NCBI GenBank assembly: GCA_965217895.1
Contig: CBDCJV010000002.1
Location: 4,736,001 to 4,800,000, forward strand
DNA: 64,000 nt
Direction of reading: 5' to 3'
Source of the DNA: Waterburya sp.
Lineage (GTDB): Bacteria > Cyanobacteriota > Cyanobacteriia > Cyanobacteriales > Xenococcaceae
The translations under genes and the position numbers were made by a program. Numbering within the stretch: the stretch's first letter is position 1; every line of letters starts with the position of its first letter. Below the pieces are notes generated by a model. That model saw nothing but the letters and a program-made list of their open reading frames with translations. It had not been told where the DNA came from and did no database searches. Below, in pieces: positions 1 to 64,000 of this stretch.

Positions 1-226
1 ATTCTGCTAATTCTCCCAAAAATCCTCCCAAGCGAGTATAAATTCTGTCATTCTCTGTAGACTGAGGATCGCAAAAAGATAACGCCCAATTATCTGGTGC
101 TTTGGTAATTGCATCTACTTTATTGAGAATGTTTTGCCAATAAACCTGTAGATTTTCGGCTTGGGGAAACAATGCAGACATACCGACAATTGCAATATCG
201 CTAGAAGCAGAAACAGAATTCATCAT
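1..226 (-). CDS. Type I PKS, N-terminal ketosynthase fragment (runs off window edge)
   Basis: Manual translation from ATG at 226/223 gives MMNSVSASSDIAIVGMSALFPQAENLQVYWQNILNKVDAITKAPDNW...RIYTRLGGFL, a typical KS N-terminus; begins 20 nt after the stop of the large PKS. Confidence 0.85.
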   Translation of the reverse strand, partial: MMNSVSASSDIAIVGMSALFPQAENLQVYWQNILNKVDAITKAPDNWALSFCDPQSTENDRIYTRLGGFLGELAE

Positions 227-246
227 TGATTTGCTGAGGGAGTAGA

Positions 247-3200
247 TTAACTATTACAGGGACTGACAATATTTTCTAAATGAAAATGAACATTATTTTG
301 TCGGTCAAAAAAGACTACATCATAGGTCAGAGTAGTTTGCTCAACTTGAGTTATGCGCAGAGCAGCATTTAGAGTAGCCATAACAGTAGGCTGATAATAA
401 CGAGTTACAGTTTTAAAATAAGCTGCTGGCAAAATCTTTAGATTTTGCTGTTCTTTTCCCCAAATAGTAGCTAGCTGGGATGCCGTATCAATTAATCCAG
501 GATCGAACAACCAACGCGGTTTCGGCAATTTTAAAGAATTAAGCCAGCCTTGAGGATTGCTCAGGTTTACTTGAGCATCAAGCCCTTGATTATTGAGGTA
601 ATTAACTTGATTAATTAGTTGAAGGCGTTGCTTTTTGGATAAGTGCTGCTGATAGATAGTATGTGCATCGAGATTATTTCCCTGCTTCAAAGCAGTAAAT
701 GGTACTTGGGAAGTCTCTGCTAATTGAGGGCGTAATAAAACTGAGGCGCGATAGTAAGAAATATTTTCTTGTGTATTGACAAGTTCGACGGGAACAGAAA
801 GTGAGCTTGAATCAGCGTGAGTCGAAGCACGAGCTTTAATGCTAATGAGTTTGCTTGACTGGGGTTCAATCGTCAATGTCTGGAGAACTTTTAAATCTCT
901 GACTTCGACTATTGCCCAGTCTGACCAAGCCTTCTGGACAAATTCGGCGATCCACTCTAGAGCAACTACAGGGCTTAATTCCAGCAGACCACCTATTTGA
1001 TAATCCAAAAGGTAAGGATCGCTAGCTACTGTCAAAGCATGATCTAGAATAACGCTGCCATTTGGCTTGAGTTGCAGCTCAGAACGTATCAGTGGATAGT
1101 TTGAAATTGAATCGTCCTTGGCTTTTGATATCTTGTTTTTGCTATTTTCGTTTGCCAGTGCTGCTTCAGATATTTCCCAGGGTCCCTCTCCAGCAATCAC
1201 TTCCGCTGAGTTTAAACAGCCATGTAATATTTCTTGAAGAAAAAACTGTCGCCCTGAAGCTAAGGGGATAGGAATAATTTGTTGCTGGCGAAATTGACGC
1301 TTCACTTCAGCAGAAGCCATTCCAGTAGTATCCCAAGGACCCCAATTAATTGCTACAACTCGCGTAGAAGACCACTGATGATTAAGTTGCCAGGCAAAAC
1401 GATTAATAACTTCGTTGACCGAGCCATAGTCTGATTGACCTCGATTACCATAACGACCAGCTACAGAGCTAAAAATCACCAGTAATTTGAGCGTCTCTGG
1501 TCGCAGATGTCGCGCCAAGATATAAAGACTATCTGCCTTAGTATCAAAAACACGCTCAAATGATTCTGGAGTTTTATCAACAATTAGCTTGTCTTCGATT
1601 ACTCCTGCTCCATGAATTACTGCATCTAAACGCCCATAGCGTTGATAAATTTCCTCGATGATTGTTTTTAATTCGTTTTCTTGGCGAACATCGGCACTTA
1701 GATATTTGATTTGCGCCCCACTATTACCCAGGCGTTTAATGTTAAGCAAAATTTCTCTGTTTCTGAGAATTTGACGAATTGTAGATTCAATCTGGGCTGG
1801 AGTAACTTTAATTTGTTGCTCAATGGCTTGCTTAATCAGTATGCGTTTTAGGGTGGCAGAGTCGTCAATTCCCTGCGTTACTGGTGATTCACTAGCAGGT
1901 TGGGGAGAACGTCCGACCAAGATTAAGGTCATTTTTGCCTGAGCGATCGCCTCTGCCACTTCCGCAGTTATGCCTCTTGCGCCACCAGTTACTAAGATCA
2001 CCCAGTCAGATTTTGGGGTTAAAATTGGATTGCTAGCTGTGCTTAGTGGTGCCAGAACAGTTTTAAAAATAGTGCGCTGATTTTGGGGATAACCAACTTC
2101 CAGGCGATCGCCTATTAGAAGTTCCTGAACGACGAAATTACTTAAGGTTTGAGCGTCGCTGTGAGGCTCAAAATCTACCGCGATCGCCTGTACTCCAGCC
2201 CATTCTTTGACTAAGGTTTTAAGAATTCCTACCGCTCCGCCAGTGGTTGGTAAGCCCACTTTTGAGTGAGAACGCCCAAAGGCTCCGCCTAAGGTTGATG
2301 CAGAGAGTATATATGCCTCTTGGTTTTTACCTGCTGTCTGGAGGTCTTGAGAACATAGCTGTAGAAGATAATAAAAATTCTTGACCTGAACAGTTGCTGA
2401 GTTTCGCCACTCAGACAAACTTTCAGGAAGATCGGCTGTGGTTATTCCCGCCAAATGAACGATACCTTTTATCGAACCGTGACGTTGACGAAGCCGATCG
2501 ACAGATGCTTTAATGCTTTGTCGATTAAGCAAAGTTGTGCGAGGCAAAATAGCACAGATTGCCCCTTTACTTTGTAGTTGCTCTGCCACAATAGAAGCAC
2601 AATCACAAGAATCTTCAGTAATCAGAAAAAGTCCTTGAAGACATAGTGCTTCTCTAGAAGGCAAGTCTTCCTGAACTGCCTGCATCAGGTAGCGAGGAGT
2701 CTGTTCGATTAAATTTGTCAGAGTTAAAGTAGAACTAGAATTTGTTCCCACACCACCTCCGACTCTAGGCTTTCCCAGGCGAAAATCCCCCTCAATTGAC
2801 GCTAGCAATTGTTCGATGAGTGCATTGAGAGACTTAACTGCTGTCAAGCTTTCCATCTGCTGATTTAACCTGTCGGCGTGCTGGGCGGGAAGACTTTTTA
2901 GCAATGAACCGACTATTTCCACTCGCTTAATAGAATCGATACCTAATTCTGCTTCTAGATCTTGGTTTAGCCCTAGCATATCTGCAGGATAACCAGTAAG
3001 TTCACTGACTAACTTCAGTAACTGTTCGGTCAAGCTAGCTCGATCAAAAGCTGGGAGAGAAATCAAAGCGGATGATGCACCAGAATTATTCCCCAAAACT
3101 AGTGAATTATTCTCAGTCTCAAAAGAGCTAGGAGAAAGTACAGCTAATAATTGCTCGATGAGTGCATTAAGAGACTTAACGCTAGTTAAGTTTTCCATTT

Positions 3201-6200
3201 GCCGATTTAACCTGTCGGCTTGCTGGGCGGGAAGACTTTTTAATAATGAACCGACTATTTCCACTCGCTTAATAGAATCGATTCCTAATTCTGCTTCTAG
3301 ATCTTGGTTTAGCCCTAGCATATCTGAAGGATAACCAGTAAGATCACTGACTAAGCTTAGCAACTGGGTAGTTAGACTAGCACGATCAAACGAGGCAGGA
3401 TTTCTTGAAGAAGCAGATTTTCCTGAACTATTCCCAGGAGTTAAGATTGTTGGTGCTTGAGTAGAAAAGGGAACAGAAACAGAATTAATATTTGGTAGTG
3501 TTGTGGTGGGCGAACTACTACTCCGCCCATTTGATTTTTGTGACCCCATCATGGGAATATTTGAGGAAGCAGCAGCTACGGGCTGAAATTGGTTTTGGGT
3601 AATAGATGCTCTCGTCTCTGGAGATTGAGCAGAAGAGAATAATGAGCTTGCGCCATTGGAAACAGGAGCAGAATAAATTATCGGTGGCGCGGACATTGAT
3701 GGGATTTTTCTGCCATTGAAATTAGGCTCAGATGTTTGGGGAAGACTCAAAGGAGAATCAGCTATTGACTGGCTTCTAAGAGACTGAGAAGTTGAATTTG
3801 GCTGTCCTTGAATGCTAGCTAAAAACTGCCGCATTACCTGCTCTTGTACTGAAAGAAACTGGCGCATAGTTTCTTGATAAGCTTGATATGCCTCTAAAGC
3901 TATGGATTTTTCTTGGGTCATAGTGAGATTAGGACGATTAGCCTGGTGGGATAAATTTTGCTTGAAAGAATGCTTAGTTAAAGGGAGTTTTGAATGGGAG
4001 AAACCATTGTCAACTGGACTAGATCCTGACTGAACATGAATAGGTGATTGAAAACTGCTTGGTCTGACGGCAACTTGCTGGGGTATTCGCCCTCTATCTT
4101 CTTTGAGCGAAGTCAAAAGATGAGGTTGGGAATTTGGCGCAAATTTAGCTTGAATAGGTTGTGATTTGGTTGTTTGCTCCTGGGTTTGCTGAAATGTTTC
4201 ATAATTTAGATGAGGACGCTGACCTGGATGACCAACTGCTTCTGTGTGTGGTCTGGCAGTTCCGCCATTGACCAACCAAGCAGTTCTGGGGAGTGGAGGC
4301 TTGCTGGTTGTCGCCACCAAACGAGATAAATCTAGGACATTTACATCGCGTTCTGCAAATAAAGCAGATAAATTAAGTTTCACGCCTAAAATCGCTAACT
4401 GACCCAAAGATTGTAAAAGCCCATTCAGACCTCCGCCATTGCCATCCAAGGAAACACTGAGATGCTCTTTACCTTCCATAATCATGGTGGTCAATTTGGT
4501 TAATACGCTCTTCGGTCCAATCTCAATAAAAACACGAGCTCCATCGGCATACATCTGTTCAATTTGCTGAACAAATTCTACTGGAGCGAGCATATGCTGA
4601 GCTAGCTGCTCCTTGATAGCGGAGGGTTTAGAATCGTACGCCCTAGCGGTTACATTGCTGTAAACAGGTATTTGCGGAACGTTGATGGCAGTTTGCTTAA
4701 TGGCGATCGCTAATTGTTCGGCGGCTGATGTCATAAATGGCGTGTGAAAAGCTCCTGTAATGTCTAACATTTTGACTTGAAGCCCTTCATTTCTCATAGA
4801 ATTGACGACCTGCTCAACGCCCAGCCGCTTACCAGAAATAATCACCTGTAGAGGCGCATTATGGTTTGCTAGGCGTACCTCATTGACGTTTTCTAGGCGT
4901 TTGAGAATCTCTTCTCTCGAAAGTCTGGCTGCTGCCATAGCGCCTTCTGACTCAGCAAAAGCTTGAGCGCAGATGTGTCCCCTTAAAGCAGAAAGGCTGA
5001 TGTAGTCTTTTGCTGCCAAGCATCCTGCTGCCATAAGCGCGGTATATTCACCATAGCTGTGTCCCGCTACCATATCGGCTTTTAACTCCAGCCTTTTAGT
5101 GAAAGCCAGTAGACCAGTTTCTAAAGCACAAAGGGCGGGCTGTGCAACTTGGGTTGCCCGCAAATCCTTAATTTGTTTTGCTTCGTCTGCTGAGGAATAA
5201 GTACCTGGGGGATAAATATACTGGCTGATTAATTTAGGCAGTGTTCCCTGTATCTTGGCATCAACTACCTCAATCGCTTTTCTTACTTCTGGTAAATATA
5301 AGGCTGCTTCTCTTCCCATTTGTGGATACTGACATCCCTGTCCAGGAAACAGAAAAGCTACTTTTCCTGAGGCCAGAGCCTCATTTCTGGTAATAATTTT
5401 AATAAAGGGGGGTAGAGGGACGGTTCTACTTCCCCTAAGAGAATCTAAAGCAATAGCTAGAGCAGATTTTAACGCTTCTAATCCATCGGTGACGATGCTT
5501 AACCCTATTTTTAAATCGCACCGCTCAAATTCTAAAGCGTAAGTGTACGCTAAATCCCTTAGTCTAGGAGCAGCTCCTGCTTCTAAGGCAGCTAATAAAG
5601 TTTGTGCCTGATGCTGTAAGTCGTTTTGATCCGCAGCCGATAATAAAATTAATTCGTGGCTCCAAGCATCTCCTCCTGGAATTTCAGGGCTTAAGCTATG
5701 GCTATATTCTTCTAGTACCGCATGAAAATTTGTACCACCAAATCCAAACGCACTCACCGCGCCTCTACGGGGATAATTGGGAGAAGCAATCCAAGGTCGA
5801 GCATCTTTAATTAGATAAACGGGGCTATTCTCATCCTGAATCGGCTCTAAAGGATTTTCGACATTGCGATGAGGAGGCATAACTCGATGGTGCAGAGAGA
5901 GTGCCACCTTGATTAGAGCTGCTGCTCCAGCCGAGCTTTTGGTATGACCAATCATCGTTTTGACTGAACCAATAGCGCAAGACTTACTGGTTGCCTGATG
6001 ATCTTGAAGAGCCTGCAATAAAGTCTCTAATTCTGCACTGTCCCCTACGGAAGTTCCCGTGCCGTGAGCCTCATATAGATCGATAGTGCTGGGGGAGAAT
6101 CCTGCTTGGCTATAGGCTCTTTGGAAAGCTCTTTGTTGACCAGCAGGCAGAGGTGCGGTTAGTCCCAAGGCTTTTCCATCGCTGGAGCTAGAAACTGCCT

Positions 6201-9117
6201 TGATCACAGCATAAATGCGATCGCCATCTCTCTTTGCATCTGCTAAACGCTTTAAGACAACTATGCCAGTACCTTCACTAATAGCGATTCCGTCCGCATC
6301 TTGATCGAAACTGTGGCATTTTCCTCTAGGAGACAAGGCTTGGGTTTTGCTAAAGGCAGAAAAGGCAAATGGACTCTGAACGGTATCGACTCCGCCTGCA
6401 ATGGCGACATTGGCTTGCCCAGTCACAAGTTCCTTAGCTGCCAAGTCAATAGCTGCCAAAGAGGATGCACAGGCTGCATCAACCGTAAAATTAGAGCCAC
6501 CAAGATCGAAGCGACTAGCTATTCGACCCGCAACTACATTCAACAACATTCCAGGGAAAGAATCTTCCGTCCATTCTGGTAAACGTTCCCAGGATTCTGC
6601 TGAAGTCGAACCAATGATTCGCGGAATTTCTGAACGAGCTGCATATTGTTGACCCAAATCGCCCACACCACCACCACAGCCAAGAATCACGCAGGTATTT
6701 TCTCGATCAAAATTTCCATCTTCATAACCAGCATCAATCAATGCCAGGCGAACAGCTTCTAACGTAATTAGCTGCATCGGCTCAATAAATTTTAGAGACT
6801 TGGGCGGAATCCCAAAGCGCAGCGGATCGAAGACGACATCATCGAGAAACCCACCCCACTTGGAATAAATCTTATCTTTGGCATGGCGATCTTCATCATA
6901 GTAGATACGCCAATCCCATCTTGACTGAGGAATTTCGGTGATTGCATCCACTTTGTTAAGTATATTTTCCCAATACTGCTGTGGATTGTTCGCTTTGGGC
7001 AATAATGTTGCTATGCCTACAATGGCAATATCTGCCTGCTTGCTAGAGCTAAAGTTCGCTGAACTTGAGGTCAGTTGGGATAAATAATCTGTTCCAGTTA
7101 CGCAGACATCTTCATGTAGTTTTTGAACACTATATAGCTCGTCTCTTAGAGTTGCTACCTGACCAATCATATACATACCATCTGCGACCTGTCGCTCTTC
7201 TTCGACAGTTACTATGTCACCTGTGGCATCCCGCTGCAGACCTTTGGATGCAACACGCAGACGACCTAAAGTCAGATCTTCTAAAGCTTCTTTGATTCGT
7301 TCTGTAGATTCTCCTGCCGCCGTCATAAGGCGACGGGTTTCATAAAACTCTAAAGCAAATGGTGTAACTGCACAGCGACTAGCGTGTCCAGGTCCAGTTT
7401 CCAAGTTCACAGTTTTTTTACAGGCTAAAACTTCAGTCTGAAATTTTGGGACGATCGCTCCATGTTGAACTGCTTCATTAGTCAAGGTGTAGGCTGTACC
7501 CATCAGCACTCCAATCCGAAATCCTCTCTCGGCTAAAGGGGCTGCCATACAAGAAATCATTGCTGCGGAGCGACCATCGTGAATGCCCCCTGCAAAGAAA
7601 ACGTGAACTTCAGACTCTGTGCCCGATGGCGTATGTTGCAGTAAAGCATCAATCATACTTTCCCAAAGCACGAAACTGCTCAAGGGACCTACATGACCGC
7701 CACATTCTCGCCCTTCAAAAATGAATCTTCTTGCTCCTGCCTCTAAAAATATCTTGAGCAAGGTTGGTGTCGGCACGTGAAGATAGGTAGCAATCCCTTC
7801 TGCTTCAAGCTTTGTAGCCTGATCGGGGCGACCTCCAGCTATGATAGCAAAAGGAGGTTTGATAGCGCGGATAACCTCTAGCTGCTTTTCGCGTAAAGCA
7901 TGAGGAACAAAGCCCAAAATCCCCACCCCCCAGGAACGTCCTGCCATTAATTTCTGAGCTTGGGTGAGTAATGTTTGTACCTGGGATTGACGCATCATCG
8001 CTAAAGCTAGCATCGGTAAACCTCCACCCTGAGCGATCGCCTGGGCAAATTCAGCCACGTCACTAACTCTGGTCATGGGACCTTGCATGATCGGAAACTT
8101 GGTTTTGTGGGAAACTGCTAATGGCGAATCAGGCTGGAGTGGGCGCAGTTCTTTTGCCTTTTGAATGTGTTCTTCGCTGGCTTTAAGCAAAGCCTGGATT
8201 AAGCGCCCGGTAGTTTTATATAGACCCGCAAACTTGGCTGCTAATCCTACAGCTTGCCCCATGGGACAAGCAACGGTACGAGGATCTCCCCAGCCTATAA
8301 GAGCCTCGGCTTGCTGTCGCCAAACTCTCGTTCTGGTTGGAGAATCTCCCTGTTGGACTTCTAATTCTTCAGCCAGAGATTGAAGTACTTCAACTTGGCG
8401 AAAACCAGGACGGGAAAGAACTCGATAAGATTGCCCCAAACGTTCTCCTACAATAATTGCTTCCTGCCCGTTGAGATTTTTTAGATAACCGCGCATTTGA
8501 ACCGTCAGCGGTGATTCTGGCATTAACCATAGTTGGTCATCGAGAAATACTCCCGCAGCTCCCGCAGCTCGACAAGCTGCTGCTGTATGTATGCCAATCC
8601 CGCCCTGGACATAAATAGGCGTAGATCCTGCTTGGCACAGTTGTTGAGTCAAAATAAAGGCTGAGGTATCGCTACCCCAGCCTCCTGCTTCATGTCCCTT
8701 TGCTACTAGTCCTGAAACCTGAATCCCATTAGACTCCAGTTTTATCGCTTCTTCTAGGCTAAAAACTTCGAGGAGTATTTGCCGATTAGGTAATTCAGGT
8801 AAAGCTGCCAAACATGATGGCAATGAATCAATTGACCAGTCGCAAATCACTAACCAGTGCGACCTTTTAGCAAAATCACTCAGTAAAGTTTTGTAGTGAG
8901 CAACTTGATTTTCCTTGAGGCGCAAGCCAATCTCTTCCTCAGGCTTGGTAAAGTTCAGCAACTGCTGCCAATTACTTAGAACTAATTCTTGTTCATTTTT
9001 GTGACTAAATTCCAAATCTAATAACCCTACTCCTCCAGCCCTGGCAGCAGCGATCGCCACTTTGGCATGAGTTAATCCAGCCGGTATCAAGGCAAAGCAG
9101 CGGAATAGATTCATCAT
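247..9117 (-). CDS. PfaA/PUFA-synthase-like iterative type I PKS: 2x FabK/PfaD (NMO-like) flavin domains, KS, AT, 2x ACP, KR, degenerate DH
   Basis: GHEAGG and EGRECGGH (FabK/NMO-like); DAACASS, EAHGTGT and GHTK (KS); GHSYGE and GAFHT (AT); two ELGIDSIKRVEI (Pfa-type ACP); TGGARGIT and YGSVN (KR); C-terminal LLDYQIGG..LSP and DPGLID (DH-like). Confidence 0.9.
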   Translation of the reverse strand: MMNLFRCFALIPAGLTHAKVAIAAARAGGVGLLDLEFSHKNEQELVLSNWQQLLNFTKPEEEIGLRLKENQVAHYKTLLSDFAKRSHWLVICDWSIDSLPSCLAALPELPNRQILLEVFSLEEAIKLESNGIQVSGLVAKGHEAGGWGSDTSAFILTQQLCQAGSTPIYVQGGIGIHTAAACRAAGAAGVFLDDQLWLMPESPLTVQMRGYLKNLNGQEAIIVGERLGQSYRVLSRPGFRQVEVLQSLAEELEVQQGDSPTRTRVWRQQAEALIGWGDPRTVACPMGQAVGLAAKFAGLYKTTGRLIQALLKASEEHIQKAKELRPLQPDSPLAVSHKTKFPIMQGPMTRVSDVAEFAQAIAQGGGLPMLALAMMRQSQVQTLLTQAQKLMAGRSWGVGILGFVPHALREKQLEVIRAIKPPFAIIAGGRPDQATKLEAEGIATYLHVPTPTLLKIFLEAGARRFIFEGRECGGHVGPLSSFVLWESMIDALLQHTPSGTESEVHVFFAGGIHDGRSAAMISCMAAPLAERGFRIGVLMGTAYTLTNEAVQHGAIVPKFQTEVLACKKTVNLETGPGHASRCAVTPFALEFYETRRLMTAAGESTERIKEALEDLTLGRLRVASKGLQRDATGDIVTVEEERQVADGMYMIGQVATLRDELYSVQKLHEDVCVTGTDYLSQLTSSSANFSSSKQADIAIVGIATLLPKANNPQQYWENILNKVDAITEIPQSRWDWRIYYDEDRHAKDKIYSKWGGFLDDVVFDPLRFGIPPKSLKFIEPMQLITLEAVRLALIDAGYEDGNFDRENTCVILGCGGGVGDLGQQYAARSEIPRIIGSTSAESWERLPEWTEDSFPGMLLNVVAGRIASRFDLGGSNFTVDAACASSLAAIDLAAKELVTGQANVAIAGGVDTVQSPFAFSAFSKTQALSPRGKCHSFDQDADGIAISEGTGIVVLKRLADAKRDGDRIYAVIKAVSSSSDGKALGLTAPLPAGQQRAFQRAYSQAGFSPSTIDLYEAHGTGTSVGDSAELETLLQALQDHQATSKSCAIGSVKTMIGHTKSSAGAAALIKVALSLHHRVMPPHRNVENPLEPIQDENSPVYLIKDARPWIASPNYPRRGAVSAFGFGGTNFHAVLEEYSHSLSPEIPGGDAWSHELILLSAADQNDLQHQAQTLLAALEAGAAPRLRDLAYTYALEFERCDLKIGLSIVTDGLEALKSALAIALDSLRGSRTVPLPPFIKIITRNEALASGKVAFLFPGQGCQYPQMGREAALYLPEVRKAIEVVDAKIQGTLPKLISQYIYPPGTYSSADEAKQIKDLRATQVAQPALCALETGLLAFTKRLELKADMVAGHSYGEYTALMAAGCLAAKDYISLSALRGHICAQAFAESEGAMAAARLSREEILKRLENVNEVRLANHNAPLQVIISGKRLGVEQVVNSMRNEGLQVKMLDITGAFHTPFMTSAAEQLAIAIKQTAINVPQIPVYSNVTARAYDSKPSAIKEQLAQHMLAPVEFVQQIEQMYADGARVFIEIGPKSVLTKLTTMIMEGKEHLSVSLDGNGGGLNGLLQSLGQLAILGVKLNLSALFAERDVNVLDLSRLVATTSKPPLPRTAWLVNGGTARPHTEAVGHPGQRPHLNYETFQQTQEQTTKSQPIQAKFAPNSQPHLLTSLKEDRGRIPQQVAVRPSSFQSPIHVQSGSSPVDNGFSHSKLPLTKHSFKQNLSHQANRPNLTMTQEKSIALEAYQAYQETMRQFLSVQEQVMRQFLASIQGQPNSTSQSLRSQSIADSPLSLPQTSEPNFNGRKIPSMSAPPIIYSAPVSNGASSLFSSAQSPETRASITQNQFQPVAAASSNIPMMGSQKSNGRSSSSPTTTLPNINSVSVPFSTQAPTILTPGNSSGKSASSRNPASFDRASLTTQLLSLVSDLTGYPSDMLGLNQDLEAELGIDSIKRVEIVGSLLKSLPAQQADRLNRQMENLTSVKSLNALIEQLLAVLSPSSFETENNSLVLGNNSGASSALISLPAFDRASLTEQLLKLVSELTGYPADMLGLNQDLEAELGIDSIKRVEIVGSLLKSLPAQHADRLNQQMESLTAVKSLNALIEQLLASIEGDFRLGKPRVGGGVGTNSSSTLTLTNLIEQTPRYLMQAVQEDLPSREALCLQGLFLITEDSCDCASIVAEQLQSKGAICAILPRTTLLNRQSIKASVDRLRQRHGSIKGIVHLAGITTADLPESLSEWRNSATVQVKNFYYLLQLCSQDLQTAGKNQEAYILSASTLGGAFGRSHSKVGLPTTGGAVGILKTLVKEWAGVQAIAVDFEPHSDAQTLSNFVVQELLIGDRLEVGYPQNQRTIFKTVLAPLSTASNPILTPKSDWVILVTGGARGITAEVAEAIAQAKMTLILVGRSPQPASESPVTQGIDDSATLKRILIKQAIEQQIKVTPAQIESTIRQILRNREILLNIKRLGNSGAQIKYLSADVRQENELKTIIEEIYQRYGRLDAVIHGAGVIEDKLIVDKTPESFERVFDTKADSLYILARHLRPETLKLLVIFSSVAGRYGNRGQSDYGSVNEVINRFAWQLNHQWSSTRVVAINWGPWDTTGMASAEVKRQFRQQQIIPIPLASGRQFFLQEILHGCLNSAEVIAGEGPWEISEAALANENSKNKISKAKDDSISNYPLIRSELQLKPNGSVILDHALTVASDPYLLDYQIGGLLELSPVVALEWIAEFVQKAWSDWAIVEVRDLKVLQTLTIEPQSSKLISIKARASTHADSSSLSVPVELVNTQENISYYRASVLLRPQLAETSQVPFTALKQGNNLDAHTIYQQHLSKKQRLQLINQVNYLNNQGLDAQVNLSNPQGWLNSLKLPKPRWLFDPGLIDTASQLATIWGKEQQNLKILPAAYFKTVTRYYQPTVMATLNAALRITQVEQTTLTYDVVFFDRQNNVHFHLENIVSPCNS
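2801..3390 (-). repeat. Tandem near-identical ACP-coding repeats (about 2801-3048 and 3143-3390)
   Basis: Long shared DNA blocks offset by 342 nt, e.g. TAGAATCGAT at 2931 and 3273. Confidence 0.9.
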
Positions 9118-9236
9118 TAAATACTTCTCAAAGTTTTGTTAGCACTACATTTACGGTCATCAGTTGCGTTACAGCATAATTACTTGCGTAGATGTACTGA
9201 GCTACCTGTACTTATACATCACTTTTCTTAAATAAT

Positions 9237-9250
9237 GTAATTCAAATTAC
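9237..9250. promoter_or_regulatory. Possible NtcA box in the divergent PKS/halogenase intergenic region
   Basis: GTA-ATTCAAAT-TAC matches GTA-N8-TAC; no clean TAN3T -10 at the canonical spacing toward the PKS, and the region is AT-rich. Confidence 0.3.
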
Positions 9251-9755
9251 TAATTTAAATTTTGAAACATATAATTATTTCTCATTAATTACAAGGTAAC
9301 AAAATGTAACTTTATAATCGATCAATAGCATTGATAATAAAGCTGTTTGCTAATAATAATATTTAGTAAATCAAAGATGCAAAAGACCCAGTATGTATCA
9401 AAAAATACAGAAAAACCAGAATAATTAACTTTATATCGATAAGCGCGGAAAAAATTTTTCCTAGTTTTAAATTTCAAATTGATGATAACGTGAGACTGTA
9501 AATTTAAAATAATTTTTAGATTTACCCTCAATTTCACGTCTAAAGTTTTCTAATAGTTGAGCTACCAAATTGGCAATTTAGTCGTGCATTCTACGTAATT
9601 TCTGCTAGAGTTCAACCACTGTCTTAACTAGAAACATTCAGCAGCGGGCATAACAATTTTTTAACCTAGCTCAATACTCTTCTACTTGTATGTAGTTCCC
9701 ATCATAAACAGATGATTTTGCACAACCCTTCATTTTTAACGGAGAAAATTAAATC

Positions 9756-10931
9756 ATGAGGCTAGTTACTGGTAAAGGATTTTTTCGGATTAGATGGACT
9801 GCGCTATATATTCTCTCTAAGCTCAAGTTTCTCCACGGTTTCTTATCCAAAGATACTAGGGACAGATTACCAGTTGGTTGGAACAATAAGATGTTCTGGC
9901 TTACTTTTAAGACCAATGGCAGAGAAGTATTTGGTGATTACTATGTTCCTTTGCGGGAACCAAATTCATACCAACCAAAGGTAAAGGTCGCCGAAGAATA
10001 TCACTTTACAGAAGAAGAAATCCGTAATTTTTACGACAAAGGTTTTATCGGACCTTTTACGTTGATGTCTCCAGAGGAAGCCGAGACGTTGAAACAGCAC
10101 GCAATTGAAATTGCCGAAAGTCCTTCAAAAATCTATTCTTATGAAGATGGCGATTACGAAATCGGTTTGACTCAAGAGGAAAACGTCAATAATAATTCTG
10201 GAGATGCCATCCTCAGTAACAGAGAGATGGGTCAAAAGAAAATGAACTGGCGCGATCGCCATTTAGAAGATGACGCTCTGCTTTCCTTATTTAAAAGTCC
10301 AGAGGTTACAGAAAGATGTGCGCAGCTTCTAGGGCCTGATTTAGTCTTGTGGAGGACTCAGTTTTTTCCCAAATCGAAGTCAATGTGTGGTACTCCTTGG
10401 CATCAGGCAACAACCTACCTATTTGACAATATGGCAGAGAATGTAGTGCAACCCCAAGACCCGTCGCAACTATTTCAGTTGACCGTTTGGATTGCCCTTA
10501 CTGATACTCCACGAGATAAAGCTCCTATGGCTTTGGTAAGAGGGAGTCATCGCGATATCTATCCTGTTATGGGTGGGCAAGAATTTAAGGCAGATCCCAA
10601 TGCCAAAAGAGAAGCAAATCGCCTCGGAACTATGTCTGTTACCCTCAAACACGAAATCAAACCCGAAGATGTTAATGTCGTGGAGATGAAAGCAGGTCAA
10701 TTTTTCATTTTTAGCGAGCGCGCACTCCATAGTTCCCTGGATAATCAACAAGAAGAATGGCGTTGGGCGATAAACGGTCGGATTGTTCCCACTCATACTC
10801 GTGTATATACGGACAAGATGTTGAATGAGGGTCATCTTTACCGAACTAATAATATCGTTAATCTTACTCTGGATAAGTGGAAAGGCATCTTGATTAGAGG
10901 CAAAGACCGTTTTGGATTGAACAGAATTTAA
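9756..10931 (+). CDS. Non-heme Fe(II)/2-oxoglutarate halogenase, SyrB2/BarB/CmaB-like (PhyH fold)
   Basis: GFIGPF, DRHLEDD, LGPDLVLWRTQFFPK, GTPWHQA (H216-X-A218), distal H325 in FFIFSERALHSS, and R..P...VY all parallel SyrB2-type enzymes; GGAG Shine-Dalgarno upstream. Confidence 0.8.
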   Translation: MRLVTGKGFFRIRWTALYILSKLKFLHGFLSKDTRDRLPVGWNNKMFWLTFKTNGREVFGDYYVPLREPNSYQPKVKVAEEYHFTEEEIRNFYDKGFIGPFTLMSPEEAETLKQHAIEIAESPSKIYSYEDGDYEIGLTQEENVNNNSGDAILSNREMGQKKMNWRDRHLEDDALLSLFKSPEVTERCAQLLGPDLVLWRTQFFPKSKSMCGTPWHQATTYLFDNMAENVVQPQDPSQLFQLTVWIALTDTPRDKAPMALVRGSHRDIYPVMGGQEFKADPNAKREANRLGTMSVTLKHEIKPEDVNVVEMKAGQFFIFSERALHSSLDNQQEEWRWAINGRIVPTHTRVYTDKMLNEGHLYRTNNIVNLTLDKWKGILIRGKDRFGLNRI

Positions 10932-10966
10932 GCTTCAAGCTTTGTCAATCGGATTTAGTATAACTA

Positions 10967-12262
10967 TTGTTTAAGAACTTTCGTTCTCTTTCTTTAGAGA
11001 CTAAGCAAATTCTCAGAATATTATTTATTTCTGGTCTGCTGTTTTGGTCAAGCTTGGCCTGTATGTTTCCTACCTTACCTTTGTACCTAGAAGATATTGG
11101 TCTAGAGCCATTTCAGTTAGGAATTGTCATTGCTAGTTTTGGTATTGGTGTTTTGCTTTCCCGCCCCGTCTTAGGCAAGCTGTCAGACTTACATAGTCGC
11201 AAGCTGGCTCTTATAATTGGTATGTCAGCAATGGCGATCGCACCAGTCGGATATTTAATCCCGCCAACGATGCCAATTATGATTGTAGTCAGAATTGTTC
11301 ATGGCGTTAGTCTGGCTGGATTTGCCTCTGCTTACCTGACATTTGTTGCCGACTTAGTTCCAGTGGCAAACCGAGGTGAAATCATGGGATATATGAGCTT
11401 GCAGCAACCCCTGGGACTTGCTTTCGGACCTATTATTGGCGGAGGATTGCTAGAGCTAACAAATCAGTATGCAATCTCCTTTGTGGCAGCTTCAGCTTTA
11501 GGAATCGGAGCAGTGCTGACTGCTTGCTGTTTACCAAAGCGATCGCCTCTGGAGCAACCGAAGAAAAGTCATCGCCTATTTTGGCACATATTTACTAAAC
11601 CCTATCTGCGTATACCTTCAGTAGTTATGACATTAGTTGGTATCTCAGTTGGTGGACTGCAAACCTATGTTTCGCCTTATATACGCTCAATGGCGGTTAA
11701 CTTAAGTCCTGGTTGGTTTTTTACCGTCATGGCAATATTTACTTTTTTGATCCGCTGTTTAGCTGGTTCTCGATCTGACCATTGGGGACGAGGGATTTTT
11801 ATTACCTATAGCTTAGTCTTCTCTTTGAGTGCGATGATTTTACTGTACAAAGCTCACAACGCTTTAACGTTAATCTTTGCAGCTATGCTACAGGGATCTG
11901 GATATGGAATTTTGGTGCCAATGATCGCCGCTTTGATAGCCGATCGCTCCGCCACCAGGGAGCGAGGAAGATCTTTTAGCCTCTGTATGATGGGCTTCGA
12001 TCTGGGTCTAATTTTGGGTGGACCGATGCTGATCAATGCTGCTGCAATTGTAATTTCAGGTGAAGTTGAGACAAATCTGAGGCTCTACCGCTATCTCTTT
12101 TGTCTGGCTGGAGGATCGATTACCCTAAGTTTGTTATTATTTTTGGCTTATGGCGGGGGGAGTTTTTCTCAATCAATTAAATTTGCCATTGGTCGGGGTC
12201 AAGATATTTACAGCCTAAATCTTCATCAACAGAATCATACTAAAGATCGCTCTGTCATTTAA
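10967..12262 (+). CDS. MFS transporter
   Basis: About 12 hydrophobic segments; motif A-like GKLSDLHSRK and GSRSDHWGR. Confidence 0.9.
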   Translation: MFKNFRSLSLETKQILRILFISGLLFWSSLACMFPTLPLYLEDIGLEPFQLGIVIASFGIGVLLSRPVLGKLSDLHSRKLALIIGMSAMAIAPVGYLIPPTMPIMIVVRIVHGVSLAGFASAYLTFVADLVPVANRGEIMGYMSLQQPLGLAFGPIIGGGLLELTNQYAISFVAASALGIGAVLTACCLPKRSPLEQPKKSHRLFWHIFTKPYLRIPSVVMTLVGISVGGLQTYVSPYIRSMAVNLSPGWFFTVMAIFTFLIRCLAGSRSDHWGRGIFITYSLVFSLSAMILLYKAHNALTLIFAAMLQGSGYGILVPMIAALIADRSATRERGRSFSLCMMGFDLGLILGGPMLINAAAIVISGEVETNLRLYRYLFCLAGGSITLSLLLFLAYGGGSFSQSIKFAIGRGQDIYSLNLHQQNHTKDRSVI

Positions 12263-12359
12263 AGTCAAAAGTCACGAAGAACTTGTCTGCACGTAGTCAG
12301 AAGTTTAAAACTAATATTGAGAAAATGTATTCATGTAAGAGATCTAATTAACAAAACTA

Positions 12360-14036
12360 ATGAAAATAGCGATCGCCCAACTTAACCCCACCATCGGCGA
12401 TATAACCAATAACGCCCAACAAATAATTGCTGCTGCTAATACCGCTGCTAAACAAAACGTACGTTTGTTACTTACTCCTGAATTATCGCTGTGTGGCTAT
12501 CCACCCAGAGACTTGTTGCTTTATTCTGACTTTGTGGAGTCGATGGCGCAAGAGCTGAAGGCGATCGCCAGGAAATTACCAGATAAGATTGCTGTCTTGG
12601 TTGGCACTGTAGAAAGAAATCCTCATGCAAACTCCAAAGGACAAAAACCTTTATACAACAGCATGGCTTTATTGGCTGAGGGAGAAATAAAGCAGATTTT
12701 TCATAAGCGTTTGTTGCCTACCTATGATGTATTTGATGAAGATCGTTATTTTGAACCTGGATATGAAGCCAATTATTTTACCTTGGACGATCTAAAGGTC
12801 GGCGTGAGCATCTGTGAAGACCTGTGGAATGATGAACAGTTTTGGGGGAAACGCAGCTATGAAATTAATCCTATTGAAGAATTGGCACAGTTAGGGGTAG
12901 ATATAATTGTTAACCTGTCAGCTTCTCCCTATAGCGTCGGTAAACAGAAGTTAAGAGAAGCGATGCTATATCATGCAGCTACAGCTTATCAGAAGCCCAT
13001 TTTGTACGCTAATCAGGTTGGGGGTAATGACGATCTGATTTTCGATGGTAATAGCGTGATGTTTAATCGTGCAGGGGAATTAGTCAGTCATGCTCAAAGT
13101 TTTGATACAGACTTGGTGGTAGTGGAGTTCGATCGGTTGCTGTCTTCTTCTATGGGAAACTGGGTGACAAAGAGACTGAGTGATAAAGATAGTAATGAAG
13201 AGATATTTTCCGCGTTGGTGCTGGGAGTCAAAGATTATGCCAGGAAATGTGGTTTTAGTCAGGCTATTTTAGGCTTGAGTGGGGGCATAGATTCAGCTTT
13301 GGTAGCCGCGATCGCTTCTTCGGCTTTGGGTGCAGAAAATGTATTCGGGGTACTAATGCCGTCTCCCTATAGTTCAGATCATTCCGTTAGCGATGCGATG
13401 GATTTGGTTAATAGTTTGGGGATAAAAAGCCAGCAGTTAGCCATCAAGCCAGGGATGGACGCTTATGATACTATTCTCGATCCTTTGTTTACGGGAACAG
13501 AATTTGGCATTGCCGAAGAAAATATCCAGTCGCGGATACGGGGTAATTTGCTAATGGCGATCGCCAACAAGTTTGGTTATTTGCTGCTTTCTACGGGTAA
13601 CAAGTCAGAAATGGCTGTCGGTTACTGCACTCTTTATGGCGACATGAATGGTGGCTTGGCGGTAATTGCTGATGTGCCAAAGACGAGGGTATTTGAACTG
13701 TGTCGCTGGCTCAATCGCCAACAAGAAGTAATCCCCGTTAATATTATTACTAAGCCTCCCAGTGCCGAATTAAAGCCAGAACAAAAAGACTCTGATTCTT
13801 TGCCACCTTATGAAATACTAGACGATATACTCGAGCGCATTATTTGTCTACATCAATCAACCGCCGACATCGTTAAGGCTGGACACGACACAGAAACTGT
13901 AGCTAAAGTAATGAAATTAGTTATCCGTGCAGAGTTTAAACGCCGTCAAGCCCCTCCAGGAATCAAGATTACCGATCGCGCCTTCGGTACTGGCTGGCGG
14001 ATGCCTATTGCTAAGAGGTTGTCGGCAGTAAAATAA
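12360..14036 (+). CDS. nadE: Glutamine-dependent NAD+ synthetase
   Basis: Nitrilase domain (PELSLCGYPPRD, ICEDLW) plus NAD synthase domain (LGLSGGIDS, ENIQSRIRG, TGNKSE). Confidence 0.96.
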   Translation: MKIAIAQLNPTIGDITNNAQQIIAAANTAAKQNVRLLLTPELSLCGYPPRDLLLYSDFVESMAQELKAIARKLPDKIAVLVGTVERNPHANSKGQKPLYNSMALLAEGEIKQIFHKRLLPTYDVFDEDRYFEPGYEANYFTLDDLKVGVSICEDLWNDEQFWGKRSYEINPIEELAQLGVDIIVNLSASPYSVGKQKLREAMLYHAATAYQKPILYANQVGGNDDLIFDGNSVMFNRAGELVSHAQSFDTDLVVVEFDRLLSSSMGNWVTKRLSDKDSNEEIFSALVLGVKDYARKCGFSQAILGLSGGIDSALVAAIASSALGAENVFGVLMPSPYSSDHSVSDAMDLVNSLGIKSQQLAIKPGMDAYDTILDPLFTGTEFGIAEENIQSRIRGNLLMAIANKFGYLLLSTGNKSEMAVGYCTLYGDMNGGLAVIADVPKTRVFELCRWLNRQQEVIPVNIITKPPSAELKPEQKDSDSLPPYEILDDILERIICLHQSTADIVKAGHDTETVAKVMKLVIRAEFKRRQAPPGIKITDRAFGTGWRMPIAKRLSAVK

Positions 14037-14051
14037 CTTCTTCCAAGTTGA

Positions 14052-14146
14052 TTATAGTCATTCTAATTAATTTCAGAGATGGTAATTTTGTATTGAAAAA
14101 AAGTCTAATACAACTTCTTACTCCCTACTTCCTACTTCCTACTTTC
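14052..14146 (+). repeat. Truncated MITE-like repeat with TTCCTAC heptamers
   Basis: Left end TTATAGTCATTCTAATTAATTTC...ATGGTAATTTTGTATTGA matches the left end of the element at 31612. Confidence 0.65.
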
Positions 14147-14152
14147 TGATTT

Positions 14153-15031
14153 ATGAACCTGCAAAAATCACTGATTAAGCAACAAAAGCTAACTCCATAC
14201 CTGTTTTTGCTACCGGCGATCGCTTTACTAGGATTAACGGTATTTTTACCTGCAATGTTAGCTTTTGCCCTCAGCTTTACTCAGATGTACGATCTGACTC
14301 AATTTCCTGAGTGGATTGGTTTAGCTAATTTTCGGAAACTGTGGCAAGACAAAGTGTTTTGGCAAATTGCTATTAATACATTGCTATATCTAATAGGAGT
14401 AGTACCAATTTTGGTAATTGCACCTTTAGGATTAGCAATTCTGGTCAATCAAAAATTGCGAGGCATAAATTGGTTTCGCACGGCTTTTTATGCTCCTGTA
14501 GTAATTTCGATGATTGTTGCTGGAATCGCTTGGAAAGCTCTTTATACGCAAAATGGATTACTCAATCAGTTGCTTCAGCAGCTAGGCTTGGCAGAAGGTA
14601 TTCCTTGGCTAACCGATCCCAAATTAGCCCTCTGGAGCGTTATGGTAGTAACTATTTGGAAAGGATTAGGTTACTACATGGTGATTTATTTGGCTGGATT
14701 ACAGTCAATTTCACAAGAACTATATGAAGCAGCAGCGATCGACGGTTCAGATAGCTGGAAAAAGCACTTAGATATTACCATTCCCTTAATGCGTCCTTAT
14801 TTATTCTTAGTAGCGGTAATCTCAGCCATTTCAGCTACCAAAGTATTTGAAGAAATTTATGTCATGACCAAAGGTGGTCCAGGAAATAGCTCTAAAACCG
14901 TAGTCTATTATTTATACGATAAGGCATTTGGATATGACTATGATATTAGCTACGCTAATACAATTGGTTTAGTGTTGTTTTTAAGTATTTTAGGTTTATC
15001 TATAATTAATCTCAAGCTGACAAATAATTAA
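14153..15031 (+). CDS. Carbohydrate ABC transporter permease
   Basis: EAA motif LYEAAAIDGS; transmembrane pattern. Confidence 0.92.
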   Translation: MNLQKSLIKQQKLTPYLFLLPAIALLGLTVFLPAMLAFALSFTQMYDLTQFPEWIGLANFRKLWQDKVFWQIAINTLLYLIGVVPILVIAPLGLAILVNQKLRGINWFRTAFYAPVVISMIVAGIAWKALYTQNGLLNQLLQQLGLAEGIPWLTDPKLALWSVMVVTIWKGLGYYMVIYLAGLQSISQELYEAAAIDGSDSWKKHLDITIPLMRPYLFLVAVISAISATKVFEEIYVMTKGGPGNSSKTVVYYLYDKAFGYDYDISYANTIGLVLFLSILGLSIINLKLTNN

Positions 15032-15035
15032 TTAC

Positions 15036-15185
15036 TAGACCTCTTGCATGAATAATAGATTAATTATTCTTGCTCCGTCCCTATGCTTGAGGAGACCTCA
15101 AGCGGTGCGGTGCGCTTTTTCCCTTTCTCCTTTCCCCTTTTACCTCTTGGTAAAGTAGTTGATAACGATTTGTGCGAGAAGTCTA
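15036..15185. mobile_element. MITE-like element with imperfect 18-bp terminal inverted repeats
   Basis: TAGACCTCTTGCATGAAT ... ATTTGTGCGAGAAGTCTA; internal hairpin GCTTGAGGAGACCTCAAGC and pyrimidine heptamers; related left end at 61622. Confidence 0.7.
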
Positions 15186-15240
15186 CTGATTATTGATTAT
15201 CTCGTACAGTTTTAACAATTTAGCTTTTGAGGCAAAAATT

Positions 15241-16260
15241 ATGAAAGCAGTTGGTTTAACCCAATACTTACCGATTGAAGACGATCGTAGTCTGCAAGAT
15301 GTTGACATTGATCGACCTGTAGCTAAGGAATATGACTTACTTATAGAAGTCAAAGCGATTTCAGTTAACCCTGTTGACACTAAAGTTCGCAGTCCAAAAG
15401 ATAAAGTCGAAGATCGACCGCGAATTCTGGGTTGGGATGCAGCAGGTATAGTAGCCGAAGTAGGAGAAAAAGTAACAGAGTTTCAACCTGGTGATGAGGT
15501 CTATTATGCAGGGGATATTACCCGTCCTGGCAGCAACAGTAAATTTCAGTTGGTGGATGAGCGGATTGTCGGCTATAAACCCAAGAATCTAGAGTTTGCG
15601 ACTTCAGCAGCTTTACCATTAACCAGTATTACTGCTTGGGAAGCTCTATTTGAAAGGTTGAACATTAGCAAAAATGGTGCAGATGCAGGCAAATCGATCT
15701 TAATCATCAATGGTGCTGGGGGTGTAGGTTCTATTGCCATTCAGCTAGCTAAAAGACTAGCCAAGCTGAACGTCATTGCTACTGCCTCGCGTCCAGAAAC
15801 GATCGCCTGGTGTCAGAAACTGGGCGCAAATGCGATCGCTAATCATCGTCATAATCTGGCAGAAGAAATTGCGAAAATAGGCTATGAAACTGTCGATTAT
15901 ATTTTGTGCTTAAACGATACTGATGGGCATTGGCAAGCGATCGCTCAAGCAATTAAACCCCAAGGCATCATCTGTAGCATCGTTGAAAATAAAAAACCAC
16001 TGCAAATGGATGTCTTGAAAAATAAGAGTGCAGGTTTAGTTTGGGAGTTGATGTTTACCCGTTCTATGTATCAGACTGATGATATGGCAGAACAAGGTAA
16101 ATTACTTAACAAAATTAGCCAGCTTATCGAAGCTGGGGTAATTGTCACAACCTGCAACGACATAGTTAAGCCAATTAATGCCAAAAATCTGAGAAATGTT
16201 CATCAGCGTATTGAAAAAGGCAGTGCAATTGGCAAGATAGTGCTTGCTGATTGGAATTAA
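15241..16260 (+). CDS. Zinc-type alcohol dehydrogenase-like / quinone oxidoreductase (MDR family)
   Basis: SVNPVDTK, ILGWDAAG, NGAGGVGS; start placed at ATG 15241, downstream of GAGG. Confidence 0.9.
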   Translation: MKAVGLTQYLPIEDDRSLQDVDIDRPVAKEYDLLIEVKAISVNPVDTKVRSPKDKVEDRPRILGWDAAGIVAEVGEKVTEFQPGDEVYYAGDITRPGSNSKFQLVDERIVGYKPKNLEFATSAALPLTSITAWEALFERLNISKNGADAGKSILIINGAGGVGSIAIQLAKRLAKLNVIATASRPETIAWCQKLGANAIANHRHNLAEEIAKIGYETVDYILCLNDTDGHWQAIAQAIKPQGIICSIVENKKPLQMDVLKNKSAGLVWELMFTRSMYQTDDMAEQGKLLNKISQLIEAGVIVTTCNDIVKPINAKNLRNVHQRIEKGSAIGKIVLADWN

Positions 16261-16413
16261 AAAAATTAAGCCAGTTAGACGATCGCTTTACTTCTAGTTT
16301 CTTAAACACAAAAAGCATCCGAGTTCTTAGATTAGCTGCTTGATGTTCAATGCTTAATGTAAAATGCTTTAAATCATTGTTTTAAGCTAATCAATTAACA
16401 TTCGGAGGATTTC

Positions 16414-16923
16414 ATGGACTTATCTCTTATCCCAGCACAGCCTGAACCTGGCGTAATTAACGTTTTAATCGAAATTGCTGGCGGTAGCAAAAACAAATAC
16501 GAATTTGATAAAGACATGAACGCCTTTGCCTTAGATCGCGTTCTTTTCGCCTCGGTAAAATATCCTTATGACTATGGTTTTGTGCCTAATACCCTAGCTG
16601 ATGATGGCGATCCTTTAGATGGAATGGTAATTATGGATGAGCCTACTTTCCCAGGCTGTGTCATTGCTGCGCGACCCATTGGTATGCTAGAAATGATCGA
16701 TGGTGGCGATCGCGATGAAAAAATTCTTTGTGTACCAGCCGAAGATCCTCGTTATAAAGAGGTCAAGTCTCTTAAAGATATTGCTCCTCACCGTTTAGAA
16801 GAGATTGCCGAGTTTTTTAGAACTTACAAAAACCTAGAAAAAAAAGCTACTGAAATCCAAGGTTGGAAAGATGTAGATGCAGTTAAACCTTTAGTAGAAG
16901 AGTGCATTAAAGCTTATAAGTAA
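16414..16923 (+). CDS. ppa: Inorganic pyrophosphatase
   Basis: [21 protein letters not shown] signature; GGAGG Shine-Dalgarno. Confidence 0.97.
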
Positions 16924-16938
16924 TTAGCATAATTATAT

Positions 16939-16973
16939 TTGGTAGGTTATGACATTTTGCTTGCCTACCAAAA
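16939..16973 (+). terminator. Hairpin downstream of ppa
   Basis: TTGGTAGG ... CCTACCAA inverted repeat. Confidence 0.5.
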
Positions 16974-17007
16974 ATTACGATCAAATAATCTCTAAAAAAA
17001 TATTAAT

Positions 17008-17364
17008 ATGCTTGTCAAATCAACTACCCGCCACGTTCGTATTTACAGTGCAGAAGTCCAAAACAATGAATTAATTCCCAGCGACAATGTTCTCACTTTG
17101 GATATCGATCCAGATAATGAGTTTAAATGGAGCGAAGATACTCTGCAAAAAGTTTATCGTCAATTTGATGACCTAGTAGAACAAAGTAATGGCGAAGATT
17201 TGAGTGAATACAATCTTCGTCGTATTGGTTCAGATCTAGAACACTTTATTCGTTCTTTGCTACAGAAGGGAGAAATTAGCTATAACTTGGGTGCGAGAGT
17301 ACGCAACTATAGTATGGGCTTACCCCGTATGGATAGTCCTGATACGGTCGGAAAATATCGTTAG
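17008..17364 (+). CDS. ndhM: NAD(P)H-quinone oxidoreductase subunit M
   Basis: KSTTRHVRIYSAE, LDIDPDNEF, NLRRIGSDLEHFIR, NYSMGLP. Confidence 0.95.
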   Translation: MLVKSTTRHVRIYSAEVQNNELIPSDNVLTLDIDPDNEFKWSEDTLQKVYRQFDDLVEQSNGEDLSEYNLRRIGSDLEHFIRSLLQKGEISYNLGARVRNYSMGLPRMDSPDTVGKYR

Positions 17365-17431
17365 ATTAATTCAAAAGCTTTAAGCTTTAGGCTCTAAGCT
17401 TTTGACTTCTGCTTTGTCTGAACTATAAGCC

Positions 17432-18349
17432 ATGATTTCAGTTATTTATTCCCCAGAATTTTTAGAACACAATACAGGTTACGGGCATCCTGAAAAAGCT
17501 AAACGGCTGACAGCGATCGCCCAAGCTCTACGAAAAGTTGCTTGGCACGAACAAATAGACTGGCAGTTACCTACTCCTCCAGAACAAAAAAAGGTACTGT
17601 CATACATTCAAAAAATTCACACCCCAGAACACATCAATCGTATTCAGACAGTAGCAGCAGCAGGAGGGGGGTATTTAGATGGAGATACACCAATTTCTGC
17701 CCGTAGCTATGATGTTGCCTTGCTGGCGGTTAGTGCTTGGCTAGATGGGGTAGATCGGGTGTTAAATCGGCAACAAACTACTTTTGTCTTATCTCGTCCC
17801 CCAGGACACCATGCCACCAGAGATAGGGCAATGGGGTTTTGTCTGTTTTCTAATGCAGCGATCGCCGCTGAATATGCCTTGACCAAGCCAGGAGTCGAGC
17901 GTGTAGGAATTTTAGACTGGGATGTGCATCATGGTAACGGTACAGAGGCGATCGTCCGCGACAATCCTCACCTAGCATATTGTTCTCTTCATCAGCACCC
18001 TTGTTATCCAGGTACAGGCAGTAATCAAAGCGATCGTGGTCAACATCAAAATATTCTCAATTTGCCGATGATGGCGGGCAGCAAAATTACGGATTATCAA
18101 CTAGCTTTTGAAACCAAAATAGTTCCCTTTTGGCAAAATTGGCAGCCCGATATTTTAATAGTTAGTGCTGGCTATGATGCCAATCATCAAGACCCTTTAG
18201 CAGGAATTTCTTTAGAACCCGCTGATTACAATTTGTTAACCAAATATGTTCTAAAAATTGCAAAGACCCCTTTATTTGGTTTAGAAGGAGGTTATCATTT
18301 AGATACTTTAGCTCAATCTGTAGTTGCCACTTTAAGTAATTGTCTGTAA
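17432..18349 (+). CDS. Histone deacetylase family protein
   Basis: HPE, RPPGHHA, GFCLF, DWDVHHGNGT, SAGYDA, LEGGY. Confidence 0.95.
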   Translation: MISVIYSPEFLEHNTGYGHPEKAKRLTAIAQALRKVAWHEQIDWQLPTPPEQKKVLSYIQKIHTPEHINRIQTVAAAGGGYLDGDTPISARSYDVALLAVSAWLDGVDRVLNRQQTTFVLSRPPGHHATRDRAMGFCLFSNAAIAAEYALTKPGVERVGILDWDVHHGNGTEAIVRDNPHLAYCSLHQHPCYPGTGSNQSDRGQHQNILNLPMMAGSKITDYQLAFETKIVPFWQNWQPDILIVSAGYDANHQDPLAGISLEPADYNLLTKYVLKIAKTPLFGLEGGYHLDTLAQSVVATLSNCL

Positions 18350-18468
18350 TAGTTGTTAATTATTTCTCATTAATCTTACTGAAAAATATTTCTTATTTAG
18401 AAACGTAAATTTATATCGTCTTCTTAATCCGTATTTTTACTAGATACAATATCGCGACTATTATAAAT

Positions 18469-19860
18469 ATGAATATTGCTACTTCAGAATCATCTTTGTA
18501 TCAGTTAATTCAGGACTTAGATGAGCCTCCAGTTAACATTGCTACTGGCGCAGAAACCCTCAAATCCTATGTTAGCTCTATTATCGATCTATTAATAGAA
18601 AAGCAAATTTCGACAACGGTTTGGGTAAAACTACCTCAAACTAAAAGCTGGCTAAAGCAAGTACAAAAATTACAGAAAGAAGGTAATGTTAAGCAAATTT
18701 ACTTATGCAGTAGCAAACAAAACAATCCTGCTCTAACTCTATTAGAAAGAAATTTGGAGCTGACTCCAGTTATCCCCGTTAATCTAAATAAAAATTCTAT
18801 TCTACAAAGAGAATCTTTTTTAATTGTTGTATCGACTGATTTTTGTAGTTTAGTATTAGCTCAGTGGCAGAAAAGCCAAATCAAAATTGAGTCTTCAGGA
18901 AAAAGATTGCAGCAACCATATCTAAAGATGGTTTCCAGTTTCGAGCCTCAAATAATTGCTGCTATATTGACAGGTGTTAGACAAAATATAGCTTCTGAAG
19001 ATAGTTCCTTAACAGGAAAAGATTTTAAAGTTGAGTTTAATTCAAATCCTCACCATGAGCTATTAAACAATCTCATGCTCAAACAGATTAGCTATAGTGA
19101 ATCTATTCAAAACAAGTTAGATTCTATAGCTAAAATTAGTCATATTCCTGAAAAAAGCTCAACTGTACTGGGATTACAAGAAGATTTTCTGAATAATTTG
19201 GTTCAAGAATTGCGCTCGCCTATTACCCACATGAAAACTGCTCTCAGTTTATTAGAATCAAAACAAATAAAAGGAGAACAGCGTCAACGTTACTTAAAGG
19301 TAGTCAGCGACGAATGCGATCGCCAAAATTCTTTGGTAGGTGGCTTACTAGAACTATTACAGCTTGATACTCCTGCCGAAGCCGAATACTTATACTTAGA
19401 TGATATTGTCCCAGGAATCGTCAGCACCTATCAGCCTTTAGCCGAAGAAAAAGAGATATTGCTGGGATATACTATTCCTGCCGATCTTCCGCCTATTTCT
19501 TGTCCTAATGCTTGGTTTAGACAGATCATTATTAATTTACTCAATAATAGTCTTCAATTTACTCCTCCTAAAGGCAGGGTGTTTGTCCAGGCAGCTCTTA
19601 AAAACGACGATGAAGATATAGAAATCTTAGTCATTGATACAGGAGTAGGTATTGCCACCCCAGAAATTAGTAAAATTTTTGATGGTTTTTATCGTACTAA
19701 ACCAACTACCAATAAGAAGGTTACGGGTGCAGGTTTGGGCTTAACTTTGGTGCAACAGCTAATTCAACGCTGCGGAGGTTCTATTTCTGTCACCAGCAAA
19801 GTCGGCAAAGGCACAACTTTTAAAGTATTAATGCCAGCCGTCCCTTTGGAGCTTATTTAA
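18469..19860 (+). CDS. Sensor kinase-like protein with probable DICT-like N-terminus; H-box His replaced by Gln
   Basis: VQELRSP (H-box position), NLLNNS, DTGVGI, IFDGFYR, GAGLGL. Confidence 0.8.
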   Translation: MNIATSESSLYQLIQDLDEPPVNIATGAETLKSYVSSIIDLLIEKQISTTVWVKLPQTKSWLKQVQKLQKEGNVKQIYLCSSKQNNPALTLLERNLELTPVIPVNLNKNSILQRESFLIVVSTDFCSLVLAQWQKSQIKIESSGKRLQQPYLKMVSSFEPQIIAAILTGVRQNIASEDSSLTGKDFKVEFNSNPHHELLNNLMLKQISYSESIQNKLDSIAKISHIPEKSSTVLGLQEDFLNNLVQELRSPITHMKTALSLLESKQIKGEQRQRYLKVVSDECDRQNSLVGGLLELLQLDTPAEAEYLYLDDIVPGIVSTYQPLAEEKEILLGYTIPADLPPISCPNAWFRQIIINLLNNSLQFTPPKGRVFVQAALKNDDEDIEILVIDTGVGIATPEISKIFDGFYRTKPTTNKKVTGAGLGLTLVQQLIQRCGGSISVTSKVGKGTTFKVLMPAVPLELI

Positions 19861-19968
19861 CGCTACATTTCGAGTTAAGACAATTAAACGGTTGAAGTAG
19901 CAAGTAGCAAGTAGCAAGTGCAGATAACAGTTTGAAAAATGTCCTAACGTTCTTGCGTATTGCCATAT
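19860..19968. repeat. Degenerate MITE-like repeat with AGTAGCA heptamers
   Basis: (AGTAGCA)3 at about 19897-19917; the right end GCGTATTGC is the reverse complement of GCAATACGC at the left end of the 58769 element. Confidence 0.5.
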
Positions 19969-20062
19969 ATCATTATTTTGAAGGTTTTGTTTGTTATCAT
20001 AACTTGGCAGCTTGTTGAGCTTATGTTCATCAGCGATAATTTTTTATAACATTTTACATAGT

Positions 20063-20428
20063 ATGGGTTTAAGAGAATTTGGCTATCTTTTTTTGTCGAT
20101 TTTATTTAGCGTTGCTGGACAAATATTCTTAAAATTGGGTGCAGTTAAATTAGCCAAAATATCCGCTTCAAGTATTGTTGGTAGGATCATAGAAATATTC
20201 TTAACCCCAGAACTTATTATTGGTTTAGGTTGCTATGGGTTAGGCGCGATCGCCTATATTTTACTATTAACTAAAGTAGACTTGAGTATGGCTGCTCCCG
20301 CGGTTTCTTTGGTGTATGTGTTTTCAGTTTTATTAGGTTATTTTTTGTTTAAAGAAACTATTCCTATATCTAGAGGTTTGGGTTTAGGTTTTATTATTTT
20401 TGGCGTAATTTTAGTAACCTGGAGATGA
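20063..20428 (+). CDS. Small EamA/SMR (ArnE/ArnF-like) membrane protein
   Basis: Four TM segments; GQIFLKLG, LSMAAP, FLFKETI; start placed at ATG 20063. Confidence 0.8.
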   Translation: MGLREFGYLFLSILFSVAGQIFLKLGAVKLAKISASSIVGRIIEIFLTPELIIGLGCYGLGAIAYILLLTKVDLSMAAPAVSLVYVFSVLLGYFLFKETIPISRGLGLGFIIFGVILVTWR

Positions 20429-20533
20429 TATAGCATTTCTCGTATCAATGAGGTACACCTCGGTTCTGTTTGGTTAAGGGGGAAAGGGAAAAAGGGAAAG
20501 TACCGTACTTTATAAGTTTGAGAACCAGCTATA
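20429..20533. mobile_element. MITE-like element with imperfect terminal inverted repeats and GGGAAA(A) repeats
   Basis: TATAGCATTTCTC...GTAC at the left and GTAC...GAGAACCAGCTATA at the right. Confidence 0.55.
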
Positions 20534-20676
20534 AATAAAAGTATTTTGTACGCCACCTCGTTACTCAAATCAGCAACACGCCTCAAAAACAGTTTAATTG
20601 ATAAACTGGTTACAGAAAGAGTGCTGACGCTGTTTAACCTCAGTTGTAAAGTGAAGTTCGGATAGGTTTTGCTCAA

Positions 20677-21840
20677 ATGTCTCAACGACCCATATATCTT
20701 GATGCCCAGGCAACTACACCCATGGATGAAAGAGTGTTGACAGCGATGTTGCCCTACTTTACCGAGCATTTTGGCAACCCTTCGACAAATACTCATCTTT
20801 ATGGCTGGGAGGCTAACGCAGCAGTAAAAAGTGCCAGAGAAGCGATCGCTGCTATAATCAACGCTACCCCCGAAGAAATCGTCTTTACTAGTGGCGCAAC
20901 CGAAGCCAACAACCTGGCAATCAAAGGGGTTGCCGAGGCTTATTTTAGTCAGGGTAAGCATATTATTACTGTAGCGACAGAACATCGCGCCGTATTAGAT
21001 CCCTGTGCTTATCTAGAAACTTTAGGCTTTGAAGTTACTTACCTTCCTGTGCAGCCTGATGGTTTGTTAGATATAAAACAGCTAGAAGCAGCAATTCGCG
21101 AGGATACTATTTTGGTATCGGTGATGGCAGCCAACAACGAAATTGGTGTATTGCAACCATTAACCAAAATTGGCGAGATCTGTCATGGTCACGGGGTACT
21201 GTTTCATACTGATGCAGCACAAGCGATCGCTAAAGTACCTTTAGACGTGGCAGCAATGAATATTGATTTGATGTCTCTGACTGCTCACAAAGTATATGGA
21301 CCAAAAGGAATTGGTGCTTTGTATGTGCGTCGCCGTGACCCCAGAGTCAAGCTGGCTTCACAGATCCAAGGCGGAGGACAAGAAAGAGGCAGGCGTTCAG
21401 GCACACTGTATACACCGCAGATAGTCGGCTTTGCTCAAGCCTTGAAAATCGCTATGGAGTCTAGGGAATCTGAGTCAGTCCGTTTACTACAGTTGAAAAA
21501 GCAGCTTTGGTCGATGTTTGAAACCATGGAGGGTATTCATCTTAACGGCAGCTTTACCAATAGTCTGACTGGTAATCTAAATTTGAGTATTGAGGGAGTT
21601 GATGGTTCAGCTTTATTATTAGGAATACAATCAGCGATCGCTGTATCTTCTGGTTCGGCTTGTTCTTCTACTTCCACTGCACCTTCCCATGTTTTAACTG
21701 CTATAGGACGGGATGAAAAACTTGCCCATGCCTCCTTGCGCTTTGGTATTGGTAGGTTTAATACGACCGAAGAAATTAAGACCGCAGGAGAAATTGCGAT
21801 CGCCACAATTAAATCTCTGCGTCAGGCTAATAAAACTTAA
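20677..21840 (+). CDS. iscS: IscS/NifS-family cysteine desulfurase
   Basis: YLDAQATTP, FTSGATEANN, HTDAAQ, TAHKVYGPKG, SSGSACSS. Confidence 0.92.
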   Translation: MSQRPIYLDAQATTPMDERVLTAMLPYFTEHFGNPSTNTHLYGWEANAAVKSAREAIAAIINATPEEIVFTSGATEANNLAIKGVAEAYFSQGKHIITVATEHRAVLDPCAYLETLGFEVTYLPVQPDGLLDIKQLEAAIREDTILVSVMAANNEIGVLQPLTKIGEICHGHGVLFHTDAAQAIAKVPLDVAAMNIDLMSLTAHKVYGPKGIGALYVRRRDPRVKLASQIQGGGQERGRRSGTLYTPQIVGFAQALKIAMESRESESVRLLQLKKQLWSMFETMEGIHLNGSFTNSLTGNLNLSIEGVDGSALLLGIQSAIAVSSGSACSSTSTAPSHVLTAIGRDEKLAHASLRFGIGRFNTTEEIKTAGEIAIATIKSLRQANKT

Positions 21841-21859
21841 GGCATTGCTAGTTTAGAGT

Positions 21860-22732
21860 ATGAAACCGATAGTGATACTATTTATAGCTATAAGTTTATT
21901 ATCTTTATCTTTTAGTTGCGATCGCGCTAATTCTCTCAATAACCTAGCAGAAAATGCGGAATCTTATCTGTTACCAATTGTTAGAGGTAATTGGTACAAG
22001 CCTCCTGTTTTCGCCTCCTGGCAATGGCAATTGCAGGGACAAGTTAATACAGCTTATGATGTCAACCTGTATGATATAGACCTTTTTGATTCATCAACAA
22101 CTTTAATTAGGCAGCTTCAGGAAAAAGATAAAAAGGTTATTTGTTATTTTTCGGCTGGTTCTTATGAACAATGGCGATCTGATGCTGCTCAATTTACTGC
22201 TAAAAATCTAGGTAATTCTCTTGATGGCTGGGCTAAAGAACAGTGGCTTGATATTCGCTCAGACAGTGTTCGTTCAATTATCAAAAGTCGCCTTGATTTA
22301 GCTGTAGAAAAGGGATGTGATGGAGTAGAGCCAGATAATATGGATGGCTATCTCAATAATTCTGGTTTTAATTTAAGCTTTGCAGATCAGCTTACATTTA
22401 ATCGTTGGGTTGCTAATCAAGCACATTTGAGAAATTTGGCAGTTGGTTTAAAAAATGATCTTGAGCAAATTGACGAGTTAGAAGCATATTATGATTTCGC
22501 TGTTAATGAACAATGTTTTGAATATTTTGAATGCAATTCTCTTACTCCTTTTATCCATAACAACAAGCCAGTTTTAAATGCTGAATATGAACAAAAATAT
22601 CTTCATAATTCTATGGCTAGAAATAACTTATGCGTTAAATCTCTTAGTCTGAAATTTAGTACATTAATTTTGCCTTTAAAATTAGATGATGAATTTCGCT
22701 ATAGCTGTTTATTCAATAGCTCTAAGTTTTAG
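21860..22732 (+). CDS. GH114 endo-alpha-1,4-polygalactosaminidase-like lipoprotein
   Basis: Lipoprotein-like signal (SFSC); WQWQL, DIDLF, ICYFSAGSYE, GCDGVEPDNMD, GLKND, AVNEQC. Confidence 0.85.
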   Translation: MKPIVILFIAISLLSLSFSCDRANSLNNLAENAESYLLPIVRGNWYKPPVFASWQWQLQGQVNTAYDVNLYDIDLFDSSTTLIRQLQEKDKKVICYFSAGSYEQWRSDAAQFTAKNLGNSLDGWAKEQWLDIRSDSVRSIIKSRLDLAVEKGCDGVEPDNMDGYLNNSGFNLSFADQLTFNRWVANQAHLRNLAVGLKNDLEQIDELEAYYDFAVNEQCFEYFECNSLTPFIHNNKPVLNAEYEQKYLHNSMARNNLCVKSLSLKFSTLILPLKLDDEFRYSCLFNSSKF

Positions 22733-22855
22733 GCTGTAAGCTATAAGCTTTTTTAAATAACTTATAGGGTTCGCCAAACAAAATAAAAAAAAAGTTTAAT
22801 TGAGGTATAAGGCGATCGCTAATATCTAAACAACATCAGTTTTTTTTGACCAGCA

Positions 22856-24103
22856 TTAACATACAGTGCTTTTTCTTTGTTGAAATAGATTTATTATTTC
22901 TTGAGAAATATTAGAAGGCATTTTCTTGATTTTAGAGTTAACGTTGATTATGTAATGAGGAGGCTTTTCTATTTCTAGAAATTCTAGAACCTGATTTGTT
23001 TGCGATTCTGCATCTTCGACTATATCTTCGTAGACCAATATTAAAGGTTCTACATTGTTATCTGCTAATATCTTTTTTAAACGAGCTTCTTGATGATTAA
23101 TAAAATCAATTTTTTGTTCGACATTTTTGAGTAGGGAATCATTAATATTAATATCTTTTAGTTTTGCTTGATAGTTAATATTATTGGCGACATCGCGAAT
23201 ATGCCAGATCTCGGTTTGTTGAGCTAAAACTAATGATACTGCTTGTGCCAGCTTATCTCTTCTAGTCAGAAAAATAAATTTATCTAAAGAACTAAATATC
23301 TGCTGAAAATCAAATCTAGTTTGTTTTAACTCAAATAAAAAATGCGATATTAACTTAGTACCAAAAACTCCATTATCTGTAGTACGGTACTGTAATAAGT
23401 TATGCAGCAATCTTAAATAATCAAAATCACAGTATCGTGCTAACTCTTGAGCAGCAAGCCTCAAATGTTCTATTGGATAGCCAGCAATTCCTGTAGATTC
23501 TAGTAGATCGCAAAAGTAGGTTGAACCAGAGCGAGGAGTTGTTACAATTGCGTAAGTTACTTTGGGCTTAATAATCTGTTCAGACGAAGGTTGTAATAGT
23601 TGTCTTTTGCAAACGAGGTTGATAAAGACATCTGCAAAAAGTCGTAATGGAGTTGCCTTTATTTTAAGTTCAATCGCTTTTTGCTTTACTCGCTTAAACA
23701 CAGCAGCTTCATCTTTAAAAGATGCCACAATAATTGCTTGATATTTACCAACGGTCACAGCAGCGCGAAAAGCCGTTGCGGGGGTTCCCCCCGTTGAGGC
23801 TATTGAGCAAGAAGGCTCCGTCCGTTTAGAAGTCCCCGTGCTGTTCCGTTTAGGAACAGCTTCATGCGGGACGTGGCGGAGTAATCTGTGACCTACTTCA
23901 GTTTCTTGGGTAAATATGTCATCTAAGTTCCCAATAGATAGATCGTAGTAATAGTTATTATCAACCTGCTGATCTTTTTGAAAAAACTCTTGAAGATACT
24001 GCAAAATCTCAGTCTCGCCCACAAAAAACAATCGATTTTGAGATGACAATTGTTTTAAAAACTGTGTTTCTTCTATAGCTTGAAATGTTTGAGCTAATTT
24101 CAT
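22856..24103 (-). CDS. Stf0-family sulfotransferase containing an in-frame repeat insertion
   Basis: TTPRSGST (5'-PSB), NGVFGTKL, RRDKLAQAVS; GC-rich insert at 23753-23893. Confidence 0.85.
   Translation of the reverse strand: MKLAQTFQAIEETQFLKQLSSQNRLFFVGETEILQYLQEFFQKDQQVDNNYYYDLSIGNLDDIFTQETEVGHRLLRHVPHEAVPKRNSTGTSKRTEPSCSIASTGGTPATAFRAAVTVGKYQAIIVASFKDEAAVFKRVKQKAIELKIKATPLRLFADVFINLVCKRQLLQPSSEQIIKPKVTYAIVTTPRSGSTYFCDLLESTGIAGYPIEHLRLAAQELARYCDFDYLRLLHNLLQYRTTDNGVFGTKLISHFLFELKQTRFDFQQIFSSLDKFIFLTRRDKLAQAVSLVLAQQTEIWHIRDVANNINYQAKLKDININDSLLKNVEQKIDFINHQEARLKKILADNNVEPLILVYEDIVEDAESQTNQVLEFLEIEKPPHYIINVNSKIKKMPSNISQEIINLFQQRKSTVC
23753..23893. mobile_element. 141-bp GC-rich palindromic composite element inserted in frame
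   Basis: Ends GGTCACAG/CTGTGACC; core GTTGCGGGGGTTCCCCCGTTGAG nearly identical to the reverse complement of 54160-54183; internal hairpin GCTGTTCC-GTTTA-GGAACAGC. Confidence 0.8.
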
Positions 24104-24304
24104 ATCAATTTCATTATGGTATCTAACTAATGTTCAGGTTAAATCTGATCGACACTATTACTTGTCTAGCGATTTTGCGTTTCATCAAGTTAACTTATTT
24201 TTAGTTGATTTGCTAACGTTAGCCAATTTTCAAGATAATCGACAATGGTATAGGTTACAATCTGCTGCAAGATGCAATTAACAACGCTTTAAACTTCTAC
24301 GTTT

Positions 24305-24605
24305 GGTTATCTAGTTTTTTTAACAATCTACGTAGGGTTGTATGCCCTTATTGCCTTGGGCTTAAATTTGCAGTGGGGGGATATGCAGGGCTAATCTATT
24401 TCAAGAATATATCTTAATTAGTGTTTTGAATTGCTTAGGAGCTTTTGCTACTTGGCAACTGTGGCGTGGTTTGCGATCGCTCTATTGGCAGGAACATTTT
24501 ATGATTGGCAGCTTACAACTATCTACCCGACTAATTTTGAAACTTTAGTGACCTTTAATATCTAGACAGACGATGGTAGTTTTAGGTGGTGCAGGTAAAA
24601 ATCCT
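24305..24605 (+). pseudogene. Remnant of a branched-chain amino acid ABC permease (LivM/NatC-like)
   Basis: Fragments GYLVFLTIYVGLYALIALGLNLQWG / YAGLIYF ... AIALLAGTFYDWQLTTIYPTNF..TFNI* / MVVLGGAG, with frameshifts, a stop and large deletions. Confidence 0.8.
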
Positions 24606-24798
24606 GAGGAAATTTTAGTCAGGAAAGAAGAGTTGACTTTAGGAAAATAAATTTCTAACAAGCGTAGCAGCACTAGGATTGTTATTTGCTGATGTTACGC
24701 ACTCATTAATCTGTGAGGATAGAGAAAAGGATTAAAGGATAGATTGTTCTTTTTTATTTCCTATTGAAACTAGCAATCTTTGTTTTGCGTAACGTCAG

Positions 24799-25101
24799 TT
24801 ATTTATTACTATTAGACGCAAGACTGCGAACTAAATTTCTACAGCCAGCACAGTCACAACCATAAAGCTGGATTGCCTTATCTCCTTCACGATCGAGTTC
24901 GGCTGCTGTTCCACTATCAGATTGATCGCAGCTACAGTCTACAAAAGGATAGTCAGTTTTTCTTTCAGGAATATCGGCAACCTCGCTATCTGTTTCAGGA
25001 GCAGTAAAAACATACTCTTTGGCACTGGCAGAGTTAGCCGAAAGTAAACTTAAAGCTACAGAGCCAGAACAACCAAGAGCAGTCAGTAATCTTTTATTCA
25101 T
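24799..25101 (-). CDS. Small secreted Cys-rich hypothetical protein
   Basis: Signal peptide ending in ASA; CSC and GCDCAGC motifs. Confidence 0.75.
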   Translation of the reverse strand: MNKRLLTALGCSGSVALSLLSANSASAKEYVFTAPETDSEVADIPERKTDYPFVDCSCDQSDSGTAAELDREGDKAIQLYGCDCAGCRNLVRSLASNSNK

Positions 25102-25399
25102 AATGAGAAAAGCCTGAAGGGTTTACGCGCATCTTTAATCACCTTGTTGAAATAGGATCATAGCTGAAAAAACATTGTACGTCTAGTGTAAATTTAAAAA
25201 CTTTCAAATGCCTTTGTTGGATGTTAGTCTAACATCTAAAATATGTTGGCAAGATTATTCTTTTCTTTATTAAGATATAGCTTATAATTTCTAAGTGATG
25301 TTGCTTAATCAGGATATAGAAAAACAAACATTAAATATATTTGATTCTGAAATCAACACGTTAGAAATCAGCAACGATCTAAAAAATAAAGTTTGGGTT

Positions 25400-26998
25400 A
25401 TGGAAAATTCAAAAGACCGCATCATTATTTTCGACACCACTTTAAGAGACGGAGAACAATCTCCTGGCGCAACCCTCAACGTTGAAGAAAAGCTGGAAAT
25501 TGCCCATTCTCTCTCACGACTTGGGGTTGATGTAATTGAAGCGGGGTTTGCTTTTGCCAGCCCTGGAGACTTTGAAGCGGTACAAAAAATTGCGGCACAG
25601 GTGGGAACAGAAAATGGCCCTGTAATCTGTAGCTTAGCCAGAGCAATTAAAGCTGATATTAAGGCTGCCGCCGAAGCTTTAGAACCCGCTGCCAATGCCA
25701 GAATTCATACTTTTATTTCTACTTCTGATATTCACTTGGAGTATCAGTTAAAGAAATCTCGGGCTGAAGTCTTGGATATAGCTCAAGAAATGGTAGCTTA
25801 CGCCAAGTCCTTTATGGATGACGTGGAGTTTTCGCCCATGGACGCAGTGCGAACTGATTCAGAATATTTATATCAGGTATTAGAAGCGGCGATCGCAGCA
25901 GGGGCAACTACTGTTAATATTCCTGATACAGTAGGATATACTACCCCCACTGAATTTGGCGCATTGATCAAAGGCATCTGTGATAACGTGCCAAATATCG
26001 ACCAGGCAATAGTTTCAGTTCATGGTCACAATGATTTGGGTTTAGCAGTGGCTAACTTCTTAGAAGCGATTAAGAATGGTGCAAGACAGCTAGAATGTAC
26101 CATTAATGGCATCGGTGAGCGAGCTGGTAACGCAGCCCTAGAAGAGTTAGTGATGGCACTTCATGTACGCCGTCAATACTTTAATCCTTTCTTGGGTAGA
26201 TCGGTCGAATCAACTGAACCACTAACAAATATTGATACTCAGCAGATATATAAAACTTCTCGCTTGGTATCTAATCGTACAGGCGTAATTGTTCAGCCAA
26301 ATAAAGCCATTGTCGGCGCGAATGCTTTTGCTCATGAGTCGGGTATTCACCAAGATGGGATGCTTAAAAATAAGCGAACCTACGAAATTATGGACGCACA
26401 GTCTATTGGCTTGACTGATAACCAGCAGATTATTTTAGGTAAACATTCTGGTCGCAATGCCTTTCGGACTCGCTTAACAGAATTAGGCTTTGAACTATCG
26501 GAAACAGACTTAAATAAAGCCTTTGTGCGCTTTAAAGAAGTTGCCGACAAGAAAAAAGAAATCACTGACTGGGATATCCAAGCAATTGTCAGTGATGAAA
26601 TTAGACAGCCTCCTGAGTTGTTCCGTTTAGAACTAGTGCAAATATCCTGTGGCGATCGCTCTCAACCCACAGCTACGGTTACTCTGCGCACTCCTAACGG
26701 CGAGGAATTAACCGATGCTGCCATTGGTACAGGACCAGTTGATGCAATTTACAAGGCGATTAATCGAGTGACTAATATTCCTAATGAGCTGATTGAATTT
26801 TCGGTACAGTCAGTCACAGCAGGAATAGACGCGATCGGGGAGGTAACAATTCGCCTGCGCCATAATGACAGAATATACTCTGGTCGCGCTGCGAATACCG
26901 ATATTATTGTTGCTTCTGCTAAGGCTTATGTCAAAGCCTTAAATCGCCTTTATGCTGCGCTGCAAGAGAAAAAAGTAGAATCTCAAGTCGGCGTTTAA
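25400..26998 (+). CDS. leuA: 2-isopropylmalate synthase
   Basis: [46 protein letters not shown]; start placed at ATG 25400. Confidence 0.97.
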
Positions 26999-27022
26999 TT
27001 TGAGGAGCAATTTTTAAAAAAG

Positions 27023-27058
27023 CGATCGCCGTGATAGCTCAATTTTTATGGCGATCGA
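27023..27058 (+). terminator. Hairpin after leuA built from HIP1-like arms
   Basis: CGATCGCCGTGA ... TTATGGCGATCG followed by a T-rich tract. Confidence 0.55.
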
Positions 27059-27097
27059 GAATTTTATTTTAAATTAAGGCATCGCACCAAAGTAATT

Positions 27098-27186
27098 AAG
27101 TAGGTGTGCAAAATTAATTTCCTAGTTGAGATCGGGAAAAGGGAAAAGAAAAAGTTAAATGTGTAATTAATTTTGTTTAGGTAATT
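27098..27186. mobile_element. MITE-like element with GGGAAAA heptamers
   Basis: Inverted core CAAAATTAATT (27109-27119) / AATTAATTTTG (27165-27175). Confidence 0.6.
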
Positions 27187-27295
27187 ACCAATAATTTTGC
27201 CATCTATCTATAAGATCGGCAGCAACAGGCAGCTTGCCTTCTTATTGTTTCGCTTTAAACTTTCAGCCAAGAGTGCTTTATCAATCGGATTTAGT

Positions 27296-27853
27296 ATGAA
27301 AAAAACCGAGCGAGAAAAAATGCTAAATAACGAGTTGTATTTGGCAGCAGATGAAGAACTAACTGCAATGCGCTTCCACGCTCGTCAATTGCTTTATGAC
27401 TTCAACTTTTCACTGCCTGACAAAGCAGATCGCCGTAAAAATATTGTTTCTAGTTTGTTTGGCAATATTGGTTCAAATTTCACCGTAGAACCTCCTTTTT
27501 ATGGCGATTATGGTTGTCATATTTTTGCTGGAGATAATTTATACATTAATTATGACTGCACAATTCTTGACTGCAATACGGTGCATTTAGGCAATGATGT
27601 TTTACTCGCACCAAAGGTTCAAATCTATACAGCATATCATCCCACCAATCCCGAATTGAGATTATCAGGGAAGGAATTAGCAGCATCAGTTGTAATTGGC
27701 GATAATGTTTGGCTTGGCGGTGGGGTAATTGTTTGTCCTGGCGTTGCTATTGGCTCGAATGTAACTGTCGGTGCGGGTAGTGTTGTAACTAAAGATATAC
27801 CAAGCAATGTTGTAGCAGCAGGTAATCCCTGTCGAATTCTCAAAAGAGTTTGA
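27296..27853 (+). CDS. maa: Sugar (maltose/galactoside) O-acetyltransferase
   Basis: EKML..ELY, PPFYGDYG, hexapeptide repeats, AAGNPCR; start placed at ATG 27296. Confidence 0.88.
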   Translation: MKKTEREKMLNNELYLAADEELTAMRFHARQLLYDFNFSLPDKADRRKNIVSSLFGNIGSNFTVEPPFYGDYGCHIFAGDNLYINYDCTILDCNTVHLGNDVLLAPKVQIYTAYHPTNPELRLSGKELAASVVIGDNVWLGGGVIVCPGVAIGSNVTVGAGSVVTKDIPSNVVAAGNPCRILKRV

Positions 27854-27913
27854 TATCATTTAAAAAGCTGATTTTTTTTGCTTCTTTTCCTATAAGTCCA
27901 GTTAGAAGAAATT

Positions 27914-28942
27914 ATGAATCTTAGTAGACGAGATGTATTTAAGTTAGCTTCTGCATCAGGTTTAGTTGCTGCGGGTTTAGCAGCCAAGAAGCCCATTGTT
28001 AAACCTCTATTGGCACAATCAGATACTGGAGTTAAGTCAGGGGAAATGCTCTATCGTTCACTAGGACGCACTGGAGAAAAAGTATCCGTAATAGGTTTGG
28101 GCGGTCATCATATTGGCAGACCTAAAGATGAACAATTCGCGATCGCGCTTATTCAGACAGCAATTGATCGCGGCATCAATTTTATGGACAATTGCTGGGA
28201 TTATCACAATGGCGGTAGCGAACTGAGAATGGGCAAAGCCCTCCAAAATGGTTATCGCGATCGCGTATTTTTGATGACTAAAATTGATGGTCGAACTAAA
28301 AAAGCTGCTGCCAAACAGATCGAGCAGTCCCTTCAACGCTTACAAACCGATCGCATTGATTTGTTACAACACCATGAAATTATTCGCCTGGAAGACCCCG
28401 ATCGCGTTTTTGCGCCTGGTGGCTCGATGGAAGCAGTACTGGAAGCTCAAAAAGCTGGTAAAGTTCGTTATATTGGCTTTACTGGTCATAAAGATCCCTT
28501 AGTTCACCTCAGAATGTTACAAGTTGCCAAACAAAACAACTTCCGTTTTGATGCGGTGCAAATGCCTTTAAATGTAATGGACGCTCATTTTAGAAGTTTT
28601 GAACGCCAAGTTTTACCCGTTCTTGTCAAGAACGAAATCGGCGTATTAGGAATGAAATCAATGGGCGATCCCTACATTCTCAAGAGTAAAACTGTTACTC
28701 CGATTGAATGCCTTCATTACACAATGAATTTGCCCACTTCGACCGTAATTACGGGCATTGAAAAAATGCCTATCTTAGACCAAGCATTTGAAGCAGTCAA
28801 GACTTTTGAACCCATGAGCGAAGAACAGGTCAATGCACTGCTCGATCGCACTCGCCAAGCGGCAGCAAATGGTCAGTATGAACTATTTAAAACGACTAGC
28901 AAATTTGACGGTACGGCTGAAAATCCTCAGTGGCTGGGATAA
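27914..28942 (+). CDS. Aldo/keto reductase with Tat-like leader
   Basis: SRRDVFK leader; LGRTGEKVSVIGLGG, D...Y, GKVRYIGFTGH. Confidence 0.88.
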   Translation: MNLSRRDVFKLASASGLVAAGLAAKKPIVKPLLAQSDTGVKSGEMLYRSLGRTGEKVSVIGLGGHHIGRPKDEQFAIALIQTAIDRGINFMDNCWDYHNGGSELRMGKALQNGYRDRVFLMTKIDGRTKKAAAKQIEQSLQRLQTDRIDLLQHHEIIRLEDPDRVFAPGGSMEAVLEAQKAGKVRYIGFTGHKDPLVHLRMLQVAKQNNFRFDAVQMPLNVMDAHFRSFERQVLPVLVKNEIGVLGMKSMGDPYILKSKTVTPIECLHYTMNLPTSTVITGIEKMPILDQAFEAVKTFEPMSEEQVNALLDRTRQAAANGQYELFKTTSKFDGTAENPQWLG

Positions 28943-29182
28943 AAAATTTGACCGAGAGGGATGCCCTAAAGGATTCATACTCTAAATTAATTTTTGACGA
29001 TAACCACTTGCTTAGTCAACGTACTGCGATAAGTTTAAATATAATCGTCAATTTGTTCGGATTCTGACTGATAAGCGTCAAGTAATTTCAATAAAATAAA
29101 ATAGAATCGCAAAATCAAAGAAAGCAGGTTAACCTAAAGACCAAATTTATATCCACCATCCTTCTCCAAGGAGATATTTAAG

Positions 29183-30274
29183 GTGAATTTCGGCACTTGG
29201 ATCGGTCTAATTGTTTTTTTCATTTCTTTATATGTTTTATGGCAGATTAAGCAGCTATTACTATTGCTATTTACCGCAATTGTTTTGGCTACCTCGCTTA
29301 ATATTCTGGTCAAAAGCTTTCAAAAACGCGGTATCAAAAGAAGAAATGCAGTTTTGTTGTCTATCCTTTTTTTGATTTTTGTGGCTGCTGGCTGTATCTG
29401 GATTGTTGTTCCTCCTTTTATCGATCAGTTTCAGGCTTTAGGAAACTTAATACCCAAGGGAATAGAAAAATTAGATACCTGGATCAACTTACTATCAGAG
29501 CGACTTGACCCCAGAATAATTAATTTTTTACCAAATACAGAAGAATTAAATAAACAAATACAGCCTCTGATTCGGCAATTCTTGGGTGGTGGATTGACTA
29601 TTTTTTATAGTTCTTTGGGAGTTTTGCTAGGTATTTTACTGCTGCTAGCAATTACTCTAATGCTGCTGAGCGATCCAAATTCTTATCGTCAAGGATTTAT
29701 TAGGCTTTTTCCCTCTTTTTATCGTCGGCGGGTTGGGGAAATTTTGGATCTTTGCACCAAAGGTTTAGAAGGTTGGCTAGTGGGAATTCTCTTTAATATG
29801 GTAGTCATTGCTGTCTTCAGTTTTATCGGCTTGTTAGTGCTGGGCATTCCCCTCGCTTTATCCCAAGCAATGTTAGCAGGGGTGATGACCTTTATACCTA
29901 ATATTGGTCCTACTTTAAGCGTAATGTCACCGATGGCGATCGCCTTGATTGAAGCACCCTGGAAATCTTTAGCAGTCTTGATTCTGTATATAATTATTCA
30001 ACAGCTAGAAAGTAATGTCTTGACCCCAATTGTCATGGCACAACAGGTATCTCTTTTACCTGCTGTTACTTTAATATCTCAAGTATTTTTTGCCACCTTT
30101 TTTGGTTTTTTAGGCTTATTTCTCTCGTTACCTCTAACGGTTGTTGGTCAAATCTGGTTTAAAGAAGTAATCATCAAAGATGTATTAGATAATTGGAATT
30201 ATTCATTTGTAGGACATAGAAGAATAAAAGAGCAATCAAAAATCGAACCAACTACAGTAAATGAGGAAGAATAA
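29183..30274 (+). CDS. AI-2E family transporter
   Basis: FIPNIGP, IQQLESNVLTP, GFLGLFLSLP. Confidence 0.9.
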   Translation: MNFGTWIGLIVFFISLYVLWQIKQLLLLLFTAIVLATSLNILVKSFQKRGIKRRNAVLLSILFLIFVAAGCIWIVVPPFIDQFQALGNLIPKGIEKLDTWINLLSERLDPRIINFLPNTEELNKQIQPLIRQFLGGGLTIFYSSLGVLLGILLLLAITLMLLSDPNSYRQGFIRLFPSFYRRRVGEILDLCTKGLEGWLVGILFNMVVIAVFSFIGLLVLGIPLALSQAMLAGVMTFIPNIGPTLSVMSPMAIALIEAPWKSLAVLILYIIIQQLESNVLTPIVMAQQVSLLPAVTLISQVFFATFFGFLGLFLSLPLTVVGQIWFKEVIIKDVLDNWNYSFVGHRRIKEQSKIEPTTVNEEE

Positions 30275-30320
30275 TCGGTGATTATTAATACGAATGATAA
30301 ATGTTTAATGATAAATGATC

Positions 30321-31526
30321 ATGCGGACAATCGCCGAAATTAACGACAAAATTAGCCGTGGTCAAGTTGTTGCTTGGACAGTAGAAGAAGTTAAAGCCAA
30401 AGTAGCCAAGCTTGGAGTCAGCAAGGTCTTTAAACAGGTTGATGTTGTCACCACAGGGACATTTGAGCCGATGGAGTCATCTGGAGCAATTATCAACCTG
30501 GGGCATACCGATCCGCCAATCAAGATCCGTCAGTGTTGGCTAGATAATATATCTGCTTATGCTGGCTTCGGGGCAGTAGATCTCTATTTAGGGGCTACGG
30601 CAATGGCTGACTACAACCTGAATGAGACTGATCCTGATTTGCGTGAAGGAGCAGGCTGGGAAAGAGGCGGTGGTCATGTAATTGAGGATTTAATTGCAGG
30701 TAAATCAATTCAGCTAAAGGCGATCGGGCAAAAGACTGATTGCTATCCTCGGGCAGTTTGGGAAAATACAATTACCAAGGATAGTATTAATCAGTTTTAT
30801 CTATTTAATCCCCGCAATCTCTATCAAAACTTTATTGTGGGGGTTAACGGTGGCGATCGCACTTTATATACTTATTTAGGATCGTTACAGCCCAGGTTAG
30901 GTAATGCGGTATATTCTAATCCTGGGGCAATTTCTCCCTTACTAAACGATCCAGATCTAAATTTAGTCGGTATCGGTAGCAAAATCTTTCTGGGGGGTGG
31001 AATTGGCTATATAGCCTGGGAGGGTACGCAACATTTCCCTTTACAAAAGCGACTTGCCAACCGTACTCCCATAGGCCCTGCTGCAACTGTGGCATTAATT
31101 GGCGATGCTAAACAAATGAATGCTAACTGGGTCAGGGGCTGCTATTTTAAAAACTATGGTTCTTCTTTGATGCTAGGAGTAGGAGTAGCATTACCAGTAA
31201 TCAAAGAAGAAGTGATCCAAAACTGCGCTGTAGGGGAGCAAGACGTTGTTGCCCCAGTAATTGATTTCTCTATCCCTCGCCGAGTTCGACCTACCTTTGG
31301 TTTAGTTAGCTATGAGCAACTACAAAAAGGTCATTTGACCATTGAGGGCAAATTAGTTAGAGTTGCCCCTCTGGCTAGCAAATATCGATCGCGCCAGGTA
31401 GCCTTAGAATTAAAGCAGTGGATCGAAACAGGCAAGTTTACCCTAACCGAGCCTGTTGCATCTTTGCCAAGCGATCGTACTCTTGTACCTCAAGACACTA
31501 ATAGATCGATTATCTCCTTGGAATAG
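30321..31526 (+). CDS. DUF39 homocysteine biosynthesis protein (aspartate-semialdehyde sulfurtransferase-like)
   Basis: RTIAEINDKI, VDVVTTGTFEPM, GGGHVIEDL, NPRN.YQN, EGTQH. Confidence 0.82.
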   Translation: MRTIAEINDKISRGQVVAWTVEEVKAKVAKLGVSKVFKQVDVVTTGTFEPMESSGAIINLGHTDPPIKIRQCWLDNISAYAGFGAVDLYLGATAMADYNLNETDPDLREGAGWERGGGHVIEDLIAGKSIQLKAIGQKTDCYPRAVWENTITKDSINQFYLFNPRNLYQNFIVGVNGGDRTLYTYLGSLQPRLGNAVYSNPGAISPLLNDPDLNLVGIGSKIFLGGGIGYIAWEGTQHFPLQKRLANRTPIGPAATVALIGDAKQMNANWVRGCYFKNYGSSLMLGVGVALPVIKEEVIQNCAVGEQDVVAPVIDFSIPRRVRPTFGLVSYEQLQKGHLTIEGKLVRVAPLASKYRSRQVALELKQWIETGKFTLTEPVASLPSDRTLVPQDTNRSIISLE

Positions 31527-31611
31527 TAATCTTAATAGAGGAGAAGTGTAAAGTTAATTTATCCTTACTCAATGTGCATTCCCTAAGTACCTACCCTCGA
31601 GTCTTTACAAG

Positions 31612-31744
31612 TTATAGTCATTCCAATTAATTTCCTTATGGTAGTTTTGTATTGATTGTCAGGTTGAATATTATTTGCTACTTGCTATTTGCTACTTGCT
31701 ACTTTCTTCAAAGATAATCTGGTTGCTATTTAAAATGACTATAA
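31612..31744. mobile_element. MITE-like element with perfect 11-bp terminal inverted repeats and TTGCTAC heptamers
   Basis: TTATAGTCATT (31612-31622) / AATGACTATAA (31734-31744). Confidence 0.75.
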
Positions 31745-33442
31745 TTAGTGCATAACGTTAGTGTCCAAAGAATGTTCGGGGTTCAACTCTTCTAAAATTA
31801 CAAAGCGTATATGATTTAAAGCCAACGCGCCGATTGATACCTTTTCCTTTTCTACTTTCACTCCTTCACTGGTAATCATTTCAAAAGTAGTATCTTTTGC
31901 CATCTCTGCGTGATACCAAGCTAATCCCATAAAAAAGCGGGTGGGATAAGGGCCTCCTTCAAAAAGGTCGTCAGGATTAGATTCCATTGGTAGCCAGCCA
32001 TAGTTAGGCAGATAGAACTCCATCCAGACATGGTTAAAGTCAGGCTGCAAAGGCATATTCAGCTTGAGAGGATCGCCAGGACATTTGTATCTACCAACGG
32101 TACGACAGGCAATACCGTTAAGACGACACAAAGCTAGGAGTAAGCCTAGATATTCTCCACAAGAGCCAACACCGCGCTTAAGCACAATATCGGGAGTATC
32201 AATATGAGGCTTGATGCCGTAGGCTAATTTATCATAGACATAATTGCGGATACTGTAAACTTGACGCAAAATATTCGTTTCTGAACCGATCGCGCTAAGG
32301 GCAGCTTGGCGAATAATCTCTGTATCCATGGCTAAATTATCGTTATCTGTCAGATATTTTTGTTGATATTCCTCCTTGAGTGCGGGAACGTTTTCGCAAT
32401 CATTAGGTTTGATTTGATATTTGATACTCCAGACTTCTAAAATTGCTTTCCAGCCAAAGATATAACGTTGCCCAGAATTAAAATTAGCAAACTTAAATAC
32501 GGCAATTCGTTGCCCATCCTTAACTTCTTCGGTAAACGGTAAGCCGATCGCGCTGACTTCTCTGATTTTCTGTCTGTTTGTCTCGGCAGGTAAAGCCATA
32601 CGCCACTCTAAGTCTTTAAACTCGATAGGATCGAGAGGAGAAACCTCCTCTGCATAAGACATCTCCACTAAATAGCCGTTAGAAAGAGCATATTTTTGCT
32701 CGCGGTTATAATGAAAATAAAGCGGATGAATAAAAGTGTGATCGCGATACTGCAATTCGTAATTTGGTTCGGCGTTGGGGTTGTCGCGGATATAGACCTC
32801 GCGATCGGCATAGGCTATATATAAAGTCTCTTTTTCTGTTTCTCGATCGAGATCGAACGCTAATCCCGTCGGCGAGGTGAAGGGAGTCAAAACACTAAAA
32901 ATAGTTTCTCCTGTTGCCCGATCGAGACAGTAAACAGTTTGTTCTAAAGTATCACTCAGCCAGATCTCTTCATCTTTAATGGTAATGTTTTCTACACCAA
33001 TTCCAGGGGCATAAAAGTGGGTGATTTTAGTACGGCGATCGCGATCGTAAATTAAGATCTTGCCTTGTTTTTGACTGGTGAGATAAATTGTCGATTCCCA
33101 AACAGCAATTCCTTCAATGTCACAATCTAAGCGTAAAAATAATTGTGGTTCAAAATCTTGCGTGACCAACGAACAACAGTAAACGCATTCTCGATTGGTA
33201 AACCAAAGAACATTATCAGTAATGGCTAAACCTGTTGCGCCCAAAAAATCTGACCAGTAATGAGTATTTAAAACCCTAGTGTTGTTAGTCTCTGGCTCAA
33301 TCTCCAATAAATAACCACTTTGAGAATCGATCGCCCAAAGAAAGCCTTTATGAAACACAATACCGTAAATAGAACTAGCCGCGATCGGTCTGATGGTTTT
33401 ACTAGTCTCAGCAGCCTGCTTGGAGATCATATACTCAGTCAA
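31745..33442 (-). CDS. Transglutaminase-like domain protein with N-terminal beta-propeller-like repeats
   Basis: GSCGEY (Cys), NHVWMEFY (His), ESNPDD (Asp); N-terminal GLA..LW repeats. Confidence 0.85.
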   Translation of the reverse strand: MTEYMISKQAAETSKTIRPIAASSIYGIVFHKGFLWAIDSQSGYLLEIEPETNNTRVLNTHYWSDFLGATGLAITDNVLWFTNRECVYCCSLVTQDFEPQLFLRLDCDIEGIAVWESTIYLTSQKQGKILIYDRDRRTKITHFYAPGIGVENITIKDEEIWLSDTLEQTVYCLDRATGETIFSVLTPFTSPTGLAFDLDRETEKETLYIAYADREVYIRDNPNAEPNYELQYRDHTFIHPLYFHYNREQKYALSNGYLVEMSYAEEVSPLDPIEFKDLEWRMALPAETNRQKIREVSAIGLPFTEEVKDGQRIAVFKFANFNSGQRYIFGWKAILEVWSIKYQIKPNDCENVPALKEEYQQKYLTDNDNLAMDTEIIRQAALSAIGSETNILRQVYSIRNYVYDKLAYGIKPHIDTPDIVLKRGVGSCGEYLGLLLALCRLNGIACRTVGRYKCPGDPLKLNMPLQPDFNHVWMEFYLPNYGWLPMESNPDDLFEGGPYPTRFFMGLAWYHAEMAKDTTFEMITSEGVKVEKEKVSIGALALNHIRFVILEELNPEHSLDTNVMH

Positions 33443-33525
33443 AAGTTTTTATTTATTAGATTTTATAGTTGTTTGGTCGATCAAAGTGTCGATTTTGAAC
33501 AATAAATAATGAAGTTTGTCGTTAG

Positions 33526-33556
33526 TAATTGGTAGTTGGTAGTTGGTAGTTAGTCG
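33526..33556. repeat. Heptamer tandem repeat (TAGTTGG)n
   Basis: TAATTGGTAGTTGGTAGTTGGTAGTTAG; similar tracts near 36765-36815, 42110-42140 and 54301-54323. Confidence 0.7.
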
Positions 33557-33644
33557 TTTGTAGCATAGAAACCCGCCCTAACTGTCCGATCGAAGCGTTA
33601 CTAGTTGTTATACAGTTATGAAATAAAACAATTAGCTTTTTTGT

Positions 33645-34469
33645 ATGAGTTCTTACGTGCCAACTAACCAGTCTATTTTAGATGCTCTACAACGTTTAAT
33701 TGAAGTAGTTGCTCAATTGCGATCGCCTGATGGGGGATGTCCTTGGGATTTGGCACAGACACCACAAACCCTAATTCCCTATGTGATTGAAGAGGCGTAT
33801 GAAGTGGTGGATGCAATTCAGGGCGAGGATAAAAAGGCGATCGCCGAAGAGTTGGGAGATTTATTGTTACAGGTGGTGTTACAAACTCAGATAGCTAGCG
33901 AACAGCAAGACTTTACCTTAGAAGAAGTCGCTACAGGCATCACCGAAAAGCTCATTCGTCGTCATCCTCATGTATTTGGTGATGTAGAAGTTAATAGCGC
34001 AGCCGAGGTTAATCGAAACTGGGAGCAAATTAAAGCTATTGAAAAAGGGGAAACTCCAGAACAAGCTAGGTTACTCAGCCGTAAGCTGGAGCGTTATGCC
34101 CGCAGTTTGCCCCCTTTAATGGCAGGGATGAAAATATCTAAAAAAGCTGCCTCAACAGGTTTTGAATGGTCAAATGTCCAGGGAGTTTGGGATAAGTTTG
34201 ATGAGGAGTTGGCAGAGTTCAAAGAAGCTTTGGCAAGCGATAATAAAGTTCACCAGCAAGAAGAATTAGGCGATTTACTATTTACCATCATTAATATTGC
34301 CCGCTGGTATGGTTTAAATCCTTTTGATGGCTTACAAGGAACAAATCGTCGCTTTATTCAACGTTTGACAATAATGGAAAAGTTCGCCACCCGTCCGCTT
34401 TCAGACTACGATATCAATGAGTTGGAATCCCTTTGGCAACAGGCTAAGGCACTGCTAAAAGACGAGTAA
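33645..34469 (+). CDS. mazG: Nucleoside triphosphate pyrophosphohydrolase
   Basis: GCPWD, EEAYE, EELGDLL, RRHPHVFG, second EELGDLLF. Confidence 0.95.
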   Translation: MSSYVPTNQSILDALQRLIEVVAQLRSPDGGCPWDLAQTPQTLIPYVIEEAYEVVDAIQGEDKKAIAEELGDLLLQVVLQTQIASEQQDFTLEEVATGITEKLIRRHPHVFGDVEVNSAAEVNRNWEQIKAIEKGETPEQARLLSRKLERYARSLPPLMAGMKISKKAASTGFEWSNVQGVWDKFDEELAEFKEALASDNKVHQQEELGDLLFTIINIARWYGLNPFDGLQGTNRRFIQRLTIMEKFATRPLSDYDINELESLWQQAKALLKDE

Positions 34470-34500
34470 TGAAGCTATCAAATAAATTTGATGTGAATAA

Positions 34501-35667
34501 ATGGCGACATACGATTGGATTGTAATTGGTGCAGGTATAACTGGTGCTTGTCTTGCTTATGAGCTTAGTCAACAGGGATTTACGGTACTTCTATTAGAAA
34601 AAGATCCCAAACCTGATAACGCTACTGTATATAGCTACGGCGGTTTACCTTACTGGTCAGGGGTAGATGATTTGACTCGTATTTTAGGCAAAGAAGGAAT
34701 CGAGCTACATCGCAACTTAAGCGAAGAATTGGGAGGAGAAACGGAGTTTGGAGAGCTAGATTTGGTATTAACCATAGATCGCCAAGACGATCCTGAAGTC
34801 ATTGCTCAAAATTACGATCGCTTTGCTATTACTCCAGAATTATTAAGCGTTCAAGATGCCTGTATCTTAGAACCCTTACTCAACCCAAATGCGATCGCCG
34901 GAGTATTAAAGTTACCTCATGGTCATATTCATCCCCAAAAGACTACCGATGCCTACCTGCAAGCATTCAAACGTAACGGGGGCAAAATAGTTTATCAGGA
35001 GGTAGTAGATTTACTGCGTCAAAAAGATAGTGTTACGGGAGTGCAAACCCAGAATAACCTTTATCGCGCTGCAAACACCATAGTCTGTGCAGGGGGACTA
35101 TCGCGATCGCTTTTACAACAGGCAAACATTACCGTAGGTAACTATTTCACCCATGCTCAACTAATTACTACCCCTCCCGTAGATTTAGAATTGGCAACGG
35201 TAGTTATGCCAGCCGTACAGCAAAGATTTAGCTTACAAGCCAAAGCCCAAGAATTTGAGCCAGAAACCGCCTGGAATCCCCCTTACGATCGGCTTGCTCG
35301 ACTAATCCTCGATCCTGGGGCAGTACAGTTTCAAGACGGTAGCTTGTGTATAGGACAAATTAGCGCGATCGCTCCTAACCCAACCAAGCTCAATCCCTTG
35401 GCAGCAGAAGCACAAATCCGCGAACAGGTGGGTAATGTTCTACCCCTATTGGAAGATATTCCAGGTACTTGTCACAGTTGTTTGGTGGCGTTTAATAATC
35501 AGGCGATCGCTTTAGTTGGTAATTTAGCTGATATTCAGGGAATTTATTTATTTTCAGGCTTTACCAGTACTTTAGTATTTGCCCCCGTACTGGCTAGACG
35601 TTTTGCTCATTGGGCTTCAGGCACAGAAGATAAAATTATTGAACAGTTACAGTGGGCTATTAAGTAA
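34501..35667 (+). CDS. FAD-dependent oxidoreductase (DAO/DadA family)
   Basis: VIGAGITG dinucleotide-binding motif. Confidence 0.85.
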   Translation: MATYDWIVIGAGITGACLAYELSQQGFTVLLLEKDPKPDNATVYSYGGLPYWSGVDDLTRILGKEGIELHRNLSEELGGETEFGELDLVLTIDRQDDPEVIAQNYDRFAITPELLSVQDACILEPLLNPNAIAGVLKLPHGHIHPQKTTDAYLQAFKRNGGKIVYQEVVDLLRQKDSVTGVQTQNNLYRAANTIVCAGGLSRSLLQQANITVGNYFTHAQLITTPPVDLELATVVMPAVQQRFSLQAKAQEFEPETAWNPPYDRLARLILDPGAVQFQDGSLCIGQISAIAPNPTKLNPLAAEAQIREQVGNVLPLLEDIPGTCHSCLVAFNNQAIALVGNLADIQGIYLFSGFTSTLVFAPVLARRFAHWASGTEDKIIEQLQWAIK

Positions 35668-35818
35668 TTATGCTGTAAGGACGACAAAAAGTTAGAGTAG
35701 CGAAAAATAATCTTCCTCGAACCTTGAAATAGTTATAGTGATTTCCGAAAGTCGATTACTTTGTAATTGACGATAAAATATAAGTAGGAAGAAAAATTAA
35801 GATATTGTTACTAGATAT

Positions 35819-36382
35819 ATGGCTACTGTTGTTGCAGTTGAAAAAAAGAAATTAGAACAACCTCCCTTAGATATTCATTATTTGGGCGATCGCGTTTTGC
35901 GTCAGCCAGCTAAACGCATTGCTAAAGTAGATGATTCTATCCGTGAAATAATCAAACAGATGTTACAGACTATGTATAGTGCTGATGGCATTGGTTTAGC
36001 TGCCCCCCAGGTAGGGATTCATAAGCAACTTGTGGTTATTGATATTCATTTAGACAACCCCGACGTACCGCCTCTAGTTTTAATTAACCCGAAAATTATC
36101 AAATCCAGCAGCAACTTTTGTACAGGTGAAGAAGGCTGTTTGAGTATTCCTGGAGTATATTTGGACGTAATTCGCCCTGAGGTTATCGAGGTTTCTTATA
36201 AAAATGAACAGGGAAAACCCAGTACACTAAAAGCAACTGGTTTACTTTCCCGTGCCATCCAGCATGAAATGGATCACCTAAATGGTGTAATGTTTGTAGA
36301 TCGAGTAGATAATAATCTTGCTCTCAATGAAGAGTTGAATAAAAGAGGTTTTGCCGTCAGCGCGGTCAAACCAGTTAGATAA
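35819..36382 (+). CDS. def: Peptide deformylase
   Basis: GIGLAAPQVG, EGCLS, QHEMDHLNG. Confidence 0.97.
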   Translation: MATVVAVEKKKLEQPPLDIHYLGDRVLRQPAKRIAKVDDSIREIIKQMLQTMYSADGIGLAAPQVGIHKQLVVIDIHLDNPDVPPLVLINPKIIKSSSNFCTGEEGCLSIPGVYLDVIRPEVIEVSYKNEQGKPSTLKATGLLSRAIQHEMDHLNGVMFVDRVDNNLALNEELNKRGFAVSAVKPVR

Positions 36383-36423
36383 TGAATATATAAAAGCGGT
36401 TAACTATAAGAGGAGTAAGTAAA

Positions 36424-36633
36424 ATGATTTCAATGACACCGAAGAGTGGTGTATGTTTACTTTTGTGCTGCATTACGGCGATCGCAGCAGTAGGTTCAGT
36501 TTTTGAACTATCTTCTGGTAATCCCGAATTGGGCAGCATGGTTACAGGGTTAATCTTAGCTGCCAGTATTCCCCTCACGGGAATCTTGTTTTGGGTAGCG
36601 GTACAAGATACTAGAGCTAATCAAGGCGAATAG
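36424..36633 (+). CDS. Small two-TM hypothetical membrane protein
   Basis: AGGAG Shine-Dalgarno; two hydrophobic helices around AAVGSVFELSSG; start may instead be 36433. Confidence 0.75.
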   Translation: MISMTPKSGVCLLLCCITAIAAVGSVFELSSGNPELGSMVTGLILAASIPLTGILFWVAVQDTRANQGE

Positions 36634-36868
36634 TAATAAGTAAGTTTTACGCTTGCATATCTACTAATCCAATAATGAAATGACGTTGGTTGCTCAAAGT
36701 CCCAAAGAGATTGCCAGCGTGGAGTGAGCAATAATTAACTGTAGTTATTTCTGTCTAGGTACTTAGTAGTTTGTAGTAGGTAGTCAAAAAACTACTAACC
36801 ACAAACTACTCACTAATCACTTATTAAAAGCTAAAACCGCAATTCCAGAATATTTACCGACAAGCAAG

Positions 36869-37411
36869 CTATTTCTTGGGAGATAACATCATCATCATGT
36901 TACGTCCTTCCCGCTTGGGGAACTGCTGAACTTCAGCATACTCTTCCAAATCTTTAGCCATTTTACGTAGCAGATCTTCAGCTAATCTAGAGTGTTGAAT
37001 TTCCCGACCACGGAAGCTGATAGTAGCTTTGACCTTATCGCCAGATTTTAAGAAGCGTTGAGCATTTTTGACGCGCACATTATAGTCATGCTCCTCAATT
37101 TTGTAGCGCATTTTCACTTCTTTAACGTCAGCATTATGCTGTTTTTTCTTCGCTTCTTTAAGTTTTTTGTCCTGCTCGTATTTGTATTTCCCATAGTCCA
37201 TAATCTTACAGACAGGAGGCTTGGCGGTTTCGCTGACTAAGACCAAATCTAGACCCTTTTCTTGGGCTCTGGTCAGAGCTTCTCTAGGAGTAATTATTCC
37301 TAATTGCTCACCTTCAGAGTCGATTACACGAATTTCGGGGAAGCGGATTCTTTCGTTAGTTTTGGTTAGATCGCGACTATTATTACTGCGTCTTCTATCT
37401 CTCACAGGCGT
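36869..37411 (-). CDS. infC: Translation initiation factor IF-3 (probable ACG start)
   Basis: [42 protein letters not shown] in frame with AAGGAA 9 nt upstream of the ACG. Confidence 0.95.
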
Positions 37412-37616
37412 ATTTTTTCTTTCCTTTTGTATTAGTAATATTTGTGAACTAAAAAATAAGATGATAAAAAGTTATATCTTCTTCTATTTTACTAACATTG
37501 CTATTAATAGAATATTAAGTTAATTTTATCTTCTTATTTAAATTATCTTCAATCTAACAATAGATATACCTTGGGTAACAATAGTATAGTATGTAAATAT
37601 TTATAAAGTAAGAAAT

Positions 37617-38513
37617 TTGATTATAAACCAATCTTGGCAAGAGCGTATTGGCAATCAAAGAGACTGGGTTTGGCGAGGATGGCAAACTCGCTATAGTTAT
37701 CTAAAAGCTCAAGATAACAATAATTGCCCTCCAGTAATCCTCGTTCATGGTTTTGGTGCCAGTATTGAACATTGGCGTAAGAATATACCAGAGATCGCCC
37801 AATACCATACAGTATATGCTATAGATTTACTGGGTTTTGGTGCATCAAGAAAAGCAGACACAAAATATAGTGCAGGTTTATGGACAGAGCAACTACATGA
37901 CTTTTGGCAAACCTTTATCGGCACTCCTGTAATTTTAGTCGGCAACTCGGTCGGTTCATTAGTTTGTTTAAACGCCACTGCTACTTATCCAGAAATGGTT
38001 AAGGGTTTGGTAATGCTTAGTTTGGTAGACGCATCTGCAAGAGAAGACACACTATCATCTTTCCGTTCTCTGGTGACAAAAATTGAAAGTGTGTTTGCAT
38101 TTCCCTGGTTGATCAAAAGTATTCTTAAAATAGTTAGAAGACCAAACTCGATCCGTCGTGGTGCAGAAATAGCTTATCCTAACAAGCAAGCAATAACAGA
38201 TGAGCTGGTAGAAATTCTTTCAAATCCTGCTTATGATGGAGGTTCAGAGCAAACTTTTCTTTGTTTATTCCGTAGCGTCAGAAAAGCTGGTTTTGCCAAG
38301 CCAGTTAGGGATTTATTGCCACAGATAACCGCTCCTATGCTCTTAATTTGGGGACTGCAAGATAAAGTTATACCTCCTAAGCAAGCTCGTGCGATCGCAT
38401 CACTCAATCCTGGTTTAAAGCTAATAGAATTACCAGATGCAGGGCATTGTCCCCATGATGAATATCCAGATAAATTTAATTCTCTGCTGCTAAAGTGGCT
38501 CGAATCTATATAA
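37617..38513 (+). CDS. Alpha/beta fold hydrolase
   Basis: LVHGFGAS, DLLGFG, GNSVG, WGLQD, GHCPHDE. Confidence 0.9.
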   Translation: MIINQSWQERIGNQRDWVWRGWQTRYSYLKAQDNNNCPPVILVHGFGASIEHWRKNIPEIAQYHTVYAIDLLGFGASRKADTKYSAGLWTEQLHDFWQTFIGTPVILVGNSVGSLVCLNATATYPEMVKGLVMLSLVDASAREDTLSSFRSLVTKIESVFAFPWLIKSILKIVRRPNSIRRGAEIAYPNKQAITDELVEILSNPAYDGGSEQTFLCLFRSVRKAGFAKPVRDLLPQITAPMLLIWGLQDKVIPPKQARAIASLNPGLKLIELPDAGHCPHDEYPDKFNSLLLKWLESI

Positions 38514-38549
38514 TCAAGTTAGAAATTGTAAACATAACTTTAGTTAACT

Positions 38550-38765
38550 ATGGCAGGCATTAAAAAGGGAACGCTAGTTCATGTAGTCAAGGAAAAACTC
38601 GAAGGCAGCTTAGAAGGAAAAGCTAGTGATGTTCGCCTTCCTTCTTACTTGTTTGACAGTAAAGGGGAAGTTTTAGATCTTAATGATGAATATGCTTTAG
38701 TCCAGTTTTATGTTCCTACTCCTAATATTTGGTTGCGTTTAGATCAATTAGAAGAAGCAAAGTAA
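38550..38765 (+). CDS. ndhO: NAD(P)H-quinone oxidoreductase subunit O
   Basis: [36 protein letters not shown]. Confidence 0.93.
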
Positions 38766-38840
38766 TTAGTTAAGTGACGTGCCAATTTAATATGCTTATA
38801 GTTAGGAAGGTGTTTTGACCCAAGCAAAGCTGCTACGACT

Positions 38841-41084
38841 TTACCAATTTGTATCAGTTACTAACGACTCGATCCCGTCATGAGGTGTCCAATGAACTAC
38901 TCCCTCTTGAAGGTTGTAAACCTGAATTTTATCCCTGTCTCGTCGAGTAATTTCTTGGGGTTTATTCGAGGCAATGATTGATTGAGGCTGTAATTTTAAC
39001 CAGGCTGCTTCAATCTTATTGCTTACAAGAATCGGCAGTTTTTGATTTGAACCTGCTTGAATATATTGCTGAAGCCGATCCGCATCAGGCTTTGTATTGT
39101 TTAATATTAGCCAGGTATTCATTGCTGTATCTAATTTTAAAATTGATAGCTGACGGTCAAACAATATTGTTAAAGATTTGGTGGCAATTACTTGCTTAAA
39201 TTGAACCTGAGACTTTTTACTAGATGGTGCAAGAGGTTCTGAGTTGGGATTAGCAACAAGATGCTCGATAGGCAGGCGATCGCTAATTGCTGACCAATTA
39301 GATTCAACCCCTGGGCTTGAAATGGCATAATTTATTTGGTTAACGCCTTGGTTTGTTAAAAATGGCAACAGGCTATATTTAATATCCTTTGGTTCACCAG
39401 TATTAATTAATACTACTTTGCCTTGATCTTGAATAACTATAATTGGTTCAGGCTGTGCAGGCAAGACGGTAATCTGAGTTAAATTGAAATGCTGATATGT
39501 TATGGGAACAATAATTGAAGTTAAAACGCCGAGCAAAACTAGCTTTAAATGTTTGCGCCACCAGTTGCTCACTAGAACCAAGAGAAATAACCCGTAGATA
39601 GTTAATAATACACCTAGAGAGATTTGTCCGATCGCCCAAGAGCTGACTGGTAAACTGCTAAAAAAGCTAATTATTGCCATTAGTAACAGAGTGGGATAAA
39701 GCAATACCCAGGCGATCGCGCTACCGACAATAGGCATAATCAAAGCCGCGATCGCACTTATCATTCCTCCCAGGCTAATTACGGTAATTAAAGGCGTGCA
39801 AATAATGTTGACGATGACGCTATAGGTAGCAACCGAATTGAATTTATAGCTTAATAATGGCAGTACCCAAACGGTCGCAGCTAAAGGCACGGCAACTAAA
39901 GTAGCGATCATTGGCGGTAGCCAATCTAATCTGGCTATTAAACCAGGCATGGTCACAATTAAGCCAAAAGTTGCCAAAAAACTAAGCTGAAAGCCGAGAT
40001 CGCTAATAAATAAGGGATTGAATAGCAAAATGATGGTTGCAGCTAATAAAAGCGAACCCAACGGTTTAACTTTAGTATCCATGACTAAAGCTATTAGTAC
40101 CGCCACCCCCATTAAACAGGCACGAAATACAGAAGCTTGGATTCCCGTTAAACCCAGATAAACTAATAGAGTACCGATGCCGATAACTAGTCGAGGTTTA
40201 GCAGCCAAACGATTAGTTATCTTTAAAATAATTCCTAAGAGCAGAGATACATGAAAGCCAGAGGCAGCAAGCACATGAGCCAATCCAGCCTCAATAAAGC
40301 GATCGCGAATATCAGTAGGTAAATCTACCGCTTTACGCCCTAGAATCATTGAACTTACTAGCTGACCCATCGGACTACCCAAACCCTTTAACTGACTTCT
40401 GACAATCCGCCTGCGTAGCTTCCACCAACCCCAGCTAGGTTCAGTTTGCTCACTAAAAACCGCTTCAGATCCCTGTATTCCTGCAAATACACCCTGACGG
40501 GCAAGATACTCTTGAAAATCAAAACCACTAGGAGTTTTGGCAGCTTGGGGTAAGTATAAAGATCCTTTGAGCTTTAAATTTTGCCCAGGATAAATCCCTG
40601 TTCCCTGCAATAAAGGTAAAGTTGCGTAAATCTTTCCCGATACTTGTTCTTTATCTCCAATTCTGGCAGCTTTCAGCAAAAACTTGAGACGTTGATTATC
40701 GTTTAATCTAGGTTCGGTTAAAACCTTTCCTGCTACGGTAACAAACTCACTATTAGAAGCAGTAACTTGATAGCTAATATCGTTGCTATGTGGCTGAGGG
40801 ATACGCATCTGAAAATAAGCGATCGCTAAGATGGCAACTAAGGCTGTACCCAACCATTGTTTGTAAGCTCTTGTGATTATTTTGAGAGCGTTTAATTTCG
40901 CTGGTGTACCTTTCCCAAACCCATTATCAACTAAAACAGCGATCGCACTTAAGCTAAGCGATCCTGCTATGAGCCAAATTAACTGTTGTCCAGTAAAACC
41001 AGAGCTAGAAAAAGCAAACAAATTGGTTGATAGTAGGCTGACAATATATGTCAAACAAAGAATTATCCAACTGTGGCGATTCAT
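38841..41084 (-). CDS. comEC: ComEC/Rec2 competence protein
   Basis: GFDFQEYL, GLAHVLAASGFHV, SVFRA, GFQLSFLAT. Confidence 0.93.
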   Translation of the reverse strand: MNRHSWIILCLTYIVSLLSTNLFAFSSSGFTGQQLIWLIAGSLSLSAIAVLVDNGFGKGTPAKLNALKIITRAYKQWLGTALVAILAIAYFQMRIPQPHSNDISYQVTASNSEFVTVAGKVLTEPRLNDNQRLKFLLKAARIGDKEQVSGKIYATLPLLQGTGIYPGQNLKLKGSLYLPQAAKTPSGFDFQEYLARQGVFAGIQGSEAVFSEQTEPSWGWWKLRRRIVRSQLKGLGSPMGQLVSSMILGRKAVDLPTDIRDRFIEAGLAHVLAASGFHVSLLLGIILKITNRLAAKPRLVIGIGTLLVYLGLTGIQASVFRACLMGVAVLIALVMDTKVKPLGSLLLAATIILLFNPLFISDLGFQLSFLATFGLIVTMPGLIARLDWLPPMIATLVAVPLAATVWVLPLLSYKFNSVATYSVIVNIICTPLITVISLGGMISAIAALIMPIVGSAIAWVLLYPTLLLMAIISFFSSLPVSSWAIGQISLGVLLTIYGLFLLVLVSNWWRKHLKLVLLGVLTSIIVPITYQHFNLTQITVLPAQPEPIIVIQDQGKVVLINTGEPKDIKYSLLPFLTNQGVNQINYAISSPGVESNWSAISDRLPIEHLVANPNSEPLAPSSKKSQVQFKQVIATKSLTILFDRQLSILKLDTAMNTWLILNNTKPDADRLQQYIQAGSNQKLPILVSNKIEAAWLKLQPQSIIASNKPQEITRRDRDKIQVYNLQEGVVHWTPHDGIESLVTDTNW

Positions 41085-41558
41085 AGAGCAGCAAAGTTAT
41101 GACAACGCTTCCCAGTAAAACACAGCCATAAAACTTACGCCTTAAAATTAGAGATTGTTGGTAAAAAGAAAATTTAATTTTCCTGCTGTTGGGTAAGGTC
41201 GTATTAAGGGTAACGAGGTATTTGGAGTACTGGGGTAGCGAGGTGTCTACTCTATCCCTCTCCACCTCTCCATGTTCACCACTTCTCCATCCTTTTAACA
41301 TTTACACTCTACAAGCAGTTTCTTGCTCTGTCACAGGCGAAAAAACTCAATTGAAAGTTTCGTAGTCTCAATGTTGGCTATTTTACAAAAATGCCTTGGA
41401 TGTATTTTGATAACTTCCTAAAAATCACTGGTCATAATGAATGTAAACCATTTAACCTAATTGAAACAACAGCTTGTAAATCAATTATAGACAGGATAGG
41501 GGTGAAATAATCGGACTACTCAATAGTTAGATACGCCCTAACTGTTGCAATAAGGCTA

Positions 41559-42104
41559 ATGCAAACTTTGATAAACGAGTCTACAACTATATTTTTTAAG
41601 GCAGGAAGTCAGCTACCACCAAAAAAAAATCACCTTTGGTTAATTGTTTATGGAGTGGTCAAAACTTATACCTATAGAGAAGATGGAACATTAGTCACTT
41701 TGGGCTTTTGGGGTAAAGATGATGTGATTGGTAATAATTTATCTAGCCTCGATCTTTATTGGCTCAAGTGTCTAAGTGATGTTGGCGCGATCGCAATTCC
41801 TCTGGAAAAAAAAGCTACTTTAACTACACAGCTTTTATATCATGGACAGCAAACTCAACAGTTAACCTATATCATCCGTAACAATCGAATTGCCAAACGT
41901 TTATGGCTGCTCTTGAAATGGTTGGGCAAGAAGTTTGGACGGGTAATTAAACAGGGAAACCTAATTGACTTTAATTTAACTCATCAAGAATTAGCTGAAG
42001 CTATTGGGACAACTAGAATTACAGTCACCAAGGTTTTAAATCAATTTGAACGAGAAGGTTTGATTCTGCGACCAAAAACTAAATGTATCATTCTTAAGGG
42101 ATAA
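41559..42104 (+). CDS. Crp/Fnr family transcriptional regulator
   Basis: HTH LTHQELAEAIGTTRITVTKVL; short cNMP-like N-terminal domain. Confidence 0.9.
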   Translation: MQTLINESTTIFFKAGSQLPPKKNHLWLIVYGVVKTYTYREDGTLVTLGFWGKDDVIGNNLSSLDLYWLKCLSDVGAIAIPLEKKATLTTQLLYHGQQTQQLTYIIRNNRIAKRLWLLLKWLGKKFGRVIKQGNLIDFNLTHQELAEAIGTTRITVTKVLNQFEREGLILRPKTKCIILKG

Positions 42105-42216
42105 AAGAGTTAGTAGTCTGTAGTTGGTAGTTAGTAGTTAATTTTCTGTAAGTTTTCTCTTCTTTGCTATCCATAGCAAGCGTTTAGGTATTTCATATCA
42201 GTAGCTCAAAATAAAA

Positions 42217-42244
42217 AGCTGTCCTGTAAGCTTAGAGGACAGCC
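42217..42244 (-). terminator. Rho-independent terminator of groESL
   Basis: GCTGTCCT ... AGGACAGC stem; A-tract to its left gives a U-tail on the minus strand. Confidence 0.75.
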
Positions 42245-42319
42245 TTCAATATAATTAAGGTAATTAAGATGTTAGACCATTAACTTCAAGCCAAAAGCCA
42301 AGAGCTAATAGCTAACAGC

Positions 42320-43945
42320 TTAATAATCAAAGTCACCAGCACCACCGCCAGCAGCACCTTTATTTTTTTCTGGCTTATCGACGACTATACATTCAGTAGT
42401 TAATACCATTCCTGCAATAGAAGCAGCGTTTTGCAGAGCAGAGCGAGTTACTTTAGCAGGGTCAACAATACCAGCTTCAAACATATTGACATATTCGTTT
42501 GTAGCAGCATTGAAACCAATATTCAAGTCTTTTTCTTTGACTCTCTCAGCAACTACCGCGCCATTTTGACCAGCGTTTTCGGCAATTCTTCTCAAGGGAG
42601 CAGTTAAAGCGCGAGCCACAATGGTTGCACCAGTTAAACCTTCATCTTTGAGATTAGCTTTTGCCCATTCTTCTAAGCCAGGAGCTAGGTGAGCTAAGGT
42701 AGTACCGCCACCAGGTACAATACCTTCTTCTACCGCAGCTTTGGTTGCGTTGATAGCATCTTCTAAACGCAATTTGCGGTCTTTCATTTCTGTTTCGGTA
42801 GCAGCACCAACTTTAATTACTGCAACACCACCAGAAAGTTTAGCTAGACGCTCCTGTAGCTTTTCTTGGTCGTAAGAGGAGTCACTAGCTTCTATTTGAC
42901 GGCGAATTTGCTCACAGCGACTTTTAACTGCTGCTTCGTTGCCTTCTGCCACAATAGTAGTACTATCTTTAGTAATGTTGATGCGACGGGCAGTACCTAA
43001 AGATTCAACTTTAGTAGTTTCTAGTTTTAGACCTGCATCTTCTGAGATTACTTGACCGCCAGTTAACACAGCGATGTCTTCTAACATCTGCTTACGGCGA
43101 TCGCCAAAACCAGGAGCTTTGATCGCAGCAACGTTTAATACACCCCGTAGACGGTTAACTACCAAAGTAGCCAATGCTTCTTTTTCGATATCTTCGGCGA
43201 TAATTACCAAGGGTTTGCCCTGACGAGCTACCTGTTCTAGCACAGGTACTAGATCCTGGACTAAGTTAATCTTGCGATCGGTAATCAGAATTAAAGGCTC
43301 TTCTAGAGCAGCTTCCATGCGCTCGGTATCAGTTACAAAGTAAGGAGAGATATAGCCTTTGTCAAAGCGCATCCCTTCAGTAATTTCTAATTCGGTAGTC
43401 ATGGACTTACCTTCTTCTAGAGAGATTACCCCTTCCTTGCCGACTTTATCCATTGCCATCGCGATCATGTTACCAACTTCTTCGTCGTTACCCGCAGAAA
43501 TTGTACCTACCTGAGCGATCGCTTTAGAATCGCCTACAGGTTGAGCTTGCTCTTTGATCTTACCGACTAAATATTCAATCGCCTTGTCGATACCACGCTT
43601 GATAGCAATGGGGTTTGCTCCTGCTGCAACGTTACGTAAACCTTCTTTGACAATGGCATGAGCCAAAACTGTTGCTGTAGTAGTTCCGTCACCTGCCACA
43701 TCATTAGTTTTGGATGCAGCTTGACGAATTAAGGATACGCCTGTATTCTCGATGTGATCTTCTAATTCGATTTCTTTGGCGATCGTTACCCCATCATTGA
43801 CAATTTGGGGTGCGCCAAATTTTTTCTCTAGGACGACGTTACGTCCTTTAGGGCCGAGGGTAACGGCTACCGCTTCAGCCAATAGGTCAATGCCCTTTTC
43901 TAGAGCGCGACGAGCTTCGTCGTTATAAATTATAGATTTAGCCAT
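42320..43945 (-). CDS. groL: Chaperonin GroEL (groESL-operon copy)
   Basis: [24 protein letters not shown]-terminus. Confidence 0.98.
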
Positions 43946-44007
43946 AAAACTGGTTTGCCTTTAATGAATTGATGAACGAGGAATAAATTATTTAACTGGC
44001 TGATGGT

Positions 44008-44319
44008 CTAAGCAACTGCTGCTAAGATATCTTTTTCTGATAGCAACACATATTCTTCACCGCCTAGCTTGATGTCAGTACCAGCATATTTAGAGTAAAG
44101 AACTTTATCGCCAACTTTTACTTCTAAAGGTACGTGACCACCTTCGTCTTTTGGTTTGCCAGGACCGACGCCAACTACCTCGCCAACTTGAGGTTTTTCT
44201 TTGGCTGCATCGGGTAAAATAATACCGCCAGCAGTTTGTTCTTCGGCTGCACTGACTTTGATAAATACGCGATCGCCTAAGGGTTTTACAGTTGTAACGT
44301 TAATACTAATAGCTGCCAT
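44008..44319 (-). CDS. groES: Co-chaperonin GroES
   Basis: [24 protein letters not shown]. Confidence 0.98.
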
Positions 44320-44393
44320 GCAAAATTCTCCAGATAACTAAAATGCTTAGTTGTGAGTAATATTTTTTGGTTTAGAGATTGCTGTTTATTAAA

Positions 44394-44420
44394 TTAGCAC
44401 TCTCACCTTCCGACTGCTAA
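44394..44420 (-). promoter_or_regulatory. CIRCE element (HrcA operator)
   Basis: TTAGCACTC-N9-GACTGCTAA, one mismatch to consensus; on the minus strand TTGCCA (44448-44443) and TAAATT (44424-44419) resemble -35/-10. Confidence 0.9.
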
Positions 44421-44459
44421 TTTAGCGAATGTACGTTACCTCTGGCAACGGTTTGGTTA

Positions 44460-44475
44460 GTGTGGGTTACCGTAC
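44460..44475 (-). promoter_or_regulatory. K-box-like element upstream of groESL
   Basis: Minus strand GTACGG-TAAC-CCACAC versus the K-box consensus GTTCGG-NNAN-CCNNAC. Confidence 0.7.
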
Positions 44476-44584
44476 AAAATTCTGGAAATAGGAATTATTA
44501 AAACTATTAATAAGATTCATTACACAAAAAATCGCCCTTAAAATAATTATCATAAGGGCGACTAAATTTTTAATTGCTTTGCTC

Positions 44585-44620
44585 GCGATCGCTCTTTTAA
44601 GTAAGAGCGATCGCCAAAAA
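44585..44620 (-). terminator. Hairpin downstream of apcF made of two HIP1 sites
   Basis: GCGATCGCTCTT-TTAAGT-AAGAGCGATCGC; a second hairpin TCGCCCTTA...TAAGGGCGA at 44532-44561. Confidence 0.65.
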
Positions 44621-44649
44621 AAGCTAATTTTTAGCTAATAGCTAATAAA

Positions 44650-45159
44650 TTAAACAGAAACTTCGCTGAGTTGACTATTCATATATTCAAACGGCTCGTC
44701 AATAAAGCTAGTATTCTCAATTCCTGCTTCTGATGCCATTTCTTTGAGCATATCACTCATAATTTTGATTCCGACTACAGTAGGTCCAATAGGCACACCC
44801 AAAGAATTATAGGTTTCTCGTAAACCCTGCAATACTCTTTCGTCTAGGACATCCATACTGCCAGCTACTAAAGCATAGCTAGCATAGCGTAGATAATAGT
44901 CCATATCCCGCAAGCAAGCCGAATAGCGACGAGTCGTGTAGGCATTACCTCCTGGACTAAGCAATTCAGGAACTTCTTCAAACAGTTTAAGTCCTGCACC
45001 TCGTACAATTGTGGCAGCATTACCACTAATCATTGTCGCTACTGCTACCCTAGCTTTTCCAGAAGTAAAGTAGTCTTGCAGACTATCTATAGCATTACGG
45101 TCTAAATAACGACCTGAAATGTCGTAATTTTTTATTAGGTTGGTAACTGCGTCACGCAT
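44650..45159 (-). CDS. apcF: Allophycocyanin beta-18 subunit
   Basis: MRDAVTNLI, PGGNAYTTRRYSACLRDMDYYLRYASYAL; 169 aa. Confidence 0.95.
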   Translation of the reverse strand: MRDAVTNLIKNYDISGRYLDRNAIDSLQDYFTSGKARVAVATMISGNAATIVRGAGLKLFEEVPELLSPGGNAYTTRRYSACLRDMDYYLRYASYALVAGSMDVLDERVLQGLRETYNSLGVPIGPTVVGIKIMSDMLKEMASEAGIENTSFIDEPFEYMNSQLSEVSV

Positions 45160-45368
45160 TTTTCTTGATTTCTCCCAACAGCAATTTTTAAATTTTGGCT
45201 AGTAATATTAGCTTCTTTTATAAGCTATGTCATAAGCTACATTTACCAATAATCTCACAAGTAGCGACGACTACAGTTACTAGCTTCAAATTTTGACATC
45301 TTTCTAATTATATCCCTTATGAATTAATGAATAAGTTATCAAACTAAAAAAGCTGCTGTTCAAAGAGC

Positions 45369-45537
45369 GATTCAGCGCGGTCTTGCGAGAAAGGACTTGT
45401 CCGCATCTGAGTCCGTTGCGGTGAAGCAGTTGCGTTGGGCGGGTTTCCCGACTTGAGTAAACTGCTTCACCCGAAGGGAGATTCCCTCCCTTGAAGGAAC
45501 TGTCGAGGGCGGGGTTTCCCCCATGAGCGACTGAATC
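45369..45537. repeat. Nested GC-rich small dispersed hairpin repeats
   Basis: Outer GATTCAG...CTGAATC; inner GGTGAAGCAGTT...AACTGCTTCACC plus CCGAAGGG; inner module homologous to 54138-54197 in reverse. Confidence 0.8.
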
Positions 45538-45622
45538 AACAAAGGCTTAAGCCGCATGTAGCGATTGCTTATAAAGCCAAACATAAAATTTTTTAAAAAA
45601 ATAAAGACGTAACGTAAATTCT

Positions 45623-45665
45623 GTAGCCAATTTGACAATTTGTTAGATCTTTATCAGGATACGAT
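45623..45665 (+). promoter_or_regulatory. NtcA-type promoter of glnN (imperfect box)
   Basis: GTA-GCCAATTT-GAC (45623-45636), 23-nt spacer, then TACGAT as -10. Confidence 0.6.
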
Positions 45666-45712
45666 CAAATAAATTAAAACACATACACATATCTTTAGAA
45701 AATAAAACTGTC

Positions 45713-47887
45713 ATGGGATACGAATCTCGCACTCAAGCAATCTACCAAATTACCGAACGCGAACCAATTCTTGCTGAACCCCCTAGCCGTTTAGAAGATA
45801 TTTGGGCAGCAGACGTTTTTAGCTTAAGTAAAATGAAACAGTGCTTACCTAAAAATGTCTTAAAATCTCTAAAAAAAACGATTCAAGCAGGGGAACAATT
45901 AGACGTTTCCATTTCTGACATGGTGGCATCGGCAATGAAAGACTGGGCTATTTCCAAAGGTGCTTCTTACTATGCCCACGTTTTTTATCCGATGACTAAT
46001 GCCACCGCCGAAAAGCATGATGGATTTATATCTGTTCAAAGTGATGGCAGCGCGATTTCCGAATTTGCAGGCAAGCTATTAGTACAAGGTGAACCCGATG
46101 GTTCGTCCTTTCCTAATGGTGGTATTCGCTCTACTTTTGAAGCCAGAGGCTATACAGCTTGGGACGTAACTAGTCCTGCTTATCTAATGGAAACAGATAA
46201 CGGTGTGACTCTTTGCATTCCCACTGTATTTATCTCTTGGACAGGAGAAGCCCTAGATAAGAAAACTCCTTTATTGCGTTCTATTGGCGCAATGAATAAA
46301 GCAGCAAACAAGGTACTTAAATTACTAGGTCACACAGATATTGCTCCTGTTAATTCTAGCTGTGGCGCAGAGCAAGAATATTTCTTAGTAGATGCTCATT
46401 TTGCCAATAGCCGTCCAGACTTACTATTAGCTGGAAGAACCTTATTTGGCAAGCCCCCTGCTAAGGGTCAGCAGTTTGACGATCATTATTTTGGCGCAAT
46501 TCCTGAGCGAGTTCAGGTATTTATGCAGGATGTAGAAAAGAAAATGTATCGCTTAGGTATTCCTGCTAAAACCAGACATAATGAAGTAGCTCCTGGACAG
46601 TTTGAAATCGCACCCTTTTTTGAAGCAGCTAACGTCGCTTCTGACCATCAACAGTTAACTATGACACTGTTGCGTCAGACTGCCAAAAAGCATGGTTTTG
46701 TCTGTTTGCTACATGAAAAACCCTTTGCAGGCATTAATGGTTCTGGTAAGCACGTCAACTGGTCTGTAGGCAACGAAACTCAGGGCAATCTACTAGATCC
46801 TGGTGACTCTCCCCATGAAAATGCTCAGTTTCTTGTTTTCTGCGCTGCGGTAATTCGCGGGGTACATAAATTTGGTCCTTTGATGCGGGCCGTAATTGCC
46901 AATGCCAGTAACGATCATCGTTTAGGCGCAAATGAAGCACCTCCCGCAATCATGTCGGTTTATCTGGGTTCTCAATTAGAGACTTTGTTTAACCAAATTG
47001 CCACAGGAGAAATAAGTGACAACTATAGCCACAAAGGAGAAATGCGAATTGGAGTAGATACTTTACCACCTCTGTCTAAAGATGCTGGCGATCGCAATAG
47101 AACTTCTCCCTTTGCCTTTACTGGCAACCGTTTTGAGTTTCGTGCAGTTGGCTCGGGTCAGTCTGTTTCAGGGCCATTAATTGCTCTTAATACTATGCTG
47201 GCAGATTCGCTTAACTTTATAGGGAATCTTCTAGAAAGTGAATTAGAAAAAGGAACAGATCAAAACGCTGCTATTTTGACTGTCCTCAAAGACATAATGC
47301 AAAAACACGGTGCAGTTATTTTTGGTGGCGACGGCTACTCTGCCGAGTGGCACAAAATGGCAGTAGAAGAGAGAGGTTTGCTTAATTTACCTACTACTGC
47401 TGATGCCCTCCCTTACTTGAAAGAAAAATATATTGAAGAGCTATTTGAAAGCACAGGAGTTTTATCCCCTGTAGAATTAGAAAGTCGCTACGAAGTATAT
47501 TCTGAGCAGTATGTTCTCTCTATCGAAGTTGAAGCCAAGCTAGTGATAGACATGGCAAAAACCAGTATTTATCCTGCTGCCATGAGACATTTAGCTGACA
47601 TTGCTGGTACTGTGGCGGGTTTAGAAGAGATGGGCATCAGTCTCGCTCCAGACAACATTAAAAAAGTCGCGGAGTTGACTAACTCTATGATGTCTAAAGT
47701 GGCTAAGTTAAGTTCGGCTTTAGAAAAAGAAGACTTTGGCAACACTGAAGAACACATGAAATATTGTGCTGAGACTATTCGTCCGATGATGGATAGCGTC
47801 AGAGAGGACGTTGATGCCTTGGAAAGCGAGGTTGCTGATGACTTATGGCCTCTACCTACTTACCAAGAAATGCTATTTATTAAGTAG
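45713..47887 (+). CDS. glnN: Glutamine synthetase type III
   Basis: 724 aa; [62 protein letters not shown]. Confidence 0.96.
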
Positions 47888-47916
47888 GCTTTTTGTACAA
47901 ACAATTGTTCATTACC

Positions 47917-48147
47917 TAGGGCGTGTCATCAATTGAGGGGAAGAATGCTTTTGCAGCGTATTTTAGCGAGATACAAGAAGAAAAATGTTCTGCATAGCAG
48001 GGCTACGGAGGTTATTTTTCGACGCAGTAGGTCGTTAAAAGGCGAGCGACCCCGCGTCGCCGACAGGCGCAAGACAAAGGCTTTAGCCGCATGTACGCGC
48101 GAGCTAGACCAAAAAAAGCTCTTTTTTTTAATTGATGACACGTCCTA
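47917..48147. mobile_element. MITE with 18-bp terminal inverted repeats (17/18, TA at both outer ends) carrying a small inserted repeat
   Basis: TAGGGCGTGTCATCAATT / AATTGATGACACGTCCTA; insert at 48041-48075 bounded by AAAGGC direct repeats. Confidence 0.85.
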
Positions 48148-48198
48148 AACTAAGAGGTAAAATATCAACCTTTGTAAATCTGGTCTAAGTTACTTGAC

Positions 48199-48225
48199 AA
48201 ACCGTTCTCTAGGGAACGGTTTTTT
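48199..48225 (+). terminator. Rho-independent terminator after glnN and the MITE
   Basis: AAACCGTTC-TCTAGG-GAACGGTTTTTT. Confidence 0.8.
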
Positions 48226-48403
48226 GTTTAATATATTCTTAAAGTCTGACTTTGACCAATGATTGCAGCAGCAAAGAGACCCACTAAAGAGGGAAACAGC
48301 AACAATAGAAAGAATTTGCTTAAAGTAAGTATTTTAATTCAGTTATAAAATTTAAGATTAAGCAAAAGCTTAAGATTATATATTCAACAAGAATAATAAA
48401 ACT

Positions 48404-48417
48404 GTATTAACGAATAC
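48404..48417 (+). promoter_or_regulatory. NtcA binding site upstream of amt
   Basis: GTA-TTAACGAA-TAC perfect consensus; CAAACT 22 nt downstream as a possible -10. Confidence 0.8.
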
Positions 48418-48509
48418 GGCAATAGAGAGAAAAAAATCACAAACTAGACAAATTATAGTTTGCAAATTTAGACAAACTAAATATATTTTCTAAATTAATT
48501 GAAGTGTAG

Positions 48510-50009
48510 ATGAATTCTAAATTCTTAGAAACAAGTAGATCTCTTGGACATGAAAATGGCCAGAGTGTAGGAACACAGGTTAAAAACCTAGTTCCAAGAC
48601 CTTTGAGAACAATATTTAAATCTTTTTCCCCTGCGTGGTTTATCTGTATTCCCCTAGCAGCGATTATTGTTATCGTTTGGAATACGGCAGCAACGGCTCA
48701 GGGATTAGAACCCCCTACAAATCTGGCGCAATTAACAATTGTCGTAGACACTATCTTTATTCTAGCAAGTGCTATTCTAGTAATCTTTATGAATGCTGGA
48801 TTTGCTCTGTTAGAAACAGGATTCTGTCGCCAAAAGAATGCGGTTAATATCTTGGCAAAAAACTTAATCGTTTTTGCGATCGCCAGTTTAGCGTATTGGG
48901 CAGTAGGTTATGCTCTTATGTACGGTAATGGTAATCCTTTTATCGGTTTAAGTGGCTTCTTTTTTAATGGCGATTCTGTTCCTTATGGTAACGAGCCTTA
49001 TCCCGCGGCGGTTCCCGAAACAGTTTCTTTCTTGTTCCAGGTAGCTTTCGCAGCCACCGCAGCAACCATTGTTTCTGGTGCGGTAGCAGAGAGAATAAAG
49101 TTTGTTGCTTTTCTCATCTTTAGTACTTTATTAGTAGCTATTTCCTATGCTATTACTGGACACTGGGTTTGGGATGGTGGCTGGTTAAATAGTGGCGCAG
49201 ATGGCGCACTTGCATTTCATGACTTTGCAGGTTCAACCATGGTTCACTCCGTGGGTGGCTGGGCAGCTTTAGTCGGTGCAGCTATTTTAGGCCCTAGATT
49301 GGGTAAATACCAAAATGGTAGAATAGGGGCAATACCTGGACACAACATGGGTTTTGCAACTCTGGGTTGTTTAATTCTTTGGATTGGCTGGTTTGGTTTT
49401 AACCCTGGTTCAGAATTGGCAGCAGATGGTAATGTTGCCTATATTGCTGTGACTACAAACTTAGCAGCAGCAGCAGGTGGTGTAACGGCTACCGTTACTT
49501 CCTGGCTCAAAGATGGAAAACCAGATTTATCGATGATCATCAACGGTATTTTGGCTGGTTTGGTCAGTATTACTGCTGGTTGTGATGATGTCAGCCTTTT
49601 ATCGGCTGTAATCATTGGTGCAATCGCTGGTATTATCGTCGTTTTCTCTGTTGCTTTCTTTGACAGTATCAAGATTGATGATCCTGTAGGTGCAACTTCT
49701 GTTCACCTAGTCTGTGGTATCTGGGGAACTCTAGCAGTCGGTATTTTTGGTACAGCGAATATTGTCACGCAAATTATCGGTATTGCATCTATTGGTGCCT
49801 TTACTATAGTCTTTAGTGCTATTGTTTGGACTTTACTCAAGGTAACTATTGGTATTCGCGTTCACGAAGACGAAGAAAGACGTGGTTTGGATATCAGTGA
49901 ACACGGAATGGAAGCATATAGTGGCTTTGTCAAAGAAGCAGACGTTTTATCTGGTGGTGGTTCAGGAATGCCTGTAGATATCAACCCAGCTAAAAGCTCG
50001 GAATTTTAA
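48510..50009 (+). CDS. amt: Ammonium transporter
   Basis: [48 protein letters not shown]. Confidence 0.97.
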
Positions 50010-50050
50010 GCTTTGTTGTTAAAAGCTTAAGGTAATTAAAATATAATTTT

Positions 50051-50095
50051 GCCATTGCGATCGCACTTATTGTGTTTTGCAATGGTATTTTTTTT
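50051..50095 (+). terminator. Terminator after amt
   Basis: GCCATTGC ... GCAATGGT followed by a T9 tract. Confidence 0.65.
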
Positions 50096-50114
50096 CTGTA
50101 CGTTTTAGTATCTT

Positions 50115-50779
50115 ATGTTGAAATTTTATTACACAAAGTTTTCTTTATATTCTCGTTCAGTATGGATTACGTTGCTGGAGAAACAACTTCTCTTTGAGCC
50201 AATTGAATTATCATTGGATGGAGATCAATGGCAACCTGAGTTTTTGGCAATTAATCCTTTTGGTCGCGTTCCTACACTAGTAGATAATAACTTCTCAATC
50301 TTTGAATCTCTGGCTATTTTAGATTATCTTGAACTTCAGTATACAAGTCCTGCTTTTTTACCAACAGATATTCAGATACTAACTATTGTCCGAATGACAG
50401 AAATGCTCACCATACAAGAGCTAATACCTGCCATGCTGACTATCATTCGTGAACTGATAACGAAAGTGCAGTTAAGCAAGCTAATCAACAAATAATCGCC
50501 ATGCTTAGTTTTTTAGAAAAGCATTTGACTAATAATTTTTATATAGCTGGCGATCGCCTTACTTTTGCTGAAATTGTTGCAGGTTCGTTTATCTTATGGC
50601 TACCTTATTTAAATATTACTTTATCTAATTATCCCCAGGTAAAACTATAGTCAAACAAACTGATGCAACGCCCAGCTTGGCAAGCAACTCAACCAAATCC
50701 TGAAGTTATTCCAAATTGGTTAAAACGTATTCAAAAACTACCCAGAGTTAGAGAAAGACAGCGGAAGCAAAAAACATAA
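50115..50779 (+). pseudogene. Glutathione S-transferase, frameshifted with internal stop
   Basis: N-domain INPFGRVPTL..ESLAILDYL; C-domain continues in another frame after about 50452 (AGDRLTFAEIVAG..YPQVKL*..RPAWQAT); TAG at 50648-50650. Confidence 0.85.
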
Positions 50780-50956
50780 ATCAACTAGTAAATTCTCAGT
50801 CTTAACATTAATAACCTGGTTTAGAGTTACAGGAAATACAAATAAGAATGGTACAAATAAACATTCTCCAAGTCCCTAAGTCAATCATCCGTAGCAAACA
50901 TTTTTAAATTTCATATTACCTGTGTTCTTTGTCCAGTTGTAAACTAACAGCTTTTT

Positions 50957-52123
50957 TCAAAACATTGGTGGCACTGTTAGACCTTGGAGCGATCGCTCGT
51001 CCCTTAAATTTTTACCCTGAATCAAAACTCCAAATCCACCCAAACCTGTAGGCTCGATTAATTGATGTAGAGCATCACGGCGTTTAAATATTTGCGTAAC
51101 GTCATATTTACCGCTAGCCAGTTCATTTAGGCGATCGCCCAAACCTAAAGCCATCAGAAATAATCCCTGTTGCGTAAAGCCCAAAGTTTCTAAATTGCAT
51201 AACTCTCCCTGACGTTGTAGGGCGGTAAAATCTACATGAGCCGTAATGTCTTGATGACCTAAATTAGCGTAAGGATTGTTGTGACGACGATGTTGATAAT
51301 AACATTGAAGAGTTCCTTGGCTACGGGCAGGGCGATAATATTTATCTGCGGTATAGCCATAATCCATAGTCAAGACATAGCCTCTTTTTAGTTTAGCTGC
51401 TACCGTCTCTAGCCAGTCAAGAGCCTGGAGATTAACCTCTGTGCAATAATCTTGGGGATATTGTGATTCTAATAAATCAATATCTACTAAATCTAGATAT
51501 TCAGCTAATTTGGCTGTAGAGAGAGAATCAATAGTTTCGGTTAGTCGATTTTTCTCTAAGCTTAGATATATTTCTTGTAACCGATTTTGGTCTTTGGTTA
51601 TTCGATGTACGGGAAAAGCATCTACTAATTCATTGGCGAAAAAGCACCCCGTAATACTCTGGCTGCTGATATCTGACCAATTTTGCCAACTAAGTTGAGT
51701 AAAGCTATTTTCAGCCAACCGTTTTTGCTGTACTTTAGTTAAGGCAGTGGATTCTTCGACAATAATATATCTTAAAGTTTTAGTAAAATCTGCTTCACCT
51801 GCTTGCAGATAAAGCAGAATATCTTGAGCAAGTTCGCCATTACCTGCGCCCATTTCCACGAGATAAAAAGGATCGGGACAGCCTAAATTTGCCCACATCT
51901 GCTTAAGTTGAATTGCCAATAACTCGCCAAAATCTTTGCCTAGAGAAGAGGATGTAAAGAAATCTCCTTTGGCACCGATGGTTACTGTTTCCGAATTATA
52001 GTAACCATACTGCTGATGATATAAAGCCAATGCCATATATTCAGCAAAAGTGATTTGCTGTTTTGGGGAACTTTTAATTTTGGCAATAAGAATCTCGCGT
52101 AATTCTTGAGAGATCATTAGCAA
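50957..52123 (-). CDS. SAM-dependent methyltransferase, MidA/NDUFAF7 family
   Basis: GDFFTS, VEMGAGNG, NELVDAFPVH, DYG, QDITAHVDF. Confidence 0.92.
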   Translation of the reverse strand: MLMISQELREILIAKIKSSPKQQITFAEYMALALYHQQYGYYNSETVTIGAKGDFFTSSSLGKDFGELLAIQLKQMWANLGCPDPFYLVEMGAGNGELAQDILLYLQAGEADFTKTLRYIIVEESTALTKVQQKRLAENSFTQLSWQNWSDISSQSITGCFFANELVDAFPVHRITKDQNRLQEIYLSLEKNRLTETIDSLSTAKLAEYLDLVDIDLLESQYPQDYCTEVNLQALDWLETVAAKLKRGYVLTMDYGYTADKYYRPARSQGTLQCYYQHRRHNNPYANLGHQDITAHVDFTALQRQGELCNLETLGFTQQGLFLMALGLGDRLNELASGKYDVTQIFKRRDALHQLIEPTGLGGFGVLIQGKNLRDERSLQGLTVPPMF

Positions 52124-52305
52124 TCGATAATTATTAATCAGACTATTATCAAGGTGTCACATCTGTACTCGGATCTGCCTTTGATTGATGTAAGCTGTGG
52201 AGGAATTTATATCATTATCTGACAAAATTGCCCTTTGAGTAACATATACTCGCATTTTGAATAAATAGGATATGGTGTAAATTAATTTTAAACAATCAAA
52301 AGTGA

Positions 52306-54087
52306 ATGAGTGGTTTAAAAAATAAGATTAAAGCAGCTACCCTAGTCGATATCCTCCGTAATCAGGCTGAAGAAAAGCCTCATCAAACTGTATATAATTA
52401 CCTAATTGATGGAGAAACAGAAGAAGCTAGCCTTACCTATGGTCAGTTGGAAAAGAAGGCAAAAGCGATCGCCGCCTATCTTCAATCTGTATGTTCTCCT
52501 CAAGATCGGGTTTTGTTGTTATACCCCTCTAGCTTAGACTATATTACTGCTTTTTTTGGTTGTCTTTATGCCGGGGTAATTGCTATTCCCGCTTATCCTC
52601 CCAGACCTAACCGCTCTTTAAACCGCATCCATAATATTTTGCAAAATGCCCAGACTAATCTGGCTTTGACCAATACTGAAACACTATACGGTCTTCAGCG
52701 TCAATTAGAAAATACCACAGAGCTACAAAGCTTACGCTGGATTACGACAGATACAATCAACGATGATTTGGGGCAAGATTGGCACGAACCAAATATTTCC
52801 GAAGATAGTCTCGCTTTTTTACAATATACCTCTGGTTCGACGGCAGAACCAAAAGGGGTCAAAATTGCTTACAGGAACTTGCTGCACAACATGGAGGCTA
52901 TCCATCGCTGCTTTAGGCACTCTCCCGAAAGTAACGGGGTAATTTGGCTGCCTCCGTACCATGATATGGGTCTAATTGGCGGTATTCTCCAGCCTCTTTA
53001 TGGCGATTTTCCCGTGACCTTGATGTCGCCCTTGATGTTTTTGCAAAATCCTCTACGTTGGCTTAAGGCAATATCTCGCTATAAGGCTACTACCAGTGGC
53101 GGCCCCAATTTTGCTTACGATCTTTGTGTACGTAAATTCAAACCAGAACAGCTAACGGACTTAGATCTTAGTAGTTGGCAGGTAGCATTTAATGGTGCAG
53201 AGCCAATTAATCATGAAACTCTAAATAAATTTGCCACTACCTTTGCGCCCTATGGTTTTAAGTATTCTGCTTTTTATCCTTGCTATGGCATGGCAGAAGC
53301 CACTTTAATTATCTCAGGTGGTTCAAAAAACTCAGCAGTAGTAACCAAAACCGTGCAAGGAAAAGCTTTAGAACAAAATCAAATTGTGCTTGCCGATCTT
53401 AACGAGCCTCATCCCCATACTTTAGTAAGCTGTGGGATGGGTCTAAACGATCAAAAAATTGCGATCGCCAATCCTGAAACTATGGTTAGCTGCAAACCAG
53501 GAGAAGTAGGCGAAATTTGGGTATCTGGCTCTAGTATTGCCCAAGGCTATTGGCGACAACCCCAAATAACGAAAGAAACTTTTGGAGCTTACCTTCAAGA
53601 CACTAAAGAAGGGCCTTTTTTGCGTACAGGTGATTTAGGCTTTGTCGATCGAGGGGAGTTATTTTTTACTGGTCGTCTCAAAGATATGATTGTGATCAAA
53701 GGTCGCAATCATTATCCCCAAGACATAGAAAAAACCGTTGAAGATACTAACTCTTGGATCAGACCAAGCTGCGTTGCTAGTTTTTCCGTCAATATTCAAG
53801 GAGAAGAGAAACTTATTGTTCTAGCTGAGGTTGAGCGTCGTTACTGGAGTAGCAATCGCTCTGTTAAAACTGCTTCTAATGGTAATTCTTCGGCTAACGA
53901 AATGATTAATGTTAAGGATTTAACTCAAATCATTCGACGAGAGATTTCTAAAAACCACGACTTACAGGTATATACTACCCTGTTGCTCAAGCCTGGTAGT
54001 TTACCCAAAACCTCTAGCGGTAAAATTCAACGTCATGCCTGTCGTACCGAATTTCTGGCTAATACTATAGAAGGTTTGCCCATTTAG
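52306..54087 (+). CDS. Standalone fatty acyl-AMP ligase (FAAL)
   Basis: AFLQYTSGSTAEPKGV, WLPPYHDMGLIG, PCYGMAEATL, GRNHYPQDIE, LPKTSSGKIQR; no fused ACP. Confidence 0.92.
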   Translation: MSGLKNKIKAATLVDILRNQAEEKPHQTVYNYLIDGETEEASLTYGQLEKKAKAIAAYLQSVCSPQDRVLLLYPSSLDYITAFFGCLYAGVIAIPAYPPRPNRSLNRIHNILQNAQTNLALTNTETLYGLQRQLENTTELQSLRWITTDTINDDLGQDWHEPNISEDSLAFLQYTSGSTAEPKGVKIAYRNLLHNMEAIHRCFRHSPESNGVIWLPPYHDMGLIGGILQPLYGDFPVTLMSPLMFLQNPLRWLKAISRYKATTSGGPNFAYDLCVRKFKPEQLTDLDLSSWQVAFNGAEPINHETLNKFATTFAPYGFKYSAFYPCYGMAEATLIISGGSKNSAVVTKTVQGKALEQNQIVLADLNEPHPHTLVSCGMGLNDQKIAIANPETMVSCKPGEVGEIWVSGSSIAQGYWRQPQITKETFGAYLQDTKEGPFLRTGDLGFVDRGELFFTGRLKDMIVIKGRNHYPQDIEKTVEDTNSWIRPSCVASFSVNIQGEEKLIVLAEVERRYWSSNRSVKTASNGNSSANEMINVKDLTQIIRREISKNHDLQVYTTLLLKPGSLPKTSSGKIQRHACRTEFLANTIEGLPI

Positions 54088-54120
54088 ACTTTGCCATCTA
54101 TTTGGAAGTTGGGTAATAGA

Positions 54121-54287
54121 CAGTTAGGCGAGCGACCCCCTAAAGGGTTCAACAGTTTGCTCAACGGGGGGAACCCCCGCAACGCAACTGTCTCACCGCG
54201 TCGCCGTCAGGCGCAAGCGTCCGACACGAGGGCATCCCTAAACGGGAAGCCACGCGGACTTGGGAATGCGCGAGGAAGGCAGTTAGG
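54121..54287. repeat. Composite nested small dispersed repeat flanked by CAGTTAGG direct repeats
   Basis: CAGTTAGG at 54121-54128 and 54280-54287; GGCGAGCGAC..GCGTCGCCGTCAGGCGCAAG module split by a hairpin insert. Confidence 0.8.
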
Positions 54288-54323
54288 GCAGTTTTCTTTG
54301 ACTACAAACTACAAACTACAAAC

Positions 54324-56060
54324 TCAATAATGTGTTCCTGATTTACGGTGATGAATTGCTGTTACTCCTTCAGACTGGAATACTTTTCCTTGTTCGGCAA
54401 CAGCATAAATTAACCAATGATCTCCACATTCCATACGATTAGCAACCTGGCACTCTACATAAGCTAGAGCATCGCTTAAAATAGGACAGCCATTGGTGGC
54501 TTCTTCTGTGGCTACTCCTTCAAAGCGATCTTCCCCTGGAGCAAAAGGTTTAAGAAAGTGTTTCATTAAGCTAATGTGTTTTCCTTCAGGTAAAACATTT
54601 AAGACAAAGCTATTGCCCGTATAAAGTAGAGACTCGATCGCTCTTTCTTTGGCTACGGCAACGGTCAAACCAGGAGGATTAAAGGTGGCTTGAGATACCC
54701 AAGAAGCTAACATTGCTCCCGATACTTCGGCTTTTTTGGTAGTGACAATACACATTGAGCCTACCAAGCGACCTACTGCTTGTGCTGTACGATCAACATC
54801 GGCGGTAATTCCCTGAGCTTTTCTAACTTTTTGGCGATCTCGCTTGGCTTTTTTTAGAGCTTGAGCAAAATCTGTTCCTGCTTCTTCACAGGTTTTTAAA
54901 ACGGCATCAGTAGGGGTAAATTTAACTCGAATAGGTTCAAACCCAAACTTATAGCCAGCGTTGCGAAATTTTGTTTCTAATAAATCTACAGCTTCCCCAC
55001 TCCAGCCAAAAGAACCAAATGCTCCTGCTAGCTGAGTTTTGGCAGCATTTGCTAAGACAATACCCAATGCCGACTGTATCTGTGTAGGAGCGTGTCCTCC
55101 CAAAGTAGGTGAACCCATAACAAAGCCCGCCGATTTATCTACCGCCGATTTAATTTCCTCTGCTTTGGCAGATTCGGCATTGATCGATTCTACCGCCACT
55201 CCCGCTTTAGTAATGCCTCTGGCGATCGCACCAGCAATAGTAGCAGTGTTACCATAAGCAGAAGCATAAATTAAAGCCACCTTTAGTTCCAGTTTGTTTT
55301 GCTGTTGCGCCCAGGTACGATAATCTTCTGTCAATTCAATTAGACTATATCTAACTAATGAACCGTGGGCGGTAGCATAGATACGAGCAGGTTTATCAGC
55401 AATTTTATCTAAGCTAGCCATAACTTGACGAGCATGGGGAGCCATTAAACAATCAAAGTAATAACGGCGATCTTCTAAATCTACCGCCCAACCCTCATCA
55501 AAAACGCGATCGCCACACACATGACAACCAAACAGCTTATCAGTATAAAGAACCTCCGTTAAGCGATCGTAAGTACAAAGATGGTCGGGATAACGAGGGT
55601 TTGGGGTCGGGATAAATTCTAAAATATGTCCTTGACCAAGATCTAAAGTCTCCTCTCCTTTGATGACTTTTAACTTTAATTCTTGTTCTGCCCAAATTTT
55701 ACGCAGTGATATTGCCCCAGGATTAGAGCAGACAATCGTAATTTGGGGGGCAATTTCTAACAGAGCCTTGAGGGTGCTAGCGCGATTTGGATTGATATGC
55801 CCTAAGATGACATAATCAATTGTTTTCGGGTCAATTCTTGCCTGTAGAGCATCAATAAAAATAGTGGTGAAAGATTCCCCTGGCGGATCGAATAAAGCCG
55901 TTTTATCTCCTTCAACCAGATAAGAATTAGCAGTAGTTCCTTTTTGCAGAGCGTATTCAATTTCAAACTTTAGACGTTCCCAAGTACGTGATCGCAATAC
56001 ACGGGTATCCGCAGCAATGGGAAATACCTGAACATCCTTGGCTTTATTTACAGAGGACAT
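54324..56060 (-). CDS. flv1: Flavodiiron (diflavin) protein, Flv1 type
   Basis: RSRTWERLKFEIEY..GTTANSY; non-canonical GHINPNR metal site; flavodoxin YASAYGNT; C-terminal flavin reductase domain. Confidence 0.85.
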   Translation of the reverse strand: MSSVNKAKDVQVFPIAADTRVLRSRTWERLKFEIEYALQKGTTANSYLVEGDKTALFDPPGESFTTIFIDALQARIDPKTIDYVILGHINPNRASTLKALLEIAPQITIVCSNPGAISLRKIWAEQELKLKVIKGEETLDLGQGHILEFIPTPNPRYPDHLCTYDRLTEVLYTDKLFGCHVCGDRVFDEGWAVDLEDRRYYFDCLMAPHARQVMASLDKIADKPARIYATAHGSLVRYSLIELTEDYRTWAQQQNKLELKVALIYASAYGNTATIAGAIARGITKAGVAVESINAESAKAEEIKSAVDKSAGFVMGSPTLGGHAPTQIQSALGIVLANAAKTQLAGAFGSFGWSGEAVDLLETKFRNAGYKFGFEPIRVKFTPTDAVLKTCEEAGTDFAQALKKAKRDRQKVRKAQGITADVDRTAQAVGRLVGSMCIVTTKKAEVSGAMLASWVSQATFNPPGLTVAVAKERAIESLLYTGNSFVLNVLPEGKHISLMKHFLKPFAPGEDRFEGVATEEATNGCPILSDALAYVECQVANRMECGDHWLIYAVAEQGKVFQSEGVTAIHHRKSGTHY

Positions 56061-56115
56061 AGCTTATTTATGATGTTTTTATTCTTAACTTTAGTCTACC
56101 AAGATATGTCTTTAA

Positions 56116-57243
56116 CTATTCTGACCACAGACGGCGACGCTCTTTACCTTTCAACTGTTGATGAGTATCGCGCAATAAAGTAGGAATATTTAATTGTTCT
56201 GGACAACGAGGCAAACAATCACCACAGTCAGTACATTTATCACCCTTTTTCCCTGGAAACCAATGTCCCGCATTTTCTAGCATTCGGTAACGGTATTGCC
56301 CATAGTCTTGCATATCGTAAGCAGTGGTTAGATTACGCAGTCTAAGGATTTCAGGAATGTTAATTGTTTCAGGACAGGGTAGACATTGATAACACTGACG
56401 ACAAAGATCTGTAGCTAATGTAGTTTCTAACTCTTGTTCTAGCTTGCTAAATACTGCTGTTTCATCCTTCGTCAAAGGATGATCGGCATCAGCCACTTGC
56501 AGAGGGGTAGCTAGTTCTTCTGGAGTGGCAGCACCAACACTCAGGGTTGTAATACGGCGATCGCTTAATAAGAAACGATAGTTTAATTCTAAAGGAGTAA
56601 AAGGAGAACATAATTCTTCTAGCTTTTGGGGAGGGGTATATAACTTGCCTCCTTTATCAGCAGGAGAAATAATAAATATGCCCATGTCCTTGGCTGCTGC
56701 TAAAGCGATCGCTTTGGCATTCCTTTGATAAAAATAATAGTAGTGCAGGTTAACAAACTCAAATAAATTTGTCTCAATTGCTGCGAGGATCAAGTCTAGA
56801 CTGCCATGAGTCGAAAAGCCTAAATGTCTAATTTTTCCCTGTTTAATTGCCGTCTGTATCGCTGCTAGACAACCATCAGGATTTGTTGCCCATTCTAGGT
56901 GTTCCCAGGTGTTAATGCCGTGAATTGCCAGACAGTCTATATAATCAACTTGCAGCCTAGCCAATGACTCATCGATCTCCAGCTTAATTTTTTCTTTGTC
57001 CGTAGTAGGAGATAACTTGGTGGTGAGATAAATTTGCTCGCGAGGAATAGCTAAGTCTTGTAATGCCTGACTCAGGTACACCTCGCTCTGACCGTATCCC
57101 CTGGCAGTTTCTAGATGATTTATCCCCAGAGCAACCGCACGAGCGATAGTTTGACGGCTGGTTTGGGGAGAAGCCAAACGCATTGTCCCCAAGGAAAATA
57201 CCGATAAATTGAGATTAGTTTTACCAAACCGTCGCTGTCGCAT
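56116..57243 (-). CDS. Aldo/keto reductase with C-terminal Fe-S dicluster
   Basis: FSLGTMR, ETARGYG; CRQCYQCLPCP and CTDCGDCLPRCP. Confidence 0.9.
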   Translation of the reverse strand: MRQRRFGKTNLNLSVFSLGTMRLASPQTSRQTIARAVALGINHLETARGYGQSEVYLSQALQDLAIPREQIYLTTKLSPTTDKEKIKLEIDESLARLQVDYIDCLAIHGINTWEHLEWATNPDGCLAAIQTAIKQGKIRHLGFSTHGSLDLILAAIETNLFEFVNLHYYYFYQRNAKAIALAAAKDMGIFIISPADKGGKLYTPPQKLEELCSPFTPLELNYRFLLSDRRITTLSVGAATPEELATPLQVADADHPLTKDETAVFSKLEQELETTLATDLCRQCYQCLPCPETINIPEILRLRNLTTAYDMQDYGQYRYRMLENAGHWFPGKKGDKCTDCGDCLPRCPEQLNIPTLLRDTHQQLKGKERRRLWSE

Positions 57244-57308
57244 TTATTAGTTTGTTAGTCAATTGAATATTTAATTTAGTATTTCATAACTAAAACAATT
57301 GAGTAGTT

Positions 57309-57809
57309 TTAATGTTTTTCTTTATAGCCACCCTTTTTGATAAGTTGCTCTGGACTCAGGCTAGAAATAAATTGTCTAAAGGCTTGTCTTTCTGCATCAT
57401 CAGCATCAGTATCCACGGGAATAGAAGCATCGGCAATGACTTCTTCTAACACCCAAATAGGGCTATCGGTACGTAAAGCGATCGCCACAGCATCACTAGG
57501 ACGACAATCAATTTCTTTTTTGATTCCGTTAAACTTGATGCAAAGCACTGCATAAAAAATGTCGTCGGTAAGAGAATGGATAATTACCTTCTCTAACTTG
57601 ACGTTACAGTCATTCAAGATGTTGGCAAATAAATCATGAGTCAGAGGACGAGATGGGCGATGTCCTTCTAAAGCTTCAATAATCGCCTCAGCTTGGGCTT
57701 GTCCAATAAAAATTGGTAACGCTCTACGCTCTGAACTGTCCTTGAGTAGAATCATAGGACTGCGACTAGCAGCATTTATAACAATGCCTGCAACTTTCAT
57801 TTCAATCAT
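57309..57809 (-). CDS. Bifunctional nuclease (DUF151) family protein
   Basis: LPIFIG, RPLTHDL, DCRPSDAVAIA. Confidence 0.92.
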   Translation of the reverse strand: MIEMKVAGIVINAASRSPMILLKDSSERRALPIFIGQAQAEAIIEALEGHRPSRPLTHDLFANILNDCNVKLEKVIIHSLTDDIFYAVLCIKFNGIKKEIDCRPSDAVAIALRTDSPIWVLEEVIADASIPVDTDADDAERQAFRQFISSLSPEQLIKKGGYKEKH

Positions 57810-58067
57810 GGTTTTGTCCTCTGAGGTAGTAGATTGGCAGGAGTTAATAGCTAAAAGAAATAGATAAGAAATTTAAATGTATCTACTCTTAATACTTTAG
57901 ATATGTTTTAAGACTCTTTCAACCCTATTCAGGTAAAAAACTAGAACAGAAAGTCTTAAATGTTAATGTTTAATCACAGTATGCCTTAGTTTTTTTCTGT
58001 TGCCTCTAGTATTCAAGAAAAAATAATAGTTAAGTTGTTTAAAGTTACAGATTTACACATAATTATA

Positions 58068-58757
58068 ATGTTTACAGGTTTAATACAGTCATTAGGCTCA
58101 ATTGAGAGCCACAGCCAAGATTCCTTTGAGGTTTCAATTGTCGGCAACGGTTACAAGGCAATTATTTCAGATTTGGCAATTGGCGATAGCGTCGCTGTCG
58201 ATGGAGTATGTCTAACGGTAGAAACAATTTTAGATCGGGGCTTTATTGCTACAGCTTCCCCTGAAACTTTAGAGAGAACAACTTTAGGCGATCGCGATCG
58301 CGCTGCCAAATACGTTAACCTAGAAACTTCTCTTCGTATGGGCAGCAAAATTGGCGGACACTTCGTTACAGGACATATCGACGGTATCGGCTGTTTAATA
58401 GAATCAGTTGCTACTGCAACCTCCTGGGAGATTTGCTTTGGTATGCCCACAGGCATGAGTGAACAATGGCAAGAAAGAATAGGACGCTATTTAGTTTCTA
58501 AAGGCAGTATTGCCGTTAACGGCATTAGTCTGACTATAGCTGAGTGCGCCCCTGATGGTAGTTGGTTTAGCGCAGCCGTAATTCCCCATACTTATGCCCA
58601 GACAAATTTGAACAGTTTGCGATCGGGCAATTTAGTCAACCTCGAAAGCGATATCTTGGGTAAATATGTTGATCGATTAATTTCCCATCGTTTGCCAAGT
58701 CATCATCAGCAAGAAGAAATTAATTTGTCTTTCCTAGCTGAACATGGTTATGGATAA
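58068..58757 (+). CDS. ribE: Riboflavin synthase (alpha chain)
   Basis: MFTGL N-terminus, GDSVAVDGVCLTV, GGHFVTGHIDG, KGSIAVNGISLT; start placed at ATG 58068. Confidence 0.95.
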   Translation: MFTGLIQSLGSIESHSQDSFEVSIVGNGYKAIISDLAIGDSVAVDGVCLTVETILDRGFIATASPETLERTTLGDRDRAAKYVNLETSLRMGSKIGGHFVTGHIDGIGCLIESVATATSWEICFGMPTGMSEQWQERIGRYLVSKGSIAVNGISLTIAECAPDGSWFSAAVIPHTYAQTNLNSLRSGNLVNLESDILGKYVDRLISHRLPSHHQQEEINLSFLAEHGYG

Positions 58758-58768
58758 TCCGAAAATAG

Positions 58769-58966
58769 TAGCAATACGCTTAGTGTGAATTAGCTTCGTT
58801 TAAATTCGTTGGTTTTCAGCTTTTAGCTCTTAGCTCTTAGCTCTTAGCCACTATGAAAAAGGATAAAGTTTGACTTACTTAGCTACGTAAATACCAAATT
58901 TTAATAAACAGAACGTTCAGTAGAGCCATTTTAAGGTTTTTTAATTCACACTAGACGTAGCAATAG
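58769..58966. mobile_element. MITE-like element with TTAGCTC heptamers
   Basis: Perfect 12-bp inverted core TAGTGTGAATTA (58781-58792) / TAATTCACACTA (58942-58953). Confidence 0.7.
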
Positions 58967-59003
58967 TCTTAAATAACGTTGTTCAGTTGGAGGAGGTTTG
59001 TCC

Positions 59004-59798
59004 TTAACCCAAGTCTGACTTAGTTGCCAACTTTAACATTCCTTGAGTAATGCCAGGAAACAAACGATTTAAAAATGCAGGCACTTTTGCAGAACCCACT
59101 ATTACCTCGGCTTGAGGGTGCTTAACTACATCCAAAATAACTTTAGCCACATCTTCAGGTTGACTCGATAAAGGGCTAGACATCATTTGCTTCATTTGTT
59201 GCGGATCGCTATCTTTAAATACCGCCCTTTCTAAAAAGTCCGTGTTGGTAACGCTGGGATGTACCCCCGAAACATGAATACCTTGAGGCTCTAATTCTAA
59301 ACGTAAAGTTTCTGTCAAGCCGACAATAGCGTGTTTGCTGGTGCAATATGCCGTCATTTTCGGTAAAGGTACTTTGCCCCCAAACGAACCGACATTAATA
59401 ATATTGCCCTGCTTTCTAGCTAAAAAATGAGGTAGCAGGGCATTGATTGTATAAATATAGCCCCAAAGATTGACGTTGATAATTCTTTCCCAATCTTCGA
59501 TGGTAGTTTTTGCCATTGGTGCGCTCATGCAGACACCTGCGTTATTAACTAAAACATCAATTTGCGAAAAACGTTCTAAACCCAAATTAATTAGAGCTTC
59601 TACAGCACTGCGATCGCTTGTGTCGGTAGTAATTGCCAATGCTTGCCTGTCTAAACTTCTAATCTCTTCGGCAACAGATTCTAATCTATCTTTGGTGCGA
59701 GCAGTAATAATTAAATCGTAACCATTTTTGGCAAATAATAAGGCAGTAGCTTTACCAATGCCTTGAGATGCACCTGTAATAAAAGCAGTAGGAGACAT
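59004..59798 (-). CDS. Short-chain dehydrogenase/reductase
   Basis: TGASQGIG, VNNAG, YCTSK; start placed at ATG 59798. Confidence 0.92.
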   Translation of the reverse strand: MSPTAFITGASQGIGKATALLFAKNGYDLIITARTKDRLESVAEEIRSLDRQALAITTDTSDRSAVEALINLGLERFSQIDVLVNNAGVCMSAPMAKTTIEDWERIINVNLWGYIYTINALLPHFLARKQGNIINVGSFGGKVPLPKMTAYCTSKHAIVGLTETLRLELEPQGIHVSGVHPSVTNTDFLERAVFKDSDPQQMKQMMSSPLSSQPEDVAKVILDVVKHPQAEVIVGSAKVPAFLNRLFPGITQGMLKLATKSDLG

Positions 59799-60198
59799 AG
59801 TGTTTAGACAGAAAGTAATCAACGGTATTTTAAGATCTTACAAATTAGTACTTAGCCGAGACATCAATAGAAAGATATAAAAACCCTTGGAATCTCTTTG
59901 ACCTCAACATAGCCAGGAAATTGCCCAAATAACTCGTAAATCTATCTAGAGTAGTAGCTAAAAGTCATTCAGATTAGCGAGATTGCGTAACTTTTACAAA
60001 TTGAATCAGGCTACCATAAAGTTAGGAGTTGTTTATTAACCATTTGAATATCAAATTGAGCAAGCTAAGTAGATAGCATAATTGGCACTAGAAATTAAAT
60101 ATTAATAACCTGCAAATCTACGATTCTTAACGGTCGTGGAACTGTTACTTGTTCGTAAATATTACTGTCGGACAAAGTTTGGATATTGAGAAATATAA

Positions 60199-61620
60199 AT
60201 GAAAATAGCTATAAATAAATCAAAAAAGCGTCATAACATCTTCATCCCAGTTTTGGTAGCATTAGGCTTGGTTTTAATTGGTTTCACTACCTATCGCCTT
60301 GTCAAAAGTTCCAAATCAGAAGTAGATATTAACGCTTTAACCGTTCCTGTAAATAAAGAAAATTTAAATGTAGAAATTGCAGCTAGTGGCAGAGTCGAGC
60401 CGATCAAAAGCGTCAACGTAAGTCCCAAAGAACCTGCGCGGCTAATCAAATTATTGGTAGAGCAAGGCGATCGCGTCAAGGCAGGACAAACCCTAGCCAT
60501 CATGGAAAACGCCGAACTAGGAGTGGGAATCGATCAAGCAAGAGCCGATTTCAAACAAGCCCGCGCTAGCCTCACCGAAGGAGAAGCAAAAGTAAATGCC
60601 GAAATTGCTCAAGCAGAAGCTAGGCTCAAACAGGCTCAAGCCAAATTAAATCAAGCTCAAAATAGAATTCCTGCCGATATAGGGCAAACTCAGTCACAAA
60701 TTGCTGCTGCCGAATCTCGTTTACGACTTGGACAAGAGCGACTTCAGCGCAATAAATATCTTTTGCGACAGGGAGCTATTACTCAAGATGCCTTTGATGA
60801 AATTACCAATAATTATCAAAACGCCCAATCTGAGATTAAAGAGTTGCGCGAACGACTAGAACAGTTTAAGAGTACAGGAGGCTCTGAAGTTGAACAACTC
60901 AAAGCAGAAATAAATGAAGCTAGAATCTCTCTCCAACAAAAACAGGCAACTGCACCCGATGAGATAGCTGGATTAGAAGCATCCGCAGAAAAAGCAGAAG
61001 CATCCCTCAAGCAGTCAGAAATTAAATATGGCGACAGTATAGTCAAAGCTCCTTTTACAGGTGTTGTCACTCAAAGATATGCCGTGGAGGGTTCTTTTGT
61101 TGCCCCAAGTACTTCTGGCTCTAGTACTGAGTCAGCTTCTGCCACCTCAATCTTGGCATTAGCTCAAGGATTAGAGGTAATTGCCAAAGTTCCAGAGTTA
61201 GATGTAGGTCAGCTACAGCCAGGACAAAAAGTTAAGATTGTCGCCGATGCTTACCCAGAGCAAGTATTCACGGGTGAAATCAAACGCATTGCCCCTGAAG
61301 CAATAATTGAAGAAGAGGTTACTTCTTTTGAAGTACGGGTCAAGCTGCTTACAGGTGAGAATGTACTGCGCTCTAAAATGAATGTTGATGTCACTTTTAT
61401 TGGCAAGGAACTAAATAATAGCTTGGTAGTTCCCACAGTGGCGATATTTACCCAAAATGGAAAACAGGGAGTAATGATACCTGATGCGGAAAACAAGCCT
61501 AAATTTCAGCCTGTCAAAGTGGGGCTGTATTTAGGAGATAAAACGCAAATTATTGATGGAGTTAAGGCTAATCAAAAAGTATTTATTGACCTACCCAATC
61601 AGAAAAAGAAAGAAAAATAA
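60199..61620 (+). CDS. Efflux periplasmic adaptor (HlyD/MacA-like membrane fusion protein)
   Basis: N-terminal TM; VEQGDRVKAGQ and APFTGVV lipoyl halves; long coiled coil. Confidence 0.9.
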   Translation: MKIAINKSKKRHNIFIPVLVALGLVLIGFTTYRLVKSSKSEVDINALTVPVNKENLNVEIAASGRVEPIKSVNVSPKEPARLIKLLVEQGDRVKAGQTLAIMENAELGVGIDQARADFKQARASLTEGEAKVNAEIAQAEARLKQAQAKLNQAQNRIPADIGQTQSQIAAAESRLRLGQERLQRNKYLLRQGAITQDAFDEITNNYQNAQSEIKELRERLEQFKSTGGSEVEQLKAEINEARISLQQKQATAPDEIAGLEASAEKAEASLKQSEIKYGDSIVKAPFTGVVTQRYAVEGSFVAPSTSGSSTESASATSILALAQGLEVIAKVPELDVGQLQPGQKVKIVADAYPEQVFTGEIKRIAPEAIIEEEVTSFEVRVKLLTGENVLRSKMNVDVTFIGKELNNSLVVPTVAIFTQNGKQGVMIPDAENKPKFQPVKVGLYLGDKTQIIDGVKANQKVFIDLPNQKKKEK

Positions 61621-61621
61621 C

Positions 61622-61674
61622 TAGACCTCTTGCACGAATCAGAAATATCGATTGAGAATGAGGTCAGAGGTTTA
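61622..61674. repeat. Short or truncated copy of the TAGACCTCTTGCA element
   Basis: TAGACCTCTTGCACGAAT ... AGAGGTTTA; matches the left end at 15036. Confidence 0.6.
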
Positions 61675-61691
61675 TTATTACTCAACACTTT

Positions 61692-62783
61692 TTAGCCACC
61701 TACGCGGAATTCAATTACATCTCCTTCTTGAACGATATAATCTTTACCTTCTAAGCGCAGTAAGCCTTTTTCTTTGGCACCATTTTTAGAACCCGTGGCG
61801 ATTAAGTCTTCGTAACTAATTGTTTCTGCTTTTATAAATTTCTTTTCAAAGTCAGTATGAATTACCGCTGCTGCTTGAGGTGCTTTTGTGCCTGCAATAA
61901 TTGTCCAGGCGCGGGATTCTTGCTCTCCTGTAGTCAGGTAGGTACGCAAACCTAAAAGATCGTAGGTAGCTTTAATCAGAGATTTTAACCCTCCTTCTTC
62001 TACCCCTAAGGCTTCAAGAAAATCTTTAGTTTCGGCTGCTGATAGTTCAACCAACTCCGACTCAACCTGAGCAGAAACTATAACTACCTTCGCCTCCTCA
62101 TCTTTAGCAAACTCTCTTACTTCTTCTACCCAAGGGTTGCCTGTCGCCAAATCATCCTCAGCAACATTGGTAGCATAAATAATCGGTTTATTTGTCAGTA
62201 AGCCCAATGGTTTAATCATTAGCAAGTTATCTTCAGACAAGTCCATACTGCGAACAGATTTACCATCATTTAAGACTGTACTAATCTTCTCTAGTAGCTC
62301 AACCTCGGCTTGAGCATTTTTATCATTCTTTGCCTGTTTACGTAGTCTGGTGATGCGCTTTTCTATCTGAGCCAAATCTGCTAAAACTAGCTCTAAATTA
62401 ATTACTTCAATATCTCGTACAGGATCGACAGAGCCATCAACATGAATAATATCGTCATCATCAAAGCAACGAACCATGTGAACAATGGCATCAACCTCAC
62501 GAATATTAGCCAGAAATTGATTACCCAACCCTTCTCCTTTGCTTGCACCCTTAACTAAACCCGCAATATCGACAAACTCGATTCTCGTTGGCACTATTTT
62601 TTGTGAGCTATTCAATTTAGCCAGTACCTCTAGACGTGCATCAGGTACGGATACAACGCCGACATTGGGTTCAATGGTACAAAAAGGGAAATTGGCGGCT
62701 TCAGCCTTAGCATTGGCAACTAAGGCGTTAAACATAGTAGATTTACCCACGTTTGGTAATCCCACGATTCCTGCTCTTAACAT
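61692..62783 (-). CDS. ychF: Redox-regulated ATPase YchF
   Basis: [42 protein letters not shown]. Confidence 0.97.
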
Positions 62784-62807
62784 GACGACTTATTTAGACT
62801 TATTGCT

Positions 62808-63531
62808 TCAGTCTGCTAATTTTACTGCATTAGAACTAGATAACTCAAACATATAGCCTCTACCCCACACAGTTTTGATAAAATCACCGTTAAGATCGCC
62901 AATTTTTTTACGAATTCGACCGACATGAATATCGACTTTGCGATCGTCTCCATCGTAGTCATCTTTATTCCAAATTGCCGAAATTAATTTGGCTCGCTCC
63001 CATACTCGATTAGGATTATTTGCCAAGAAATACAGTAAATCAAATTCCAAGGCAGTTAGAGGAATTATGCGCCCGTTTAAAATAACCTCGCGCCGATAAA
63101 AATCAATTTTTAAGTTGTCTAAAACTATCGAATTATTCAGAGTGGACTGTAAATCATTTGCAACTCTTCTTCTAAATAAAGCATCAATTCTAGCTTTGAG
63201 AATTTGCAGATCAAAAGGTTTACTAATGTAGTCATCTGCTCCTCTAGAAAATGCCTCTAAAATATAATTATTATCTGTCATGGAACTGAGCATGATAATC
63301 ATGACGTTAGTTTTACGCATTTCTTCGCAGAGAGTTAATCCTGTATCATCAGGTAGATTGACATCTAGAATTACTAGGTTCGGCTCAAACTCTTGGAACT
63401 TTTCTCTGGCTGTTTTGCAGTTAGAAGCAATTTCGGTAAGATAATTATTGTAGCCAAGAAATCTGTTCAGCAAATGCTGTAGGGCTGCATCATCATCTAC
63501 AATCAGAATTTTTTTTTTGGCTTTTCGACAA
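62808..63531 (-). CDS. OmpR-family response regulator; 5' end frameshifted at an A10 tract (error, phase variation or pseudogene)
   Basis: KILIVDDD lies in frame upstream of the called start; [38 protein letters not shown] at 63531 is one base out of frame. Confidence 0.8.
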
Positions 63532-63869
63532 TATTGTAATAGTTATTCAATAAATACACTGGTTATATATCCTTTTGGTTATTAATTTTACTTCTCCAAA
63601 GAATATCAGAGTAAATACGCAATAGGCGACAGTAGAAGACGTTTTTTTACTCAATCTTTATGTATTAAGTAGTTTGTATAAAGTTATAGTTAAACAATTT
63701 ATATTACTCTGTAAAAACAGCAAGTTTAGCTTAATTAATCGAAAAACTAGAAAGCTTGCTTTTAAAATAATTAGTCAAATAACTTTAGCGGTTCTCATTT
63801 TAATAAGGTACGTTAATAAGGTACGGTTTTAATGCTCTAGGTTTGTTAATTAATGATAAATAGTTAATA

Positions 63870-64000
63870 ATGAAGACTCCTTTATTAAATGCTTTAAGAA
63901 AGTCTGCTCGCAAATCTCATGCAGCTTTTTATGCCCCTGGACATAAACAGGGTAAAGGAGTTAGTGATGATATTAAAGACTTAATAGGAAGTGCAGTATT
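63870..64000 (+). CDS. Orn/Lys/Arg decarboxylase (PLP-dependent), partial
   Basis: MKTPLLNAL...FYAPGHKQGKG N-terminal signature. Confidence 0.8.
   Translation, partial: MKTPLLNALRKSARKSHAAFYAPGHKQGKGVSDDIKDLIGSAV

Follow-up and report, generated by a model that had tools for sequence, protein, structure and literature searches.

A candidate locus for a chlorinated, probably sulfated lipid: a strain-specific island with an iterative lipid synthase and a SyrB2-like enzyme in the cyanobacterium Waterburya

The 64,000 bp stretch of Waterburya sp. DNA analyzed here (contig CBDCJV010000002.1, positions 4,736,001 to 4,800,000; called the window) includes the right-hand part of an island that is about 20.4 kb long and specific to this strain. 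We predict, at slightly less than an even chance, that the island makes and exports a long-chain lipid that is chlorinated and probably sulfated. Comparison with two genomes of the same genus (G475 and G487) shows that the island comprises a five-gene operon, a divergent gene for a candidate halogenase of the SyrB2 type and an MFS transporter gene (Table 1).

The operon genes are, in order, PKS1, PKS2, a degenerate M50-like membrane protein, an HlyD adaptor and a sulfotransferase, with intergenic gaps of 20, 34, -17 and 20 nt. The last three lie in the left flank, outside the window; hence the sulfate side of the pathway was missing from the original prediction. Both island edges are sharp, and no genes other than these seven lie between them. 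On the left, homology with G475 ends at window position -8219 and with G487 at -8143, and the sulfotransferase stop codon (-8111) is just inside this edge; on the right, the MFS stop is the end of the last island gene, just inside the edge, and nadE (12360..14036) begins just past it. The sequences that flank the island are 1-1.6 Mb apart in G475 and G487; the island lies at a synteny breakpoint. The layout described in the original prediction, a giant PKS and a second KS gene on the minus strand (the latter reading from position 226), separated by about 640 bp (in fact 638 bp) from a divergent 2OG-Fe enzyme with an H-Q-A motif and an MFS gene 35 nt downstream of it, is correct. Promoter-like hexamers are present on both strands of the divergent region, as consensus matches only. 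The prediction had also seen no NRPS, and a domain search found no NRPS domain, and so no A-T partner, in window ORFs of at least 450 aa or in the 36 kb to the left. Nor does the island hold a detectable thioesterase, reductase or PPTase, so its genes do not account for release of the chain.

Table 1. Coordinates of the island features (window numbering; negative positions lie to the left of the window)
Feature	Position	Strand	Basis
PKS2, first 75 codons in window	1..226	-	ORF runs off left window end
PKS2, whole gene, 1575 aa	L005:5499-10226 (window -4501..226)	-	Genome contig
PKS1, 2956 aa, ER-KS-AT-ACP-ACP-KR-DH	247..9117	-	ORF and Pfam
PKS1 DH-like domain, residues 2675-2766	820..1095	-	PKS_DH_N, below cut-off
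PKS1 ketoreductase, residues 2374-2596	1330..1998	-	Pfam
PKS1 second tandem ACP, residues 2020-2110	2788..3060	-	Pfam and repeat
PKS1 first tandem Pfa-type ACP, LGIDSIKRVEI	3130..3402	-	Pfam, motif and repeat
PKS1 acyltransferase, residues 1255-1543	4489..5355	-	Pfam
PKS1 ketosynthase, residues 696-1086, active-site motif DAACASS	5860..7032	-	Pfam and motif
PKS1 NMO/FabK-type enoyl-reductase, residues 334-671	7105..8118	-	Pfam
Divergent PKS1/halogenase intergenic region	9118..9755	.	638 bp
SyrB2-type Fe(II)/2-oxoglutarate enzyme, 391 aa	9756..10931	+	Pfam PhyH, 4.6e-19
MFS_1 transporter, drug/H+ antiporter-like, 431 aa	10967..12262	+	Pfam; starts 35 nt past halogenase stop
Right island edge	12263..12355	.	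DNA homology back at 12316 (G487) and 12355 (G475)

PKS1 passes the NCBIfam PfaA model TIGR02813 (1146.4 bits; cut-off 1010.1), and its two ACPs are encoded by a tandem DNA repeat (2801-3000 vs 3143-3342, 93% match). The DH-like domain scores 26.3 bits against PKS_DH_N (Pfam cut-off 27) and probably lacks the catalytic His, because DYQIGG replaces the DHTIGG of the active PKS2 DH. PKS2 has the domains KS-AT-PS-DH, with a Cys-containing KS (DAACSSS), an AT (GHSTG) and a DH (LYDHTIGG); no ACP was found in it, and the domain search detected neither a CLF nor a FabA-like domain. A C-terminal PPTase domain (PF01648) is present on 70 of 88 PKS2 homologs, but Pfam searches of the whole window PKS2 and of its last 233 aa did not detect it. 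A KS-CLF protein with a FabA-type DH pair defines the Pfa family, and a KS-AT-DH subunit ending in a PPTase is the arrangement of the ArsA/ArsD-type secondary lipid synthases. Judged by its domains the pair is not a PUFA (Pfa) synthase proper, because PKS2 is KS-AT-DH and most of its homologs carry the C-terminal PPTase; the "Pfa-like" label first given to the pair fits PKS1 and not PKS2, which lacks the PfaC-like features. In Ars synthases, as here, an ER-KS-AT-ACP-KR-DH protein is accompanied by a KS-AT-DH partner, and the window pair resembles the ArsA/ArsD and Type O/P synthases (the Azotobacter phenolic-lipid synthase and the Gloeobacter cluster) in this respect. It differs from them in having no type III PKS partner, CLF, FabA-type DH pair or detectable PPTase on PKS2, in having two ACPs only, and in having sulfate genes as its partners. 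The available part of PMC3098273 sets out lipid synthase Types F, G, O and P and also partly states the Pfa-defining nature of the PfaC-like KS-CLF and the FabA-type DH pair.

A query with the C-terminal part of PKS2 found homologs in none of 17 same-genus genomes, none of 27 same-family genomes and 13 of 401 genomes of an order sample (the Waterburya genome counted); homologs also exist in Gloeobacter. Ten loci were compared from the 12 other positive genomes (G531 and G680 were left out); these loci, like the halogenase loci below, are mutually related, and counts made on them overstate independent support. In eight of the ten, PKS2 is directly followed by a discrete ACP (about 95 aa, its Ser invariant), a small sulfatase-family protein adjoins PKS1 in five, and the M50-like protein and HlyD occur in four. 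Sulfotransferases are also present in four (54% identical in G095, 56% in G607 and 45% in G666, and as an ACP-sulfotransferase fusion in G298) and APS kinase in two (G095 and G611), and phosphodiesterase-family proteins are found at such loci as well. This suggests that the cyanobacterial synthase clusters are a widespread family whose neighbors point to sulfated lipids; we found no published description of the family.

The halogenase is not part of that shared content. It is absent from all ten loci, and a family member is present in only one of the 12 other synthase-bearing genomes (G599; 57% identical and the closest genome-borne one), where it lies among housekeeping genes on a separate contig from the synthase. 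At most, then, the halogenase is a lineage-specific add-on; its pairing with the synthase is not conserved, an outcome that the original prediction had named beforehand as refuting. The halogenase itself occurs in six of 401 genomes of a phylum sample (the Waterburya genome counted) and in neither of two same-genus genomes. Its closest relatives (79% and 61-66% identical) are on short metagenome contigs; no PKS1 relative was placed on these contigs among the proteins of at least 1625 aa that were searched, so they too may lack the synthase. In the same size class no PKS1 relative of more than 65% identity was found in a set of 5.8 billion proteins.

The halogenase family has sulfotransferases, desaturases, SDRs and PKSs as its neighbors, not NRPSs. 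A sulfotransferase-cluster gene lies within 10 kb in 18 of 77 family genome loci, often directly adjoining, and in 15 of the 19 other rows of the tree region that holds the window's protein. Two operon types recur (FabH-like, desaturase, SDR, sulfotransferase, halogenase; and halogenase, sulfotransferase, desaturase, MFS); a scan of small ORFs at loci of the first type found no ACP. The island's own sulfotransferase (301 aa, no ACP, 17 kb from the halogenase) is of a different subfamily from those that adjoin halogenases elsewhere, its sole tblastn match among them being weak (27%, L064). Other family members are found in methyltransferase/TauD clusters and, in Planctomycetota, with SDR pairs.

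Such varied contexts, together with the missing pairing, the solitary G599 gene and the position of the island at a synteny breakpoint, are what would be seen if the halogenase and MFS genes were functionally unrelated to the synthase operon, shared with it a recombination-prone spot, and acted on some other substrate (a membrane or free lipid, or another metabolite) that the MFS protein pumps. At another locus, L051, an MFS gene (39% identical) adjoins a halogenase fragment, so the two may travel together. We nevertheless regard this explanation as unlikely, since the sharply bounded island holds its seven genes only, the synthase and halogenase families are each separately tied to sulfotransferases, G599 also has the synthase pair, and a second pathway locus in the Waterburya genome (L113) also has a SyrB2-like gene. 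The halogenated-lipid pathway originally proposed is partly supported: the shared island, the operon sulfotransferase and the ties of the halogenase family to sulfotransferases and lipid enzymes speak for it, and the lack of a conserved pairing speaks against it.

L113 is strain-specific as well and lies 1.07 Mb from the island; its marker gene was not found in five same-genus genomes. It contains an ACP-sulfotransferase fusion, lipase-type hydrolases, TauD and the second SyrB2-like gene (H-Q-T), and it carries accessory genes typical of the synthase family, as homologs (41-64% identical) of synthase-flanking genes of G095, G298, G607, G666 and G029. In CurM and the olefin synthase (Ols) an ACP-ST-TE arrangement sulfates a beta-hydroxyl transiently, and the ACP fused to a PAPS-type sulfotransferase in L113 and G298 recalls this logic. 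By analogy, sulfate could serve as a leaving group on an ACP-bound chain, with hydrolase release and decarboxylation giving a sulfate-free, chlorinated long-chain alkene or hydrocarbon; the discrete ACPs that follow PKS2 and the alpha/beta hydrolases found with the synthase in G298, G029, G607 and G611, and in L113, would suit such a scheme. The hydrolases, however, are of the PAF-acetylhydrolase/chlorophyllase or a generic type, none is fused to a sulfotransferase, a CurM-type TE domain was not detected, and the island's own sulfotransferase is free-standing and lacks an ACP. The sulfatase- and phosphodiesterase-family proteins and the dedicated exporters are better suited to a stable sulfate ester, and we consider transient sulfation rather improbable. 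The Ols domain order is given in the available part of PMC7381351.

The nearest solved relatives of the window enzyme by sequence are SyrB2 (E 7.8e-29) and CytC3 (2.1e-27; phmmer against the PDB), both halogenases, and its AF2 model (pLDDT 91.9) has SyrB2 as its top Foldseek match (E 1.6e-24, TM 0.78). Its iron-site motif, His216-Gln217-Ala218, is accompanied by a further His, His325; WHQAT and the WHQAD of SyrB2 align residue for residue, and Ala218, in place of the acidic iron ligand, coincides exactly with the SyrB2 halide-site Ala. All 76 family proteins keep H216, Q217 and H325, and 61 of them have Ala or Gly at position 218. That the enzyme is instead a hydroxylase or other oxidant in vivo, giving a hydroxylated sulfated lipid, is in view of this alignment very doubtful, even though Ser, Thr, Asn and once Glu also occur at position 218, it scores 135.2 bits against the curated "chlorinating enzyme" model TIGR01762 (cut-off 226.3), TauD or P450 oxygenases take its place at related synthase loci, and a single residue can decide between hydroxylation and halogenation among such enzymes (according to the available part of PMC8406957).

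The likeness to SyrB2 and CytC3 (and to CmaB and BarB1/B2) thus lies in the PhyH-type fold, the best sequence and structure matches (SyrB2, CytC3) and the His-x-Ala...His site (SyrB2). The identity is only about 25%, and the window enzyme differs in its score below the TIGR01762 cut-off, the lack of an NRPS A-T partner, and an N-terminal extension of about 78 aa that is conserved, confidently folded in the model and absent from SyrB2; by these sequence features it is a member of a separate, N-terminally extended SyrB2-like subfamily. SyrB2, CytC3, CmaB and BarB1/B2 are carrier-protein-dependent aliphatic halogenases. HctB (hectochlorin) and CurA/JamE Hal act on acyl-ACP in PKS pathways of cyanobacteria, as domains or fusions that form part of modular assembly lines. 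Carrier proteins in the Waterburya pathway are the two PKS1 ACPs and the ACP-sulfotransferase fusion of L113. In its available part, PMC8406957 states the carrier-protein dependence of BarB1/B2 and names HctB and CurA/JamE Hal as Fe/2OG halogenases. The latter are precedents for radical chlorination of fatty-acyl and polyketide chains in cyanobacteria; going by their descriptions they are set apart from the window enzyme, which is free-standing and lies beside an iterative synthase, and CurA Hal is absent among the fold matches listed for it. As the original prediction had supposed, no characterized cluster with this pairing was found in the literature.

The pathway that we propose from gene content, domain order, motifs, spacing, island edges and neighboring genes would begin with iterative elongation by PKS1 and PKS2 on the two tandem ACPs, with the ER, KR and PKS2 DH, to give a long, mostly saturated, possibly hydroxylated acyl chain; related synthases of the ArsA/ArsD type build such chains iteratively. 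A chain hydroxyl would then be sulfated from PAPS by the 301-aa sulfotransferase, and L113 may supply its ACP-sulfotransferase fusion, hydrolases, TauD and second SyrB2-like enzyme. The His-x-Ala enzyme would chlorinate or brominate an unactivated chain carbon by the radical mechanism of SyrB2, its substrate being about equally likely to be the ACP-bound chain or the released sulfated lipid. The M50-like/HlyD pair and the MFS pump would export the product. We infer that the halogenase is a lineage-specific addition and that the other cyanobacteria would make an unhalogenated sulfated lipid.

The predicted chemistry resembles that of the chlorosulfolipids of chrysophyte algae and seawater (danicalipin A, malhamensilipin), which have a long saturated chain, one or more sulfate esters and Cl on unactivated carbons, and for which chlorination after sulfation has been proposed. 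To our knowledge no enzyme that makes polychlorinated sulfolipids has been identified, and in the literature found no genes are assigned to the pathway. The available part of PMC13413282 (2026) describes the marine producers as still unidentified and mentions no halogenase. The known compounds come from eukaryotic algae; for the Waterburya strain the product is a prediction from the genes. It would be a bold extension, and one that we hold to be unlikely, that the N-extended SyrB2-like family provides the halogenases so far missing for chlorosulfolipid-type lipids, chlorinates unactivated carbons of sulfated long alkyl chains in producers beyond algae (cyanobacteria, myxobacteria and Bacteroidota), and in this strain contributes two enzymes that decorate the product of an Ars-type synthase. 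Radical halogenases for plain alkyl chains are sought as biocatalysts, and the island, L113 and the related operons elsewhere bring together specific genes that can be cloned, for an iterative lipid synthase, for sulfotransferases and exporters and for a distinct SyrB2-like family, so that the chlorosulfolipid question can be put to a direct test.

The first synthase, PKS1, carries an enoyl reductase, a KS, an AT, a KR and two PP-binding stretches by Pfam, with a PKS_DH_N match slightly below the cut-off; its ACPs are a tandem repeat (2801-3000 against 3143-3342 at 93%), and it passes the NCBIfam PfaA model (1146 bits, cut-off 1010). Its DH-like domain reads DYQIGG where the second synthase, PKS2, has DHTIGG, and therefore the catalytic His is probably missing from the PKS1 domain. 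A putative halogenase gene and a transporter gene run in the opposite direction and are followed by the housekeeping gene nadE (Pfam). All that the original prediction had observed of these genes (the giant PKS and second KS gene, the divergent 2OG-Fe enzyme with H-Q-A and the MFS spacing) is correct. Among sequencing runs listed for the window there are two DNA runs of one study and no RNA run. The window also contains, 40-48 kb from the island (the five-gene PKS operon plus halogenase and MFS genes), an AMP-binding protein similar to FAALs and acyl-CoA synthetases, with no carrier domain found, and another HlyD-family adaptor.

The rest of the operon lies in the 36 kb of left flank examined. 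In PKS2 (1575 aa) a KS that retains the active Cys is followed by an AT (GHSTG), a linker and a PS-DH with an HxxxG motif, and the domain scan found no ACP in this protein. A PPTase domain (PF01648) is present at the C-termini of 70 of 88 PKS2 homologs; Pfam detects none in the last 233 aa of PKS2 itself. Three genes come next, spaced at 34, -17 and 20 nt. The first encodes a membrane protein that distantly resembles intramembrane HExxH metalloproteases (5e-11 by NCBIfam, well short of the cut-off); a protease function was ruled out, as HExxH and HxxxH are absent from all five homologs. An M50-like domain occurs with HlyD in four of ten synthase loci, always in one fused protein and never with HExxH; of the five copies examined, only that of the source genome, G000, is split over two overlapping ORFs. 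The domain may be a non-proteolytic export component. After the sulfotransferase gene there is a 513-nt gap and then aroQ and housekeeping genes (GcvP/H, DHODH, ValS, CarB and UvrD), along with a HaeII-type R-M pair. The prediction that no NRPS is visible holds for window ORFs of at least 450 aa, and the 36 kb to the left also have no NRPS domain, which rules out an NRPS partner in these stretches.

Features of the island, of other loci and of the second locus, L113 (G000:C2:3654000-3673999); unprefixed coordinates are those of the window (G000:C2:4736001-4800000), negative ones lying to its left, and L005 is the left flank
Feature	Position	Strand	Remark
PKS1	247..9117	-	ORF, 2956 aa
PKS1 enoyl reductase, NMO/FabK type	residues 334-671		Pfam
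PKS1 KS	residues 696-1086		Pfam
PKS1 AT	residues 1255-1543		Pfam
PKS1 KR	residues 2374-2596		Pfam
PKS1 DH-like domain	820-1095	-	DYQIGG
PKS2 start	226	-	20 nt downstream of PKS1; ORF leaves window
PKS2 last 233 aa	L005:5499-6200	-	
M50-like membrane protein	L005:4172-5464 (-5828..-4536)	-	430 aa; overlaps HlyD ORF
HlyD-type adaptor			457 aa; follows the M50-like gene
Sulfotransfer_3 protein	stop at -8111		301 aa; last gene of operon
Halogenase, PhyH family	9756..10931	opposite to PKS1	391 aa; 638 bp from PKS1 start
MFS_1 transporter	10967..12262		begins 35 nt past halogenase
FAAL/acyl-CoA-synthetase-like protein	52306-54087	+	593 aa
HlyD-family adaptor	60199-61620	+	
Fused M50-like-HlyD proteins	L083:1810-4437(-); L087:13540-16056(+); L099:12081-14408(+); L104:17192-19807(+)		
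Discrete ACPs	L083:4583-4864(-); L086:476-736(+); L096:16274-16546(-); L098:14547-14831(-); L103:1040-1327(+); L104:11662-11934(-); L106:12405-12677(-); L108:13817-14095(+)		
FabH-desaturase-SDR-sulfotransferase-halogenase operons	L008:5811-11176; L030:2803-8183; L047:6227-11092; L051:6990-10657; L012:6485-11116; L031:4379-11176		
CLC chloride channel	L094:2333-4981	-	G599, contig C35; CBS, Usp domains
L113 gene 1			476 aa; no Pfam family; language-model lead sialidase-like
L113 gene 2			ACP-sulfotransferase fusion, 446 aa
L113 gene 3			PAF-AH-type hydrolase
L113 gene 4			TPR protein
L113 gene 5			SyrB2-like, 288 aa, His-Gln-Thr; best PDB match SyrB2, 3.9e-33
L113 gene 6			TauD
L113 gene 7			second hydrolase

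Both synthases are present at all ten homologous loci compared (from ten of the 12 other positive genomes, G531 and G680 being left out), and none of these loci has a halogenase nearby. Genome-wide, G599 is the only synthase-bearing genome with a halogenase-family member (57% identity), which lies on a contig apart from the synthase amid Tab2, TldD, formyltransferase and GlyS genes; a CLC chloride channel 6.5 kb from this stand-alone gene may be a coincidence. G298 has a weak match (32%), and G029 and G095 have none at E <=1e-30. In tblastn searches of 77 halogenase-family loci, the ER, ACP, KR-DH and PKS2 C-terminal parts were found in none, and the island proteins gave only generic KS-AT matches (~30-37%), one MFS (L051) and one sulfotransferase (L064). 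A metagenome scan with the halogenase returned five loci, none above 47% identity and none with a synthase. Metagenome contigs between 1.4 and 19 kb long carry its nearest relatives (79%, then 61-66%), and among proteins of at least 1625 aa there was no PKS1 relative above 65% identity and none on a contig equal in length to those of the close halogenase relatives. The PKS-halogenase pair is thus not conserved, an outcome that speaks against the original interpretation. That the halogenase does not serve this synthase at all is unlikely, although it is the strongest of the alternatives. Several independent contextual lines tie the combination together even though the pair is not conserved, and the original interpretation is partly supported, in its gene content, the lack of an NRPS and these contextual ties.

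Sulfate genes accompany both families. Within the stretches fetched and scanned, four of the ten synthase loci include a sulfotransferase, of the 301-aa type in G095, G607 and G666 and as an ACP-sulfotransferase fusion in G298. The loci of G095 and G611 have an APS kinase, and five of the ten a sulfatase-family protein (~275 aa) beside PKS1. A 530-aa phosphodiesterase-family protein with a hydrolase and SDRs follows PKS2 in G607 and G611, and G095 has such a protein alone, without hydrolase and SDRs; the oxygenases vary (TauD, P450 in G029 and G095). Directly after PKS2, eight of the ten homologous loci encode a free-standing, divergent ACP (~95 aa) in which the Ser, S45, is invariant along with D40, F43 and D47; in G000 and G298 an ACP of this type is fused to the N-terminus of a sulfotransferase.

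The neighbors of the halogenase family were grouped into BLAST clusters, and Pfam was run on a single representative of each. Among the 77 loci, SDR (34), Sulfotransfer_3 (18), KS-AT PKS (14) and two fatty-acid desaturase clusters (12 and 9) recur, and further clusters are FabH-like, FAD-halogenase-like, methyltransferase and TauD. Gene maps fall into three recurrent types. An operon of FabH-like, desaturase, SDR, sulfotransferase and halogenase genes (L008, L030, L047, L051, L012 and L031; rearranged in L007, L010 and L011) is found in several unrelated cyanobacteria (by record title Prochloron, Hormoscilla, Waterburya, Microcoleus and Richelia); its small ORFs yielded no ACP, and a literature search no description of the operon. 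The Pleurocapsales type (L013, L019, L021 and L048) has AurF-like, KS-AT-ACP-TE, type III PKS, halogenase, ICMT, FAD enzyme and two sulfotransferase genes, and its L048 member, from Hyella patelloides, is termed orphan in a passage of PMC7381351. The myxobacterial type (L064 and L072) is halogenase-sulfotransferase-desaturase-MFS. In a quick ML tree the window halogenase pairs with L006, on the G599 contig (support 99), and 15 of the 19 other rows in its part of the tree, which are related and not independent, have a sulfotransferase within 10 kb; none does in the 37-row methyltransferase/TauD clade or the 19-row Planctomycetota/Acidobacteriota clade, again of non-independent rows. The Planctomycetota loci (L054-L082, e.g. 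L055:10001-12024) hold a distant halogenase clade (~32% identity) with an SDR directly after and often a VKOR-DsbA fusion protein near, and have no sulfotransferase.

Because sulfate genes surround the synthase, the likeliest head group is a sulfate ester. Rather improbable is a CurM-like role, in which the sulfate is a leaving group and not kept on the product. The ACP-sulfotransferase fusions are those of L113 and G298, and the island's own sulfotransferase has no ACP. The island has no thioesterase or reductase that would account for release of the chain.

The best matches of the halogenase among all PDB sequences are SyrB2 (7.8e-29) and CytC3 (2.1e-27). Its WHQAT aligns with SyrB2 WHQAD, and therefore Ala218 replaces the carboxylate ligand; the distal His is His325, and the aligned positions are presumably SyrB2 His116, Ala118 and His235. 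An AlphaFold model (33 relatives as input; pLDDT 91.9) has SyrB2 (E 1.6e-24, TM 0.78) and then CytC3 as its top Foldseek PDB matches. Unlike textbook SyrB2-type enzymes, the protein has ~78 extra N-terminal residues, conserved and confidently folded (W42 and M46 invariant), and it scores 135 bits against the TIGR01762 cut-off of 226. The family numbers 318 proteins at E <=0.001 in a set of 5.8 billion, mainly from cyanobacteria; Myxococcota, Bacteroidota and Planctomycetota contribute some. Among the 76 members encoded at genome loci, H216, Q217 and H325 never vary; the residues at position 218 are Ala (57 members), Gly (4), Ser (7), Thr (4), Asn (3) and Glu (1). A complex prediction with a PKS1 ACP domain scored 0.00, which speaks neither for nor against binding. 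Hydroxylation instead of halogenation is the least probable alternative, given a sub-cut-off TIGR01762 score on one side and, on the other, Ala218 and the ranking of the hydroxylases ThoJ, SnoN/K, EctD and PhyH behind SyrB2 and CytC3 in Foldseek.

Two other genomes of the genus, G475 and G487, have a nadE of 94-96% identity; in them left-flank DNA homology stops at window -8219 and -8143, and right-flank homology starts at 12355 and 12316. These edges lie just past the sulfotransferase and MFS stops, and therefore the strain-specific DNA, ~20.4 kb, holds exactly seven genes. aroQ and nadE are not neighbors in these relatives but 1-1.6 Mb apart; the island therefore lies at a breakpoint or rearrangement point, and a simple insertion is not demonstrable. 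The synthase was found in 0 of 17 same-genus and 0 of 27 same-family genomes. Of 401 genomes from the order, 13 have it, and of 401 from the phylum, 6 have a halogenase-family member (both counts include G000). L113, with a weaker SyrB2-like gene, lies 1.07 Mb from the island in G000. For all its other genes, homologs with 41-64% identity lie next to the two synthase genes in G095, G298, G607, G666 or G029. A search of five genomes of the genus did not recover the 476-aa marker of L113, so the G000 pathway appears to be split over two strain-specific loci, each with an acquired SyrB2-like enzyme that is absent from the other genomes' loci.

The synthase was predicted to be Pfa-like; it is related to the PUFA (Pfa) synthases but is not one, since it has no CLF, no FabA-type DH pair and two ACPs only. 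A second subunit that ends in a PPTase is the arrangement of the ArsA/ArsD phenolic-lipid synthase. Homologs are present in Gloeobacter, which a section of PMC3098273 places under 'Type O'. With ER, KR and DH present, the synthase probably builds a long, largely saturated chain. An unactivated carbon of this chain, ACP-bound or free, would be halogenated by the His-x-Ala enzyme, and export would fall to the M50-like/HlyD pair and the MFS pump. The chemistry predicted from these genes is chlorosulfolipid-like. A literature search found no genes assigned to such lipids and, as the original prediction had it, no characterized cluster with this pairing; marine chlorosulfolipid producers are described as still unidentified in a 2026 study, the consulted portion of which does not mention a halogenase (PMC13413282). 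What is new here is the sulfate-linked combination of a SyrB2-type halogenase with a Pfa/Ars-type lipid synthase, each of a kind already known.
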